From Epithemia pelagica (taxonomy: Eukaryota; Protista; Bacillariophyta), in NCBI GenBank assembly GCA_946965045.2, contig OX337233.1, positions 1,612,001-1,676,000 of the forward strand: a stretch of DNA of 64,000 nucleotides, read 5' to 3'. Positions within the stretch are counted from its first letter, which is position 1. Each line of letters opens with the position of its first letter. Shown here in pieces: positions 1-64,000 of the stretch. The notes beneath the pieces are model-generated. The model did no database searches. It worked only from the letters and a program-made list of their open reading frames with translations, and was not told the DNA's origin. The position numbers were made by a program, and so were the translations under genes.

Positions 1-171
1 TCACCTACGCTAGCAGAACCGTCCTCCACAAAGCCATCTATTTCCTCATCGATTGATGAAGGCTCTTCAAGTGGTGAGAAGCTCAGCAAACGATCGTCAA
101 AGAGTCGGAAAGCACAACAGGTTGGATTCTCTCCCATCCGCACCACAATCCCTGAAGAAGAAGATCCAGAA

Positions 172-2721
172 ATGCCCTCCGACGAGGAAGATTTTTGTGA
201 TGACCTGGTTCGAAACACTCCCAGGGATGAGCCTGGTCGTCTCGTTCCCGTGAAATTGAAGACACATCCCACAACTAGCGTCGCCAGTGTTGTAGTTGCA
301 GGCAACGGGGAAGGACCACCTATGATGAATCTCGACGACAAAAATTCAGTTCAAATGCACACGCTCTCGGAGTTTCAGCGATTGAAGTTACAAGTTAAGC
401 TTCAGAAACATCAGGAAATGAAAGAGCGTCGAGTGCACAAAGTGGAGGATCGCTTGCAGGACGCCGAGTCATACAAGAAGCTGTGGTTAGAGTATCAGAA
501 AACGGAGCAAGACTTGGCAAAGAGAGACCAAGAAACACATATGAAACCAAGGGGACCTGGTCGAAGAAGCAACAGCTTCGATCTTTCAAACAGTGGTAGT
601 TGGTTCTTCGATTTTAGCTCGCCTGAAGCTGCATTCGATGCGTTGACAGACAACCCAGACGACAACGGTAGCCAGGCAAGTCTGTCTCTTCTTTCAGAAC
701 AATCCCTCGATGCTCAGAAAAGATACTATGCAGACAAACGGAGGCGGAGAAAGGAAAAGAAAAAACAGGGCAAGCATGAGAAACGACAGAAACGACGAGA
801 GGTTGAAGACCCAAGTAAGAACCCAATCAAGGTTCCTATGCAGCCGCCGGGACATCGTCTCGAGGGAGCTACGACACCGGACGGGTTGGCCCGTCTCAAC
901 ATGGCCAAAAGTACAGCTTCAGGAGCCACGAGGGACTATGGTCCTGTTCGCGACAACATCACAACCCCTCTAGACGTAGAGGTGTCCTTCCAAAATAGAG
1001 TTGTTGGGCCCACAGATGATGCTGGAAGTTATATTTCGGACCTAGGCGATGAATCGTGGGGTGGAGGTGTCATGGGTGGAAGCCACGCTGGAAATTCGTA
1101 TTCGAACCAACAGCACTACCCACACTCAAGCATGTCGGGAAACAATGATTACGGTGTAAAGAGACGTATACGACGTTACTCAGGATACTCACAGGGAGAT
1201 CACAAAGCAATGCAAGCAAAACTACAATCTCTGGAAAGGTCCTTAGCGCTCATGAAACAAGAAAAGGGCGATGAAAAGAGAGCCCTTTCTTGTCCAAAGC
1301 CTGAGGAACCCGAAGTACCTACAACCGCTTCTCCCATTGACGCCGCTGCAGACTCGACAGGCAACCAAGTTAAAGATGGATTGAGATCGTCACTGGATTC
1401 AGCAATATCAGCGATAGATCTCGAGAAGGTAGGGAACAGGAGGAACAGTGTCACAAATGATATCAAAACAGAAAGGGAACTTGCCAAACAAATTCACGAG
1501 GCGATACTTGCGGCCAATACTCCGACAAGGAAAACGAGGAAATCAAGCTCGCGGAAACCAAGCAACTCGAAGGCTAAACGGTCATCTTCATGTGGTGATC
1601 TCGACAAAGCAAACAAGAGTTTGTCAGCAGACGTTTTGCATCCCTCTTTGCCTAGTGATCACATTGGAGTATCTCCAAGTCTGCATCCGACAGTCAAAAT
1701 AGACTGCAAGGCAACAATAGCAAGGAGCCAAAAAGACATTGAATCGAACTCTACTTTGAATGAATCTCCTCTGCCCGTACAGGACTCAGATTCCTCACGA
1801 AGAGAAGATCTCGATCCAGGTTTCGTCAGGGCAAGTAAGGATAGTGAACTGTCTGTCGCCACCTCAACTGAGTGTTCAATTGTTGAAACTCCTACAAAGC
1901 AACATCTTGTGCATTCACCTGCTCAGTTACCCGTGTCTCGTGCTGATGATTTCGAGCAGAATGCCTCCAGTCCTCCTGCAATTGAGTCTTGCCTTCCAGA
2001 GACATCAGCAGAACTTTTCCCTTCCGTGATAAGTCCAATTCCTAAACAAGACATGGCTATGAACCACGAAGTTGTACCCCTCACCCCACCTGCAGAGGAT
2101 GTTTCAAATGACAGCGACAGTTCCAGTGCCGCTACTGGACCACTAACGGCCACTGCACCCAGAAGAAGCAAACACAGCATTGATGCGAATCAGAAAGAAC
2201 ATGATTCCCCACATATTCGTGAATCAAGTAGCGACAATTGCTCTGTGTACACGGAAGAAAAGAAAGATGACCCAGACACAGCAGGGCCATCGTCGGACTT
2301 GGATGAAATATCAAGGACTAGTTCTGTTCATGACTCAGTGATCGCTTCCATGTCTAAAGACCAGTTCCTTCGTATGTCATATGGAAATCCAGTGGCCGAT
2401 CTTGTCGCCTTCCGTCAAGAAACAGGTTGTGAAGAAAACGACAAAATCTCATTGGACAAGGTTCCCGTTGATTTGCCACAAGCCCGCACTCCAACCAAAC
2501 CATCATATGATCCGTCTAAATTCTGGTCCGAACAACTGGATGAAATTCTCCTGAAGAACATTTTCCCTCAGGGAACAAATGTTATTAACGACACGCCTCC
2601 ACCAGCTGCAGTATCTGTGACCCCAGATACAACGCCTGCGTCCGGAAAAAGGTCTCCAGGTAACATGAGTGAATTTATTGAGAGCAACAATTCCGATTAT
2701 TTCGGCGTGACTTCTGACTGA
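172..2721 (+). CDS. Hypothetical 849-aa low-complexity protein (Ser/Asp/Glu-rich, Lys/Arg-rich patch); probable host gene
   Basis: Uninterrupted long ORF with a coiled-coil-like N-terminal part and a basic stretch (KRRRRKEKKKQGK). No recognisable domain. Confidence 0.6.
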   Translation: MPSDEEDFCDDLVRNTPRDEPGRLVPVKLKTHPTTSVASVVVAGNGEGPPMMNLDDKNSVQMHTLSEFQRLKLQVKLQKHQEMKERRVHKVEDRLQDAESYKKLWLEYQKTEQDLAKRDQETHMKPRGPGRRSNSFDLSNSGSWFFDFSSPEAAFDALTDNPDDNGSQASLSLLSEQSLDAQKRYYADKRRRRKEKKKQGKHEKRQKRREVEDPSKNPIKVPMQPPGHRLEGATTPDGLARLNMAKSTASGATRDYGPVRDNITTPLDVEVSFQNRVVGPTDDAGSYISDLGDESWGGGVMGGSHAGNSYSNQQHYPHSSMSGNNDYGVKRRIRRYSGYSQGDHKAMQAKLQSLERSLALMKQEKGDEKRALSCPKPEEPEVPTTASPIDAAADSTGNQVKDGLRSSLDSAISAIDLEKVGNRRNSVTNDIKTERELAKQIHEAILAANTPTRKTRKSSSRKPSNSKAKRSSSCGDLDKANKSLSADVLHPSLPSDHIGVSPSLHPTVKIDCKATIARSQKDIESNSTLNESPLPVQDSDSSRREDLDPGFVRASKDSELSVATSTECSIVETPTKQHLVHSPAQLPVSRADDFEQNASSPPAIESCLPETSAELFPSVISPIPKQDMAMNHEVVPLTPPAEDVSNDSDSSSAATGPLTATAPRRSKHSIDANQKEHDSPHIRESSSDNCSVYTEEKKDDPDTAGPSSDLDEISRTSSVHDSVIASMSKDQFLRMSYGNPVADLVAFRQETGCEENDKISLDKVPVDLPQARTPTKPSYDPSKFWSEQLDEILLKNIFPQGTNVINDTPPPAAVSVTPDTTPASGKRSPGNMSEFIESNNSDYFGVTSD

Positions 2722-2896
2722 TCAATCTTCGTAATCAAGAAACCAGCAGACTAGCATTCACTGCAGGAAGTTGAATGTTAAGAAAATACTGCGTAGATTT
2801 GAACACATTTTTTTGTGGTTTACCGATAGTAACTTTTTCATCATGACGTAGATCTACTGCCAAACTAATTTCTCATAAAAAGCAAAACTGCGAGGA

Positions 2897-2970
2897 TACC
2901 GGAGGTGAGGCTCGAACTCACGACCTTGGGTTTATTAGACCCACGCTCTAACCGGCTGAGCTACACCGGC
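2897..2970 (-). tRNA. tRNA-Ile (anticodon AAT)
   Basis: Reverse complement folds into a cloverleaf: acceptor GCCGGTG/CTCCGGT, D-arm GCTC..GAGC, anticodon stem TGGGT/ACCCA with loop CT-AAT-AA, T-arm GTGAG-TTCGAGC-CTCAC, discriminator A. Confidence 0.95.
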
Positions 2971-3442
2971 CTCACAAATGCCTATTTTTCATAGATAAAT
3001 AAATGAATACGCATGCGTATGATTGATGATTGTGCTCTGATGATACTTCCAATAATAGTGTACAAATGCAACCATGGTAGTATATTCTCTTGGGCCTTGT
3101 ACTGGGGTCACTTGATTTTCACAGGGTTGATACGTATGCAGCCCACACAGTCCCACGGAATCCCAAAGGTATGGAGCGCAACCCAACTGTGAGGAGGGAT
3201 AGAAAATGCAACTTCCAAATTGTTGTGCAGTGACCTGGTTTATGTACTACATGTCTGGAAATGCAACCGGACCAACCCGTTCTCTCAAATCGACCACATG
3301 ACAGTACTCTCGGTGTATGATCACTGAGCAGTCAGCAGCGAGAGCTAGGAGGGATCACGCATATGATCAATACTGTGGACTGAAAAAGAAGGTGATGAGA
3401 CCGAATGATAAAATAGAAAAGCAGCATCTATTAACCTTTACC

Positions 3443-3511
3443 ATGACAAGCAAAGACTACAAACCTAGTACCATTACAAGCGTGTTGTCCTATCTGGACA
3501 ATGTGCAGTAT
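3443..3511 (+). pseudogene. 5' part of a CryptonS-like tyrosine recombinase ORF, split by the copia insertion
   Basis: MTSKDYKPSTITSVLSYLDNVQY joins in frame to PSDFEPPRARLLELKPKDIVRWM (from 10522) once the copia and one AGTAT TSD are removed. Confidence 0.75.
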
Positions 3512-3732
3512 TGTGAGGTTGTATATGCACCTATGCTGACATCACCTACTCTCCATCTTACTCTCGATTCACAAGATTCCTCCTCGTTCCATACGATTCA
3601 TTCTTCCAATTTATGTTCCGCATCATCTTACGTGAAATGTTCCGTATCAAGTTCCGTATCAAACTTTATTACGTACGATTAGTTTTAACAAAGTATTCTA
3701 AAGCTCACAATTTCGAAAACATACAGATCTCA
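3512..3732 (+). repeat. 5' LTR of copia 1 (221 bp)
   Basis: TGTGAGG...GATCTCA; identical by eye to 10296-10516. Confidence 0.95.
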
Positions 3733-3745
3733 GGTTATGAGCCCA
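3733..3745 (+). promoter_or_regulatory. Primer-binding site for the initiator tRNA-Met half-molecule
   Basis: GGTTATGAGCCCA directly after the LTR is complementary to the anticodon arm of tRNAi-Met (TGGGCTCATAACC), as in Drosophila copia. Confidence 0.8.
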
Positions 3746-3865
3746 AGTGTATTGCTCTGTTTGAACGGCCGTTTGACTGAGTAACTACGCGTTAACCTCG
3801 TTTTAATTTGTCTTTGAAATTGCTAAGTTCTCACCATTGTTACCACTCGGTTTCAAGCTCAAGCA

Positions 3866-5200
3866 ATGGACGCTGAAGCTGCTAACGCTTTGGCTCAAGC
3901 CATTCAGGCTCTCGCGGCTGCGATTCCTGGTCCTCCTCCCGCAGCGGCCGCTGCTCCCGACATGGTTTCCCTGTACGAGGGAGGCACTCTTGACCTAACG
4001 TCTCGCACAGGCACTGGCTTGTTCCGCGCTGGATGTGACCCGCTGGATAGCAAGTTCACCGGGAAAGTTGAAGATCTACACCTATTCCTAGCCGACTTGC
4101 GCACTCGCGTTGAAACCTGCCATTGGAATTCGGCGACTCACGGAATTTTGGATGTTGCAGTTGGAGGTACGACCTTCAAGTTACTCGACGATTATGGAAA
4201 AGTGACCGAAGCGCAAGTTGAAGCTGCTCGTATCACGCGTTCTGCTGCGTCACACCGTACAAAACAAAACGCTCAAATGATGTATGAATGCCTCATGGCA
4301 TCCATCACCGACGAAGCCAAGTCCGCCCTCGCATCACGTGGTGACGTCGATTTCAATAATGATGGACCCAAGCTCTTCTACCATCTGGTGTCCGAGCTTT
4401 TCACTGCGACATTCTCCAACGCACAAGCTACGAGAGATAAATTGTCCGAGTTTCACCCACGACGCTTTAAGTACGACGTAACCCAGGTGAACAATTTCAT
4501 CCGTTCAGCTATCAAGACCTTGAAAGCTGCTTCTGCGACTGGTGGATCCATTACCGATCAAGAAATCTTGTATTTTCAATTCAAGGCTTATAAGAAAATC
4601 AAGGCTCCTGCGGAATGGACGTCTCACATTTTGTTTTTGGAGGCTAAAGCATCCAGCACTCCAACCTATGCTCCAGATACGCTCTACAACGAAGCGCAAG
4701 CCAAGTACAACAACTTGGTGAACTCTGGACTCTGGAAACCGTCCAATAAGACACCAGAGGAGCAAACCTTGGCCATGGTTGCTCAACAATCCAACAAGTC
4801 GTCTTCTGGTACCAAGTCGAACAAGCGCAAAGCGGAATCCAAGGCCTCAGACGCCGACAAAGATAAGAAACAGCCTCCTTTTGCTCATAAGGATGGCAAA
4901 CTCGGTGATTCGAAAGAGTGGAATGGGAAAACCTATTACTGGTGCCCAGCGAACCACAAATACTCTCATTGGCACATGCACAAGGTAGAGGATTGCAACA
5001 CCTACAAGAAGATGAAGGCTGGAGGCAGTGGCAAAAAGGAAGCACCTAAAAAGCAAATTGGTTCAGGTGTGGCCGCCGAAGTTGCTGTCGATGTGGACAA
5101 ACTCAAAAAGGGAATGGCCGCAATCCTTCCTGGTGGCGAGTTCGATACTGATGATTTGGCCGATGCTCTTGCAGCCATCATCAAGAATGGCAGTGAATGA
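3866..5200 (+). CDS. gag: Gag of copia 1 (444 aa)
   Basis: Position after the PBS and a C-terminal zinc-knuckle variant WCPANH..HWHMHKVEDC. Confidence 0.85.
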   Translation: MDAEAANALAQAIQALAAAIPGPPPAAAAAPDMVSLYEGGTLDLTSRTGTGLFRAGCDPLDSKFTGKVEDLHLFLADLRTRVETCHWNSATHGILDVAVGGTTFKLLDDYGKVTEAQVEAARITRSAASHRTKQNAQMMYECLMASITDEAKSALASRGDVDFNNDGPKLFYHLVSELFTATFSNAQATRDKLSEFHPRRFKYDVTQVNNFIRSAIKTLKAASATGGSITDQEILYFQFKAYKKIKAPAEWTSHILFLEAKASSTPTYAPDTLYNEAQAKYNNLVNSGLWKPSNKTPEEQTLAMVAQQSNKSSSGTKSNKRKAESKASDADKDKKQPPFAHKDGKLGDSKEWNGKTYYWCPANHKYSHWHMHKVEDCNTYKKMKAGGSGKKEAPKKQIGSGVAAEVAVDVDKLKKGMAAILPGGEFDTDDLADALAAIIKNGSE

Positions 5201-5455
5201 CTGCTACCCTCATGGGATGCATTCATGGCATTTTGGCCGTTTGTTGTTTTTCTTACGATCAAAATGAGTATTGTCGCGTTCCATGAGGTTCTTTCATGGG
5301 TCAAGCCGATTGTGAAGCTTTTCTCCACTCGAACCAAACCATTCAAAGTCGCCAACAAGCCTTTCCGGCGTTGTCCGCCCCGAACTCGAATCCACAGATA
5401 AAGTGTCGGTTGTTGCATCCCCGTTGATATCTCCATCAAATTACCACGAATTTTA

Positions 5456-8400
5456 TTGTGCCTCACCGCTCTCCAAGTGGACCAAAAGATTCGGTGGATT
5501 GCTGTAAATCAGTTGCCGCAACCTGGCAAAACCAAGTCCTTCCATTTTGCTGACGTAGATTGTTGTGTCGAAACGTCACGAATCCGAGGGAGAACCAAAA
5601 AGAAGTCGTTCTTCCGCCAAGCTCAACAACTGGTATCCCTTTTTACCTTAAACAAAAATCCGTTAGTTGACTTGGCCATGAATGGAACGAATGTACAAGG
5701 CCAAGACGACCGACCTCGTACCTCCATATTTGATTCCGATGCCGACAAGTTCCTGATCGACTCAGGAGCGTCACACCATTTGTGGAAACAACGCAAAGCG
5801 TTCTCATCCTATCGTTTGCTGACAAGAGAAGAAAGAAAACAAGAAGCATTGCTTGGAGTGAATGGCGAAACTGTCATGCCTCTTGGAATTGGCACAGTCC
5901 CACTCAAGTTAGAAGACGACCTCAACAACATCCATGTTATCGAATTAAGAGATGTACGGCACTTACCTTCAGCCCCACTTAATATCTCGTACCTCCATAT
6001 TTGATTCCGATGCCGACAAGTTCCTGATCGACTCAGGAGCGTCACACCATTTGTGGAAACAACGCAAAGCGTTCTCATCCTATCGTTTGCTGACAAGAGA
6101 AGAAAGAAAACAAGAAGCATTGCTTGGAGTGAATGGCGAAACTGTCATGCCTCTTGGAATTGGCACAGTCCCACTCAAGTTAGAAGACGACCTCAACAAC
6201 ATCCATGTTATCGAATTAAGAGATGTACCGCACTTACCTTCAGCCCCACTTAATATCTCGTACCTCCATATTTGATTCCGATGCCGACAAGTTCCTGATC
6301 GACTCAGGAGCGTCACACCATTTGTGGAAACAACGCAAAGCGTTCTCATCCTATCGTTTGCTGACAAGAGAAGAAAGAAAACAAGAAGCATTGCTTGGAG
6401 TGAATGGCGAAACTGTCATGCCTCTTGGAATTGGCACAGTCCCACTCAAGTTAGAAGACGACTTCAACAACATCCATGTTATCGAATTAAGAGATGTACC
6501 GCACTTACCTTCAGCCCCACTTAATATCTCGTACCTCCATATTTGATTCCGATGCCGACAAGTTCCTGATCGACTCAGGAGCGTCACACCATTTGTGGAA
6601 ACAACGCAAAGCGTTCTCATCCTATCGTTTGCTGACAAGAGAAGAAAGAAAACAAGAAGCATTGCTTGGAGTGAATGGCGAAACTGTCATGCCTCTTGGA
6701 ATTGGCACAGTCCCACTCAAGTTAGAAGACGACCTCAACGACATCCATGTTATCGAATTAAGAGATGTACGGCACTTACCTTCAGCCCCACTTAATATCA
6801 TGGTCCCACAAGTCTTTGTGCGCCAGCGTCGCGAGGAAGGAGACACTCGTGCTCGATGTTCCATCGATGATTCAAGCATTGAGTTAGAATGGTTGAGTAC
6901 AAAAGATCAAGTGGTGAATAAATACGTACCACTCAACAAGAACAACGTCGGTATGTGCTTTACAGCCCCTGGTTTCCGTCGTTTCCGTGCATTCATGGCT
7001 CTGGCAATGCCTGCCAATCCGGTCTCCGACTCAGAAGATGAAGATGATCCTGAGCGTCCGCCTCCTGATCCTCCGCCCGATGATGAAGACCAAGAGCCCC
7101 AGCCGATTCATCCAATCCGGTCGTCACCATCCGAGGGAGTGACCACCGATTTCACCACGGATCCCAATGTCTTGCCACCTATTGTGGAAGATGAACCATT
7201 GTTGCGTTCGGACCAAGACCTCTTGATGCAATATCACGAGCGATTGGGTCACTGCTCCTTTCAACAACTGAAACAACTAGCAGAAAAGGGCGTGATCCCG
7301 AAACGGTTAGCAAAGGTTGCGCCTCCCAAATGTCCCAGCTGCCTCTATGGGAAAGCGCACAAGAAACCTTGGCGTACCCACAAGGTGGATCCGAAGATTT
7401 GCACTTCAACAGTCCCTGGCGCAGTCGTGAGCATGGATCAGTTGGAATCCCCAGTTCCTGGTCTCGTACCAACAGGAAAGGGCCAACCGACCAAGAAAAG
7501 ATTCAAAGGTGCCACAGTGTTTGTTGACCACGCGTCCAATTTGACTTACGTGCATTTAATGCACGCCATTACCACCGAAGAAACCTTGGAGGCAAAGCAC
7601 GAGTTCGAAAGATTCGCGCAACGGCATGGTGTTACCGTCCAGCATTATCATTGTGACAATGGACGATTTGCGGACAAGGAGTTTGTAAACGATGTCAAAA
7701 ACGCACTCCAAACAATTTCTTTCTGTGGCGTGGGAGCCCACCATCAGAATGGGATCGCGGAAAGGCGAATTCGAGACCTTACCGAAAGCGCAAGAACAAT
7801 GATCCTTCATGCTGCTCACAGATGGCCGAAAACCATCACAGCAAATTTGTGGCCACAAGCGGTGAAGCATGCAACGAACATTCGCAATGCACTCCTACGA
7901 AACAACAAAGCAAAATCTCCCATCTCCATCTTTTCCAACTCCAATGTGGAACCAAACACCAAACACTTTCATCCTTTTGGTTGCCCCGTTTATGTGCTCC
8001 AAGCTCCACTCCAGACAGGAAGCCCCCATCCCAAATGGGCAGAACGATCTCGAGTTGGTGTATTGTTGTGCCACTCGCCCCATCATGCTGCTTCTGTTCC
8101 TCTCATCCTGTCTACGCAAACTGGTCTTGTAAGCCCACAATTCCATTGCGTGTATGACGACAAATTCGAGACAGTGAAGAACGAACAACATGACACAAGT
8201 ATTTGGAAGCAAAAGGCGTTAGTGCACAAAGGAGATGAAAATAGATCTGACCATCTGATCTCGCGTCCCTTGACACGACGATCATGTACACAACAACAAC
8301 AACGACAACAAGAATCCAACTTACCCAACTTTGGGAACAACATCCCACAGGCCTTGCTCGAATTACCCGATCTCTTGACGGGTGCAATTCCGCAAGTACC

Positions 8401-8512
8401 TGCTGACGATCCAGCTCCTCTTCCTGATGCCAAACCCGAGCCGCAGATAGCTCCTGTTCCACCAGAAGAGATTCCACAACCATACCCAGTGGACATTGCC
8501 CCCACAGGGTAA
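5456..8512 (+). pseudogene. pol: Pol protease and integrase of copia 1, disrupted by a 271-bp tandem array and a premature stop
   Basis: Protease IDSGAS, pre-integrase HERLGH..CPSC, DDE residues (SMDQ / HCDNG / AERR). In-frame TAA at 8510-8512 lies just before TRTGRQVRPP. Confidence 0.9.
5715..6799 (+). repeat. Four tandem copies of a 271-bp unit covering the protease
   Basis: The unit CTCGTACCTCC...CACTTAATAT starts at 5715, 5986, 6257 and 6528, with only a few substitutions between copies. Confidence 0.95.
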
Positions 8513-8530
8513 ACCAGGACCGGTCGACAA

Positions 8531-10300
8531 GTGCGTCCCCCTTCTCGATTGTCGTTGATTGCTTATCATTGTTGTTTTGTGGCTCAGGATGTGGCCAAGA
8601 CTTTGGCCGACTATCATCCTTTGGCACTGCTGCAGATGATGAGCACCACCGCCATCAAACCCGATGTTATGCCCTTGCATATCGCTCTCCAACAAGAAGA
8701 TAGCGACAAGTTCATTCAGGCCATGGTGAAGGAACTCAAACAGCATGCCGAATTGAAGCATTGGAAGATTGTGCACAAAGCTCAAGTTCCACCCAACGCA
8801 AAACCAATCCCCATGGTTTGGTCGTTTATGCGCAAAAAGGACCCAGCTGGAGCAATCATTAAATGGAAAGCTCGCCTCTGTGCTGGAGGCCACAGACAGG
8901 TTTTTGGTGATACCTACTGGTCCACTTTTTCCCCTGTTGTTGCATGGCCAACCGTCCGGTGCATCTTCATCCTGGCGTTGATTTTGGGATGGGACATGCG
9001 ATCGATCGACTTCATTATGGCGTACACTCAAGCAAAGGTGAAGACCGATATCTTCATGCAATTGCCAAAAGGTACCACATTGCCCTGCCTTGACCCGAAT
9101 AAACACTTGCTGAAGCTCCAACAAAACTTGTATGGCTTGAAAGACGGCCAAGTGACTTGGCATGAGCACATAAAAGATGGACTCCTCAAGCAAGGCTTCA
9201 AACAATCCAACGTTGATCCCTGTTTATTCTCAAAGGGCGTCGTTCTTCTCGTCCTGTATATTGACGACGCAGCCTTCTTCTCTCCTGATCCGAAAGCCAT
9301 TGACCGAGAAGTAGCGCTGCTCCAAAAGTCCTTTGACCTGACAGACGATGGTCCACTGTTGGACTATCTTGGAGCCCGATTCATTCGACATGAAGATGGG
9401 CGCGTTGAGTTGCAACAACAGAAGTCGATCGACAACTGCTTGAATCATCTTGGTCTGGGCCTCTCTCAAGAAAATGTCAAGATGCATGACACTCCAGCCG
9501 AAGCCAATAAGATCCTACACGCGGACTCTGATGGCCCCACTCGGAAGCAAGATTGGAACTACCGTGCCGTGATTGGTTCCCTCAATTATCTTCAAGCTAT
9601 GTCTCGCCCGGATCTATCCTATGCTGTGCATCAATGTGCTAGGTTCTGTAACGATCCTAAGCTATCTCATGAGGTGGCAGTCAAACGAATTTGCCGCTAT
9701 CTACGTGCGACCCGAGATAAAGGTCTGTTCTTCCGACCGAATGTTCGTGAAGGATTCAAGTGCTACGTGGATGCTGATTGGGCTGGTAACTGGAATAAGA
9801 ATAGGCCCAATGATCCTGCTGGTGCGCTCTCGCGCACAGGCTACGTGATTATGTACGCTGGTTGTCTGCTGGTATGGGGATCCAAGATGCAGTCATTGGT
9901 AGCGCTCAGCACGACCGAAGCGGAAATTATTGCCCTCTCAACAGCCCTTCGCGAAGTCATTCATCTCCAGAATCTCTTAGAAGAATTACGTGACTCTGGT
10001 TTTCCAATTCCCTTCTCTAAGGCACAGGTTCAATGTCGCACTTTCGAAGACAACGCTGCTTGTATTGAGGTTGCTACGTCAGAGCCTAAGATCCGACCAC
10101 GAACCAAGCATCTTGCGGTTCGTCTCTTTCATTTCCGAAGTCATGTGGAGAATGGGCGTATTACCATCGAACATGTTCCCTCTCAGGAACAATTGGCTGA
10201 TATCTTTACCAAACCTTTGCCACGGGATTCGTTTCGCCGTTTACGGGATCGATTACTTAATTGGTCTTCCGATCCGGTCCCGCAGCACGAGGGAGTGTGA
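8531..10300 (+). CDS. pol: Reverse transcriptase and RNase H of copia 1 (same frame as the upstream pol)
   Basis: WKARLCAGG, LYGLKD, LYIDD, YVDADWAG, STTEAE, RTKH, QLADIFTKPL. Confidence 0.93.
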   Translation: MRPPSRLSLIAYHCCFVAQDVAKTLADYHPLALLQMMSTTAIKPDVMPLHIALQQEDSDKFIQAMVKELKQHAELKHWKIVHKAQVPPNAKPIPMVWSFMRKKDPAGAIIKWKARLCAGGHRQVFGDTYWSTFSPVVAWPTVRCIFILALILGWDMRSIDFIMAYTQAKVKTDIFMQLPKGTTLPCLDPNKHLLKLQQNLYGLKDGQVTWHEHIKDGLLKQGFKQSNVDPCLFSKGVVLLVLYIDDAAFFSPDPKAIDREVALLQKSFDLTDDGPLLDYLGARFIRHEDGRVELQQQKSIDNCLNHLGLGLSQENVKMHDTPAEANKILHADSDGPTRKQDWNYRAVIGSLNYLQAMSRPDLSYAVHQCARFCNDPKLSHEVAVKRICRYLRATRDKGLFFRPNVREGFKCYVDADWAGNWNKNRPNDPAGALSRTGYVIMYAGCLLVWGSKMQSLVALSTTEAEIIALSTALREVIHLQNLLEELRDSGFPIPFSKAQVQCRTFEDNAACIEVATSEPKIRPRTKHLAVRLFHFRSHVENGRITIEHVPSQEQLADIFTKPLPRDSFRRLRDRLLNWSSDPVPQHEGV

Positions 10301-10516
10301 GGTTGTATATGCACCTATGCTGACATCACCTACTCTCCATCTTACTCTCGATTCACAAGATTCCTCCTCGTTCCATACGATTCATTCTTCCAATTTATGT
10401 TCCGCATCATCTTACGTGAAATGTTCCGTATCAAGTTCCGTATCAAACTTTATTACGTACGATTAGTTTTAACAAAGTATTCTAAAGCTCACAATTTCGA
10501 AAACATACAGATCTCA
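10296..10516 (+). repeat. 3' LTR of copia 1 (221 bp)
   Basis: Matches the 5' LTR; preceded by the PPT and followed by the TSD AGTAT. Confidence 0.95.
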
Positions 10517-10521
10517 AGTAT

Positions 10522-12290
10522 CCCTCTGACTTTGAGCCTCCACGGGCTCGACTCTTGGAGTTGAAGCCCAAGGACATAGTAAGATGGATGAAAATGAAAT
10601 CATATGGTACAGAAAATCCGCCTCCTGAAGCAAATCCAACATTTTGCCGGTGTAATTCTCTGCAATTCTGGAAGAAAGCAATATCCTTTTTCATGCCTAA
10701 TAAGATGATGAAATGGGATGAAGTGACTGAACGTGGCAATCCAACAAAGTCACATGAAAAAATTCTTCAATTGCCCTTGTCACCAAGAAAGACACCCGTT
10801 GTCAGGGTTCTCCCTCAAATGCTCGTCGTCCGCTCACAGAAGGTCAGATGCGGCAGACTTTGTGGCTTTTCCGAGAATCCCCCGAAAGTGGAAACATTAG
10901 TCAATATGGCTTACCAGCTTTCATTACTTTCCAAGCCAGTCTAATCAGCAGAATTGACTGTGCATGTTATTGGCAGAAAGCTGTATTTGAGGCCCATGAT
11001 CTCTTCCCGGAGTTTGCCGTAAAATGCCGATTGACATGGTCAAAGAATGTGCATGTAGAAGCGGCGTCGGCAAATTATAATTGGTTCACGGGATCCTGCA
11101 TTTTGTGTTCTTATTGGCCTAGCAGTGTGGCTCGAGAACTCACTCCGTATGTTTTCACATTTTTGAATGACTTCAGTGTTCCAAAGGTGGCAAGAAAGCC
11201 CAGAAATTTATACAGCGGAAGCTACGGCAATTATACAAAGGAGACACATTTGTCAAAGAAAAGGACGGCCTTGTTGGAAGTCACAGTGTCCGCAAGTTTG
11301 TGTTCACACAAGCTCGTCGGTCCGGTGCCCACAAAGATGATGCTGACTACAGAGGTCGATGGAAACAAGACCGCAGAGTTTCAGAGGCTTATCAAGACCC
11401 TGAGCTACCATACATAGACACAATGGTGGCAGGTCCATTATGTGTTGGTGGACCATGCAGTTATAGGATAATGACAAACAGCCCTGTAACCGATGACTGG
11501 ATCCTGTGGCAAGTTTATCATATGGTCAATCACTGGGGTAAATTCTTGGACGTGCACTAACTTGGTTGACTTTTTCCGAGAAACGACAATGGGCAGCTCC
11601 TGCCTTGGTTGATCGTGCTCACAGAGAGTACCAAGTGTTGGTTGGTGGTAATGATGAAATGGTTGCAACAAACCCCATTATTGAAAAAAGACTTCTTGTG
11701 ATCACGGGACAGGATGCAGTGCTCATAATAACAGAGGTTGCAGGTGCAAACAACAACAATCAACAGCAGAGCCAGGGCCATCAAGATGAAAACGTGGATT
11801 TACCAATGCAGCAATGGGACAATGGTGAGGAAGGGGACCATTCAGTACATGGTGGAATGGTTGTTGAGGGTGACCAACCTCCCATGGCTGGACAATTCAG
11901 TCACCAACAGAACCGTCAATTGCTTTTTCCTCTGGTGACTTAGGTGAGCAATCTCAAAGCTGATTATGCTCATGCTGCAGAAGAAATGGAAGCCGAGCGA
12001 CTTGCCATTATGGCTCAATTCAGAATTGTCAACAGCAACTTGCGCCGAATCACCAACCAACCAATCCGCATGCTCAACCGTGCAGCAGTAGCGGCCAGGA
12101 TGGAGCAGGAGTCCAGGCAGCCAATAATAATATGGGTGGAAATGCAGGTATCAGAGTGGCAGCACAATTGCAGCCTACTGAATTGAGCCCAACCCCGCGC
12201 ACACTATACGATCTTTGGGAAGAATGGACAGATGGCATAGGTGACCGGAAACCTGCTTCTCGGTTCAGCAGAGAAGACAGAGGAAGATGT
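10522..12290 (+). pseudogene. CryptonS-like tyrosine recombinase with a C-terminal GCR1_C-like domain, frameshifted
   Basis: WKKAISFFMPN..GNPTKS, ISRID (catalytic Arg region), GSHSVRKF (HxxR, 11282), RGRWK..VSEAY (Tyr), then PRTLYDLWEEWTDGIGDRKPASRF (about 12195-12270). Confidence 0.8.
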
Positions 12291-12608
12291 AAGTAAGGGC
12301 TGGGTGCACCGATCCATCAACATCTAAGTAGGCTCAGTACATTAACCTACGTAGTACTATTTTCATCAGTAACAAGTGGGGCGGATAGTCACATCCAGTC
12401 GCACGTCGTAAACTTGACTCCAAGAGAAAAAGTGCAATCGGGAAGCCATCATTTGACAATGGTGGAAGCCATCACCCCCCTGGTCATAGCTTCCTGGATA
12501 ATTGGGCTTGATTGAATCACTTCTAGAATAAGACTCTTTTTTACTAGAGCAACTGTGGTTTCAATTTGATTCAGTCACTATTGAAAAATGAATGAGTAAG
12601 GAAGGTAT

Positions 12609-14299
12609 TTGGATGACCTCAGGCAGACGAAGCCATTCCAAGACTCCTGGAGGAGTGATGAAGATATCCTTTGTATCCTAAAGCACAAGTATGGTCTAGA
12701 TACTTCAAACACATGTCTTAATACATTCTTTGCAGCAAACTATGGGAATGTTGATTGTGAGATTGGGTTTGACGGCATGTTTCGCCATCGTCACTCCATC
12801 CAGAATGAAGCTGGAAAGAAAGAACGTCACCAATTCTATTTCTTTGCTGGACTGAAAACAAAGAAAAAGAACCCTCCCCATCCACCCTGCCCACCAGATA
12901 TTGTGTTTTGGCAGCGGGCATTTGATGAGAACCAGGTCTACTGTCGGTCCGACCTACCCCGCCGTCGTTCACGACAACAAAATGCAGACGACGACATGAG
13001 TGGCGAGTCCTCTGACAAGCGACTGCTAATGTCCCCGTCACCTCCAGAGATGATTGTTGCTTCGCCACCACCACTTCCTCCCGATGCTGATCCAATGATT
13101 GTTGTATCACCCTCAGAAATATCTGACGACACTGATCCAGTACAACTGCCCAGTGCAATATCACCCAATGCTGGTCTGGCAACGACGCCATCTGCTTCCG
13201 ACAATCCCACGGATTTGATTGTTGGATCATCTGCCGTAATGCTGAATGCTGATCAAACCTGGAACCATGACAAGACGAGGCGTCTATTCAACGTACTCAC
13301 AGGAGCTGTAAAACACCGATTTTTTTGTTCGTGTGGAAAAGCTACAGAATGCCATTGCAACCTGTAGCTTGTCTTCTGTGGTCATTGCAGAAAATGATAC
13401 AGAACATGATGAGATGAGTGTGTGAGATGTGATGCTATTGACAAAGCAATGCCGTCTGTTGTCCACAGCTTACCTCACTGCCATCCAAAATCTCAAAAGA
13501 GGCAACCCCAGTGACTCGTACACCTGGGATCAATGCTGCGAAGAAACATTGAAAAGTGAGAACTGTGATGAGATTTCAGTGCAAACACTCATGAATTGGA
13601 ACATTCAATTTCGCATTAATGAGATGTTTGCGAACCCGATACAACAAAAGGGAGACTGCATTCCAACGGCTTTTCAACAATACCCTCATGGGAGGAAGCA
13701 GATTGCAATGCAATTTCTTGACCATCACCTTGAAGAGCTCTCAACAGATTTTGCTGCCCACTACTTCCGGCATCAATTTATGGCTGACTTGTTGCATTGG
13801 GAGTCGACTGAAGAAAATAAAGATAACCAATCTGAATCAAACCCCAACAGAAGCCCCTTTTTCTGAATTGAATGAAGAAGAAAAACAAATTGAGAGAGAT
13901 GGAATCAAACAAGAAATGGGAATAAAAACAATTACTCTCAACACAACCCGATGCTGGCTGCAATTCCTTGGATATTGCTAGCAGCGGCGTCATAATGTTT
14001 TCCTTTCTGACGGGCATGAAGATGAAGCAAATAAAGAAAGAAGAGATGCATATATTGCTGAGCATGATGATAGGGAAATATACAAATACAGCTGGGCCCA
14101 ACTTACGGATGCAGTGACCAGAGACATTCCAGAGTTGCAAGGCTTACCCTTTCATCCCTACATCGACACAAGCACAAACACAGCTATGAATGAGTATCAT
14201 GTGCAGCAACACAAGCTTCTGCTACACCACCATGTCTCTCCTGCAAATCTCACCATGCATACTATAGCTCCTCGGAATGGAAGTAGGATTTTCGTCTAA
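12609..14299 (+). pseudogene. Degenerate ORF cluster, possibly the N-terminal half of a Tc1/IS630-like transposase
   Basis: Fragmented ORFs with helix-turn-helix-like segments (VQTLMNWN; TTRCWLQFLGY) followed by DGHEDEANKERR. No catalytic triad is visible. Confidence 0.3.
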
Positions 14300-14465
14300 T
14301 TTAGCCTTATATTGCCCACGACGGCCGCGCTCTCACACACGAGCAAGTGCGGAGCAAAAAAAAAGGTAGTGCGGAGCAAAAAAAACAGTCCTGGGAAAAA
14401 AGTGTGACAGTTAATTAGGGGGGGGACTCGGAGGTTATAGAAGCAAGCGACATCCCCTCCTGGTC

Positions 14466-14621
14466 GTGGGGGCACTTGTCGGGGCTATTGACTCCTCGGC
14501 GGGCAATAGCTCCTCATCGTGGACCGCCAAATCCGCTGACGCGGATTTAGAAGGCGGTCCACTTCTCGGAGCTATTGCCCTTCTCGGAGTCAATAGCCCC
14601 CCCCCCCTCGTGCCTCCCCAC
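14466..14621. other. 156-nt GC-rich imperfect palindrome (rod-like hairpin)
   Basis: Nested complementary blocks: GGGGCTATTGACTCC/GGAGTCAATAGCCCC, GGGCAATAGCTCC/GGAGCTATTGCCC, GTGGACCGCC/GGCGGTCCAC, AAATCCGC/GCGGATTT, with loop TGAC. Confidence 0.9.
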
Positions 14622-14814
14622 TCCGCCAAGCGGATGTAGATCTACTACCGTAAATAGCAGAACTTAAGAACCAGCACAAAATGTCCTTTTTTTAGGCAAA
14701 ATGGTTCTTATCTTCCGCACATTAACATTAGGGTGGCCCCTTAAAATCTTGCTCATCTCAACACGTCTCTCCCCTTCATTTTTCGTTAGAGCCGGGCTCA
14801 TCTTTCTGACAATG

Positions 14815-15681
14815 AGTGATGAAGACAGCAATGATGATACTGAAACGTACAATGATGAAGACGAAGAGGGGATAACCAAATCTTGGAAAGGATCGAAACG
14901 CCGCAGAAGATTCTCACTTGGGACCAAAATGAAGATTGTAAAGTCCCTGACAAGGTTGATGACCGGAGAGGGGATGTCGCAACGAAAGGCTGCGGCCAAA
15001 TTCAATGTCACACACAAGCAAGTAATTGAATGGAGAAAACAGTTACCTAAGACAAATGAGAAACGTAATATCAGGGCTAAGGCTTTAGGGGATGGTCGTC
15101 ACTCAGGATTGGATGACATAGAGAATGAAAAATTGAAGTTTATTTTGAGCTATGAGAGCAAGGCATGGGTGTAAGCATTTCAATGGTTGCAGTGAGAGCT
15201 GCCCAATTGAGTGAGACATTCAAGACCAAGTCCTCTTCTGATTAGTATAATGCAGCGCATCGTTTTGTTCGGCGCCACCGATTTGTTCATCGAATTCCTA
15301 CCCATTAGTCTCAAAAACATCCCAGTGAGACTTCAACTGAGGCAACCAACTGGATGCAAGTCATCCGGCCCAAAGTGTTACACAGAAATCAAGACTTTGT
15401 CATAAATATGGATCAAACACCACTTCCTTTCAGCTACGAAAGGAATGTGACATTACCCCAAATAGGAGAGAGTACAGTGCACATGCGCAAATCCACGAGC
15501 GACACAAAACGTGCAACATTTGCCATGACGGTCACAGCATCCGGGAAGGTCCTCAAGCCAATGCTTATTTTCAAGGGAAAATGTCAGGGCCGGATTGTAG
15601 CAAAAGAATTCCCAACATTCCCTGACAGTTGCATTAATGCCTGTCATGAGAATGCTTGGATGGACGAGAAATGTATGTTTT
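14815..15681 (+). pseudogene. pogo-family (HTH + DDE_1) transposase 1, 5' part
   Basis: HTH (MSQRKAAAKFNVTHKQVIEWRKQ), NMDQTPL, TVTASGKVLKPMLIFKG, ENAWMDEKCM. Continues after copia 2. Confidence 0.85.
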
Positions 15682-15730
15682 TGTTAAGATGGTGAACAAA
15701 GCGTTGATATCAAAAGGGAAAAATATAAGA

Positions 15731-17893
15731 TTATTGGTTCTGCTTTCCTTTGACGACGTCAGCCCAACTAGCTTGTTTTCGCATTGTCTTTGTTTCACGA
15801 GTTCTCTGGCGAGCGTCGTTAACGCGCCGGGCGACTATCTCATTACTTTCTTCCGTCTCTTGTGTCTCATTTCCAACACCCCCCACTCCTGAGATCGAGG
15901 GAACCAAGATGTCGCGGAGCTCACGGAAATGGGCCACGTCTCGATGTTCTTTTGTCAGCAAGTTGGCTGGGTTGACTTTCCCAGGGATATGATGCACGGC
16001 GATTTCTTGGTCGCGGATGGCATCTCGAACAGCAATTTCGCGCATGTTAAGATGGCGTAATCGCTTAGTAATAGCCCCTGTACTACTCCAATCAACGGCC
16101 CCTTTGTTGTCGTTGAAGATAGGAATAGGATGGGCAGTGGATGGAAGTAGGTTCATCTCGTCCATCAGATACGTTACTATGTGTTGTCCCTCTTTTGTGG
16201 CCAGATCCATGGATTTGATCTCGGCTTCACATGAGCTTCGACTACATCGCTCCTCCCGTTCCACTTTCCACCAGATGGGACCTCCACAACGGATGATGAT
16301 GGCTCCTTGTATGGACTTACATTCGTCCGAGGTGACGGTTCGCGTTTCTTGTTCTTCTGGCAGTGGCCGAGACGCGTCCTGAGGTCCCCAATTAGAATCG
16401 GTGTAGTTTTCCGGACGAGTGTGTTGAGGTGGTGGAGTAGTGAGAGGCCAGGAAACGTATCCATGGATGGCATTGTCGCTTTTCTGTTGGACGAATTGGA
16501 TTCCATGCTCGGTGGTGCCTCGTAGATATCGGAGGACGTGTTTTGCGGCCTCCATATGACCAGCACTGGGGTTGGTAACGTGCTTGCTCAGGAGCTTGTG
16601 AGCCACGGACAAGTCCGGACGTGTACTGATAGTTGACGAAGTGAGCGCGCCCATTAATGATCGGTATGGTCCAACTAATGGGTTTGTTGTTGCGTCACCC
16701 GTGTGGGGTTCAATCCGATCGATGGGTAGTCCGGAACGGTAGGGTGTGGTAGATGGTACACAAGTATCCATCTGATGTTTCTGAAGCAGCTGTTCGGTGA
16801 ACCCGGGTTGTGAGATGTGCACACTAAGCCCGCCGGACGGTTGTCGCGTCCATTGATACCGGTATCCAAGAAAATACGCAACAGGTCCCATGAAATCAAC
16901 TGTGAGAATGGTACCCAGTGTTTTCTGAAACCAAGCTTCAACATCTGACAACGCACTGAAGTAGATGAAATCATCTACATACACGCCCACGTATATTGCT
17001 GGTTCACCGTCCAGTGGCGTAGCGATGAGCACGCACGGGTCATTCTCACATTTGCGAAATCCCATGTGTTTCACTAACACTTCCACGAATTTGTCGTGCC
17101 AATGCCGGGGGCTGCGTCTAAGGCCGTAGAGCGTTCTCTTGAGTTTTCAATAGGTTCCCGGCTTGCTCAAGGGGCACCCTTTGGGCGGTTGGCAAATTAC
17201 CACTTCCTCTTCGGGGAGCTCTGGTTGACAAAAGACGTTCTTACAGTCGCCTTGTTTGGCAACTCGCCCCAACTCGACGGCAAGGGACAGCAGCAGTCGA
17301 CAACTGGTAGATTGTAGCACGGGGGCATAGCGGTCCGAGTTGGTCCAGACTCGCTCCTCAAGATTTCCAAGAACCACGATTCGGCTTTTAGCCCGATATG
17401 GGTTTCCAAGCTCGTCCGGCTTGACAGTGAAAATATTCATCGTCGGTATGGCCACGAAGCCTGCTTCTATGTAACGAGCGTAGGTCTTGGCGTCGATTTG
17501 ATCGAAGACGTCCATCTTCACTAGGCTTCCGTGTTCCTCTCCGTAGGACTCGTTCCAGATAGCCTGATCGTTGGCGCTCAGTTTTGGGACATGTATCAGA
17601 GTCACGGGTGCTTTGGGTACGTCTAGCTTGGAGGCTGAAACGAATCTACCCTTGATTGCTTGTTGCATGCTCAGGGTCCAACCTGGAATGAGTGGTCCAT
17701 CTTGCAGTTGGTCACGATAATCGTGAGGTAGCTCTGGCATTTCAACGATCAATCGTTGATTGTCATGTACCTTGTCTCGACTAACGAATTCCCAAACATC
17801 CTCCCGCGACAGTCGTAACTCCCCTTGAACGTACACAATTTCTTCGACTTGTAGAGTTACCGCTTCGTCAGTTCGCATCCACGTGGGTGACAA
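15731..17893 (-). pseudogene. pol: RT and RNase H of copia 2, frameshifted
   Basis: RAKSRIVVLGN, VYVDD, YTDSNWG, SSCEAEIK, KRLRHL, NPANLLTK. The ORF runs into the LTR. Confidence 0.9.
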
Positions 17894-17994
17894 GGGAGCA
17901 TTCTAGATCGTCTGTAGATCCCGGCGGTGACGCGGGTTTGCCCTGCTTGAGTTTGTTCACCCCCCATACTGCATCCCGATCGACTTCGAATAAC

Positions 17995-18950
17995 TCATCC
18001 GTCAGGGGAGAGGTTGGTTGTAGCTTGTAAGTGGGAGTGTCCGTGGTCGGAACTTGGACAACACGGCCTTGGTGTCGGTCGGAGGACCCTGGGACGCGCC
18101 AATATACTGGTATCACGAGCCCACAAGGACAACTGGAGCCCCCCATCATACACGAGGGACGGAAAGGCATCCGCCACACCACGGTCCGAATCCAAAACAT
18201 AATCGGACGACATGGAAAACGACTGGACGTCGGGATTGTAAAAACCAAGGCCATTACAAAAGTTACTGCGGCCTACGGTGATACCCACAAAATTGCGAGC
18301 CTCAAACGTCTTGCGAGAGCGTTTCCCGTCGGTCGGCCGGTGAAAATAACCAAGAGAGCCAAACGGAAAGAGCACACGATAATCCGGGGAGCGGCCTAAA
18401 ACAAGTGAAGAGGAGTAGTGAGATCCTCCCCAGCACGGACCGGCAGCATGTTCATATGGTGAAAGGCCTCCCGGAGGGCCCAAAACCAAAAGATACGCGG
18501 AAGTTTGGCCTCAGCCAAGAAGGGCCGGGCCATCTGCACGCCAGTGCGCCACGTCCGCTCAACTAAGCCGTTAGAAGATTGACGGCGAGGAGCAGCAGAT
18601 CGAACAGAAATACGAAGATCCCGAAAGAAACGAGATAAGCCGCCCCCCAAAAACCGACTATTGAAATCGCATTGAAGGGTGCGAGGAACACCGCCAGCAT
18701 CGACCAGGAACCGCCAAAAGGCGTCTTGGAGATGATCCCCGCTACTGAGATGGCGCAGACCATAGCAAAAGACCAACCGAGTAGCACTGTCCATCAAGGT
18801 TAAACAATAGTTATAACCACCAGGGGACGTGCCCGAACCGTAGCCAATGTCCATGCCAACCACATCCAGCGGACGACGGGCCCGAGAACGCGACCCACCA
18901 CGGCGACGTTGATCAATAGTAGTGAAATCGCCAACAGTTAGGTTCGTCAC
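17995..18950 (-). pseudogene. Integrase of copia 2
   Basis: VGMDIGYG, LQCDF, SNGLVERTW, FPFGSLGYF. No protease motif is seen between gag and integrase. Confidence 0.85.
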
Positions 18951-21224
18951 TAGTCACCGTTTCAACGACAGGAGTGGGTTCCTGGACACGACGAGCGGAG
19001 CTGGCTTCTTCACTGGAGGACGACTGGGACACCCGACGACCATTATTTGGATATGAGGACTGGCGACCTTCGGGATTCAGGACACTGTCCTTCTCGTAGT
19101 CATAACTCAAGGTGAACCCGCAGTCCTTCAGGATAGGGCACTTCCAAGTGGGGTGGATCCCACGCCCCCCTTTCTTGTTACCCTTTCGGGTGATCCGACA
19201 CATCAGACACTTGTATTCCTTGTGTTGTTGCTTGGCTTCGTCTGGAGTCAAAGTAGCACCAACCGACGTATAACTATCGTCGTCACCGTCAACGACACCA
19301 GACCGTCGTCCCTTGGCCACAGGTGCACTGTGCTTCCCATCCAGAACCTCCATTGTGATCCGAGACTTATAACAATTTTCACGGAACTCTTGGTGCATCG
19401 ATATAAACATCTCTTGGGTAGTCATGTTAAACAAGTCCAAACGATTGCACTTAAATTCTTCTTCCAATGTCTTCATAGCATGTCCATATGGTCCTTTGAC
19501 GACCAAGTAATAGAACCTAACCCGAAACTGGAGGTCGGTCATAGTGTAGTTGTGTGTCTCCAATCGTGCCCGTGCCTCCTTTGCACGGCGATAAAACGTC
19601 GTCAGATCTTCTTTGTTCCGATGACTCAACCGATTCCAGGTATCAAAATCATGGAAGAACGAGCTTGTTGTGGTTGGGTATGCTATGGCACGTAGTCACG
19701 CCAGCAGTTGGATTCCATCCCCGTACGAGTTTGTCGATTGTAAGTCGGACAAGACTCCCAGTGCAACCGGGTTACGCTTACTCTGAATGGAAATCACCAA
19801 ATGGTAGTGTAACTGCTGGGAGATGAGGCGATCTTGGGCGTTGTCCGGCGTTTGTGTGAGACCTGGTATGGTGGAACCGTCCTGCAAATGCTAATGTGGC
19901 ATATGCAGGATATTGCGAACCGACTCATAGTATTGGTCGAATAGCTCCCCACTAAAGGCAGTTGACGGGTACTCTGGAAAGCCTTTCTGTTCTCGGAGCA
20001 GTTTCGACTCTGGGGTCTCGGTACGCCCTGACTGACTCGAAAGAGGAGGGGACTCACCCCCCAAACCGACGACACCAGAAGGAGAACCACTGGGATCCAA
20101 GGAGTGGACAACGTGAGCAATCGTGGCAGGAGGGACGTGCTCAGCGAGGGTGGCGGCTTCCAAACGTTGAGCCAACGACGCGGGACGCGAAGGAGGAGAG
20201 GGCACCACGGCACTGGGCGCTGGACTCAAAGGGGGAAGCGGGGTAGGAGCAGGAGGGGGCCACGGACCACGCGTGAAAGGTACGGACGCCGCAGGAGGAA
20301 AGGGACCACGGGGAGCAGTACTCAATCGAGGATCCCAGCCCAAGTAATGAATGGCGGCAGAGTAGGTTGATGCACCGGCATATTCAGGGCTTTCACCCGT
20401 ATGATCACGGAAATTCGCAATGCGGACCCAAGCATCGCCCCACGACGTGTATATGCCCGGGTTCCACCCACGACGAACCACATAAAAGTTCTTATGGGAT
20501 TGTTGAGAGGCACGATCGGGGGTGAGCAACCCCATGGTAATCGGCCTTAACAACAATACCAGTCGACATCGCCGAGGAAGTCACTTGATGCCGAACATAG
20601 ATCTCATTCGCGGTCATAGTAATAGGGATAGATGGGATAGGACCGTGTGGTGAAGTTGGAGTCGGCATGCTAGGATGATCGGGAGAAGTGTCACGTCGTG
20701 AGGTGATGATTTCGGTAGAAATGTCCTCGGGGCTAGACGGGGCCCGACCAGGGAGAAGACTCCCCCCCGGGAGAGATGTCGGCATCATACAACGCTTCTT
20801 CAGCCGCTTCGACCGTGTCGACAAGACTGCCATAAGAGCGATGCACCGATTGATCACCGCCGCCTAAAATGACTTCTCGAGAATAGGGGCTGTAGGCACT
20901 CAAGGGGTCATGGGACGACGAAAATGAAGCTTCAGGATCAGGTCGGTGTCGGTCGGGTGGGGACAGTGACGTTGGTGCCACGCCGACGGATTCTGTGACC
21001 TGAGGGAGGTACTGCCGGGAGGGTGGTGGATCCGCAGTCTCGTATTGACGGTGGTCTGCAGTAGACAAAACATCGCCGATCTCACTGGACTCGATTGATT
21101 CAGGGGGAGTCGATGGGCGCAGGTTGAGTTGTTGTAGCATCCGCCTGAAAGGAGTACGGAGGAGACGCGTCTGCGACAAGAAACCCGGCGGATCGCTGTT
21201 GCTGGTATCACTGGAGGATACCAT
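18913..21224 (-). pseudogene. gag: Gag region of copia 2, including an RNase H1 N-terminal (Cauli_VI-like) domain
   Basis: CLMC..H..WKC knuckle in 18913-19629. KNFYVVRRGWNPGIYTSW motif in 19891-20556. Pro/Ser-rich N-terminal ORF at 20733-21224. Confidence 0.7.
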
Positions 21225-21494
21225 GAAACCTGATGACCCTGTTGGGGCTTTGTTCCCAAGGATGGGAGGAACGTTAAAGCAGTCGGACTCAGTAGCCTGT
21301 TAAGATGGTGAACAAAGCGTTGATATCAAAAGGGAAAATTATAAGATTATTGTTTCTGCTTTCCTTTGACGACGTCAGCCCAACTAACTTGTTTTTGCAT
21401 TGTCTTTGTTTCACAAGTTCTCAAACGAGCGTTGTTGACGCGCCGGGCGACTGTCTCATTACTTTCTTCCGGCTCTTGTGTCTCATTTCCAACA

Positions 21495-22023
21495 GTTGGA
21501 CTGGGTGCAAAAAATACTCCAACCATACATTGATGGAGCTCCTCCTGGTGTCATTCCAATTCTGTTTTTGGACTCATATTGTTGCCATATGATGGAGTCT
21601 GTTGTTGTGCGTATACAAGAGCTGGGTGTTGAGCAGGTAGAACACATCCCTGGTGGTTGTACGTACCTCTGCCAACCAGTGGACGTCGGGGTGAACAAAC
21701 CATTCAAGGCAAGGATTCGTCAAGAATGGGAGAATCATATGGTTGCTCAAGGTCTTAACTATGAAGCCACTCCATCACCAAAACGCATTGACATTGTGAA
21801 CTGGGCAATCAAAGGACTGGAAAATCTCAGTGAAGAGATCATTTGCAATGCATGGAGGAGTTCTGAGTATACGTGGTTTCCAGCAGCATGTACTGAAGCT
21901 CCTACCACAAACACAGATGGTGTTGCTTTACCAGACTCAAGTTCTGATGATTCAGGTGATGAGATTTTGTTCCCACCCGCTGAACCCCTGGTGGTAAACA
22001 CAAGAGGCAGTTGCTGCAGATGA
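21495..22023 (+). pseudogene. pogo transposase 1, 3' part
   Basis: ILFLDSY, IPGGCTYLCQPVDVGVNKPFK, ICNAWR. Confidence 0.88.
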
Positions 22024-22119
22024 TGCTGTGGATTACTCGGACTCTGATGAATCTGAGGTCTTAATTGCACCCTCCAAAGTATAAGAAGAAATTCAATTCA
22101 TACACTCTAATGTATTTTC

Positions 22120-22665
22120 TTAGGTACTATTCGAATTACTTTTGTCCGTAGGTGTGTTGCTGCGTTTGGTACGGGGTGAACGAACAATATCAAATGCAGG
22201 TGTATCCGACACACGACGCTTCTGTGCTGGAGTTCGGAAAGTTGACGCAATATCCTTTTTGTTTCCAGGAGGAGGTGGAGCAAGAGGTGTTGAAATGATG
22301 GCCGCAAGAGCGCATCCTTTATTCTTGAGATCCTTTTTCCGTTTCGTCAGACTTTCTCTGTCTTCTGGGTCGTACACTTCTGTAACCTGGCAGAGGACAC
22401 CTTGGTATGATCGCCAATGCTTGATAAGATGCCGAGGAAGGAAGCCAACACGACAACAATCAATTCCGTCTGTCACCCAAACAGCCTCGATGGCTGTTTC
22501 TTCCTTTTTGTCATCATTGACAATCTGGACCTTCCTGAGACGCAACATAACATCATCTGCAACTACAGTGCCACAACAGTTGGTATGCTGCGTACAGTTC
22601 CGTCCACGTGAACCACTGTTTATCCCAAGAATCTCTACTACCTGCCCTGACGGTTAGAACGACAT
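22120..22665 (-). pseudogene. Convergent second ORF of pogo 1, HIRAN-like (one premature TAA at codon 4)
   Basis: MSF*PSGQVVEILG..GRNCTQH..LRLRKVQ..AIEAVW..CRVGFLPRH. A homologous ORF lies at 52952-53390. Confidence 0.6.
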
Positions 22666-22744
22666 TGTGTTGGTGGCGGAGGAGAGTAATGGCTGACCAG
22701 AGTCTTGCTTGCATTGGGGGGGGGTTTGCATTGGGGGGTGGTGC

Positions 22745-24111
22745 AAAATGCACGTGATGAATTCTACACCCAAAATTCTAGTAAGTGGAAAGTAGGAGTG
22801 TTGTGCCACAGCATGAAACAACAACTCATCATCGACTCTCAGTTTGGAGCAGTTCCCGGTAAAGATGCTATCATCCCAACTATGATAGAGGAATCATACC
22901 AATACAAGATTAGCCGAGCAAGCAAACGACCACTTGTGCATCTCGAGTATGATGCAACAGCCTGCTATGACAGGATCATCATGAATTTCGGCAGCTTGGT
23001 GTCTAGGAGCTATGGCCAACACCAGTCTATTGTCTTTATCAATGCTAAGACATTGGAAGAAGCTAAGTACTATCTCAAGATGCAACTTGGTGTTTCCAAA
23101 CGGTGCTGCAAGCATTCTTGTACAATTCATCCCATATATGGATCTGGCCAAGGTGCTGGTAAGTCACCAGCGATTTGGTGTATTATCAGTTCCGTCCTCT
23201 TCGATACGTACGAATCCAAAGCACTCGGTGCTTCATTTCAGTCACCTGATGGACAACTGAAGGTGTGTGTCTACATGATCGGCTTTGTAGATGATACAAG
23301 TGGTAGTGTTCATGAATTTCTGCTTCCCGAACCTGCCTCACCGGAGCATTACATTCAGCGTTCTACAAGTGATGCTCAATGATGGGAGTTCCTACCATTT
23401 CATGTACTACAAGTTTACGATCGAGGGTTTACCAGTGATGCAAGTAGGAGAATTTGGTCCAATGATAGAAATTGAATTTGAGGCCGGTGAATCTGCATGC
23501 CCTTTGAAGCAACTCTCTGCGTATTCGAGCCATAAAACACTGGGCGTTCATAAAGCTCCAAGTTCGACCGATAAAGGCGTGTACGATTCTCTTCGAAAGA
23601 AAAATAAACAACATACGGATGTCATGAACCACAGCCCTTTCAATCCAACAGATGCCTGGGCTTAATATCATTCGATTTATTTGCCAAGCATCTTCTACCC
23701 GTTTCCATCTTCTTCTATATCCAATCATCACTGTCTCAACTAAAAAAAGAATTTAAAGTGGCCTTTCTTCCCAAATTTGGAGTCAATCGCTGTACTCCCA
23801 ATGCAGTGGCGTATGGCGCTGCTGACTATGGTGGATTGTCTCTACGAGATCTCTCTGTGGAACATGGAATCTCGCAAGTTTATATGTTTTTTGCTACGAT
23901 TTGTCCTTGTGGGGTCGCCTACGATTTGGCCTCCATGTTATCTTGGGGCCAATTTCTTGCTGGCACAAGTGAACCAGTTCTCATGGACATTCATCACAGG
24001 CTTCCTTATATGGATCCAATGCAATGGCTTCCTTCTATGAGCAACTTTCTTGCTTTGGTCAATTGTCAGAATGAGGTGGGCCTCAATTTTGTTCCTACAA
24101 TTCAACATTGA
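22745..24111 (+). pseudogene. Non-LTR retrotransposon RT fragment (Ambal-like)
   Basis: QFGAVPGK, DATACYDRI, GSGQG..SPAIW, FVDDT, KTLGV, GGLSL; contains stops and frameshifts. Confidence 0.8.
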
Positions 24112-24564
24112 ACCCTCAGTATCTGGAGCCATCTCTTATGGTGGCTGTGTCAGATTCAGATGGGCACGAGATACCCGACATCTAAGGGGGGAAATCCCCC
24201 TTTTTCATAAAATGGTCCCCCAAATGCACTGGGGGAGCGGATTTTATGCACACAAATGCACCTCCCAACCAATAAAATGGACCAAAACGCACATATAGCT
24301 ACATTTTAAGACAATAGCAAGCAAAGCGTCGCTAATAAGATTTCTCTTAATGCACATTCCTGCATCTTTTTATCTCAAGTATTGATTTGGCACACCGAAG
24401 GTGTGTCAATGTTTTGTCGCTCGAAGAGCGACTGAAATACCGCGCCTGTATTTTCATGAACCCCACTACGGAATTGTTGTTCATGTGAATTTGGTACTAT
24501 AGACATTTTCTGTAGTCGGTATTCGGAATCTTTACTATAGAAGTATTTAGTATATATTTCATCG

Positions 24565-25097
24565 TCAGTTTCTGCCGTACTTGCGCTTGTTCTGATTGGC
24601 CGTCTCGTTCTTGTCGGACTCGATTTTGTCCATCCGAATCTGCAAGTCGCGCATCATCGTCGCCAAATCCATCATAGTCTTCTCGATATTCGCGATGCTT
24701 GCCGACTGTGCCATTGGAGGTACGTCTTCGGTAGGGATGGCTCGTGCAACGGACGCGCTGCGCACCTCCACAGGCGTCGGCACCGTTTCCTCAGCAGTCG
24801 CAGTAGGTACTGCACGTATATCTTCTTCGTAGACTCGGTACCGTCGGGTCTCAACGGCTTTAACATGGTCTTCGTACCCAAGTTGGTACACCTTGGAATT
24901 CTCAATCTCGCGAGGCACTCCAAGGGATCGGAGGGGTTTAATGTTTGTCGGCTGAACATCACCGTGACTATGCTCCGTAGTTGTGTAGTCTTGTTGAGCT
25001 TCGTCACCCACCCCACTTCACCTTTACGCGACCCAGTCTGAGGCACCACAATCATCCCCACCCGTAGCTCATTGTTGCGAGGGGAAGACAACATCAT
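24565..25097 (-). CDS. Hypothetical protein (two overlapping ORFs, probable frameshift), KOW/SH3-like N-terminus and coiled-coil C-terminus
   Basis: LRVGMIVVPQTGSRKGEVGWVTK followed by IEKTMMDLATMMRDLQIRMDKIE. Divergent from the ORF at 25367. Confidence 0.35.
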
Positions 25098-25463
25098 TTT
25101 CGTTGCTTTGTTTTTTGACTGTCGTGGAACTTGACGAGTAGGACGGAGATACCCTTAGGCAATTTGTTTGATTGTTGTTTCTGTAGGAACTGTCGCGTCA
25201 GGATATTGAGCGCCTGTCCCTTCGCGCCATGATTTGAATGGTATAGTTGGGCTTGAGATTGCGCCGACTCGTTTGTTGTTTTGGGCGTTTGATTGTTTGA
25301 TTGTTGTATCACAAAATAGTTTGTTGTGTCATTCGTTGTGTCCTTTTGTGTGTCGATTGTTGCATCATGTCCAAGCAAAAGCCCATTGAGATCGCTGCAG
25401 AGTCTGTTGCGTCTTCAGATTCTCCCCGTTCACTTGGTTCCGTGATTCCCATGATGAAAGAGG

Positions 25464-28400
25464 TAGAGGTTGGACCCGCACCGCGGTGCCGCGGATCGGA
25501 TCCGCGGATCCGCGGTGCTGATCCCTGGCACCGCAACGAAAGTGACTGGCTGATCCGATCCGCGCTACCCGCACCTACACACAGTAAAGGCGACGTCTAT
25601 AACATTCGCCGTCGTTCTCTGCCTTTCTCCTCGCAACCACCAATCAACCGTGTACCCTGTAACCCGTAGCAAGTGGTGTGGGGAGGCTTCCCACGGATTG
25701 TCCAAAGATGGAGCTCGAAGACACAGCATCCGATGAGACATCATCCGATGAAAGTGTAGTGCTTGTTTCAGCACGTGTCAAGCCACAATCAAGTAAAACA
25801 CAAGAACCTGAGTCGATGGACACTGAATCAGATCCAGAGGAAGAAACTGTTTCAGCTTCGGTGGCAGCTAGAAAAAGAAAGGCAGCAATGCATCAGAAAA
25901 AAAAGAAAAAAATCATCCCAGAAGAAGGCAAAGAGCATCACAAAGACTCTTCCCAATGTTTCCAATTGCCTGAGGACGCCCATTGTGATACAAGACCCCA
26001 ATACTGGATTGGACATAGACATCACAAAACAACATTCATCAACAGCCAGTCTCTCATTATCTATCCCTGATTCTCAGAAGACTGCATTTTATTGGAATTT
26101 TTTTCATTGTGACCAGAAGGAGATTCACAGGAAACAGAAAGATGGTTCCACGAAGCTGATCAAAGTTGCCTGTGCCGTATGCAATCTATGTGGTACGGCC
26201 ATTGTGACTGAGAGGCGGAGCTACTCACCACTGGACAAGCACATGAGAAGCTCTGCCCACAGTAAACTGTACTTTGCCACGGCTTCCAAGTTAGGAGTAC
26301 AACTGGGCAAAAATGCACCACCTCCTCCCGAAGAAAACAAGGCCTCATCCGAGCCTTCTGCAGGAAAGTCTAAGCCTACTTCCACTACCACTAACAAAAA
26401 GAATAACACAAAGCAGACGGAGCTGACATTTTCCAAAAAAATGAGTCCTGCAGAAACAAACAGAATGAAGGAAGCACTAACGAATGAGTGCTTAAATGCA
26501 CACGTTGAGTTTCGCATCAAAACCCTAACGCCTGTTTCAAGGATTGCGGACCCATCATTTTTCAAACTGCGAGAAAGCATTGCAAAATGTGCAATAGCTC
26601 AAGCAAACTATGAAATAGGCTCACGCATGATCAAAAACCAAACAAAGTTTCTTGCTGACGAAGGACGGAAAAGGTTGAAGGAGCAAATGAAAGGACAAAC
26701 CATTGCACTCACCACAGACCACTGGACAAGTCGGCGTGGCCACACGTACGCTAGCTTTACAGCTCAATTCATTGATGTAAACTTTGAGATGCAAAGCACT
26801 GTTCTTGCCGTGTACCAGTATCACGGCTCGACATCTGCTGACAAAAAAAAACGTTGATTTCAAGAAAAAGCTCGAGGAATGTGAAATCCCTGAATCCAAT
26901 GCCAAGTTCCTTGTGACAGATACTGCTGCGAACATGAACTTGGCAGGAATCAAATTGAGTGCCGAGAGTGATCATCACGATCACATCTATTGTCTTGATC
27001 ACGTCATTCAGGTGCGTAACCTTTGTTAGTGTGTCGTCACTGTTTGGGCTTTTTCAAGATAACTAAAGTCTTTTCTCTACTGTTCAAAGCTCATTGCAAA
27101 ATTAGCATTCAATGCCAAGATCTCAGGCCAGGCATTGGAAACCGTTGATGACTTACAAGATGAAGATGACAATAATGACGACAACACTTCGTCACTGTCT
27201 GTGATGAAGAAAATGCGACGAATAATTGCTTATTTTAATAAATCCTCACAAGCTCAAGAGCAATTGGAGAAATGCATGGAAGAGGAAAATGGTAAATGCC
27301 TGTCGCTTGTTCAAGATGTAGTAACACGATGGTGGTCAACATTGCAGTCTGTCGAACGAACGCTAGAAGTGAAGAAGAGTCTGCAAAAGTTTTTTGGTGA
27401 CAACGACAGTGCAACTCTTAAGAAATGGGCATCCAAGGAAGAAGGTGGGGGTTACAAGTTACCTCTGCCACTCTCAGCTGATGAATGGACGGCACTAGTG
27501 CAACTCACAACCCTGTTACAACCATTCAAGACAGCACAAAAACAATTGTCGGCATCACGTTATGTGACTTCTTCAATCGCAATTCCTATGATTGATTGTA
27601 TTGAAGAAAATCTCAATGCACTCGAGGAAGAAGTGTACTTCAATTCAACAGTTTCATCCCTCGTGAAAGACATGAAGGCCAAGTTTCATGAACACTTTGG
27701 ATCTGTTAAAAATGATTTTGTCAATGAGGTACAGAGAGGACTCCGTCGACGGCAGGTTGGACTCCACCCAGCTTTTTACAAGGCCTATGCCCTAGATCCA
27801 AGATCAAAGAAACTTGGTTGCCTTACCGACGACTGCAAGAAGAGGGTGTGGAGTGCAATATTGGTAGAACTTACAAATCTGGGAGCACCGGATCAAAATG
27901 AAGCATCAACACCTACGTTGGCATCACCAAGACAGAAGAATATGCGTCGTACAGAAGACACAGATTGGATGGATAAATTTGATGAAGATTTAGAGTCTCC
28001 CAGACTGACTAATTCAGATTCTGTTTCGTGGACGACCAAAGTAAAAATTGAGTTGCAGGAATACCAAGAAGCCATTGGACTGCCATACAGGACACGAGAC
28101 AAGGCTAAGGTCTATGACCCACTTGTGGATTGGTGGAAACAAAACTCAACCAAGTATCCAAATGTGTGGAGGTTGGCGAAGCTCTATTTAGGTTTTCCTG
28201 CTTCGGCAAGTGACTCTGAACGTGCGTTCAGTATCGCTGGATTGATTGTGACACCCAAAGCATCTGTTATCGACCCAGGGAACGTTGACGACATTCATTT
28301 CTTGCACCAAAACTGGGACTATATCTTTCAGTGACAAGAACTAACTATCAACTATAAACTATGTATATTAAAGCTTCCATACCTAGTCGCTATGTATCTG

Positions 28401-28501
28401 ATAGTGCGGAACTGCGGAACACGCAGATATTTGGACCCGCAAAGGCTGGGAACCGCAGGTAATCTACCCGCATGGATTGGAGCTCGCGGGTCCAACCTCT
28501 A
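25464..28501 (+). mobile_element. Complete hAT DNA transposon (3038 bp)
   Basis: 16-bp perfect TIRs TAGAGGTTGGACCCGC (25464-25479 and 28486-28501), 8-bp TSD GAAAGAGG, subterminal CCGCGG repeats. Confidence 0.96.
25708..28334 (+). CDS. hAT transposase (BED finger, DDE, dimerization domain); two frameshifts at poly-A runs and a probable intron at about 27012-27089
   Basis: CAVCNLC..HMRSSAH, LTTDHWTS, VTDTAAN, CLDH, TRWWS, WWKQN..PASASDSERAFS. Confidence 0.88.
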
Positions 28502-29226
28502 GAAAGAGGCCATCCAGGGACTCAAGTACCATGATAAGACCAAGAAACTTGTGTTGGACAAAAAGGGAGTGGGGGACGATGGGTATTGGGATTTCTCTGT
28601 TTCTACAAAAGAAGAACATAAACCCTATCACACGGATCTAGCAAAGGCAATTCTCCAAAACGTGGGGCACCCCTTCGACGACGACGATATCAGCGTACTT
28701 CCTCACAACGAAAAGGGGTACATGCAGTTTGAGTTTTTGGGGGCAAAAAATAAACTCAAGAATGGAATGCACATGGAATGGGCATACGTTTACAATCTTG
28801 CGCGCTACCCCAAGAAAGTGGAAACCAAGACTATGACCGAAGAGGGGGTGAAGGAACTCGAGAACAGTTGGCGCGTCTACATGTTGTACGCTACTTACTT
28901 CGACGGCATGCTCCATCAACGTGTGAAACAGGGGTGTTAGTTTTCCAAGGCAGACATGTGATTGGGTTAGACGAGTCACTCAGACACATTAACACATAAG
29001 TAAACAACAAAAATAAACTGTCTTACCGTTCAAAAAACGAATCCCACCAACTTCCCCAATCACGCACAGGCACTTCAAAAAACGCAAAGACGAAATTCCC
29101 TCTGCCGATCCGGTCGGTCGCTCGCGCTTTTTTGAGCTTCCGAGCGACGACAATGGGACAAGTCCATTCCATCAATAAGTTTCTGGGCATCTCAACAACA
29201 AAAATAGAGTAAAAACATAAGAGAGA

Positions 29227-32069
29227 GTGTTAGAAGCAGCCATAATGGTTTCCCAAACAACTCTGGTTGGCTTCTCCATGGGTTGCCAGTCTCAGGGCCA
29301 TCGCAACCTGATGAAACGAGCGCCAAGGAAAGACCCACCACCCAAAAAGCTCTCCCAAAGGTCAGTCTTTGGTGAGGAAAAGTTTATTCCAGAGAAGGAA
29401 TGCCCAATCTGCAAGGCAAAGGCACTGGGACTTACCAAACCCCACAAAAGCCACCACCAACGCTGCCCACACAACAGGAAGACAAAGGGGCTGGGATCGA
29501 ATGACACTTGGGCAGGGGAAATCTGTGTTGACACAGAGAGGGTGAACAAACTGTTGGCTCAGGAAATGGCAAGGCCTATTGCTGGGCCAGAGACTTGCCA
29601 CCCATCCAACAACAACCAAGAAGCCTTGGAGAGCTTCATGGCTCCTCGCAACAACTGTGCACAAGGTTTGCCCAAACCTTTCGCACTGTCAGTGGATTGG
29701 GATCGTGAGTACGCTGCACGAAGAAAAGCAGAAGAGCGAGAGAAGAAAAACGTTAGCACGCGTCCGGCCCTATTCACTCCCTCAACGGAACTCAACAATA
29801 CTATGGAAACCGTTAAGCCCCCTACCGTAAGTATTCCAAAAAAAAATTCGAAAACTACGAAAGACGTGACAGAACCAGCGCACGCACCTCTTGAAGTGTT
29901 TAAACAACAAATTCTGAGTCGTTGGGCAGATGTGACAGATGATGTGACTGTGCCAAAAATGGTGCACGCGCTTGCGGGCTATATTGCGGACTCGTGTTTT
30001 GGTCACACGCGCAGTACACAGAAATTGCAGTCGTTCTTCCGTGGAATGGCATTTTGTGTACCCCCCATCCGAGGTAACACGTGTGCTCTGTATGATTCAG
30101 TCGTGAACCAGGAAATCTTGGTAGTGGATTGGGAAATGTTCTTCCCCGATCATTCCCTTCGTTGTCCACGATGCGACGGTACTCTCCAGCGTACTCGGTC
30201 TAATTTTTCAAAAAACAAGACTCTGTTTCCGTTGTTTGGGATGAATGGTCCCCCAATGTACGCCATCCTGATGGGGTATAAGTGCCCCTGCTGCCGGGCG
30301 AGCTTCCAGTCCAACGATGGAGAGCTTCTTGCCACATTGCCGATCTACATGGCAAATTGCTACCCGGTCGAGCCGAAGTATGCAAGAGGTAACCAGCATA
30401 TCACTAAGACGGCAACACGACACTTTGAAGGATTGATGCTAATCTACGGAAATGGAGATAAGTGCTCTAGGATGTTGCTAGATGGGATTAACAAGGACTA
30501 TGAGGAGAGAACTGCCTCCTACTACTCATTCTGTAAGGAAGCGAACAAAAAGGGTGAAGACTACCCTGTCAAGGATGGTGAGTGGTTAGTACGTTACCCA
30601 CCTTTGGGAGAAACAATCCGCCAACTCTATGACGATGCTGCAAGTTCAGATTGGACCTGGTACAAAATATCAGATCATGACAGAAACAGACGTGAGATTC
30701 AAGGTGTAAAATGCACAAAAGTCATGGCTCACGACCATACTCATGAAGTCGTGAAAAATTACCCCTCCAGGATCAAGGCTGTTGCATTATGGGATTCCTC
30801 AAATGAGAGAGGTGAAATAGCAGCAGCAGTGTTAGTCCCGACTACTAAAACAAAGGATGTGGCACACGCAACAGAGCAGCTTCTTCGACGTACCTGCTTT
30901 GAGCCGAAGGCAATGTATACTGATACATGCCCACATGGAGAAGATTTTTGGGGATTGTTGGTTCCTGGAGCAAAACTTTGCCTTGGACTGTTTCACTTTC
31001 TACAACGGATATCCAAGACCTTGCGCAATCGCCACATCGACCATGGCAAGGCAATTCGCGCTTTGTGTTTATGAGTACGAAACAGAGGATCTAGAAAAAT
31101 TGTTGGATGCTTTGAAAACAGGAACTCTTTCAAGTGTTGGGCGTTGTTATACTGAAGATGAGATACAAGATATGATGAACACAAAGGTTTTCCGACAGCG
31201 ATACGGAAAGTACTTACGCAAGAAGATACACGGTCATTGCAAGCAACCTTGAGCGATGGAAGGTGCTGTTCAAAGTTGGCGAATCACCCGGGAAGCCTCC
31301 AGGCCAAGGTAGACTAGACCCCAAGACCAACCAAACCTTGTTCACCCACAAAACCCACGATGCAATTGAAAATTGCAAGAAGAAGGCACAATATCTTGCG
31401 GATCCCTTGCCCCTGAACGAAATGTATAGTGAGTTGAAGGCAAATGCAAACTCTAAACATGGGTTGTCTGAATGGGATACTTGCCGGGGTGAGTCAATGC
31501 TTGAGTCCTTCCATGACAACCTGTCCAACTTTGCAAACACAGGCATGAGAGAATCACTTGCCGACAATCTGAACCTCGCAGGAACCGCGCGATACAATCT
31601 TCAGATCCGTCATAGGATCCGAGTCCGAAACAAGTCTGAAGAAGAAAGAGCAAAAATCCCAGCAGGATGGGAGTTTGTGGTGAGTCACTACAATCATAGT
31701 GCACTTGCTCACATCAACAAGTTGGCGATTGGTGCTGGAGCATCGCCACCATTTCAGGACGTCGAAAACTTACCTCAGGACACAGGCGAACGATTTTTTT
31801 CGGAATACCTCGCCGTACGAGCCGAGGTTGCAAGAGTGCCGAAACATCCATTGAATGATCGGTGCCAGTGTTTTCAATGTGGGCGCAGTCCGGTGAGATT
31901 GCCACATGATGCATCGATTCCAATGACAACCACAACAACAACAGCAGGCGACCTTGTCATGGTACGGTTGAACCCGTACAAGAAAGCAAAGACGTCCAGT
32001 GGGCAACAAGCAATGCAACAACAGCACCAAACCACAACAACAGTCCAGCAAACAGATATTGGGGATTAA
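29227..32069 (+). pseudogene. Unclassified large DDE-type transposase with zinc-finger motifs (at least two breaks)
   Basis: CPIC..H..HQRC, CPRC..CPCC, AHDHTH (D1), YTDTCP (D2), GLFH, RGESMLESFH (E). The order resembles the C/DxxH class of DDE transposases. Confidence 0.6.
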
Positions 32070-32082
32070 TTTCCATCAAAGG

Positions 32083-33354
32083 ATGTCTGACCCAGTTCTC
32101 AAGGGGGGCAGCTTGGCTAATCGTTCGAACGATGGGCCCACCGCCTTGCCCTGGGAAGACTCTCCGTCTAGGAAGTCTTCCGTGAGAAGGGCGGGACTGG
32201 CGACGATTCTTTCTGATGAGCAAATATTGGGCAACTTGGAGCAAGACAATAAGGCCACCCATCTTTCTTCAGTCATCCATTGTTTCAAATCTAAGAAAAG
32301 TTCCTCACAACGGACACAGGCTGCCTTGTGTATATTGGAGGCTGGTGGTAAACCACCTCCTTCCTCATCTAAGCGTTTCAGACGACATCAAAACAAACAA
32401 AGGAAGAAAAAAAAACAAAAGCTTCAAAATCTCTTCCAAGTTCCAGATGTGCCAAGCTCCTTCAAATGGAAGAAATCAACGTTGGAAAAGAAAATGATTG
32501 CCTTCCATGATGAACATTTGGCAGATGACACGAAGAACAAAGGCTCCAATAATCAACCATTCTTTTCCCCACTTGCAGAATTGGTTACAACGGATGTGGG
32601 GAGGGCCGGAGCCATATTTCGAACTGATGATTCAACACTGCCTGTTTATATCAAGACGCCTATGAGTGAAATGACAACACCACTTATCCAGAAGAAGATC
32701 CTGTGCATATTTGAGAAATTCGAGGATGAATACAAGACTCCCCAACAAAGAGGTCAATCCCGCTGCGTCGGATTGGAGTCCCACAACTCGTCATATATCA
32801 CAATTGGTAAACATGCCAATCGTGGAGGAAAAGGCATCGTCGATTCAAAAATGAAACTTCTACATTGGAGAGAAAAGGAAACCCTGATTCGGTTCGTACG
32901 ACAAGTGGAAGAATGCTTCTGTCAATGGGTCGACTCCTCCTTTTTAACTGGCTTTTCCGTGATGAAGGCAATCCAGGAAATCGAAACTCTCTCTTTTGAA
33001 GGCAAAGAATCAACCTTTTTCTCTTCCATTGCTTTCGGAAAAAATGTTTTCCTTCCAGCCCATACAGACAACGATTTCTGTTATTCAGTTGTCATGGCAC
33101 TCGCGAGAGAGCCCGAGAAGACAGGTGACGACATCCTATGCTACTTTGTTTTCCCAGAGCATGGGCAGAAAGTTGCAATGAGAAATCTTGACTTTCTCAT
33201 ATTCAATCCACAAGTGTACCATTGTGTTTCAAAAAGGGTAACCCACGACGATGTTTATTGTGCCTCGTTTTACATGAAAACTGTAGTCGTTGGGAAGAAC
33301 GACAACTCCATCCCCCTGAACGACCTTGAACAATGTCTCTGTAATAACTATTAG
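32083..33354 (+). CDS. TET/JBP-like Fe(II) dioxygenase (423 aa from ATG 32083; the frame is open from 31999)
   Basis: Double-stranded beta-helix core: FSSIAFGKNVFLPA-HTD-NDF..YFVFPEHG..VAMRNLDFLIFNPQVY-H-CVS..SFYMK. Basic NLS-like run upstream. Confidence 0.72.
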   Translation: MSDPVLKGGSLANRSNDGPTALPWEDSPSRKSSVRRAGLATILSDEQILGNLEQDNKATHLSSVIHCFKSKKSSSQRTQAALCILEAGGKPPPSSSKRFRRHQNKQRKKKKQKLQNLFQVPDVPSSFKWKKSTLEKKMIAFHDEHLADDTKNKGSNNQPFFSPLAELVTTDVGRAGAIFRTDDSTLPVYIKTPMSEMTTPLIQKKILCIFEKFEDEYKTPQQRGQSRCVGLESHNSSYITIGKHANRGGKGIVDSKMKLLHWREKETLIRFVRQVEECFCQWVDSSFLTGFSVMKAIQEIETLSFEGKESTFFSSIAFGKNVFLPAHTDNDFCYSVVMALAREPEKTGDDILCYFVFPEHGQKVAMRNLDFLIFNPQVYHCVSKRVTHDDVYCASFYMKTVVVGKNDNSIPLNDLEQCLCNNY

Positions 33355-33451
33355 AACTAGTATCTAACACTATCGTTTCATAGGGCAACCAATATCTCCT
33401 AGTGAGCATTTAGTAACTGAGGAGCATGTTTTCTCATATATTATGTTGTTC

Positions 33452-36400
33452 TCAATCAAACTGCGTAAGTCCCAGTTTTGCTCCACGGAATCTTCGACAG
33501 TGACGGGAATGCTCCGAATTTGATGAAACCCATTCTTGGCCATGATTATGGTTAATTCTTTGTGCCATGTCCTTGCGAATAGATCTTGTAAGTTCACGTA
33601 TGCTGGCAACTGGCTTCATCAAATCCACCGCGTTGTCATTATAGTTTGCTGAACAAAACAGCTTCTTAAGGTCCGTGATTTCTTCCATCATTAATTTGAT
33701 AAATGAGCTTGGTACCAGAGTCTCTCCGTATTCTTCATCGCATTTCTCGTGAACATCATCGTCGAAAACATCACCGGACGTTTCATCAACTACAACGTCA
33801 GCAGATATTTCCTCATTGTTTATCTCACATGTTTGCGAAGTGTTTCCGTTTTGACTGTCATCATCATTAGGATAAGGATTGTCAACAACACCAGGAATAG
33901 TTGGTATTGAAGAACCATACTGAGGACCAATATCCTCAGGAGCTACAAAAGATTCTTGTGTTAGAGTTTCATGATTTGCCATTTCAATAGGATTCTCTGG
34001 TAGCAAGAATTCTTGAAACGTATCTACGGCTCTCTTGATTTGTTCGTCGGAATAGTTCACGCACTTTTTTTGTTGTTCTTCTATCCAATCCGGAATATGA
34101 CCTGTCTCCGGACAGTAGCTCCACAACTCCTTCTCATTCCACAACCTGCCTGTTTGTATAGGGAATTTGGGGCCATTGATGTCATTGGTCAAAAGCTCTT
34201 TTAACATGTCGTTCACGGTATTGTCAGTACTTTCATTTGTTGATCGAAAAGCAAAGAAAATATACTTTTTCCACCAAACCACACTCACATCATGGTGTGA
34301 GAATCCGTTATACTCATCGCACTCAAAACTCAAGACTGCCGCTTGATGAGAACATGGATATCCACATCGCTGGAACGTCGAACAAGAACACACCAGTCTA
34401 CCAGTCTCATCCAGTGTGACCGTCCGTGTTCAATGCCAAACAGGATGGAGGCGTTTCCTTTCTGTTTCCAAAACTGTCTGTTCCACATTGATCACATCCC
34501 ATGACCATGGAGACTGTGGTTGTCGTCGTATGGCATATTTGATCCTGTTGTCCCAAGCCTTATTCACTATATCATGGCACAATTCAGTTACCATTCCATT
34601 TAAAGGAAGTCCCGTCTGCTTCATCCAAACAGATTTTGATTCCACTCGACTGGCCGCTAGTCTGACCTGAGAGTTGATAGTGACATCTGATTGGAACTTC
34701 AATATGGCAGCATTAGCTTGCACAGTTCCACCCGGAACAACTGCAGCAGAATGTTCCTTCATACCACAATTTGTCCCTTCATGACTGCTGTTTGTACATT
34801 CATCATAATGTCGAAGATTCTTACGGTAACAATGGACAAGATGCCGGTCATGTAAAAAAACATATCCTGTTAGGAAACGTTGAATTTTCCATCGTAATTC
34901 TCTTGAAAGAAACTTGCGAACATTTCTGGAATGAATATAGGCCAGTAGTAATGACTTTGATGTAATCAATTCGTCTTGAGTCTCGCAATACCTGGGGTAC
35001 ATGAAAGTATAACACCACTGTTTGACAGTGTAGCAAAAGAGTTTGTACTCCCGACTATAGTTTGTATCAATTGCATTACCAAAAGAGCAATGCCGTGACC
35101 AACCTTTATGGATGATGTGCCATCCACATCGAAGACGAACACAATTTGGCATGAACCGTCTACAAGCTTCTTCAACTTCGGTGATTTCATGCGAATCTCC
35201 ATCAGTGATTATTGCTTTTATCTCATTAACCCATTCCCCACCAAGAAGCTTTGGCAAAGCACAGGAGAAAACCCATCGAAATGTCGCTTGTTTTTGATCA
35301 CGCAAGAACATTCGCAGTATAATGATGTACTTTCCAAAGGATGTGCGAGTTGAGGCCGTTAGAAGAGGTCTAGATTCCTTGTTGGTTCCTTCAGTAACAT
35401 CCACCTTGAGAACATGAGGAAATAAGCGGAACATACGCTTCTCCTTGTTTGTGATCCAAGCACATGCGATGAAGAAATTTTGGTCTGGTTGGATTTCCAA
35501 TGTATCCATATCTGCGGAGTATTCATCAAGAATTTCTGCACAAAAGGCAGTCATGTCTGTGACATCTTGTTTCCCATCATCGTATTGGTTCTCACTGAAT
35601 ATCATACCAGCTTGATGCTGGAGTCTTGCATTTATTAGGTTCTGGGGACGGGCCCCCCAAATACAGTAACTCAATTCAGGAGTTGACCGTAACCATTCCA
35701 CGACAGCTTCTGCACCGACTTTAATTCCCTCGTAGTGATATTTAGATTCTGATGCCATAGTACAAAATGCCCACCGCGTTTGCTCGGGTGTAAGTGTAAT
35801 GTCATGATTCGCGTGGAAGAAGTTGCGTCCCAAAGCAGGTCCAGTGTTTGCCTTGCCAAGCTCAGCTGCCCTTTTGCGCTGTTCACGTGTAAGATGTCGA
35901 AGTTTGGTTGGAATGTCTATTGCCATCCGTTTGAAATGGTTACAATGTGTTACTGACCCTGAGCTACGTTTTACATAGAAGCCGTGCATATCGATGTAGA
36001 TGTCAAATCGGAATGAGCATGTGTCTTCGTTTTTGAGTGCGCGATTCGTAACAACCTTCCGTGGACCCTTTTTCCCATCAATTCCCCTGCTGTTGCCTCT
36101 TTTGTCATTGTGTAACGAGATGTTTCGGTGTTCCATTTCAATGCTATTCCCTGGAGGCTGTTTACGCTTCTTGTTGTACCGTCGGTAGCGGTCACACATG
36201 AATGTTCTTGACATGTATGGAGGTTCACTTCCCATTGGAAAAGCCTTACGATTAGCCAATGACTTCTTGTTTGTGTTACCATTCATTACAATAGAAAAAC
36301 CACTCGCAATGGAAGCTCTGGAAATACAGGCTCGTAAGATTGAAAAAGACCCTTGTTCATCAAAAACAGTGCTGGGGTCGGTACAAGGAGGGAATTCATT

Positions 36401-36634
36401 TCTGTTGAAATATGCGTAGTAGCCTTTGATGTGGTCTGCTTGAGGGAGCCATCCAATGAACGCGCAAATGTCGACGTCCATTGTTGTCGCAGTTGAAATA
36501 CAGTCATCTCCAGTGTGCATTGGGAATGTCATAGGTGAGACCCATTCTGTTTCTAAGGAGTTAAAGTATCGGTCCAATTCATATTGAATTCTGTCATGAA
36601 GATTTGTACAATCGTTGTTGTCGTCCATGGTCAA
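33452..36634 (-). pseudogene. MULE/Mutator transposase 1 with SWIM finger; one frame (1060 codons) broken by a single TGA
   Basis: KVDVTEGTN (D), ITDGD (D), CGWH, SSHEG (E), SWIM CSC..CGYPCSH. The two ORFs are in frame across PVWH*TRTV (stop at 34430-34432). Confidence 0.88.
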
Positions 36635-36779
36635 GCACTGGGTGACATATCAAGAGGAGGGTCCAGATGTGGTGAGATGCTCAAGCCGATTCAAATTCCA
36701 ACCGTTATTTGCATTAAGATTATTTAAACACTTTTGGGAATGGCAGGCGGAATTGTGAGGCACGGCAGGTGGCTTGATA

Positions 36780-38480
36780 ACAGGATAGGGATGAGGATAA
36801 GTCTGTGCGTCTGTCCAGTATTTTGGGGACCTATAATGGGATATGTTCTTCTCCTGCCTGTGCTCTCATATCAATACAGGATTCCAAATATAGCGAAGAA
36901 ATATCCAGTCTTGCACAATGTATGTGTACCAATTGTACACTCTTTCTCGTTAAATGCGTCATGCTCACCAGCAAATAAATGAAGAATAAGTTTCTTCGAA
37001 AGTAGGTGAGTACCGGTTGTTACTGATCAACAGTTAGTTGCAAAAGCTTACCCTTATTTCTTTTAACAAATCGCTGTATTCAATGTGGGACTCAGTATTC
37101 TCAGAATCCTCACTGGTTTGTTTGGAATTCGCAAATGGGGGAAATAGGTAAGCCCCTTTGGGCTTAGCGCAACACATATACACCAAAAGCGCGCAAACCA
37201 AGCAGACTTCTGGGTTTTCGTCATCCCTGTATATAGAGAGGGATTGCTCTTCCGTGTCACATTTGCCCTTCACCCAAACAACAATTTCGTCAACACGTGC
37301 CTCTTTTTCTTGTACAACAAAACAGTCCGTTCGAAATTGCGCAAGCCGGATTGAGCACACCTATTCCGCACGCAGGAACAGCTTGATCCACGTAAGTAAC
37401 ATTGTCCAGAGTTGTAAGTGACGGATGTCACCACCTTTGGACATTATATGATTTCGGATAACGCGAACTTGCAGGCTCGACATGTGGAGTGCCCGGCGTG
37501 CTTGTTCTTCAGGACATTGTGTACACGCTGAAATCTCGCAGCGCACTTCACGTCATAAGTCGGATCTCCCCTGGGCTTAACTTTATGAAAAGTACAAGTG
37601 TCACAGGGCTCAAATCGATGCATGTGGGTATTCGACCAGTCAATGGGACCACCAATCAACGTGTTCCGTTCGATACACTTCGGACAAACAGGGCAGTACG
37701 CATTGGCAAACTCAGACGCGCAAAACTCACGGTGCAGAGTAGGAAGAGTGACACGACATTTCCAAATATTGGAGGGATCGGACCACCCCCGGTTCCCTTT
37801 TTTTCACCGTCATGTAGTAACGCGCATGAACCAACAACATACTCCCCTTTTTGAGGACCGTTCACAAATTTCACGTGGTTGTTGTGTAGGTCTTTCACAC
37901 GGTTCAACGGGGAAAGGGACTTGTACTGGTAGAAAGTCCCCACCATATTCGGATACGCTGGGAGAGGATCTTTAGGGCGTTGTTTATCACTGCAGATTGT
38001 AGCAGTGAGATAGTCCCCGATCAGAAACGCAAAGCCACCCAGCTCTAGCCAGTATTTGTTGTACTGGGGAAGTGTTTTGTCCGTCCCGTCGTGACTTCCT
38101 CGTAGTTGGTCTGTCACAGCATGGGCGTAGTCATTTGTAGGCGCCGTCATTGCCCATTTGTTTATTGTTGAGATAATACAAGACTCCATTTGATCATTGT
38201 CCTCCTTTCTCAGTGTAGTCACTACAACATCGCCCTTTTTGCATGGTTGTCGTCGTCGTAAGGTACCTGTCTCTGTCACAATAGAGCCAGTAGACAGTTT
38301 TGATTCCACAGTTCCTACAGCATTCACTCTCTCCATGGTTTCTTGAGTCATCCAGGCAAGAGTTTTTGTTTGATTGTTGGGTGTGGGTTGGTACAGAGGA
38401 AGATGAGGTCGACCAAAATGATCGATGCCATGGATCGTTGCATTGGAAGTTGGTGGGGTCTTCCGAATGCATTTAGGCAT
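36780..38480 (-). pseudogene. Second Crypton-like tyrosine recombinase, degenerate, with a predicted 58-bp intron (36994-37051)
   Basis: LWTMLLTWIKLFLRAE (Arg), VKGKCD (Lys), CLVCALLVY, YLFP. After splicing GTAAGC..ACTCAC..AG the frame reads IGTHTLCKTGYFFA (HxxR, with R changed to C). Confidence 0.68.
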
Positions 38481-38832
38481 TAATACCTATCACACCACAA
38501 TACTCACATGTTGTTCTCATCAAAGTCCCACCAACAGCGGCAAAAAGTTTCACTCCAAACCCAACAGCAGCAGCATAACAAGAAGAACGCTGCTTCATTG
38601 CGTTGCTTTGTTGACGGTCTATAATGATCAGGTTGTTTTGTTTTTACTGAACTTGTACAAGAGAGAAGAGTACTGGGTTGGATTTTCCCTTCGGTGTTTG
38701 TGTTGAATCTATATGGTGGATTGCTGAAGTGTTGCTGAGAGGAGAGAAGAGAGAAGAAGAGGATCTCAGCAGCAAGAGTTCTGGCAGTGATTTCTTGCAA
38801 AATCTCCATTGGAGTAGAAGTGTTACTTGGTA

Positions 38833-40802
38833 CTCCCTCTGTAAAGTCTTTGTTGCACCAAAAAATTTCAAGCTGAAGTCATTTCACGGGCGCATGTCCG
38901 TTGGTCAAAATATTATAGAGGCTTATAGCTCTTTTCAATACAAACATTTCCATATATAATTTATATGTTCGATTTTGCATTCCTGACCATCTATGATCAA
39001 AAAAGGGGACGCATTGGAAGCACCTACTTTCATCGCGTACCGGTTGACCTCTAGATGCCACCTACGAGAGCGAGAGGGCCAGGACGCCCTCCTGGAGGGC
39101 CAAAGCGACCAGAGATGCCAGCACAACGCCGTGGTCGGGCCATGTCGGTGCTCCTACAGATGGAGAAAGAAGGACCATTGCCAAGAGGTGCAATCAGGAG
39201 CGTCGCCAAAGATTTTCAGGTCTCTTATTCAACGATAAGTAGACTTTGGGCGCGCGCGCGGAAGTCACGTGCCCAGGGCACAGTTCACACTCCTGAAATT
39301 TTGTCGCAGTCGAAATTCCGTGCTCCCCCCCCCCCCCCCCTAAGTATAATCCAAACACGATTGCTGAAGGGGTTAAATCACTTCCACTGCACACGCGCAC
39401 TACGCTCCGAAAACTCTCCTTTGGTCTTGGCGAGTCTGGGTGTAAGATTTCACACACCCATGTCAAGACGTTGATCAAAGAGGGAACACTTCGAAGTCAT
39501 TCAAGTTCATTGAAACCATACCTCACCGATGCAAACAAACAAACCCGCCTCAACTATGCTGCTTCCTTTGTTGACCCATCATGTCCTAGTAAGTACATGG
39601 ACATGATGGATCTTGTGCATGTCGATGAAAAATGGTTTTTTGTTTCTAAGGACGGCCAAAGGTATATCATGTCGAGGGATGAACCGGACCCTGTCCGGAA
39701 AGTCAAGCACAAAAGCCACATAACAAAGGTAATGTTCATTTGCGCGATTGCTTGTCCTCGTTTTGTGCCATCGTTGAATGCCTGGTGGGATGGTAAGGTG
39801 GGTATTTGGCCAGAGGGGAGTTGGGAACCAGCGAAGAGAAGTTCTGTCAACAGGCCTAAAGGGACTATGGTTTGGAGAAACAAGTCTATCGATAGAGAGT
39901 GCTACAGAGACTTATTAATGCACAAGGTTGTGGAAGGCATCCTCAGTAACTGGCCAGAAAGTGATCGCAGGAACAGAAACATCAGGATCCAACAAGACGG
40001 TGCCAAATCTCACGTGTATGAGAGCAACCTTGACATCATTGATTTCTTTGAATCAGCGGAAGCAAGTCAGGGATTGAAGGCACAACTTTTCACACAACCT
40101 GCTAACAGTCCAGACTGCAACATCCGTGACCTTGGGTTTTTTAGGGCGCTGCAGAGCAGGTGTTTGATTGTTGGGACTGACGAAAAGACACTGTTGGACG
40201 CTGTAAAGAAGGCATTTGATGAGTACCCAAAGGAGATGATAAACAGGACATGGCTTACCTTACAATCCTGCTTGAACTGCATCATTGAGCAGAATGGAGA
40301 TAACACCTACAAAATACCACACATGAACAAAGAGCAGTTGGAAAAGCGTGGAGAGCTGCCTACTGTGCTTGAAGTCACAGGCGCTCTCCACAAACCTCCA
40401 TCTGAATCTAACCTACAACTATACCAAGAAATCTAAATCTAAAACAATGAATACCTGGCCGACCTCCACTTGATCCAGGAGGCGGCCAGGGGCTACGGCC
40501 ATTGATTGTATACCTAGGATTAGAGTTTGTTTTGTTGTTGCTGCTGTGATGCTGTTGTTGTTGCGTTTGGTGTGTTTTTGGTGTGTTGAAGGGAGACGAG
40601 TGGACGTAGGAGACGGCTGGGTTGTGCTTACATCCAGACCAAGGCACGTGCCACAGCCTTATCTTCATCTCCAAAATTTGGTCGAGTTCAACTCCGAATG
40701 AGCCAGCCGTCCTCCTGTAGATTTGTACCAGAGTCTACGTGAGTTTTTAATGCGACTTAAAAAGCCAAACCAGTTGGTGCAACAAAGACTATACAGAGGG
40801 AG
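38833..40802 (+). mobile_element. Tc1/mariner element of the plant-mariner (Stowaway-type TIR) group, 1970 bp
   Basis: 29-bp TIRs CTCCCTCTGT(A/T)..GTCTTTGTTGCACCAA with one mismatch; TA TSD on both sides. Confidence 0.95.
39055..40436 (+). CDS. Mariner transposase, frameshifted at a poly-C run (about 39325)
   Basis: HVDEKWF, IQQDGAKSH, QPANSPDCNIRDLGFF, YKIPHMNK. Confidence 0.88.
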
Positions 40803-41279
40803 TACATATTTTGTTTGCTGTGGTCTATTTCTTGTTGATTGGTGTGGTACACAGTCAGGTTGATTGAAGAGTGGAGTGGAAGAGTGGATTGGATTTTCCT
40901 TCGGTGTTTGTGTGGATTTTCCCTTTGCTGGTTGTGTTGAATTTATTTGGTTGATTGTTGAAGAGAGGAGAGAGGAGAGAAGAGAGAAGAGAGTAGAAGA
41001 GGATCTCAGTAGCCAGAGCTCACCGAGAGGAGATAAGAGAGAAGACGAGGATCTCAGCAGCAAAAGTTCCGGCAGTGACTTCTTGCAAAATCTCCATCGG
41101 AGTAGAAGTGTTGCTTTGGTACATATTTTGTTTGCTACTGCCTCATTCTGGGTTTTGTGTACAGAGGCATAACAAGCAGGAGAAACGGTAGTAGTCTGTT
41201 GTGGGGTTTCTAAACCATTCTGAAACCTTTACCTTCCTCAAAACACACCTTGGCTTTTCACCATTTGACTTGGTGAACC

Positions 41280-43298
41280 ATGGATTTTCCTCGAGCTTCC
41301 CAAAAACAAGCAATAGTGCAGGATAAGGGCGAGGCAATGAAAAAGGGGGAAGAGGAGGATTGCAAGAAAAAACAAGACGAGGGCAAGCCAATGGAGGACC
41401 AGCATATGAAAGAAGATGGACAACCAATAGTACAGGATAAGGGCAAGAAGGCGATTCAAAAAGGGGCACCAGGCAATCTTTCTGCACCTGATTCAAATCA
41501 CCGGTTGAACCGGGAATTCACCCGACAATTGGATGATGTTGTACAAACACCAATGACGTTTGAGATGACCTTGAACAGGTACAAACAGGAGTACCGGAAT
41601 CGATGGCATTGGTATGAGGTTGAATCTCTTCCGATCTTTGGTCCACAAGGAATCCCAGAAACTTGTAGGCTGGAATTGCCAATCTGCAATTCAGACGATC
41701 TTGGGAGTATTTTGTCTCATATTGTCGTCACTACACCCAAGATAAAACCAAAGTGGGGTCCAAAAGACGTGGGAGAACGGGAGCAGAGAAAGAGATGGTG
41801 GCAATTGATTTATTCAGGAAGACATTATTCACTCAGGCCTTGGATATGTGGACGCGATGTTTTGTGAACTCTGATGGTCCACCAAAGAATTTAGATTTGG
41901 TTACAAAAAAATTTGTCTTGTCACATGGTCTGATTCAGGAGAGCGATGACAAGGCATGTGCTTTAGCGGAGGGCTTGAAACAGCATCTACTTTGAAGGAA
42001 TGCGAGGTATCGGAAGACTGTGGATGTTAATGTCCAAACTATTATTTGGACTCTGAAGCACATGGCAAAGGTCTTTACGTGTCTTCATCCAGACAGACTT
42101 ACGATAAGTGAAGAAGAGGTCATGGGCAAAAGTTTGATTTATGCATTGCCTGGAGGGTGGCTTAAAGATGCAGAGTTTCTACCATCCTTTCCCAGGTATC
42201 CACATCGATCTTTTGACCAAATGGTCCATATCTACACACAATATCCTGTGTTCCAAAATAGACATACACAAGAAGAGGAAATACAAGAAAGAAGGGCTGT
42301 ATCAAAGAAGAAAAAGACATTGCCCAAATTTTTCTCGAGTTTCGATTGTCAAAATATGCTCGATGTCACGACAGAAAAGAAGAAATCGTCTTCTAAGCAT
42401 TCTGCTCTGGGATATCACAATGAACCTGTCCAGAAAAAAAGAAAAATAGTATCAGAGGGACATGGTGTAGGTGTCATGAGTAAAGAAGACAAATCTCCAA
42501 AAGTGTCGGAGGGACATGGTATATGTGACACAAGTAAAGAAAACAAATTGACAAAATGGCTTCCCCCTGAGCCACAGACACATGACAGCTTTCAGGGTGA
42601 TGCTCTTGTTGTTGTCAAAGAGGACCCAGAAGGTACGCTTCAGAAAATTATTGATTGCGATCCACAACCTCCTGGATTGGAACTTCAACTTATACCAAAG
42701 CCTCAACAACAAGATCGAGAGTTCTGGTCAGTTCTCCCACGGGTTGGGCGAGATTACAAAGAATTTTGTGTTCATACAAAACCTTTGCGCTCGGTCGCCA
42801 AATCTAAGTCGCCTGGTTTGGCATACCCTGTTATTCCAATGCCGTGAATGTGCAAAATATAACAAGACACTGACCGTCAAGGCTCCACATAAATACATTT
42901 CATTCTTGTCTTTTGCTGAGACTGATACAAATTCATGGTAAAAGATCGTGGAGCACTGGATGACTGGACTGAGAGATGGAATGGATCAGCCATTTTCTCT
43001 TCTTGACAGTTTTCTGACGTTGTGTTGCCACAATTATCATAATGAAAGAGTGTGTCTTTTTTACATCTTGAAACCAGATCTTACCAGATCACCAAGGGAG
43101 ACACTCGCCCCACGATCATGGAAGACTGACAAAGCTGAAAAAGTCTTGGTTCTTCTTGGTTCAGGTAGTCCACATGTGGCGTTCCTTTGGATTGATTTGC
43201 GACAAGAACTTATAGATTTGTATGACACTGTCTCGCGAACAGAAGATTCATATTCAGATGGGCACAAGATACCCGAGGATTCCACAGACAGTTTTTAG
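41280..43298 (+). pseudogene. Fragmented hypothetical ORF(s) upstream of MULE 2; the distal part may be Ulp1-like
   Basis: Successive ORFs broken by stops. HVAFLWIDLRQELIDLYD in 42948-43298 resembles the Ulp1 His/Asp segment. Confidence 0.3.
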
Positions 43299-43469
43299 TC
43301 TATTTTCCTTCTTGGGAATTTCCAATGATCAACAAGAGCACACCAGCCAAACTGAAACACCAACGCCAGCCAAACTGAGACAAACAACAATCCACTTCCA
43401 ACTCCTGCCAGATTCAGCTTCTTTCCAGCCAACTTGTTGGTCCATGTCACCTACCTCAATGGTAAACCC

Positions 43470-46400
43470 AACTTTCTTCGACCATGGATGGCGATTCTTC
43501 CCAAAGTGTGCAACTTGCAATAAATCGGGCTATTGATCGACACTTCCATTGGCAAGCTGAACTTTTCTTCACAGATGTGGAGAGTTTTGATGGCTCTGTT
43601 GACCTTTTCCATTTCACTGACAAGCACAAGTATACAGCTCAGTGAATTTCCCTGCAAAACAGGAATGGCCACAAACACAAAGACCCCCCTTCAGTAATAT
43701 TTGACAGAACTTTATATCCACCAACAGATCAAGGTATGAAGAAACTTTTCACCGCAATCAAAGTAGAAGGCATCAAACAAGGCACCAATGTGGTCAGTCG
43801 AAGCAAGACACATGTATTGTTGTGTTATTGCTGCCGAAGATACATGCCCAAACATCCTTTTCTTCAAAACCAAGAGAACAATGCACCCACATTATCTTCA
43901 GTTGTAACAGACAGTAACCAGACTGACAATACACAGCATCCCTTCAATGACATCTCAAACAATGCACATAGCAACCTTGGGAAAGAGAACAAATCATTTG
44001 ACGAAGATGGTGTTATGGTTGGAATTCAAAGATATCATTATCATCGTGATCGAAGCTATTGCCAAGTTGATGGGAAGACATCCAATCGTGGTACTTGCAC
44101 AATGCGACCATTTGAATCAGAGGAAACATGCAAAGTTTCCCTTCGTTTTGGTGTTAAAGAAGGCCCCAATGGATACATCTATCTTAAACAAGGCTGTGGT
44201 CACAACCTTCATTCATTTCATCCGAAGCCGCAGAAAGGTGATTTGCATTTCCAAAAGAGACATTTCTTGAGCAAATCCTCTCAACTAATTGCAAGTGGTG
44301 GAAGGGCTTCCATGGGAAATGGTGCACTCCAATATATTGTCTTGGAAAATCAGCAAGAACTGGTCTCATGTGGATCAATTCAACGACTCCAACTTGATTC
44401 AACAGCTTCACAAATGGTAAACTGGATACGGACAAATGCAGCTGACCCCAATATCAACTTACGTTATTGCTTCTTGTCTTGCACTGGAATCAACAATTCA
44501 GGTTATCATCGCCATCCTAAAGGTCGCCCCCCACAACATGGCAGGATTCCAATTGCTCAAGTAGAAGAGAATATGTCATTTTCCGATACGCTTGAGAACA
44601 TGTGCAGGAGGGGAATTAATAGTGAGGAAGAATCTCATGTTCTTCCCATCGACGACAGTGATGGTGGACTGCAAGACTCTCTATAAATGTTTCAAGAGAT
44701 CCACAGTTCTGATTGCCACTTTGATCTGACATCAAGGAAGATTCTTCTAGGAGCTGGATGGATTTACGAAGAAGCATACCTATATTTCCAGAGATTTCCA
44801 GAAGTCTTGTTCATCGACTCAACACACAAGACAAACAATGAGGGACGTCCTCTTCTGATGATATATGGTAGGGATTTGCATGGGAAAGGGTTCGGGTTAG
44901 GGTTACATGTATTTTCATGCCAAATGAAACAAGTGCTTTCTACAGATGGGTGTTTTTGAAGTGGCTGCCATGCCTTTTGGGTGTCCAAAACATGGAACGG
45001 GTCAGACTAGCCATCACTGATGGAGACGGTCAAGAATTTGAAGCTGTTAAAGAATCTTGTCTCCGTTATCTTGTTAATGTTCGTCGTGGAAGATGTAGGT
45101 ATCATATCGTTCAAAAAACATTCAAAAGATGCATTTCAAATCACATTTGTCTCAATCCCACTGGAATGGCAGTTCTCAAGGCAATCAAAACATGGATATA
45201 CACATGGGGTGATGGTTCCTCATGCATATCTGAGGAACAGTTTGATCTATCCAAGGGGCTTTTATTGTTGAAGATGAAATCAAGCCACCTACGTTCCTGC
45301 ATCACAGAGGATGGATTAATGTCACTTGATAGGTGATTGCAAGAAAAAGTTTTCCCCCCTTGACAAATCGTTTGTTTTCTGGCGTAAACGCTACTTGCGA
45401 TGCTATGATGAATACATGAACAACTCAGGTGAATCAATGAATCGGTCATGTAAACATTCCGATCTAGGAGCAAGACTCAACATGACCATGACTACTTCTG
45501 CCAATGCAATGCTAAGTCATTCGTCATTGTCCACGGAGGATAGGAAAAGCACACAAATCCGCCAAATGGTTGAGGTTCCATTGTTTATCAAGACTGATTC
45601 CAAGCACAATAATGATGTACTCTGCAGTTTTCAGAGTGGAAACATTATACAGTCCTTCACTACAATGAAAACGTTTGGTATGTCCTCAGGAATTCTGTCT
45701 CTCCAAGATCTGAGTTTCGGGAGTTGTCCCCTCCATTCTTTAAGAAAGCCTGGTGTGTGAAGCTCAATTTGAATGGGGTCTTCTTAACCTGTGACTGTGG
45801 ATACCTCCATCCTTTAAGAAAGCCTGGTGTGTGAAGCTCAATTTGAATGGGGTCTTAACCTGTGACTGTGGATACAAACAGCGCAATGGGATTCCATGTC
45901 ACCATTTGTTTGCTATCAAAGACAACTATGACTTATCAGTTCGATGGCAGATTGCATATGGATACTATGCTTACGATCATGGCTACCAAGAAATTACAGA
46001 CTCTTACATTTGAGGTCATACATGCGAGCACGACGGGATTAACATGAAAACACAGTTACTGTAACAACACATTATTTCCATATGTATGGTCGGGAACTCA
46101 GTACTATTCAATTGAGAAGATTTGTGAAGTATTCCATTGTCTGATTCCTTTATAATGGAATTACCAAGTTCACCAGTATCCGGAAAATTATCAAGAAGTT
46201 CCCAATGAATCAGGAAAAGAGAACAATGATGACTTATGTAATCATAATGACATTGATGAGGCGTCCGATTTTCAGTTCACTCAAGAATCAATTAAACTTG
46301 ATCCAGTGTCGTTTGCAGTTCCTCTGACCAGAACAGTCACTCATGCCCAAATTTTGACAATGGTGAAAGACATGCTACCGTGTTATTTCAATCTGATAAA
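43470..46400 (+). pseudogene. MULE/Mutator transposase 2 with SWIM finger, decayed
   Basis: LFIDSTHKTNNEGRPLL, AITDGD, CRYH, NSGESMN, SWIM CDC..GIPCHH. Collinear with MULE 1; the start coordinate is approximate. Confidence 0.82.
45731..45875. repeat. Tandem duplication of about 74 bp inside MULE 2
   Basis: CTCCAT..GTGACTGTGGATAC starts at 45731 and 45805. Confidence 0.85.
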
Positions 46401-46609
46401 TCCCGTCAAGAGCTGTCTTGTCATGTTTTGTATCGTACACGGGTGAAGCAGAGTCGTCATCTCAATTCCATGACTCAAAATTCCAATACAAATAATGTCT
46501 TCAAATATTCCGTTTGACAACAGTCGCGTGTCAACTCAAAATACGTACATGTGCAATCGCTTTCAGTCTACTACATAGTATCTTTTGGAATATTAATAGC
46601 TTTGGATTG

Positions 46610-47009
46610 TTATTTTGTACCAAGTATTTCAGCAACACTCTCTTGAGATGGTGTAAGAGGGACAGAATTGTCATTTCCACCAACAACTGATGTCTCCAGG
46701 TAGCATGACAGACAAATGATGTCTTGTTCCACTGTCTTTTCCATATCACAATGAAAATGACGTGGATTGAAAACCAAAACATCAAGATGTTGAAGAGAAA
46801 CTGCATAGCCATGCTCTGGAAATACAAAATAGCACAACGGTTTCTCATGTACATTTCTGGCTGATTCAGTGGTGACCATTGCTGTAACAACAGAATATCC
46901 AAAGTCATCATCTTTGTGTGCCTGCTGTAAGAAGACATTACAACCGTATGCAATGGCAGGGAAAAACTGTGTTGCCTTGTTGTTTGTGTGCCTGCTGTAA
47001 GAAGACATT
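46610..47009 (-). pseudogene. TET/JBP-like dioxygenase 2, C-terminal half
   Basis: FPAIAYG(C/R)NVFLQQA-HKD-DDFGYSV..YFVFPEHG..FNPRHF-H-C..SCYLETSVVGGNDNS; clearly homologous to 32083-33354. Confidence 0.75.
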
Positions 47010-47438
47010 GGGTGCTTACTGAAACAAGTATAACAACATAACTGACCGACATAATCATAAATGCATCGGGCCCATAACCTCTTTAGTTTCATTTTGGAGA
47101 CCAAAAATGCTCGGCACTCAGCCCCGTCGAGCAAACGAGAAACCTAAACACAACAACAACACAAAATCCCCAACGCATGCAAGATAGCGGCTGGCGTTCT
47201 ATTTAATATATAGATCTGATGAATACATACAACTTTGGTCTTTGGTTTCCCCCAACAGATAGGTTCTAGCCTCGATACACCTCTCTCCTCCCCCTTCCCT
47301 CCACATTCCCTTGCACCATGGAAGTGGCAGACTCCCAACGACCCTTGTTGGAGTCGGACTCGAGTGAAGAGGATTCAACCATGATGCCTTCCTCCCCACA
47401 AAGTCATTCCTCAAGAAGAAGACGCAATCAATGTTTCG

Positions 47439-48542
47439 GTGGAAGTTCAACGCCAAGATGCTGCAAAGGTGGCACAACCCGACTCTCCCTCCTCATCATC
47501 GGAGTCAGAAGCATCTGCTCTTGTGACCAGGCGAGAATCTCCTCGCCTTGCCCTCAAGCGCAAGATCCAAGAGCAAGAGGAGAAGAGGAAGAAGAACAAG
47601 AAACAAGTTCCCAAGACAAAGAAGCCGAAGGCCTCCAAGACAGCAGCTCCTCCTCCACCTCCACCTCCACCTCCACCCGTTGTCCCCAAACACCGTGGCA
47701 ATGGTGGTGCAGGTCGTACGAAAGGGCCTACGTACCAATTCTCTGAGGTGGATGCCTTACTCGATATCCTACAGGACCGTCTTCCTGCTTCATCAGATGA
47801 ATGGGACGGTGTAACCGAGGTGTACAACAAACAACACCCTGGTCGCGAGCAAAACAAGGATTCGCTCAGGAGGAAATTTAATTCCCTCCATAATAAGAAG
47901 GTTCCTACAGGCGATCCTTCCATCCCGCCACAAGTAAAACGCGCCAAATATATTATGCAGGAAATCTGTGCGCGTGTGAATGCAGGCGAAGGTGTGGATG
48001 ACGAGGAATTGGGAATCGAAGCTGAAGAGGCCCAAATCCGCCGGACCCAGCTCTTCCAAAAAGAACAGGAACAAGATGTGGCGAACGTGACAGCTTCGCA
48101 TCATGGTGGAGATGGACCACCTTCTTCTATAGTTGTGAACCAATCTTTGAAGACCGGGCGAACGCCATTCCGTCGCTCTCCCAAGCAAGAAGCTTTGGAA
48201 AAGAAGGAAGCCAAGGACAAAGAAAAGTCGGATCTTATGACTTGGCTTATCATGTCAATGCAAGCGAAACAGGAAAATGACGAGAAGGATCGCAAAGAAA
48301 GGCATGAACAGTCGACTTCTATGCAGCAGATGATGTTTGCCCAAATGCAGCAACAGATGCAACAACAGCAAGAAGCTGCAAGGCGAGACCAACAGCGGTT
48401 CATGCTAATGATGAGCAGTATCTTCGGACAACGCAGTGGAAGCATTGAGACAAACACCGCGAACGTGATGAACAACACGATGAACAACATGACTAACAAC
48501 AGTGGACAACCCAAAGATGACCGTCAATACGAGGAAGTCTAG
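47439..48542 (+). CDS. Harbinger Myb/SANT-like DNA-binding protein (the true start may be upstream, at ATG 47318)
   Basis: FSEVDALLDIL..EWDGV..SLRRKFNSL..PTGDP trihelix motif with a Gln/Met-rich tail. Confidence 0.75.
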   Translation: MEVQRQDAAKVAQPDSPSSSSESEASALVTRRESPRLALKRKIQEQEEKRKKNKKQVPKTKKPKASKTAAPPPPPPPPPPVVPKHRGNGGAGRTKGPTYQFSEVDALLDILQDRLPASSDEWDGVTEVYNKQHPGREQNKDSLRRKFNSLHNKKVPTGDPSIPPQVKRAKYIMQEICARVNAGEGVDDEELGIEAEEAQIRRTQLFQKEQEQDVANVTASHHGGDGPPSSIVVNQSLKTGRTPFRRSPKQEALEKKEAKDKEKSDLMTWLIMSMQAKQENDEKDRKERHEQSTSMQQMMFAQMQQQMQQQQEAARRDQQRFMLMMSSIFGQRSGSIETNTANVMNNTMNNMTNNSGQPKDDRQYEEV

Positions 48543-48565
48543 ATAAGAAAACAATTAGTAGTAGT

Positions 48566-48998
48566 GAGTAATTGGAACGGGCGGTAAACATCTACCTCTA
48601 TGGTAGGAGTAATTGGAAAGGGCGGTAAACATCTACCTCTATGGTAGGAGTAATTGGAAAGGGCGGAAAAGATCTACCTCTATGGTAGGAGTAATTGGAA
48701 AGGGCGGTAAACATCTACCTCTATGGTAGGAGTAATTGGAAAGGGCAGTAAACATCTACCTCTATGGTAGGAGTAATTGGAAAGGGTGGTAAACATCTAC
48801 CTCTATGGTAGGAGTAATTGGAAAGGGCGGTAAACATCTACCTCTATGGTAGGAGTAATTGGAAAGGGCAGTAAACATCTACCTCTATGGTAGGAGTAAT
48901 TGGAAAGGGTGGTAAACATCTACCTCTATGGTAGGAGTAATTGGAAAGGGCGGTAAACATCTACCTCTATGGTAGGAGTAATTGGAAAGGGCGGTAAA
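48566..48998. repeat. 41-bp minisatellite, about 10.5 copies
   Basis: GAGTAATTGGAAAGGGCGGTAAACATCTACCTCTATGGTAG repeated from 48566; the last unit starts at 48976. Confidence 0.95.
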
Positions 48999-49052
48999 GA
49001 TGAACAACACGATGAACAACGTAACAATTAGTAGTAGTTCATGCGGAAGTCA

Positions 49053-50225
49053 CTAGTAGTTATTCATTGCTTGCAAAGCATTTTGACAAAGTTCTGGCAT
49101 GTAGACAGTTTGGATCTGGTTGAATCCGACTGTTGAGGCACGAAAATTATACAACAAAACAATCATACGGAGGATGATGCGCCATTCACCAACTTCTTCA
49201 TAGGGCAGTCTGTCTTTCAAGCGGGGGAATGAGGCTTGAAGGCCCCTCATTCCCCATTCAGACAATTGACGGACTGATGTTGCCGCGTGATGAATGTTCT
49301 GATTCATTCGGACATTGCCATCTTGGTCAAAGTTTGTCTGGTGTGATTTGAGGAGTGACGGCCGACTTTCCCGTCCAAAAGCTGAATCAACCACCACTTG
49401 TGCACCACCATGGGTCCTCTCCCGGTCGTTGATTTCATCTAGTTTGTCGTAGATAGATGATACCGATGCCAGAGTTGAATCATGCCATGATCCGGGCGCA
49501 TTCAAGAGACAGGCCCGGATCAGGCCATCTGGCGAAAACACGAAAAGGTTAGACACATAATGATCATGAGTCCACCCATTGTAGAACATATTCTGTACCG
49601 CTTCGTTTGTGGCCACAAGGAGTTTTAGTCCATCCATAGCCGCCCAGATATTGACAAGATTTGGATACTTGTTGCGGATGAGTTGTTTGAAGCGAGTTAC
49701 TTCTTGTGGAGAGGGAAGCTCAACACGAGCATCGGGGTGGCCTGCGAGCACCTTGACCAAAATCCTCCTACCAAATCGCAACCACACGGACAATGGGTTG
49801 GCTGTGAGGCCGAATATCAACTGCAAGACTTTAAGTGATCCTCTAGTACGCGTCCATACCAACACCAAACCAAGGCCCATAACAGCATTGATCATCCTTG
49901 GTCTCCCTCCTGGCTTCCCTGATAGACGTCGCATGTGGCCTGGGTTAGTGTGCGACTGTGGATATGGAGTATACACATCAAACATTGGGCAGAACAGGCC
50001 TAATAACAGGTGAAAAGCTCTATGGTCGAGACCACACAGGGTGATGAGAGCGTCATCCTGCATTGACCTATACAGATGCATAAATGCAGATTTTCTTGGG
50101 ATCATCAACGCTCCCCTACGAATGACAGCACGTCCTAGGAACGCATTGTCATCCTGCCATTCAACTTCGTCTTCCTCATCACCAAGCTCCTCAAGGAGCA
50201 GTAGCAGAACCGCATATTCAAACAT
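49053..50225 (-). CDS. Harbinger DDE nuclease (DDE_Tnp_4-like), 390 aa
   Basis: AMDG, NAPGSWHDS, VVVDSAF, SVRQLSEWGMRGLQ. Confidence 0.88.
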   Translation of the reverse strand: MFEYAVLLLLLEELGDEEDEVEWQDDNAFLGRAVIRRGALMIPRKSAFMHLYRSMQDDALITLCGLDHRAFHLLLGLFCPMFDVYTPYPQSHTNPGHMRRLSGKPGGRPRMINAVMGLGLVLVWTRTRGSLKVLQLIFGLTANPLSVWLRFGRRILVKVLAGHPDARVELPSPQEVTRFKQLIRNKYPNLVNIWAAMDGLKLLVATNEAVQNMFYNGWTHDHYVSNLFVFSPDGLIRACLLNAPGSWHDSTLASVSSIYDKLDEINDRERTHGGAQVVVDSAFGRESRPSLLKSHQTNFDQDGNVRMNQNIHHAATSVRQLSEWGMRGLQASFPRLKDRLPYEEVGEWRIILRMIVLLYNFRASTVGFNQIQTVYMPELCQNALQAMNNY

Positions 50226-50484
50226 TGTTCTTCTTTGCGATTACACGGCGGAGGGAGGGTTGGAGGGAAGAAAAAGAACTCTTCGGGGGGAAAGCGGTGC
50301 TCGCGTTTATATCCTATATCCAGTTCCTAAGTCTATATAAATCATTTTGACGAAGTGCCATTGCGTTGTGTTTGAGTAGGTGAAATTTCAATTTTGGTTT
50401 CAGTGCGTCCAACAGGCTTAAACTAAAACTTATTGGTTATGTTGTCGTTATGTTAGGTCCTGTACTTAGTTTCAGTAAGCACCC

Positions 50485-51010
50485 ATTACGACCGTATGCA
50501 ATGGCAGGGAAAATGGTGTTGCCTTGTTGTTGTGTTGTAGCATGGAAAAATTCCCATGGGACGAGGCATTTTTGAAAGCAGAGAGAAATGAAGAATCCAC
50601 CCACTCAGCAAATTGGTGTTCAAGTTGTTTCATGAATCAAAACAACATATTGCGCTCATCTTCTTCCAGCAGGTGTAACTTTGATTCAACCATTCCAGGA
50701 CCACCACGATGGGCATTAATGCCCATAATCATGTACTTAGAGTTATGCTCACTTTTTCTGATGAAGCGTGACTGTCCTCGAGAATGATCTGGGCAGCGGG
50801 CTTCAATTTTTTTTAGTACATCCAACAATTCCTGGAAAAAGGATTTTGTCAGACATGGAAGACATCAGTAACATCCACTGACATGGCACTTTTGCCAGAA
50901 TTATGCGTCACTTCCTTCAGATTGCGACAAATTTCATCAGGTACAAGAACCTTTGTTTGTCCTGTCCTCTGGGCTGAAATCATAGGCCATTTCACCATCA
51001 CTGCAATCCA
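50485..51010 (-). pseudogene. TET/JBP-like dioxygenase 2, N-terminal half (may extend to about 51830)
   Basis: RGQSRFIRKSEHNSKYMIMGINAHRGGPGMVESKL..WVDSSFL..FPAIAYGRN aligns with RGQSRCVGLESHNSSYITIGKHANRGGKGIVDSKM..WVDSSFL of copy 1. Confidence 0.75.
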
Positions 51011-51245
51011 CCTCCTTTTGTTCAAGCTTTCAATGAATAGTCTCCGACTGTAAGACCGGTGCTTGCTCTATCCCGTTTACTGGTGCATCCCCCTGGGGAG
51101 AAGCACCTTGGGACGAAGAGGTGAGACCCAAACCACAAGGGTTTTTGGGTCCAAGCTGCCACTTTGGAGGGCAAGCATTGACTTTATATTCATTATGCAA
51201 CAACAAAATGGAGACAGATTTCACTCAACCAAACACAACTTTTGG

Positions 51246-51800
51246 ATCATTCATTCGACTTACTGTTCTAAGTCGCGAAGCAATTGAAATTCTGGGTGAC
51301 TGGGAGATGGAAATGGAGACTGTCTGCTCTCAACCAAACACAACTTTTGAACCATGAACGGTAAGAAGAGACGAAAAGATACACCGTTAGAATCGTCTTG
51401 TTGCGGGCTTTACGGCAATATATTGCGATCATTCATTCGACTTACTGTTCTAAGTCGCGAAGCAATTGAAATTCTGGGTGACTGGGAGATGGAAATGGAG
51501 ACTGTCTGCTCTCAACCAAACACAACTTTTGAACCATGAACGGTAAGAAGAGACGAAAAGATACACCGTTAGAATCGTCTTGTTGCGGGCTTTACGGCAA
51601 TATATTGCGATCATTCATTCGACTTACTGTTCTAAGTCGCGAAGCAATTGAAATTCTGGGTGACTGGGAGATGGAAATGGAGACTGTCTGCTCTCAACCA
51701 AACACAACTTTTGAACCATGAACGGTAAGAAGACGAAAGATACACCGTTAGAATCGTCTTGTTGCGGGCTTTACGGCAATATATTGCGATCATTCATTCG
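51246..51800. repeat. 182-bp tandem repeat, three copies plus a partial fourth
   Basis: ATCATTCATTCGA starts at 51246, 51428, 51610 and 51789. Confidence 0.93.
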
Positions 51801-52429
51801 ATTTACCGTTCAGGAACTGTCATAGACAAGGAAGGCAAAGGTGCTTAGTTTGTAGGTTTTTGGGGTGTTTTTCAACAGGTTTTTGATGACACAAGTAGTG
51901 CTGGTGCAGTGATGATCACACCTGATGTGCCAGTTGGATCTCTGAATGTTGAAGGTAAAGAAAGCCGGGCGTGCCAGGTCAGAGATTAAACATTTTTACC
52001 TATTGGATAAAAACTAGGTTACAAATTTTTTACATTTCGACAAAAATATGGGAAAGACAGACAGACGGCTTGGGGAAAAGCGACTGAGTGGTAAGAGGTG
52101 GCTCCTAATACTCAGGGTTATTTTTACCTTGGTCGAGTGGTTCGAGCCTTTGGTCATGATGGTCTCGGTTCCTGGGTGTCCAGGGTTCGAGTCCGCTCTG
52201 ATAAGGTAGTTGGGAGGGCTAGATGTGGGGCCCGAAAAAGCGGTTCGTCTATGTGGCCCCTTGTGTCACAAGCGGGCTGTCCCCTCGCTCCGTGATACCG
52301 AGTGTCATGGCGCCCGGGCAGTCGGTCGGCGTCACGTTGCGGCGTGCGTGCGGCAGCTGGAAGAATAGACTATTCCCTTTTTTTACACTCAGGTTATTTT
52401 TAATGGCTCGTGCTACTGAGTCCAATTAT

Positions 52430-52800
52430 ACAGATGGGTAGCTCAAGCTGATCAATGCCTGTCGTCTTTACCACGAAGTGGTGGTTCTGAGCGACGTTGT
52501 ATCACCAGATGGGAAGATCATTGCACAAGAATTTATTCAAGGGCGTCGATCATCCTACTCAACTGCGAAAGGATTGATTCCGTATCAAGATAAACTGGGA
52601 CCTCGAGCATGGCACCTTCGAGAAAGTTTCTAAAACTGTTTACAATCCACCAATCGAAACATCGTCGTGCTACTCCTCTTGGCCATTGGACAGTAACTAG
52701 TAACGCAACCCTGCGTCAGTCGCATTACTATTTCTCTCCACACCACACTCAACTATTTGTTTACAGTACTGGCCAGTATCAAGTGTTTGCCCCAACTCTG
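52430..52800 (+). pseudogene. Non-LTR retrotransposon post-RT fragment (Ambal-like)
   Basis: INACRLYHEVVVLSDVVSPDGK..PLGHW pattern typical of the region after RT in this group. Confidence 0.5.
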
Positions 52801-52951
52801 TTCGGCCGTTTTGTTAACACTGGCCTAATTACTCCCAGCTTGCCACTACTTAGCATTTTATCGTGTACATTTGCCTGCCATTCATTTTCGACGGGACAAA
52901 CAGACAAACGTTACACACACTAGTGTGACGGGCATAATTTTGATATGCAAT

Positions 52952-53390
52952 ATGCCACCCATCGCATTTCATTAACTGGTATTACGGTCGAAATAGTCGG
53001 GACCTGATCAAGTTCATCGGGAAGGTCAGGTGCAGAGCACGTTATCTGTGCCTCTTTTCTTGAAGAAGACTCGGTTGTTCGTTTCCGCAAGGTTCAAGTC
53101 ATCATTGATGGGAAGGAGGAGTCTGCCATTGCCGCATTCCATGTCTCAGATGCTATTGACCGTTGTCGTGTTGGTTTTCTCTAACGCCATCTTGTTAAAC
53201 ACTGGAAGCATTATGATGGAGTGATGGCACAAGTGACCGTGACCAGGATCTACTCACAAAATTCAGAGAGTCCTACATGCCGAAGAAAGTACCATCACAA
53301 TATGGGTTGCTGTGTCGCTGCAATTATCTCTGCATTACCTGAAGATACAATCAAAAATTTCACACAAAACTCCAACCAACTATACTGACC
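52952..53390 (+). pseudogene. HIRAN-like convergent ORF of pogo 2
   Basis: VEIVGT..GRSGAEH..VRFRKVQV..SAIAAF..RCRVGFL*RHLVKHW..AQVT..GCCVAAII; homologous to 22120-22665. Confidence 0.65.
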
Positions 53391-53400
53391 TCTAATTTGA

Positions 53401-54240
53401 TTGAGCTCAAGACCATTAGTTATTGGTGTTGTGCCCCATTCCCATTTGTAGCACTGTTGTTTGTCTCATTTACTTCGTTATGAAACCAACTGTAGTCACC
53501 ATGTCGCAATGCATTTCTTCACAATTTCCACAGGAAGAGTGCTCTCATTGCGGCAGCTGACCACTTGGGGTTGTTTGAGCTCAAGACCATTAGTTATTGG
53601 TGTTGTGCCCCATTCCCATTTGTAGCACTGTTGTTTGTCTCATTTACTTCGTTATGAAACCAACTGTAGTCACCATGTCGCAATGCATTTCTTCACAATT
53701 TCCACAGGAAGAGTGCTCTCATTGCGGCAGCTGACCACTTGGGGTTGTCTTCTCTTGTTGGAGGGCTTGTTGTTCCATGGATATGCATCCAACGCTCCCA
53801 TTGCTCGTGTATACGATTCATGAAGCAATGTAGCACTGTTGTTTGTCTCATTTACTTCGTTATGAAACCAACTGTAGTCACCATGTCGCAATGCATTTCT
53901 TCACAATTTCCACAGAAAGAGTGCTCTCATTGCGGCAGCTGACCACTTGGGGTTGTCTTCTCTTGTTGGAGGGCTTGTTGTTCCATGGATATGCATCCAA
54001 CGCTCCCATTGCTCGTGTATACGATTCATGTAGCAATGTAGCACTGTTGTTTGTCTCATTTACTTCGTTATGAAACCAACTGTAGTCACCATGTCGCAAT
54101 GCATTTCTTCACAATTTCCACAGAAAGAGTGCTCTCATTGCGGCAGCTGACCACTTGGGGTTGTCTTCTCTTGTTGGAGGGCTTGTTGTTCCATGGATAT
54201 GCATCCAACGCTCCCATTGCTCGTGTATACGATTCATGAA
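53401..54240. repeat. Compound tandem array: a 174-bp duplication plus three 208-bp units
   Basis: TGTAGCACTGTTG starts at 53447, 53621, 53829 and 54037. Confidence 0.92.
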
Positions 54241-54560
54241 CGGCTTATTCACTCCGGCGTCTACCGGTTGACAAAAGACAGGTACATCCCCTCGGAATAT
54301 GCTCAACCTCAATGCCCAATTCTTGAATTTTACCAGCTACCGAAGCCATCATGTGGCACCTAATGGTACAATGTGCTCTGGTGCATTTAGCACATACGGC
54401 TTGAGCACAATGTCGACCCACATCAGCATAACCCTCTCATCCATCCAGGCATTTTCCTGGCAGGCATAGGATCATCTCGTTTGAAAATGTTGGAAATTCT
54501 CTCTTTTCAATTGGACCTTTGGTTTTCCTTTGTTGACTTCCTAACATGAACTGTGCGCCT
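53401..54560 (-). pseudogene. pogo transposase 2, 3' remnant
   Basis: ENAWMDERVM, VFCQPVDAGVNKPF on the minus strand; the 5' part is lost. Confidence 0.75.
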
Positions 54561-56617
54561 CCCGACAACGTCTAGTGTTTTCTTGGAGTTGTATGTAAAT
54601 GGGACTCGAGTTTGGTCCATATGTCTGCAGGGTTCAGTAAGCTTTGGACGCATACTCGTATAGCTTGAGTATCCCTTCGGTCCCTATCCCTTCGGTCCCT
54701 CTGATCTATCGGATATCCGAACCACACACTCTTCAATGCGAAATACGAGGTCAGTTGCTGTGAAATTTGACCTCGAAGTCCAAGTCGAAACGGTTCTGTT
54801 TGCTCCCTTCGCATGTTGCGCTACTTTCTAAGTTACTTAAATTCCATTATACGTTGTTATAGAGTAGAATCTTCATAGCTAGTAAGCAACTTTGCGTCTG
54901 CTTGCTGTTTGCGATATTTCACAAATCACAATCATTTCATTTGACCCGGCAATTTCGAGTGGCTGTTTCGTAGTCCTCTTTCATCTTTAACATTGTTGAA
55001 TCCAATTGATATTCTCTCTACTCACAACGGTAATGATGGTACCACTCATTGAATGGTTGGAATACTGTATTTTGAATTTCGAGTTTACTACGAGGAATAC
55101 AAAGGAAGAATAGTGTGTACTGTCGCCCATGACGCATAAATCATTCTTGGGTTAGGCTTGGAAAGCGTGCGTGGTAAAACTTCTCTTCGATCATGAGGGC
55201 AAGTTACATAACACATTATAATCAATTGTTTTTCCAACGTTACTCAGGATCGTGGATGCAAAGAGTTCTTGCAAAAGTCGTCATATTCAAGATACACAAA
55301 AATATTTGGTGGATGGAAACCTTCCTGGTAGGTACGCAAAGTCATGTGGGGAGAGTGGTACCGGGATTTTCCCTCCAACGACTTTGGTTGAATCGTATGT
55401 GGTAAGTTTCTATCTTTCTAGAGGAGAGCAATCTCGCTTGTAGAATCTATCTATCTATAATCCCTTTGCTCACTTAAATCGTGATATACCCGCCACCATG
55501 CCATTCTCCAGAGGCACAGCAACTTGCAGGGCAATCTAATTCTCAATGTTTTACCTGGTAGTTCAGGACATCCCGCAACATGCTTAGTAGTGCTACTTTT
55601 AGTGTGTATCACGCTTAACATGTTTACTTTCTGTATCATTTGATATGTTCGGCACATTATGGAAAACAAAACACGAATTCGACTAGCTTGAGGATAGTGA
55701 ACGAGACAGATGTTGTCAGGTCCAAGTGTTCTTCTGTCAGCTTGTCTTTTGCAGTTCGTTCTAACGTTGGCTGCGAGTTGGTTTGGGATCATCAGAACGG
55801 TTGTTGAGATGTCATGATTTTTCTAGACGAACCGGACCGGGAAAATGAGGGAGGAGTGTAACATAAGATGTGATGTAATTGACTCGTGGTAGTTAGCTAC
55901 CGGGTGGTGATGGGCTAAGATATTATTCTCAGTGCATCGTATTTGTCTAGCTACGTACGACAGGTCAATTTCAAATATTATTATTGTGGATCTCTCTATT
56001 CCGGTCCGCATACCCACTAAGAAGGTGTATCTCTATAGGCCAGCAGAGATGTCATCACAAGCCAACTGCCCTGAAAGAGAGACCAAAGACATCTAAATCT
56101 CCTCAACGAACCTCACCACAAGATCAAGCTCTGCAAAAAACCTTCCCATCCTTTAATTCTTGCTCTAAGAAAAATTACTCGCCCCTCACATGTTTTGGCT
56201 TGATGGATTGATCAAATGATACCCATACGTGCTTCTCGAAGGGGAGGTTATGGCCTAGCCCACAAGAATGTTTAGATGAATGATTTGTGACATATCATGA
56301 AAAGTGTTTGGGTCAGGAACAAGTAAAGTAAGGCTGAGAGCGTTTCAAAAGTCTGGAGGTGACCCCTTATAATTTTATCTTTTATCGCTCTACTTTTGAT
56401 CAGTTTATCAGACCCATTGGTCATTAGCACCATGGAAATTGCAAGGCCTCAGAAGGCACAGAACATCCAGGTCGACCCTCATTTCATGACACATGAATCG
56501 ACCTCCGTGCGGCTTGGGTTGGAAGAGTGACCGGAATCGATGCACCATGGTCTCGTTTGCGGAAACAGATCGCTCACTCCGGGATGCGTTGTCCGTTACT
56601 GCATAGTGTGTCACAAT

Positions 56618-56875
56618 CACGGGAACCACGGTTCACGGACGCATGATCCACACTAATCCGCTAGGGGAACATAATGCAAAACCGACCTGTGATATTTCTA
56701 CTCTATTTCGTAGGAGACGATAAAAGGGGCGATGTTTTGTTTGTTCACGGGAACCACGGTTCACGGACGCATGATCCACACTAATCCGCTAGGGGAACAT
56801 AATGCAAAACCGACCTGTGATATTTCTACTCTATTTCGTAGGAGACGATAAAGTAGGGGCGATGTTTCGTTTGTT
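56618..56875. repeat. 128-bp tandem duplication (probably within an LTR remnant)
   Basis: CACGGGAACCACGG starts at 56618 and 56746. Confidence 0.9.
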
Positions 56876-56994
56876 TTGTTTATATTACGAGCTTTCTACT
56901 TCTTAAAATGAATATAGCACAAGAAGAAGGTATTCATTCACCTGAGTCTTGCCTTGGAGACCGCAAGACGTGCTGTGGTCCCTATATTCCCACA

Positions 56995-58480
56995 CTCCCT
57001 CCCATTAGCGACTTGCCAGGTTACCAACCTTGAATAGTTTTGCAAAACTTGAGCAAAGTAGCTTCATCCAGAGGTTTGGTGAGGAGATCTGCCATTTGAT
57101 CTGTTGTTTTCATTGCGACAATGGTCAGTTGGTCGAGGTACAAGTGGAAGTGGTGGATTTAGTTGTTGAGATGCTTTGTTCTGGGTCTGTATTTTGGGAG
57201 CTTGGCCATTTCCAATGCTCCTCCTCCACTGTTGTCTTCAAAAATACCTTGTAATGGATTTGTGGTGGTTCCAATGCAATCTTGATGCCTTGGTTGCTTT
57301 GGGATACCCTGTGTGACCTTGGAACTTTCCAATGCTTTCTTGATTCATGGTTGTGCAGTTCCAGGTCCTTGGTTTGACAAATTGTTTTCTATCAAGCTGT
57401 CGCATGGCCTCATTCAGTCAGGACTGGCACTTGCTGCAAAGGCCATGGGTTGTTCCAGTTGCTGTTGGAGGTGGAACTGTTGTTCTGCTGTTGGTTCGAC
57501 CTCATTGTCGTCTTGGTCAACCATCACCTCCCCATGCCACAATGTCTTGATGTCTTTGTTGAGTACCTTCCTCATATCTGGGAGTGTTGTGAATGATTCG
57601 ACCACTTCTCATTTGGCGCTGTGTCGGACCTGTTGTGACTGCCGTTGGGGCAGCTTCAACATGTGGTTGTGGTGGTTGTATGTTGGGAAGTCCACCTCCC
57701 TCATGCATCAGCATGATGGGTTCCAGGTTGGCTGGTTCCAGGACATTGTTGTTGTCCTCTAAAAGTTGTAGTGGGTCTGTGTCGATTGGTGCACCTGTGT
57801 GGGTGCGCGCATGGGATGCAAGAGATTGCCTCCCTCAGTCAAGTCAGCGTTGATCTTGCAAGTATTCTTTCTCTTAATCGCGAGGCCAATGAGATACTTC
57901 CACTCTGGCTCAGGTGCATCGAAGTTGGTTGCTTTTCCAGAGACTGGTCTCTCAAAAAAGTCATCATGCTTGATGTGAAACTGAGGGGATGTATGACCTG
58001 CCCTTGGGTTTAGGATCAAGCTTATTGATCTTGCATGGTTCGGTGAAGGTCCCAAGTAGACGCCCATTCTTGCTCACGTTAGTGTTACAATTCTTTCTGA
58101 ATCGTAGGGACATTGATGCTCGGTAGAGCAGACAATCAGGTAGGTCACCAACCGATACAAGCTTCTCAGGGTCAGAGAAGCAAGCAAGTCGAAGTCTATC
58201 AGAAGGATAGTCGGGACACAAAAGAGGATGTGATAAATGGTGATATTGTTAGATTGTGTGTTGATTACTACGATAGGTCTACGTGAAATGTTCGGTCCTG
58301 CCAAGGGTCATGTGTCATAGGTTCTTGGCGGCAACAGGTTTGGAATAGTTGGAGTCGATTCATGTGATGTATATGACATGTATATGTGGGCGGATAACAT
58401 ATACAGGGTCAACAGCTCTTGCTTTGGGTTGGCATAGTTGTTTTCATGGCGCGCAGCTTGTTGACAATTTGGAGATTGTG
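56995..58480 (-). mobile_element. Heavily deleted Ty1/copia remnant 3
   Basis: Integrase C-terminus GVYLGPSPNHARSISLILN..SPQFH, RNase H tail RPRTKH..QMADLLTKPL, PPT GGGAGGGAG followed by TGTGGG (LTR start at 56994). Confidence 0.75.
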
Positions 58481-58959
58481 GGAATGGAAATATGGTCTCG
58501 CGTGATCGTGTGTCGTGCTTGGGATACTTAGACCGTTGGATCGGATAGATGCCGATAGCGCTCGGATGTCGCTTGGGCGCGCTCGATGATTTCGGGCGCG
58601 TACGCTTAGGGCGTTAGTATAATGTCCGAGCAACGGCCAAATTTATGTCCGTTGTAATACCGCACGACCCAGTTTAGTCTTGAGAGTGAGTTCGTCAATC
58701 TATTCTCACTTTTCATGATTTGCGAAGAAATATAGGTCGATATAGCGCGAAGCTAGGGAACATAGCTCGAAGCTAGATGGCATGATGCGATAGCACGAGG
58801 CTATGTGACATGGGGAATCGATGAGATGTAGAATCTAACCACCATAGACGGTGAGAATTCTAACAGTTAGTGCTGGGCACTTGGCAGGGAGATGGTGACT
58901 GGCACGTACCGGGCAGCACACTTTTTCTAGAGATCGACCATGGCGCGCAAATTGTTCGT

Positions 58960-59074
58960 TCAACCCTCACCCCTTACCACCAAAACCTTTTTCACAATTG
59001 GCAAGCCAACGACCTCAACCCTCACCCCTTACCACCAAAACCTTTTTCACAATTGGCAGGCCAACGACCTCAAC
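58960..59074. repeat. 55-bp tandem duplication
   Basis: TCAACCCTCACCCC starts at 58960 and 59015. Confidence 0.85.
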
Positions 59075-59109
59075 CTCTTTAACACACCTTCCGCAGTGCC
59101 TTCGCTGCA

Positions 59110-59736
59110 TTGTCTTCCCTCCAGGTTTCCATCTGTGTAGTATCTACTTCAACGGTGGCGCTCCATCAGAGCCCGAGGGCGCATTGTGGACGCATTGGAA
59201 TCGAAAGGAAAAGCAGACGGTGGAACTCAATGCCATGGGCCAGTGGAAATGACACCAAAACAATCCCAACCTTAGATTCTTCGTCTTCACCACAACATAA
59301 CAGATTGGACCCTTCCCTTGCAACAACTGCACATTCGTCAGAGACTGGCAACGTGCCACATCTTGGAGAAACAGTCGACCACCAAAGCACCCCTGCTGAA
59401 AGTAACCGACAGTTGCTATCAGTCGTATCAGTTTGTGAGCAAAATTACCAACAACAACAGAAGACCCTTGTGGCCATGTGCTATGGTCTCCAAGGCGAGG
59501 CAAATAGACACTTTTGTGATCCTAGGGAAGACCCGGTGTACAAGAAAGCAAAGAACAAGCAGCAACTCTTCCCATCGGCTGAAGATTATAAACACAAAGT
59601 TCTTCGCAGAAACCGTGTCGAGGAGTGTGGGGTTCGACATCGTGGGGCGACTGCTGAGCTTCGGTACTTGGATGAAGGGGCATCACAATTGATGGAAGAG
59701 GATGGTTGCCGATTTCTAAAGGGACAAAGGGATTGA
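59110..59736 (+). pseudogene. Hypothetical, probably TE-associated ORF remnant
   Basis: 208-aa ORF (AMCYGL..FCDP..FPSAEDYKHKVLRR); function not recognised. Confidence 0.25.
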
Positions 59737-60417
59737 AACCATATTGGGTGTTCCAAGATGGGGCAGATGGTTTGCAGAGATACGGCAGAAAAGGTAGCAG
59801 GTTGCAGGGTTTGTGAAGAAATAATTCCAGATATTGTTCATTGAATTTGGAAATTGACGAAGGAAAAATGAATGGAATTTGTTGATCATCATGGGGGAAA
59901 GATTTGCTCGGAAAAGCTGGTCAAAGTAGATCGCAGCTGCTAAGACAAATTTTTGATGTGTGAACAGGGCATCGGCTGCCCTTTGAGGGGGAGGAGTACT
60001 AAAGGACAAGATGTGAAAAATTGGTCAAGGGACTTGTGACAAGTCACATGTTTGTTGTCTGAATTGCCAGAAGAGGGGTATGGAAGAGTTCAAGACGAGA
60101 CGAATAAGAACAACTTTACGCAAACGGTGTTCAATGATCGGCAACATTCTCCAAGCTCTCCAAAATTTTGCATGTATCAACTCAAGTCCAGATAAAACCC
60201 CTCTCTCAGCAGAAGGTCTTAAATTACGAAAATCAGTTTGTCTTTTGACCGATTTTGCATAATCAATGATGAAATTTAACAACTACACCTCTCGTCTAGG
60301 ACAATCGTCCTCATCACAGTCGTCGGCTAGAGAACTAGAAGTTCCACAACCTCTGTCTAATGCAATGGGAATGGATACTCTGGTGTCACAATTTTCCCAG
60401 CTCATCAAACACAATCA

Positions 60418-61113
60418 AGTACAGTGCACATGCGCAAATCCACGAGCGACACAAAACGTGCAACATTTGCCATGACGGTCACAGCATCCGGGAAGGTCCT
60501 CAAGCTAATGCTTATTTTCAAGGGAAAATGTCAGGGCCGGATTGTAGCAAAAGAATTCCCAACATTCCCTGACAGTTGCATTTATGCCTGTCAGGAACTT
60601 GGATGGACAAGAAATGTATGTTTTTGTTAAGATGGTGAACAAAGCGTTGATATCAAAAGGGAAAAAATAAGATTATGGGTTCTGCTTTCCTTTGACGACG
60701 TCAGCCCAACTAGCTTGTTTTCGCATTGTCTTTGTTTCACGAGTTCTCTGGCGAGCGTCGTTAACGCGCCGGGCGACTATCTCATTACTTTCTTCCGTCT
60801 CTTGTGTCTCATTTCCAACACCCCCCACTCCTGAGATCAAGGGAACCAAGATGTCGCGGAGCTCACGGAAATGGGCCACGTCTCGATGTTCTTTTGTCAG
60901 CGAGTTGGCTGGGTTGACTTTCCCAGGGATATGATGCACGGCAATTTCTTGGTCGCGGATGGCATCTCGAACAGCAATTTCGCGCATGTTAAGATGGCGT
61001 AATCGCTTAGTAATAGCCCCTGTACTACTCCAATCAACGGCCCCTTTGTTGTCGTTGAAGATAGGAATAGGATGGGCAGTGGATGGAAGTAGGTTCATCT
61101 CGTCCATCAGATA
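60418..61113. repeat. Dispersed direct copy of 15471-16171 (pogo 1 / copia 2 LTR / RNase H junction)
   Basis: Near-identical sequence including the LTR at 60625-60820 and the same gtttt flank. Confidence 0.93.
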
Positions 61114-61829
61114 AATGTTCCAAAATTCCAAATAAGGCACTTAATTTCTATATCGCCTTGGATTTTAACGAGTGGTGTGAAAGCGCCACCGGAGGTAGTG
61201 GTGCTGCCGGACGGTTCAACTGGGCACACGTCCAAGGGGAATTCACCTGGTTTGGACGAAGACAGCGAGTAAGGAGAGATGAGAAACGAGATGGAGGAGA
61301 TGGGGGAGTTGATTACAGAGTTGGATTCGATTGCAGGACATCAAGTGGAGATGGCAGAGGTTATGAAGGAGTTGGGATGGATGGTGGAGCGACAGGTGGA
61401 GATAGCGGATAGACTGCATCAACTGAAACTGTTGGCCGAGACGAGGTTGCAGCGCGCACGGGACGTCGTATGTAAAAGGAGACGGCACGGGAGACCTGGA
61501 GCCGGATGGGCAAGGGCCAGATGGGAGAGACGGCGAGACTCCACAGAGTCGATCTGACAGCGGAACTCCCCGCGGTCGATGGAGATGGCGAGTTGCACGA
61601 AAGTCAGTCGGTGGGGTGAGTCCGCGAGGACGACGGGTCAGTCGGGGTTCTCGAGACAGCAGCGGAAGACCTGTGGTGGGTGACAGGGTGAGAGTGTTGA
61701 ACCCGGTTGATCCACAGCGGGGAAAAGAAAGGAGCAGTGCAGATCATTACTGTCCTTATCTCCTCCTTACTGAGTACCAACTATAAGGATGGAACAATTT
61801 ATCGTCCCGAACCTCAGTATGTAACCTGT

Positions 61830-64000
61830 TTCCGTGAGAGTGCCAAGAAACAACTCTTCGCTCCATACCAATCTACATGAAAAACATTGATCAATGTTTA
61901 AGAATCGGCAGGGTTGGTCTTTCCATCTTTCCAGTAGAATGCAACATACTTTGCCGCGATGGCTTCACGAACTCGGTGGTATGACAGAAGATGGTGTCTC
62001 TTGGATAGTATGGAATGAGGAACGGTTGCATTGAGCACAACAGATCTGTTATCTCCGTACATGTAACTTCGCTCTCGGATAGGTACTCCAAGGTAGCGGA
62101 GAGAATGTCGTAATTCTGTAATCTGATCTATTGCTGTCCTTGCAGCCACAAACTCGGATCCATAGGTAGCAGTTTCCACCGTGCTCTGTCTCTTGCTGTA
62201 CCAGTCAATAGGTGTTCCGTTCAACAAATGTAGAACAGCAGTGACGGATTTACCAGTGACTATGTCATGCATGAGATTGGCATCAACATAATGAGTTGTG
62301 GTAACATAGCGGCCAAGAGGTGTTGGGCAGTCTTCAGGAATACGTTCACTTGCATTCGGATAGACAGTGCGAGTCCAATCAAATTCTTGGGTAGGAAGAC
62401 TTGAATAATCGGGCTCTCCAATCCTAAATCTGATTGCGCCTTCTGGGAGATGTGCAAGGTATCCATAGATACGCTTGGCTCTATCAAGATGTCCTTTCCT
62501 CGGAGCAGCACGAAAGCGTGATAGCGTCATTGTAGCGGTGAAGACGTCGAAACGACCAATAGTGATCACCCATTGGAGTTGTCCAATCAGAGTTTGGAAA
62601 TGGCTAGTACCTTCTTCATCAAGGAGTTCAGAATCATCCAATTCAGGATGGTCTCCACCAATAAGAGGTGTTTTGGCTTTCTTGGGTTTCTCCTTGAAGA
62701 TTCGTTCGAAAGTGTCCATCATCTTACCAATGTAGCGTCTTGGATCTGCTACTAATGTTCAATCAGAATCCTTGGTGTAACAACATCCCAAGTGAAAATC
62801 AATAGGTCCATCTCCTTTGAGTTTGAAGTTGTATTTCTCCTTCAGGATCTTGCAGATATTCCCAGGATCAGTAGAAATAATGGCTAAGTCATCAACGTAT
62901 ACGGCAATGTATTCGTAACAGTCTTCTCCAGGTGCCTTCCTCATCCAGATATCCGGATCTGCTTTGCTTGGTGAAAATCCCATGTCTGTCAAAACATCGA
63001 ATAAGACATCATGCCAGCGTGCGCCTGATGACTTCAATCCATAAAGTGCCTTGTATATAATCAGGATGTGACCTTCTAATTCCTTGAATTCAGGTCCTGC
63101 GACAATGAAAATTTTCTCCCCTGTCAAGGCTTCCAGATATGCGTTTCCAATATCTGCTCCCCATATTTCCAAGTCATTCAAAGTACCCAGGAATAAGGCA
63201 ATGCGGAGGTTGCGAATGGAAACAACACCTGAATAGATTGTCTCAACAGGTTCTTTTGTGAGATGTCCATCTGCGACAAGTCTTGCTTTATGTCGTCCAT
63301 CATGTTTTACGTCAAAGACAAGATGTACACGTATCTTATGATATCCTTCAGGTGCATTGGATACTTTCCCTTTAATGAAGATGGCTTTCCCAAAATCCTT
63401 GAATGTCTTGTAGGACTGGATCTGTGACAATTCTAATTCTGTTGCATCTTGCCACTTTGTGTTGCCATGTTGTTTATCAAGAGCGACAGCTTCCTCATAA
63501 TTGCGTGGTACTTGGAATCCAAACTTATACTTGACGGAATGGTGAACTTGTTTAATCCTTGACTGTTTGGCTGCTCGAATGAGACGTTTGCTTGTTTTGA
63601 CATAACGTTTCAAATGCTTCCATCCAGGTTCGTTGAGTAAATCATGTTTCTTTCCATAAATTGCTACAGTGATCGGATCATCATTGGCGATGAGTGATAA
63701 AGGTTCATAGGTAGTCTCCCCAGTTTCCCAATCAACAAGCAAATTATATTTGCTCCCCTTGTAATCTGGATCAGTTGTGTTCAGTGGACCTTGATGGGCA
63801 ATGACGTCCCTGAACCTGAAAAGATTATCTCCAGAGGTTTGAGCTTGGTTATCTCGTTCGATATACTCCATGAGTTGATTATAGGATATCATCTCATCAA
63901 CATCAGAACTTGTCTTTCGGTAGATGTACTTGACACGTTCTTCCTGTTTCGTTGCTTCTTCATTAAGATCAATGACTCGTTTGATGACACGTGCACGGTG
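61830..64000 (-). mobile_element. pol: Ty1/copia element 4 (CoDi-like): RT and RNase H; continues beyond the window
   Basis: KARLVADG, LYGLKSSG, YVDD, YVDANLMHD..GKS, ETATYGSEF, KRHH, NPAD. Frameshift between 62722 and 62759. Confidence 0.92.

Follow-up and report, generated by a model that had tools for sequence, protein, structure and literature searches.

Transposons are kept in check mainly by DNA methylation, and, to our knowledge, the methyl group of 5-methylcytosine (5mC) is attacked by no known enzymes other than the TET/JBP dioxygenases. Fungal TET genes were reportedly found in KDZ and Plavaka transposons by Iyer et al. in 2014. Among Mutator-like elements (MULEs), maize MuDR has mudrB at the position of the second gene, convergent with mudrA, and Arabidopsis VANDAL elements encode the anti-silencing factor VANC, a sequence-specific binder that causes methylation loss on its own family; neither mudrB nor VANC is a dioxygenase. 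The TET-carrying transposons described in the literature found are fungal and belong to ten lineages (Dileera, Kyakuja, Zisupton, hAT, Harbinger, IS3EU, EnSpm, ESTA, Plavaka and Helitron), none of them MuDR (Kojima 2025, PMC12730594). The literature found on TET cargo agrees with an earlier note on the present DNA, which knew of no described MULE-TET pairing: all of it concerns fungal transposons, none Mutator (PMC12730594). The red-algal Plavaka accessory gene PAG3, which also occurs in Mutator elements of Chondrus crispus, encodes a ParB-like DNA-binding domain and an oxygenase whose best HHpred match is 2OPW (E 0.016), not TET/JBP, and it is one of three genes in a cassette that includes a SET/N6-methylase gene (bioRxiv 10.1101/2025.02.11.637652).

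The dioxygenase-transposase pair in the window

The locus that we compare with these systems lies in the window, the whole 64,000-nucleotide stretch of DNA, from a probable diatom, that was analysed, where a dioxygenase gene and a MULE transposase gene meet tail to tail (copy A) beside an upstream neighbour, orfX:

29227–32069, + strand: orfX, an unrelated single-gene repeat, 3′-truncated and in two ORF pieces; a neighbour outside the element
32065–32082, + strand: left breakpoint of copy A (MULE-TET), whose sequence begins at 32065, 18 nt before the dioxygenase ATG
32083–33354, + strand: dioxygenase ORF, intact frame, 423 aa, predicted TET/JBP fold
33355–33451, no strand: 97-nt spacer that separates the stop codons of the two tail-to-tail genes
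33452–34429, − strand: C-terminal part of the transposase with SWIM zinc finger (PF04434), past the internal stop
34430–34432, − strand: premature TGA stop in the transposase, from translation of 36634–33452
34433–36634, − strand: N-terminal part of the transposase, 734 codons, DDE/RNase H-like core (MULE PF10551 and PF21056)
36795–36845, − strand: right terminal inverted repeat, ~51 nt, with outer terminus ...GGGATATG ending at 36845

The earlier note had described the first gene as an intact 423-aa ORF with an HTD..H motif, and this held: the frame is open (an alternative GTG start at 31999 would give a longer version), and the Fe ligands H327, D329 and H380 (the motif being H327-T-D329 plus H380) are at least 90% conserved in a 63-sequence alignment, with D329 invariant, and all invariant in an 11-sequence alignment. 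Further conserved residues are D331, Y397, K399, R223 and R247; the basic residues R367 and R385 are conserved alongside R223 and R247 in the alignments, and residues 97–113 form a basic stretch. The N-terminus is shared in conserved form with P0001. The family comprises ~790 cluster representatives (791 counted), all named 'hypothetical', and no run holding the dioxygenase gene was found among the RNA runs searched.

The second gene, a MULE+SWIM transposase, runs from 36634 to 33452 on the − strand and spans 1060 codons with a single internal stop and a terminal stop; the ORFs at 34430–36634 (734 aa) and 33452–34393 (313 aa) lie in one frame. Two other observations in the earlier note, that this gene has only one nonsense codon and ends 97 bp from the end of the dioxygenase, also proved correct, as the TGA is the sole internal stop and the tail-to-tail gap measures 97 nt. 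In Pfam searches the N-terminal piece matched MULE (PF10551, E 1.6e-7, residues 408–510) and the ZSWIM1-3 RNaseH-like domain (PF21056, E 3.6e-8), both above the gathering score, and the C-terminal piece matched SWIM (PF04434, E 4e-6), which lies C-terminal to the catalytic core. We compared the gene with L001 and L002, two diverged relatives that both come from one other assembly: the N-terminal part is 69–73% identical to L001 and 25% identical to L002, and the C-terminal part is 60% identical to its L001 counterpart. At the premature stop the codon is CGA in L005 and L006, CGT in L001 and TGA in the window, and we therefore conclude from the sister codons that the window stop arose by a CpG-to-TpG transition.

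The right repeat of copy A aligns in inverted orientation with the left termini of L005 and L006, aligns also with the L005 right termini and resembles the L001 repeat in sequence, and reads of other copies break precisely at 36844/36845. On the left, contigs that carry other copies of the upstream repeat agree with the window as far as 32064 and then run into unrelated sequence, and a search of the whole 64-kb window with the terminal-repeat motif gave one occurrence, at the right end, with no left terminal inverted repeat for copy A. The native upstream region and left repeat of copy A are lost, and we conclude that the left end was lost by rearrangement against the neighbouring truncated repeat. 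Because this end is missing and the transposase carries the nonsense change, copy A (32065–36845) is immobile, left with a single repeat end and a defective transposase; its dioxygenase ORF is still open. Thus, of the earlier picture of a transposon with a dioxygenase, the pairing stood but a complete element in the window did not.

Relatives of the cassette and their terminal repeats

The window contains a second cassette (copy B), with the following features:

43736–45760, + strand: decayed MULE transposase of copy B, of the L002/L036 sub-lineage type (tblastn)
46610–47134, − strand: C-terminal half of the copy B dioxygenase, convergent with the copy B MULE
47439–48542: DUF6818 gene inside the copy B insertion
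49053–50225: Harbinger-type DDE_Tnp_4 gene inside the copy B insertion
50574–50861, − strand: N-terminal fragment of the copy B dioxygenase

The copy B MULE, which gives a weak MULE Pfam match, is 25–33% identical to that of copy A by tblastn and 58–66% identical to the L002 and L036 MULEs. The C-terminal half of its dioxygenase is 49% identical to residues 308–412 of the first dioxygenase and gives a weak, below-cut-off match to PF20515, 'Tet-like 2OG-Fe(II) oxygenase' (E 3.2e-4); a 3.6-kb insertion splits the two dioxygenase halves. We conclude that copy B is an old, decayed cassette with the same tail-to-tail layout.

Eight dioxygenase loci, from the window and one other assembly, were compared for layout, and seven (copies A and B, L001, L002, L005, L006 and L036) had the dioxygenase and a MULE gene in convergent arrangement, which puts the pairing far beyond chance. 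The neighbourhoods of homologues, which the earlier note had named as a check, therefore came out as it expected, with close homologues lying convergently by MULE transposases at these loci. In L001, repeats at 9353–9405 and 15262–15314 (53 nt, 98% complementary) have only the dioxygenase and MULE genes between them, with the repeat ~600 nt upstream of the dioxygenase ATG, and in L002, where both ORFs are intact (559 aa and 1047 aa), repeats at 8512–8547 and 15294–15329 (36 nt, 97%) likewise enclose just these two genes. The earlier claim that a Mutator lineage had captured the dioxygenase is supported by these two enclosures. L005 also has terminal inverted repeats at both ends, and in the sister copies L005 and L006 (94–96% DNA identity) the left repeat adjoins the dioxygenase side; in copies at this level of identity the dioxygenase has multiplied with the element.

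MULEs normally make target-site duplications of 8–11 bp. Of the ends and duplications that the earlier note had hoped to define by aligning copies, the ends were found (the L001, L002 and L005 repeats), whereas no direct repeat of at least 6 nt flanked the L001 or L002 repeats, even with shifted ends allowed. The sole match, a 9-nt pair that contains a mismatch and comes from one of the L005 pairings, sits at unequal offsets and looks like chance.

All eight dioxygenases of the assembly fall together in a single clade (100/99), and L002 groups with L036 whether dioxygenases or MULEs are compared; a single origin of the eight is thereby supported. Within the clade the dioxygenase is about twice as divergent as the transposase (46% versus 73% identity between copy A and L001). 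Between lineages pS is 0.75–0.80, with synonymous sites saturated, and pN is 0.33–0.38, and three diverged ORFs are still intact; for young copies dN/dS is 0.5–0.6, a value that is based on a small number of changes and does not differ clearly from neutrality. Locus L035 has a degraded dioxygenase and no detectable MULE. The relatives L007 and L013 adjoin Helitron RepHel genes, other relatives lie by other elements, and more distant homologues in marine metagenomes accompany other transposon types, not MULEs. We conclude that the MULE-dioxygenase pairing is real cargo and not adjacency.

Fold and predicted chemistry of the dioxygenase

Sequence profiles gave few leads: the window dioxygenase had no Pfam match at E≤1, profile searches against PDB sequences gave no match, and seven of 63 relatives had sub-threshold Tet_JBP matches (best E 0.0023). 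The AF2 (AlphaFold) model (pLDDT 88.4, pTM 0.88) was compared with known structures. With VIA-align, the best 16 entries were all TET2, CMD1, CcTet or NgTET1 (Z 14.1–18.3; best Z of 18.3, 15.8, 15.6 and 15.4, respectively), followed by FTO and AlkB homologues at Z 11.5, and the aligned span with TET2 and CMD1 ran from residue 46–54 through the C-terminal end (411–423). The best 22 Foldseek matches in the PDB were all TET-family, with CcTet first (E 2e-9), and the leading AFDB clusters were named JBP1/TET or Tet-like oxygenases. The comparison with Tet_JBP and other 2OG-Fe(II) enzymes that had been proposed earlier thus separated the TET group (Z 14–18) from FTO/AlkB (11.5), and modelling supports placing the ORF product within the TET/JBP group of nucleic-acid dioxygenases.

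Like TET2, NgTET1, CcTet and CMD1, the modelled protein has TET-type N-terminal elements in addition to its double-stranded beta-helix core (Z 15–18), as well as an HxD...H iron triad and an aromatic-x-basic motif (Y397, K399) with the same spacing. Unlike them, it shares only 10–14% sequence identity with this group, lacks Cys-rich or CXXC domains and has its conserved acid at +2 after HxD (D331) rather than +3. Nor is a counterpart of TET2 R1896 or NgTET1 R289 obvious. These arginines bind the C5 carboxylate of 2-oxoglutarate, and CMD1 uses vitamin C because it is without a usable basic residue at this site (PMC7854593). Residue roles were assigned by a spacing rule (Arg, aromatic at +6, base contact at +8; numbers from PMC7854593) and not by superposition, and this motif spacing puts the arginine at V391, or C393 in the other register, with no conserved basic residue there; Y397 and K399 correspond in spacing to the base-stacking and base-contact residues of TET2, NgTET1 and CMD1. 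The canonical 2-oxoglutarate-binding arginine therefore seems to be absent, so that canonical TET chemistry is not assured and the cofactor chemistry may be non-canonical.

Possible roles of the cargo and comparison with known systems

In three young copies, transitions at CpG reached 0.185 per site, compared with 0.022 at other C/G sites (~eightfold). This excess, together with the CGA-to-TGA stop in the transposase, indicates that the elements have been CpG-methylated, and the decay also shows that methylation reached these copies despite their cargo.

One explanation for the gene order in the window is that the dioxygenase belongs with the same-strand orfX, a KDZ/DUF6729-like gene, mirroring the fungal KDZ-TET arrangement, and that the MULE is a chance neighbour. 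orfX ends at 32069, its stop lying 14 nt short of the dioxygenase ATG at 32083 and both genes being on one strand, and the atlas lead for orfX, whose 41 homologues are without Pfam domains, is to DUF6729 and KDZ-like transposases. However, other orfX copies part from the window exactly at 32064, the window orfX lacks about the last 250 residues of a ~1000-aa protein (P0156, 1070 aa, aligns with it over residues 7–822 only), and an intact homologue is a solitary gene flanked by host genes, without a neighbouring dioxygenase, all of which contradict a partnership; moreover, in copy B and at the other loci the dioxygenase is accompanied by a MULE, and orfX is absent. We find this explanation barely credible. 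It is also very improbable that the dioxygenase is a passenger without benefit, whether a host gene captured in the manner of Pack-MULEs or a domesticated host gene merely flanked by MULEs. MULEs capture host gene fragments, and this habit, the almost neutral decay of young copies and the state of L035 count in favour of a passenger; against it, the dioxygenase is full-length and keeps its catalytic residues across MULE sub-lineages with transposases ~25% identical, its synonymous sites are saturated between lineages, it lies inside inverted repeats in two lineages and multiplies with the element, and its relatives ride on Helitrons and other elements.

If the dioxygenase is real cargo, it might still write another base modification, such as a CMD1-like adduct with a co-substrate other than 2-oxoglutarate or an oxidised thymine, and the mark might label element DNA for transposition, nuclease protection or escape from methyl readers. 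The apparent replacement of the C5-carboxylate arginine, the fit of Y397 and K399 to base-contacting positions, the faster divergence of the dioxygenase and the place of CMD1, which uses vitamin C (PMC7854593), among the best structural matches (Z 15.8) all point this way, but TET2 outscores CMD1, the conserved R367, R385, R223 and R247 could bind 2-oxoglutarate, and the replacement was assigned by spacing; we consider this role possible, though rather unlikely. A different substrate, either N6-methyladenine in DNA, on which CcTet can act, or RNA, with a benefit to the element unrelated to CG methylation, would suit the first Foldseek match, CcTet having been solved with 6mA and 5mC DNA, and the FTO and AlkB fold neighbours. 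Given the clear CpG-methylation footprint, which makes 5mC the obvious silencing mark to counter, we think this improbable.

The explanation that we favour, and regard on balance as probable, is that of a defective MULE-TET copy whose active kin use the dioxygenase against methylation. With high confidence, 32065–36845 is a defective copy of a two-gene MULE family whose complete members hold dioxygenase and transposase inside repeats. Such members have terminal inverted repeats of ~35–55 nt around two convergent genes, for a ~1050-aa MULE/SWIM transposase and a ~420-aa Fe(II) dioxygenase of predicted TET/JBP fold, the latter sitting where maize MuDR has mudrB; copy A is one in which the left end and repeat were lost through rearrangement against the adjacent truncated repeat and the transposase was killed by the CpG-to-TpG change. 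In active copies the dioxygenase would enter the nucleus and oxidise 5mC or some similar methylated base, either in the element itself or across the genome, and this would counteract the CG methylation that silences the elements, as proposed for fungal TET-carrying transposons, making the enzyme a functional analogue of VANC. Anti-silencing through 5mC oxidation is plausible, and we judge the chances to be evenly balanced that a nuclear dioxygenase of active copies counters CG silencing in this way. A broader proposal, which we put forward tentatively and rather doubt, is that a large, so far unannotated TET-fold clade of diatoms and other marine protists (~790 representatives) resides almost entirely on mobile elements (MULE here; Helitron, Plavaka-like and Crypton-like elsewhere), has lost the 2-oxoglutarate arginine and carries out non-canonical modification or removal of 5mC.

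If this broader proposal is true, transposons outside fungi would possess an enzymatic anti-silencing weapon, the first in the Mutator superfamily. TET cargo in a stramenopile Mutator element suggests a general, repeatedly evolved counter-defence, and so do the marine-metagenome relatives that are carried by Helitrons and other elements. A compact ~420-aa enzyme with very divergent sequence and possibly unusual cofactor chemistry is a candidate tool and a possible handle on how diatoms maintain CG methylation. The window copy is a fossil of the system; further study should turn to intact members, for example the L002 element.

Among known systems, PAG3 is the nearest report found of a Mutator-type element with a putative 2OG-dependent oxygenase, and there too the idea is that the product modifies its own transposon; the window protein aligns with TET2 and CMD1 over nearly its full length and is set apart by the description of PAG3. 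As in fungal TET-carrying transposons, a gene of predicted TET/JBP fold is an accessory inside a cut-and-paste or Helitron element and multiplies with it, members of the dioxygenase clade occur in several transposon superfamilies, and the cargo is proposed to help the element evade silencing by 5mC. Here, however, the transposon is of MULE/MuDR type, outside the ten fungal lineages, and its host is a stramenopile, probably a diatom; the window protein has no significant Pfam Tet_JBP or PF20515 match. Maize MuDR and Arabidopsis VANDAL share with this family a MULE transposase and a second gene between long terminal inverted repeats, the genes being convergent as in MuDR, but similarity to mudrB or VANC would not be expected, and the second gene here is predicted to encode an enzyme fold that could act directly on the methyl mark.

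The dioxygenase and its convergent transposase

An earlier note described an intact 423-aa ORF lying tail to tail with a MULE+SWIM transposase that carries one nonsense codon. ORF prediction, translation and Pfam searches bore this out, including the distance of 97 nt between the stop codons of the two convergent genes:

32083-33354, + strand: dioxygenase ORF, intact, 423 aa, with a GTG-started longer version from 31999
36634-33452, − strand: MULE/SWIM transposase, in ORFs 34430-36634 and 33452-34393 of one frame; 1060 codons with a single internal stop
34430-34432, − strand: premature transposase stop, TGA

The part of the transposase before the stop matched PF10551 (MULE, E 1.6e-7) and PF21056 (ZSWIM1-3 RNaseH-like, E 3.6e-8), and the part after it matched PF04434 (SWIM, E 4e-6). 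The pairing itself is thus confirmed, and we are highly confident of its interpretation as far as anatomy and fold are concerned.

The dioxygenase had no match in Pfam, nor in PDB sequences by phmmer or profile searches. An exhaustive phmmer search recovered a family of 791 cluster representatives at E≤1e-3 (413 at E≤1e-10); the members looked up were unnamed or annotated as 'hypothetical protein', came from metagenomes or unannotated assemblies, and yielded neither names nor taxa in cluster look-ups. Weak Tet_JBP matches were present in 7 of 63 aligned members. The alignment of these 63 sequences shows no variation at D329, and H327, D331, H380, Y397, K399, R223, R247 and N321 are kept in at least 90% of them. 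The HTD..H iron-binding residues noticed earlier correspond to H327, D329 and H380. An AlphaFold model built from the same alignment was confident (pLDDT 88.4, pTM 0.88). Foldseek comparison of the model with the PDB placed CcTet, CMD1, TET2 and NgTET1 in all of positions 1-22 (best CcTet, E 2e-9), and VIA-align gave Z scores of 18.3 for TET2, 15.8 for CMD1, 15.6 for CcTet and 15.4 for NgTET1, whereas homologues of FTO and AlkB came next, clearly lower, at 11.5. The best AFDB clusters were JBP1/TET or Tet-like oxygenases by name, together with one thymine dioxygenase, and the lead from a language-model protein atlas agreed with TET/JBP. On the basis of these structure matches and the intact iron triad, we conclude that the 423-aa protein, as modeled, is a TET/JBP-fold dioxygenase of the nucleic-acid type, as the earlier note had proposed.

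In TET2, NgTET1 and CMD1, counting from the arginine that binds 2-oxoglutarate, the aromatic residue that stacks on the base is at +6 and a residue contacting the base is at +8 (PMC7854593). Judged by this motif spacing rather than by superposition, the conserved Y397-x-K399 would place the arginine at V391 or, in the other register, at C393, both of which are non-basic. Going by the residues present, 2-oxoglutarate may be held by another basic residue, or a different co-substrate may be used, as in CMD1; the cofactor chemistry of the dioxygenase may therefore be unusual.

Transposon cargo and its inheritance

The dioxygenase is transposon cargo. Its close homologues all come from a single assembly, ERZ21939226, possibly of the same genome as the window. 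Two of them, P0001 and P0002 (46% identical; loci L001 and L002), each have a convergent MULE/SWIM gene directly downstream, and at both loci inverted repeats enclose exactly the dioxygenase and MULE genes:

L001, 9353-9405 and 15262-15314: inverted repeats, 53 nt, 98%
L002, 8512-8547 and 15294-15329: inverted repeats, 36 nt, 97%

Both ORFs of L002 are intact (559 aa and 1047 aa). Loci L005 and L006 are copies of the window element (94-96% identical), and their left repeat, beside the dioxygenase side, is an inverted copy of window positions 36795-36845. The convergent layout recurs at L036 and in copy B, a second cassette within the window; the only locus without a detectable MULE is L035, a degraded fragment. 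The expectation that homologues would lie beside MULEs held for the close relatives but not for the distant metagenome homologues. Alignment of copies to define ends and target-site duplications likewise succeeded in part: terminal repeats were found in L001, L002, L005 and L006, but no convincing target-site duplication was found around the L001, L002 or L005 repeats, leaving this sole MULE hallmark unconfirmed.

Two further features of these loci were observed. At L005 (10750-18384), a single left repeat is fused directly to element-internal position 32525, forming a deletion derivative with two right ends (14905-14937 and 18353-18384) and a duplicated 1-kb terminal segment; the repeat-to-32525 joint also occurs in contigs from all three public runs. 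At L001, a 606-aa gene (7531-9351, − strand) abuts the left repeat of the intact element, runs away from it and has a weak, below-threshold match to HhH-GPD, a base-excision glycosylase domain (E 6e-4). A glycosylase beside a TET-carrying element would be notable, yet this gene may be there by chance or be a host gene.

The MULEs form two sub-lineages that are ~25-35% identical to one another. With metagenome sequences as outgroups, the eight dioxygenases group in a single clade (support 100/99), and those of L002 and L036 pair in dioxygenase and MULE comparisons alike, a pattern that would fit one old capture of the dioxygenase followed by co-inheritance with the MULE. Because the deeper branches lack resolution, exchange between elements may also have taken place. 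In comparisons between lineages, synonymous sites have reached saturation but pN is 0.33-0.38, which shows purifying selection on the dioxygenase during its carriage by the element. Within sub-lineages, identity is lower for the dioxygenase than for the transposase (46% versus 73% for the window element and L001; 45% versus 60% for L002 and L036), whereas between sub-lineages the dioxygenase is the better conserved (~46% versus 25%). Unequal rates, an arms race or the exchange of cargo among elements could account for this contrast.

State of the window copy and its neighbors

The right terminus of the window element is intact, ending ...GGGATATG at 36845. No left inverted repeat was found anywhere in the 64-kb window at up to 3 mismatches, the terminal-repeat motif occurring only at the right end. 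In contigs of the organism's public runs, further copies of the upstream repeat match the window to 32064 and then diverge, and other copies of the right flank begin at 36844-36846; the sequences that follow both junctions in those copies are not present in the window. These contigs have no bearing on expression, and no RNA-seq run containing the dioxygenase gene was found.

Just upstream of the dioxygenase lies an unrelated repeat gene:

29227-32069, + strand: orfX, truncated; residues 7-822 of ~1070 aligned, the last ~250 residues lost

orfX belongs to a multi-copy, Pfam-less protein family of ~1000 aa (41 homologues, mostly metagenomic). The atlas leads for it were DUF6729 and KDZ-like DDE transposases, and it probably represents a family of single-gene DNA transposons that has been described poorly or not at all. 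An intact 1070-aa homologue (L037, 8001-11213) stands by itself, with ATG9 on one side and a sulfotransferase gene on the other. Since the upstream copies leave the window at 32064 and orfX is truncated, the junction at 32064/32065, 18 nt upstream of the dioxygenase ATG, joins two truncated elements. Conservation with P0001 marks the N-terminus of the dioxygenase as authentic. The same observations, with the solitary intact homologue, rule out orfX as the partner of the dioxygenase in a KDZ-TET unit, and its closeness is an accident of rearrangement. With a single end and a broken transposase, the window copy is immobile; it is a fossil, and its intact relatives are the ones worth studying.

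Other elements in the window were as follows:

43736-45760, + strand: copy B MULE, of the other sub-lineage and much older
46610-47134 and 50574-50861, − strand: copy B dioxygenase fragments, parted by a 3.6-kb Harbinger insertion
49053-50225, − strand: Harbinger-type DDE_Tnp_4 gene in that insertion
47439-48542, + strand: DUF6818 gene in that insertion
38830-38861 and 40774-40805: 32-nt inverted repeats, 97% complementary, flanking ORFs 39055-39474 and 39471-40436
38737-38828 and 41025-41116: 92-nt direct repeats, 92% identical, flanking the element bounded by the 32-nt repeats

No inverted repeats were recognizable around copy B. The two ORFs between the 32-nt repeats have a weak Tc3-type HTH match, and 38830-40805 is probably a Tc1/mariner-like element.

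CpG decay and comparison with known systems

Where the window transposase has its TGA stop, L005 and L006 carry CGA and L001 carries CGT. Across 3.4 kb aligned among the three young copies (window, L005 and L006), with substitutions polarized by majority, C-to-T and G-to-A changes occurred at 0.185 per CpG C/G site compared with 0.022 at other C/G sites, an ~8-fold difference; transitions also predominate among differences in the public-run contigs. An excess of CpG transitions is what deamination of 5mC classically leaves behind and is indirect evidence, read from sequence, that the elements have undergone CpG methylation in their host. Such methylation would provide a motive for anti-methylation cargo. 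The CpG decay also shows that the cargo did not protect dead copies. Anti-silencing is thus a plausible role for the putative dioxygenase, one that we consider evenly poised between right and wrong.

Among named relatives, the closest to the transposase belongs to the diatom Cylindrotheca closterium (39% identity), and the nearest atlas cluster of the dioxygenase is in Bacillariophyta; both favor a diatom origin but do not prove it. More distant dioxygenase homologues (27-39% identical), retrieved with a narrower alignment than the 63-sequence set, lie on marine and freshwater metagenome contigs, and tblastn with MULE proteins found no MULE beside them at 24 metagenome loci or at L003 and L004. 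At L007 (2742-10084) and L013 (39-10603), the homologue is downstream of a Helitron RepHel gene (Helitron_like_N and PIF1), and L016 resembles L013 in the arrangement of its ORFs; the L013 RepHel also has a C-terminal GIY-YIG nuclease domain. At L032, an 849-aa NDC10_II protein (383-2932), possibly a Crypton-type recombinase, precedes the homologue. Four homologues (L022, L024, L025 and L026) converge with a conserved, Pfam-less ORF of 940-1012 aa (e.g., L024 8585-11620, − strand), for whose 1012-aa form the sole lead, from the atlas, was to Transposase_21 and Plavaka transposases. Other distant homologues had unrecognized neighbors, among them large ORFs.

Our literature search found no report linking TET/JBP with a diatom, MULE or MuDR. 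The closest published MULE-with-oxygenase report found was of PAG3, an accessory gene shared by red algal Plavaka and Chondrus Mutator elements that encodes a ParB-like domain together with a putative 2OG oxygenase, for which the top HHpred match is 2OPW, not a TET enzyme (10.1101/2025.02.11.637652). The TET-carrying transposons listed by Kojima 2025 (PMC12730594) are all fungal, in ten lineages that do not include MuDR, with VANDAL and Phytophthora SET-carrying MuDR cited as analogies only. Given its varied transposon neighbors, the dioxygenase clade resembles the fungal TET genes as cargo moving between transposon superfamilies; in contrast to the fungal elements, the carrier here is a MULE/MuDR transposon, which is absent from the fungal list.

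Follow-up and report, generated by a model that had tools for sequence, protein, structure and literature searches.

Probable remnant of a Mutator-like transposon with a TET/JBP-like dioxygenase gene, split by a Harbinger insertion, in the diatom Epithemia pelagica

Positions 43484–51811 of the 64,000-nucleotide stretch of Epithemia pelagica DNA that we analyzed (the window; part of contig OX337233.1) are very probably what is left, after decay, of an autonomous Mutator-like element (MULE) that carried genes for both a transposase and a TET/JBP-like dioxygenase. We refer to this remnant as copy 2, and its parts, read without any spliced gene model, are as follows.

43484–46560, plus strand: MULE 2, a Mutator-like transposase pseudogene of clade 2, full length, with 13 stops or frameshifts
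45730–45875, unstranded: 74-bp tandem duplication within the SWIM zinc-finger region of MULE 2 (two copies, 94% identity)
46610–47009, minus strand: C-terminal half of dioxygenase 2, with an H-K-D motif, the second His and YLET..GGNDNS; stop at 46610–46612
46913–46982, unstranded: unit 1 of a 70-bp tandem duplication; unit 2 is 46983–47009 plus 50488–50530
47010–50484, unstranded: PIF/Harbinger transposon, both ORFs open, with an ATT target-site duplication
47439–48542, plus strand: second ORF of the Harbinger, 367 aa, DUF6818 (Pfam PF20681, E 2.7e-13)
48561–48998, unstranded: tandem array in the Harbinger, 41 bp × 10.7
49053–50225, minus strand: DDE transposase of the Harbinger, 390 aa (Pfam DDE_Tnp_4, E 1.1e-13)
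50488–50861, minus strand: part of dioxygenase 2 upstream of the insertion, RGQSR..HNS..RGG..WVDSSFL, with one in-frame stop and one frameshift
51245–51811, unstranded: non-coding tandem array, 182 bp × 3.1, upstream of dioxygenase 2; counterpart of the 177–180-bp arrays of intact elements

In tblastn comparisons, MULE 2 is collinear with residues 1–1006 and 17–1055 of the transposases of two intact relatives from the same genome (L035 and L037), at 30–66% identity per segment. Fragments of MULE 2 match the Pfam families MULE, ZSWIM1-3_RNaseH-like and SWIM. The MULE matches (E 3.6e-4 and 7e-4) are under the cut-off; in intact relatives this domain (PF10551) is found at E 3e-15 (L035) and 8e-7 (L031). 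The SWIM zinc finger (PF04434, 45831–46013, E 2.7e-4) lies C-terminal to the catalytic domain, as it does in the intact relatives. The ends of copy 2 are only inferred, because neither TIRs (terminal inverted repeats; blastn-short of 43000–43900 against 51400–52600, plus clade-2 TIR patterns) nor a target-site duplication was found, and they seem to be eroded. The outer limits proposed in the preliminary description, 43470 and 51830, hold as the ends of recognizable homology and of the array, but they are not proven ends of an element. A tRNA-like stretch farther out (~52080–52200) was rejected, as ARAGORN found no tRNA. The window as a whole is dense in transposons (hAT, Harbinger and MULEs).

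The preliminary description had proposed a second dioxygenase, hidden by a transposon and convergent with MULE 2, and we confirmed a minus-strand pseudogene running from ~50861 to 46610 that is split by the Harbinger and ends ~50 bp from the end of MULE 2. When the Harbinger, one ATT and one duplication unit were removed in silico, the two halves joined, as had been predicted, in a single frame that runs ..FPAIAYGRNVFLQQAHKDDDFGYSVV.. through GGNDNS to the stop at 46610–46612 and retains H-K-D and ..HFHC... The residual lesions comprise an in-frame stop (..NMLF*FMKQ..), a frameshift of 1 nt that separates ..NNKATPF from FPAIAYG and, farther upstream, several more stops. The local duplication described earlier is present, but it measures 70 bp rather than 65; its units differ by three mismatches and one indel, and the Harbinger is located in unit 2. 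The called ORF 46610–47134 on the minus strand is indeed the chimera it was taken for, with its start within Harbinger sequence. The C-terminal half is 45–53% identical to 20 dioxygenase copies elsewhere in the genome, and a fragment of dioxygenase 2 matches PF20515 (Tet-like 2OG-Fe(II) oxygenase) at E 3e-4 and 21.2 bits, where the cut-off is 27.

The boundaries of the insertion, 47010–50484, are those originally given. At each end there is a perfect 16-bp inverted repeat (GGGTGCTTACTGAAAC), and ATT flanks the element at 47007–47009 and 50485–50487. Public contigs of the same organism span both junctions, and contigs with other Harbinger copies diverge from the window precisely at 47009/47010 and 50484/50485 and have ACT at both sides there. 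One read-derived contig skips from 46983 to 50547, which suggests that the insertion is absent from the other haplotype. The element has the features of PIF/Harbinger transposons: its transposase is of the DDE_Tnp_4 type, the opposite strand bears a second ORF, the TIRs are short and the target duplication is 3 bp long. It differs from them in that the duplications are ATT and ACT, not the common TWA, and in that its second ORF is matched by DUF6818 and not by any Myb/SANT model.

A cassette with the same tail-to-tail layout, copy 1, lies only ~7 kb away.

32083–33354, plus strand: dioxygenase 1 (copy 1, for comparison), intact ORF
33452–36634, minus strand: MULE 1 (copy 1), transposase of clade 1 with one break; convergent with dioxygenase 1, 97-bp spacer

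Both halves of dioxygenase 2 align with copy 1, as first noticed (tblastn, 49% over 108 aa and 41% over 107 aa), with an overall identity of 43% over 210 aligned columns; the two transposases are ~25–34% identical. The cassettes are independent and diverged, as had been claimed: their sole DNA match is 73 bp at 71%, and their transposases belong to different deep MULE clades. The closeness of the cassettes, in a window packed with hAT, Harbinger and MULE sequences, could be taken to mean that they are chance neighbors or the products of one segmental duplication. Given the lack of DNA similarity and the low identity of both the dioxygenases (~43%) and the transposases (~25–34%), a segmental duplication is not the explanation. 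The transposase clades are only ~24% identical, and the same layout occurs within TIRs at ~20 loci on 11 contigs. Either origin is thus scarcely credible, and two independent copies of one kind of element remain the preferred reading.

The preliminary description had argued that the layout reflects a conserved architecture and not chance adjacency, and the genome bears this out. We counted 41 dioxygenase matches, which fall at about 31 loci; the dioxygenase is convergent with a MULE at all 17 full-length loci and at ~20 of the 31 loci overall. In five families, TIRs enclose both genes.

Family A: L031, 1482–7216, TIR 60 bp
Family B: L042, TIR 34 bp
Family C: L035, 2523–9007, TIR 92 bp
Family D: L037, 2260–9077, TIR 36 bp
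Family E: L041, TIR 45 bp

Intact elements are 5.7–6.8 kb long. Copies within a family are 96–99% identical from TIR to TIR and lie in unrelated flanks, and the similarity ends at the TIRs. (L048 is 100% identical to L037 and so gives no independent support; MULEs on C8, C16, C2 and C5 were classed as lacking the dioxygenase by search coordinates alone.) MULEs typically generate target-site duplications of 8–11 bp. Such a duplication was absent in eight of the eight copies with both ends (L031, L032, L035, L037, L038, L041, L042 and L044), among which the only flank match was 5 bp, in L038.

Families A–E, L047 and copy 2 each contain a tandem array with a period of ~177–182 bp and 1.8 to 9 units, and no shared sequence was detectable between the array units of different families. 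We considered whether the array is duplicated 5′ coding sequence and rejected this, as stops interrupt every frame in the direction of the dioxygenase and the N-terminal motif is missing. In most families the two genes end within 35–97 bp of each other, which forces their transcripts to converge. From the intact relatives, the standard design would be a TIR, a non-coding array (~178–182 bp period), the dioxygenase, a spacer of ~35–290 bp, the opposite-strand MULE/SWIM transposase and a second TIR.

These results show that the dioxygenase is carried as cargo and is transposed along with the transposase. It is very improbable that the dioxygenases are instead a host gene family beside which MULEs insert preferentially without carrying it. 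Homologues without a neighboring MULE do exist in Cyclotella cf. meneghiniana and in metagenome contigs, as that explanation would expect; against it, the TIRs lie outside both genes, whole 5.7–6.8 kb units recur in unrelated flanks, and this genome has no full-length dioxygenase copy outside a MULE. We found no MULE–dioxygenase pair beside 12 foreign dioxygenase homologues or three foreign MULE relatives, on contigs that are mostly short and therefore weak evidence of absence. A word-based protein search returned almost only matches from the same genome.

Judged from its sequences, the dioxygenase is under purifying selection: intact ORFs persist across families that are only 39–49% identical, with H-x-D, His and Lys invariant, and within-family dN/dS is 0.09–0.65 (0.22–0.40 for the transposase). 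The H-x-D motif and the distal His, which make up the iron-binding triad of the double-stranded beta-helix, are invariant in 49 sequences. There is no invariant Arg at the usual 2-oxoglutarate-binding place after the distal His; its role may be taken by an invariant Lys (Y-x-K; residue 457 in the family C protein). Pfam, including Tet_JBP and PF20515, gave no relevant match for the intact dioxygenases or for 44 foreign homologues. The family C protein (not copy 2) was modeled with AF2, with a core pLDDT of 75–90, and the PDB structures at Foldseek ranks 1–25 for this model are without exception TET/JBP enzymes (CcTet first, at E 7e-9, followed by CMD1, TET2 and NgTET1, down to 4e-5), with FTO/AlkB ranking after them; TM-scores are modest, at 0.3–0.58, and identity to characterized TETs in the structural alignments is 10–15%.

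The preliminary description had proposed to compare trees of the two genes, and their agreement is only partial: each family's two genes cluster together, but the deep nodes differ. The transposases of copies 1 and 2 fall in the two clades, with MULE 2 grouping with family D, L047 and P0181 in clade 2. All dioxygenases of the genome form one star-like clade, and their seven lineages were set apart from the 44 foreign homologues with a support of 100. Family E is significantly misplaced between the trees (AU p 0.009). This partial incongruence is no refutation of a shared element and no sign of chance adjacency; what it suggests is that elements have exchanged cargo. We think that the cargo module was probably swapped between MULE lineages by recombination, because family E is misplaced and the cross-clade distances are discordant, a reading based chiefly on distance ratios. 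Between the clades, the transposase path measures 3.35 substitutions per site and the dioxygenase path 1.38, whereas within clades the dioxygenase evolves 1.1–2.4 times faster than the transposase.

These distances, together with the position of family E, make it rather doubtful that a single ancient capture was followed by strict co-divergence of the two genes, with unequal rates as the only source of discordance. Such a history would fit the layout, spacer and array, which are alike in both transposase clades, and AU tests do not reject dioxygenases grouped by transposase clade (p 0.17 unrooted, p 0.32 with outgroups). However, foreign MULEs (38–46% identity) branch inside the two-clade split, yet the dioxygenases of this genome are one clade, and within clade 2 the dioxygenase-bearing elements interleave with elements bearing unrelated cargo. 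This second cargo family of clade 2 is an orphan protein of 413–750 aa; for the L047 member, Pfam, hhalign, a protein atlas and word search were uninformative, and the AF2 model has a pLDDT of 31. Exchange of cargo could be taken further, to a speculative model in which these diatom MULEs have a fixed "cargo slot" (a convergent gene plus an upstream array) that is filled by at least two unrelated cargo families, swapped from element to element. The array period of ~178–182 bp, which is kept across families while the sequence is not, is roughly nucleosome-sized; array and enzyme might make up a transferable chromatin or anti-silencing module whose exchange might decide which lineages stay active.

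Copy 2 would have inserted independently of copy 1, long ago, with its transposase from a different deep clade. It would next have gained stops, frameshifts and two ~70-bp tandem duplications, and the still-intact Harbinger would have entered its dioxygenase gene more recently. As to function, the predicted enzyme could quite possibly act against methylation-based silencing by oxidizing a modified base in the DNA of the element, with 5-methylcytosine as the likeliest one, although we hold this view with some reserve. The TET/JBP family also includes thymine hydroxylases and CMD1, and JBP makes 5-hydroxymethyluracil from thymine. An element-borne enzyme that makes another modified base of this kind (5-hydroxymethyluracil or a CMD1-type adduct) might serve transposition, termination of the converging transcripts or silencing instead of demethylation. 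We think this unlikely, although the great distance of the family from characterized TETs, the apparent replacement of the 2-oxoglutarate-binding Arg and the convergence of transcripts from genes that end so close together all speak for it. A dinoflagellate TET/JBP homologue that produces 5-hydroxymethyluracil is linked to transposon silencing (PMC11572971; PMC12730594), whereas the best-supported precedent for transposon-borne TET/JBP genes has been read as anti-silencing (PMC12730594). The data presented here do not discriminate between enzyme substrates.

To our knowledge, no enzymes but those of the TET/JBP family are active on the methyl group of 5-methylcytosine, and transposons that carry them are viewed as a counter-defense against host methylation. 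Fungal DNA transposons encoding TET/JBP dioxygenases were reportedly described by Iyer et al. in 2014. The TET-carrying transposons in the literature we found are from fungi only, and none is a Mutator element. They include Kyakuja-Dileera-Zisupton, hAT, Harbinger, IS3EU, EnSpm, ESTA, Plavaka and Helitron elements, and cargo exchange between them has been reported (Kojima 2025, PMC12730594). Like these, the elements described here are autonomous DNA transposons in which the dioxygenase adjoins the transposase, with families expanded within one genome, a dioxygenase that seems to have been passed between transposon lineages and a proposed role in escape from methylation silencing. They differ in that the host is a diatom, the carrier belongs to the Mutator-like superfamily, which is not among the 11 lineages in PMC12730594, no Pfam TET model recognizes the protein at threshold, and an array of conserved ~178–182 bp period always precedes the gene.

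PMC12730594 also summarizes plant VANDAL MuDR elements that encode anti-silencing proteins, and MuDR and Harbinger elements of Phytophthora that carry genes for SET methyltransferases. These share with the present elements the Mutator superfamily and a second gene acting (here by prediction) on the epigenetic state of its own element, but their cargo proteins are unrelated to 2OG/Fe(II) dioxygenases. In another diatom, Phaeodactylum tricornutum, a MULE of 3.7 kb with 9-bp target duplications and an E3-ligase-like second ORF was mobilized into the UMPS locus (bioRxiv 10.1101/2023.01.02.522487). It too has a SWIM-containing MULE transposase, long TIRs and a second ORF, whereas the elements described here are 5.7–6.8 kb long, lack a target duplication and carry a dioxygenase.

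Copy 2 itself is a dead relic; what it contributes is independent, diverged evidence of the architecture and of how old the association is. Each family in this genome combines a selected TET-like gene with an array of conserved period, and natural controls (dead copies such as copy 2, and sister elements with different cargo) lie alongside the intact elements, so the anti-silencing hypothesis is directly testable in one genome. A diatom with several young, intact MULE families of this kind would add one more eukaryotic supergroup and one more transposon superfamily to the range of the phenomenon.

Copy 2 of the MULE/dioxygenase cassette consists of a transposase pseudogene (MULE 2), a dioxygenase pseudogene (dioxygenase 2) that is interrupted by a Harbinger transposon, and a tandem array.

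Features of copy 2 (window positions)
43484-46560, plus strand: MULE 2 transposase pseudogene, a collinear tblastn match with intact relatives
45730-45875, no strand: 74 bp tandem duplication in the SWIM region of MULE 2
47010-50484, no strand: PIF/Harbinger element with perfect 16 bp inverted repeat ends and ATT on either side
47439-48542, plus strand: Harbinger DUF6818 protein (domain match)
48561-48998, no strand: 41 bp x 10.7 tandem array within Harbinger, between its two ORFs
49053-50225, minus strand: Harbinger DDE_Tnp_4 transposase (domain match)
51245-51811: tandem array of copy 2

By tblastn, MULE 2 aligns with residues 1-1006 of one full-length transposase and residues 17-1055 of a second, the separate segments being 30-66% identical; its chained read-through contains 13 breaks, and its end lies about 50 bp from the stop codon of dioxygenase 2 on the opposite strand. 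Dioxygenase 2 carries a 70 bp tandem duplication (unit 1, 46913-46982; unit 2, 46983-47009 continued at 50488-50530), with Harbinger inside unit 2 and three mismatches and one indel between the units. A local duplication at the Harbinger site had been noted in the preliminary description; it is present, but its size is 70 bp and not about 65 bp. In silico excision of Harbinger, one ATT, and one unit recovered the junction predicted there in a single restored frame, with H-K-D, the distal His, GGNDNS, and a stop at 46610-46612. Besides Harbinger, the lesions of dioxygenase 2 are an in-frame stop, a 1 nt frameshift (the indel of unit 2), and more stops upstream, and we read through the pseudogene for display and alignment only, with X at the breaks in chained versions. 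The called ORF at 46610-47134 (minus strand) is, as had been suspected, a chimera that starts inside Harbinger sequence. Copy 2 is a dead relic. Each of its pseudogenes contains one tandem duplication, and the two are of like size (74 and 70 bp).

Both Harbinger junctions were spanned without differences by contigs of three public runs from one study. Contigs derived from other Harbinger copies leave the window sequence exactly at 47009/10 and 50484/5, with a depth about three times that of the flanks, and have ACT at both flanks, which fixes the ends of the element and its 3 bp duplication; together with the perfect repeats and the ATT on both sides, these breakpoints uphold the limits and target duplication originally assigned to Harbinger. 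In 3/3 runs, a contig of flank-like depth passes from window position 46983 via 11 other letters to 50547 and lacks both Harbinger and the second 70 bp unit. Contigs in these runs total about 120 million letters, against an assembly of 60 Mb, so this one, which was seen in part, probably represents the other haplotype, where the site is empty; if so, the Harbinger insertion is recent and heterozygous. Read depth over the 48561-48998 array is many times that of its flanks, so the 41 bp unit is abundant in the genome.

We searched the whole assembly (60.5 Mb in 23 contigs; eukaryotic and transposon-rich) with the catalytic half of dioxygenase 1, the dioxygenase of copy 1, and obtained 41 matches at about 31 loci. 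Transposase searches, with which chaining on the fetched loci agrees, placed a convergent MULE at about 20 of these loci, including all of the full-length ones (17/17); the unpaired loci are fragments. The tail-to-tail pair is therefore a conserved architecture rather than a chance adjacency, as the two copies in the window had first suggested. In most families a spacer of 35-97 bp (in family D, 287 bp) separates the convergent gene ends, so converging transcripts must overlap or terminate inside this very short shared stretch. Examples of such spacers are L031 3762-3812 (reference copy of family A), L035 5803-5843 (family C), and window positions 33355-33451 and 46561-46609.

MULE/dioxygenase families of this genome
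Family A: dioxygenase 422 aa, transposase 1061 aa, intact pair
Family B: dioxygenase 427 aa, transposase 1177 aa, intact pair
Family C: dioxygenase 484 aa, transposase 1006 aa, intact pair
Family D: dioxygenase 559 aa, transposase 1061 aa, intact pair
Family E: dioxygenase and transposase both nearly intact

Copies within a family are 96-99% identical, and their similarity stops at 34-92 bp inverted repeats that lie outside both genes (for example, L031 1482-7216 and L035 2523-9007). The dioxygenase is thus cargo of the MULE element. The repeat termini are similar inside each of two transposase clades and different between them. The 8-11 bp target duplication of MULEs was absent in 8/8 young copies with both repeats (ends at L031 1482/7216, L032 2785/9414, L035 2523/9007, L038 614/6357, L037 2260/9077, L041 2520/7950, L044 757/6363, and L042 2413/8537). 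In contrast, a published MULE of the diatom Phaeodactylum tricornutum makes 9 bp duplications, and its second ORF is E3-ligase-like where the elements described here carry a dioxygenase (bioRxiv 10.1101/2023.01.02.522487). Between the dioxygenase start and the terminal repeat, families A-E and copy 2 contain a tandem array with a period of 177-182 bp, which has been lost from the family of copy 1. Copies belonging to one family differ in their number of units, from 1.8 to 9; the units are noncoding in the dioxygenase direction, and no sequence similarity was detectable between units of different families.

No Pfam model matched the intact dioxygenases; the copy 2 fragment alone matched PF20515, below the family cut-off. 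An exhaustive profile search returned 1115 clusters at E ≤ 1e-3, which indicates a widespread but unnamed family. H-x-D, the distal His, and one Lys are invariant in 49 sequences. When the family C protein was modeled with AlphaFold (core pLDDT 75-90), the top Foldseek matches were TET/JBP proteins only (CcTet at E 7e-9, then CMD1, TET2, and NgTET1), followed by FTO/AlkB. Given this ranking, the invariant residues, and the lack of a Pfam match, we describe the protein as TET/JBP-like, a label that claims neither membership of a curated family nor a substrate. All of the dioxygenases share an N-terminal motif, LKGGRL..GLTAL..RAGL, which is repeated in frame as 60 aa (180 nt) units, 2.6 times in family D (L037 7078-7551) and twice in family C. 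The reading frames are still open in families that are just 39-49% identical. Within families, the dioxygenase has a dN/dS of 0.09-0.65 and the transposase one of 0.22-0.40, both from small numbers of differences. The function assigned to the protein is an inference.

In clade 2 MULEs without a dioxygenase, its convergent place is taken by an orphan ORF.

Orphan ORFs
L047 3227-4465, minus strand: 413 aa, preceded by a 177 bp x 7.4 array at 4508-5813
L065 273-2525, minus strand: 750 aa, 39% identical to the L047 ORF
Further sites of the family in this genome: C7:1807272-1808521; C18:2661599-2662720; C7:3278661-3279785; C2:594649-595773

The family shares the motif C-x-F-H-D-D-D-L-N-D, and the transposases of these MULEs interleave with those of family D and copy 2 in the tree. 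The ORF had no Pfam match and no similarity to the dioxygenase in a profile comparison, and modeling gave no fold (pLDDT 31). At C10:1899181-1900435, orphan ORF and dioxygenase fragments are neighbors on one strand.

Among fungal DNA transposons, 11 lineages contain TET/JBP genes, which have been transferred between lineages (Kojima 2025, PMC12730594); that paper names MuDR for other cargos only and does not mention diatoms. A full-text literature search found no paper on a diatom transposon carrying TET/JBP, and we did not find the MULE-dioxygenase pair among the neighbors of foreign dioxygenase homologues and foreign MULE relatives. On metagenome contigs L055/L056 (GC 35%), a 26%-identical dioxygenase homologue follows, on the same strand, a Helitron Rep/helicase protein (Helitron_like_N plus PIF1 helicase); it may represent a TET-like gene carried by a Helitron.

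The only DNA similarity between window positions 29000-37500 and Harbinger-free copy 2 was a single 73 bp match (71%), the two dioxygenases agree at 43% of 210 aligned columns, and MULE 2 is 23-35% identical to clade 1 and 44-69% identical to clade 2 transposases. These values exclude a recent segmental duplication; copy 2 is, as initially proposed, independent of copy 1 and diverged from it. An ORF at 27135-28334 (plus strand), a short distance upstream of the copy 1 region, encodes a hAT C-terminal dimerisation domain (E 5e-16).

The transposase tree consists of two clades that are 2.4 substitutions per site apart (about 24% identity): clade 1 contains B, copy 1, E, and A, and clade 2 contains C, copy 2, D, and L047. 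Dioxygenase identities between families are 39-49% throughout. Congruence of the two trees, a check put forward in the preliminary description, was partial. Each family is monophyletic for the dioxygenase and copy 1 groups with A in both trees, but the main dioxygenase split separates {copy 2, E, B} from {D, C, copy 1, A}, and the grouping of E with copy 1 and A, fully supported in the transposase tree, was rejected by the dioxygenase data (p-AU 0.009). Clade 2 (C, D, and copy 2; p-AU 0.17, no outgroups) and clade 1 (A, copy 1, B, and E; p-AU 0.32, with outgroups) were not rejected; all of these groupings were chosen post hoc, with the trees already inspected.

When 44 foreign homologues were added, 7/7 dioxygenase lineages of this genome formed one clade (support 100). 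For the proteins of this genome in general, the nearest named relatives are from diatoms, Cyclotella cf. meneghiniana and Cylindrotheca closterium. Foreign MULEs, one from Cylindrotheca, were placed between clade 2 and clade 1, at 38-46% identity to clade 2. Within clades the evolutionary rate of the dioxygenase is 1.1-2.4 times that of the transposase, but across clades its distance is only 0.4 of the transposase's. Shifts in rate may underlie this discordance. Taken together, the trees, AU tests, foreign placements, and distances lead us to favor, with some reservation, the view that the dioxygenases radiated after the two MULE clades had separated, which would imply that the cargo has been transferred between MULE lineages.
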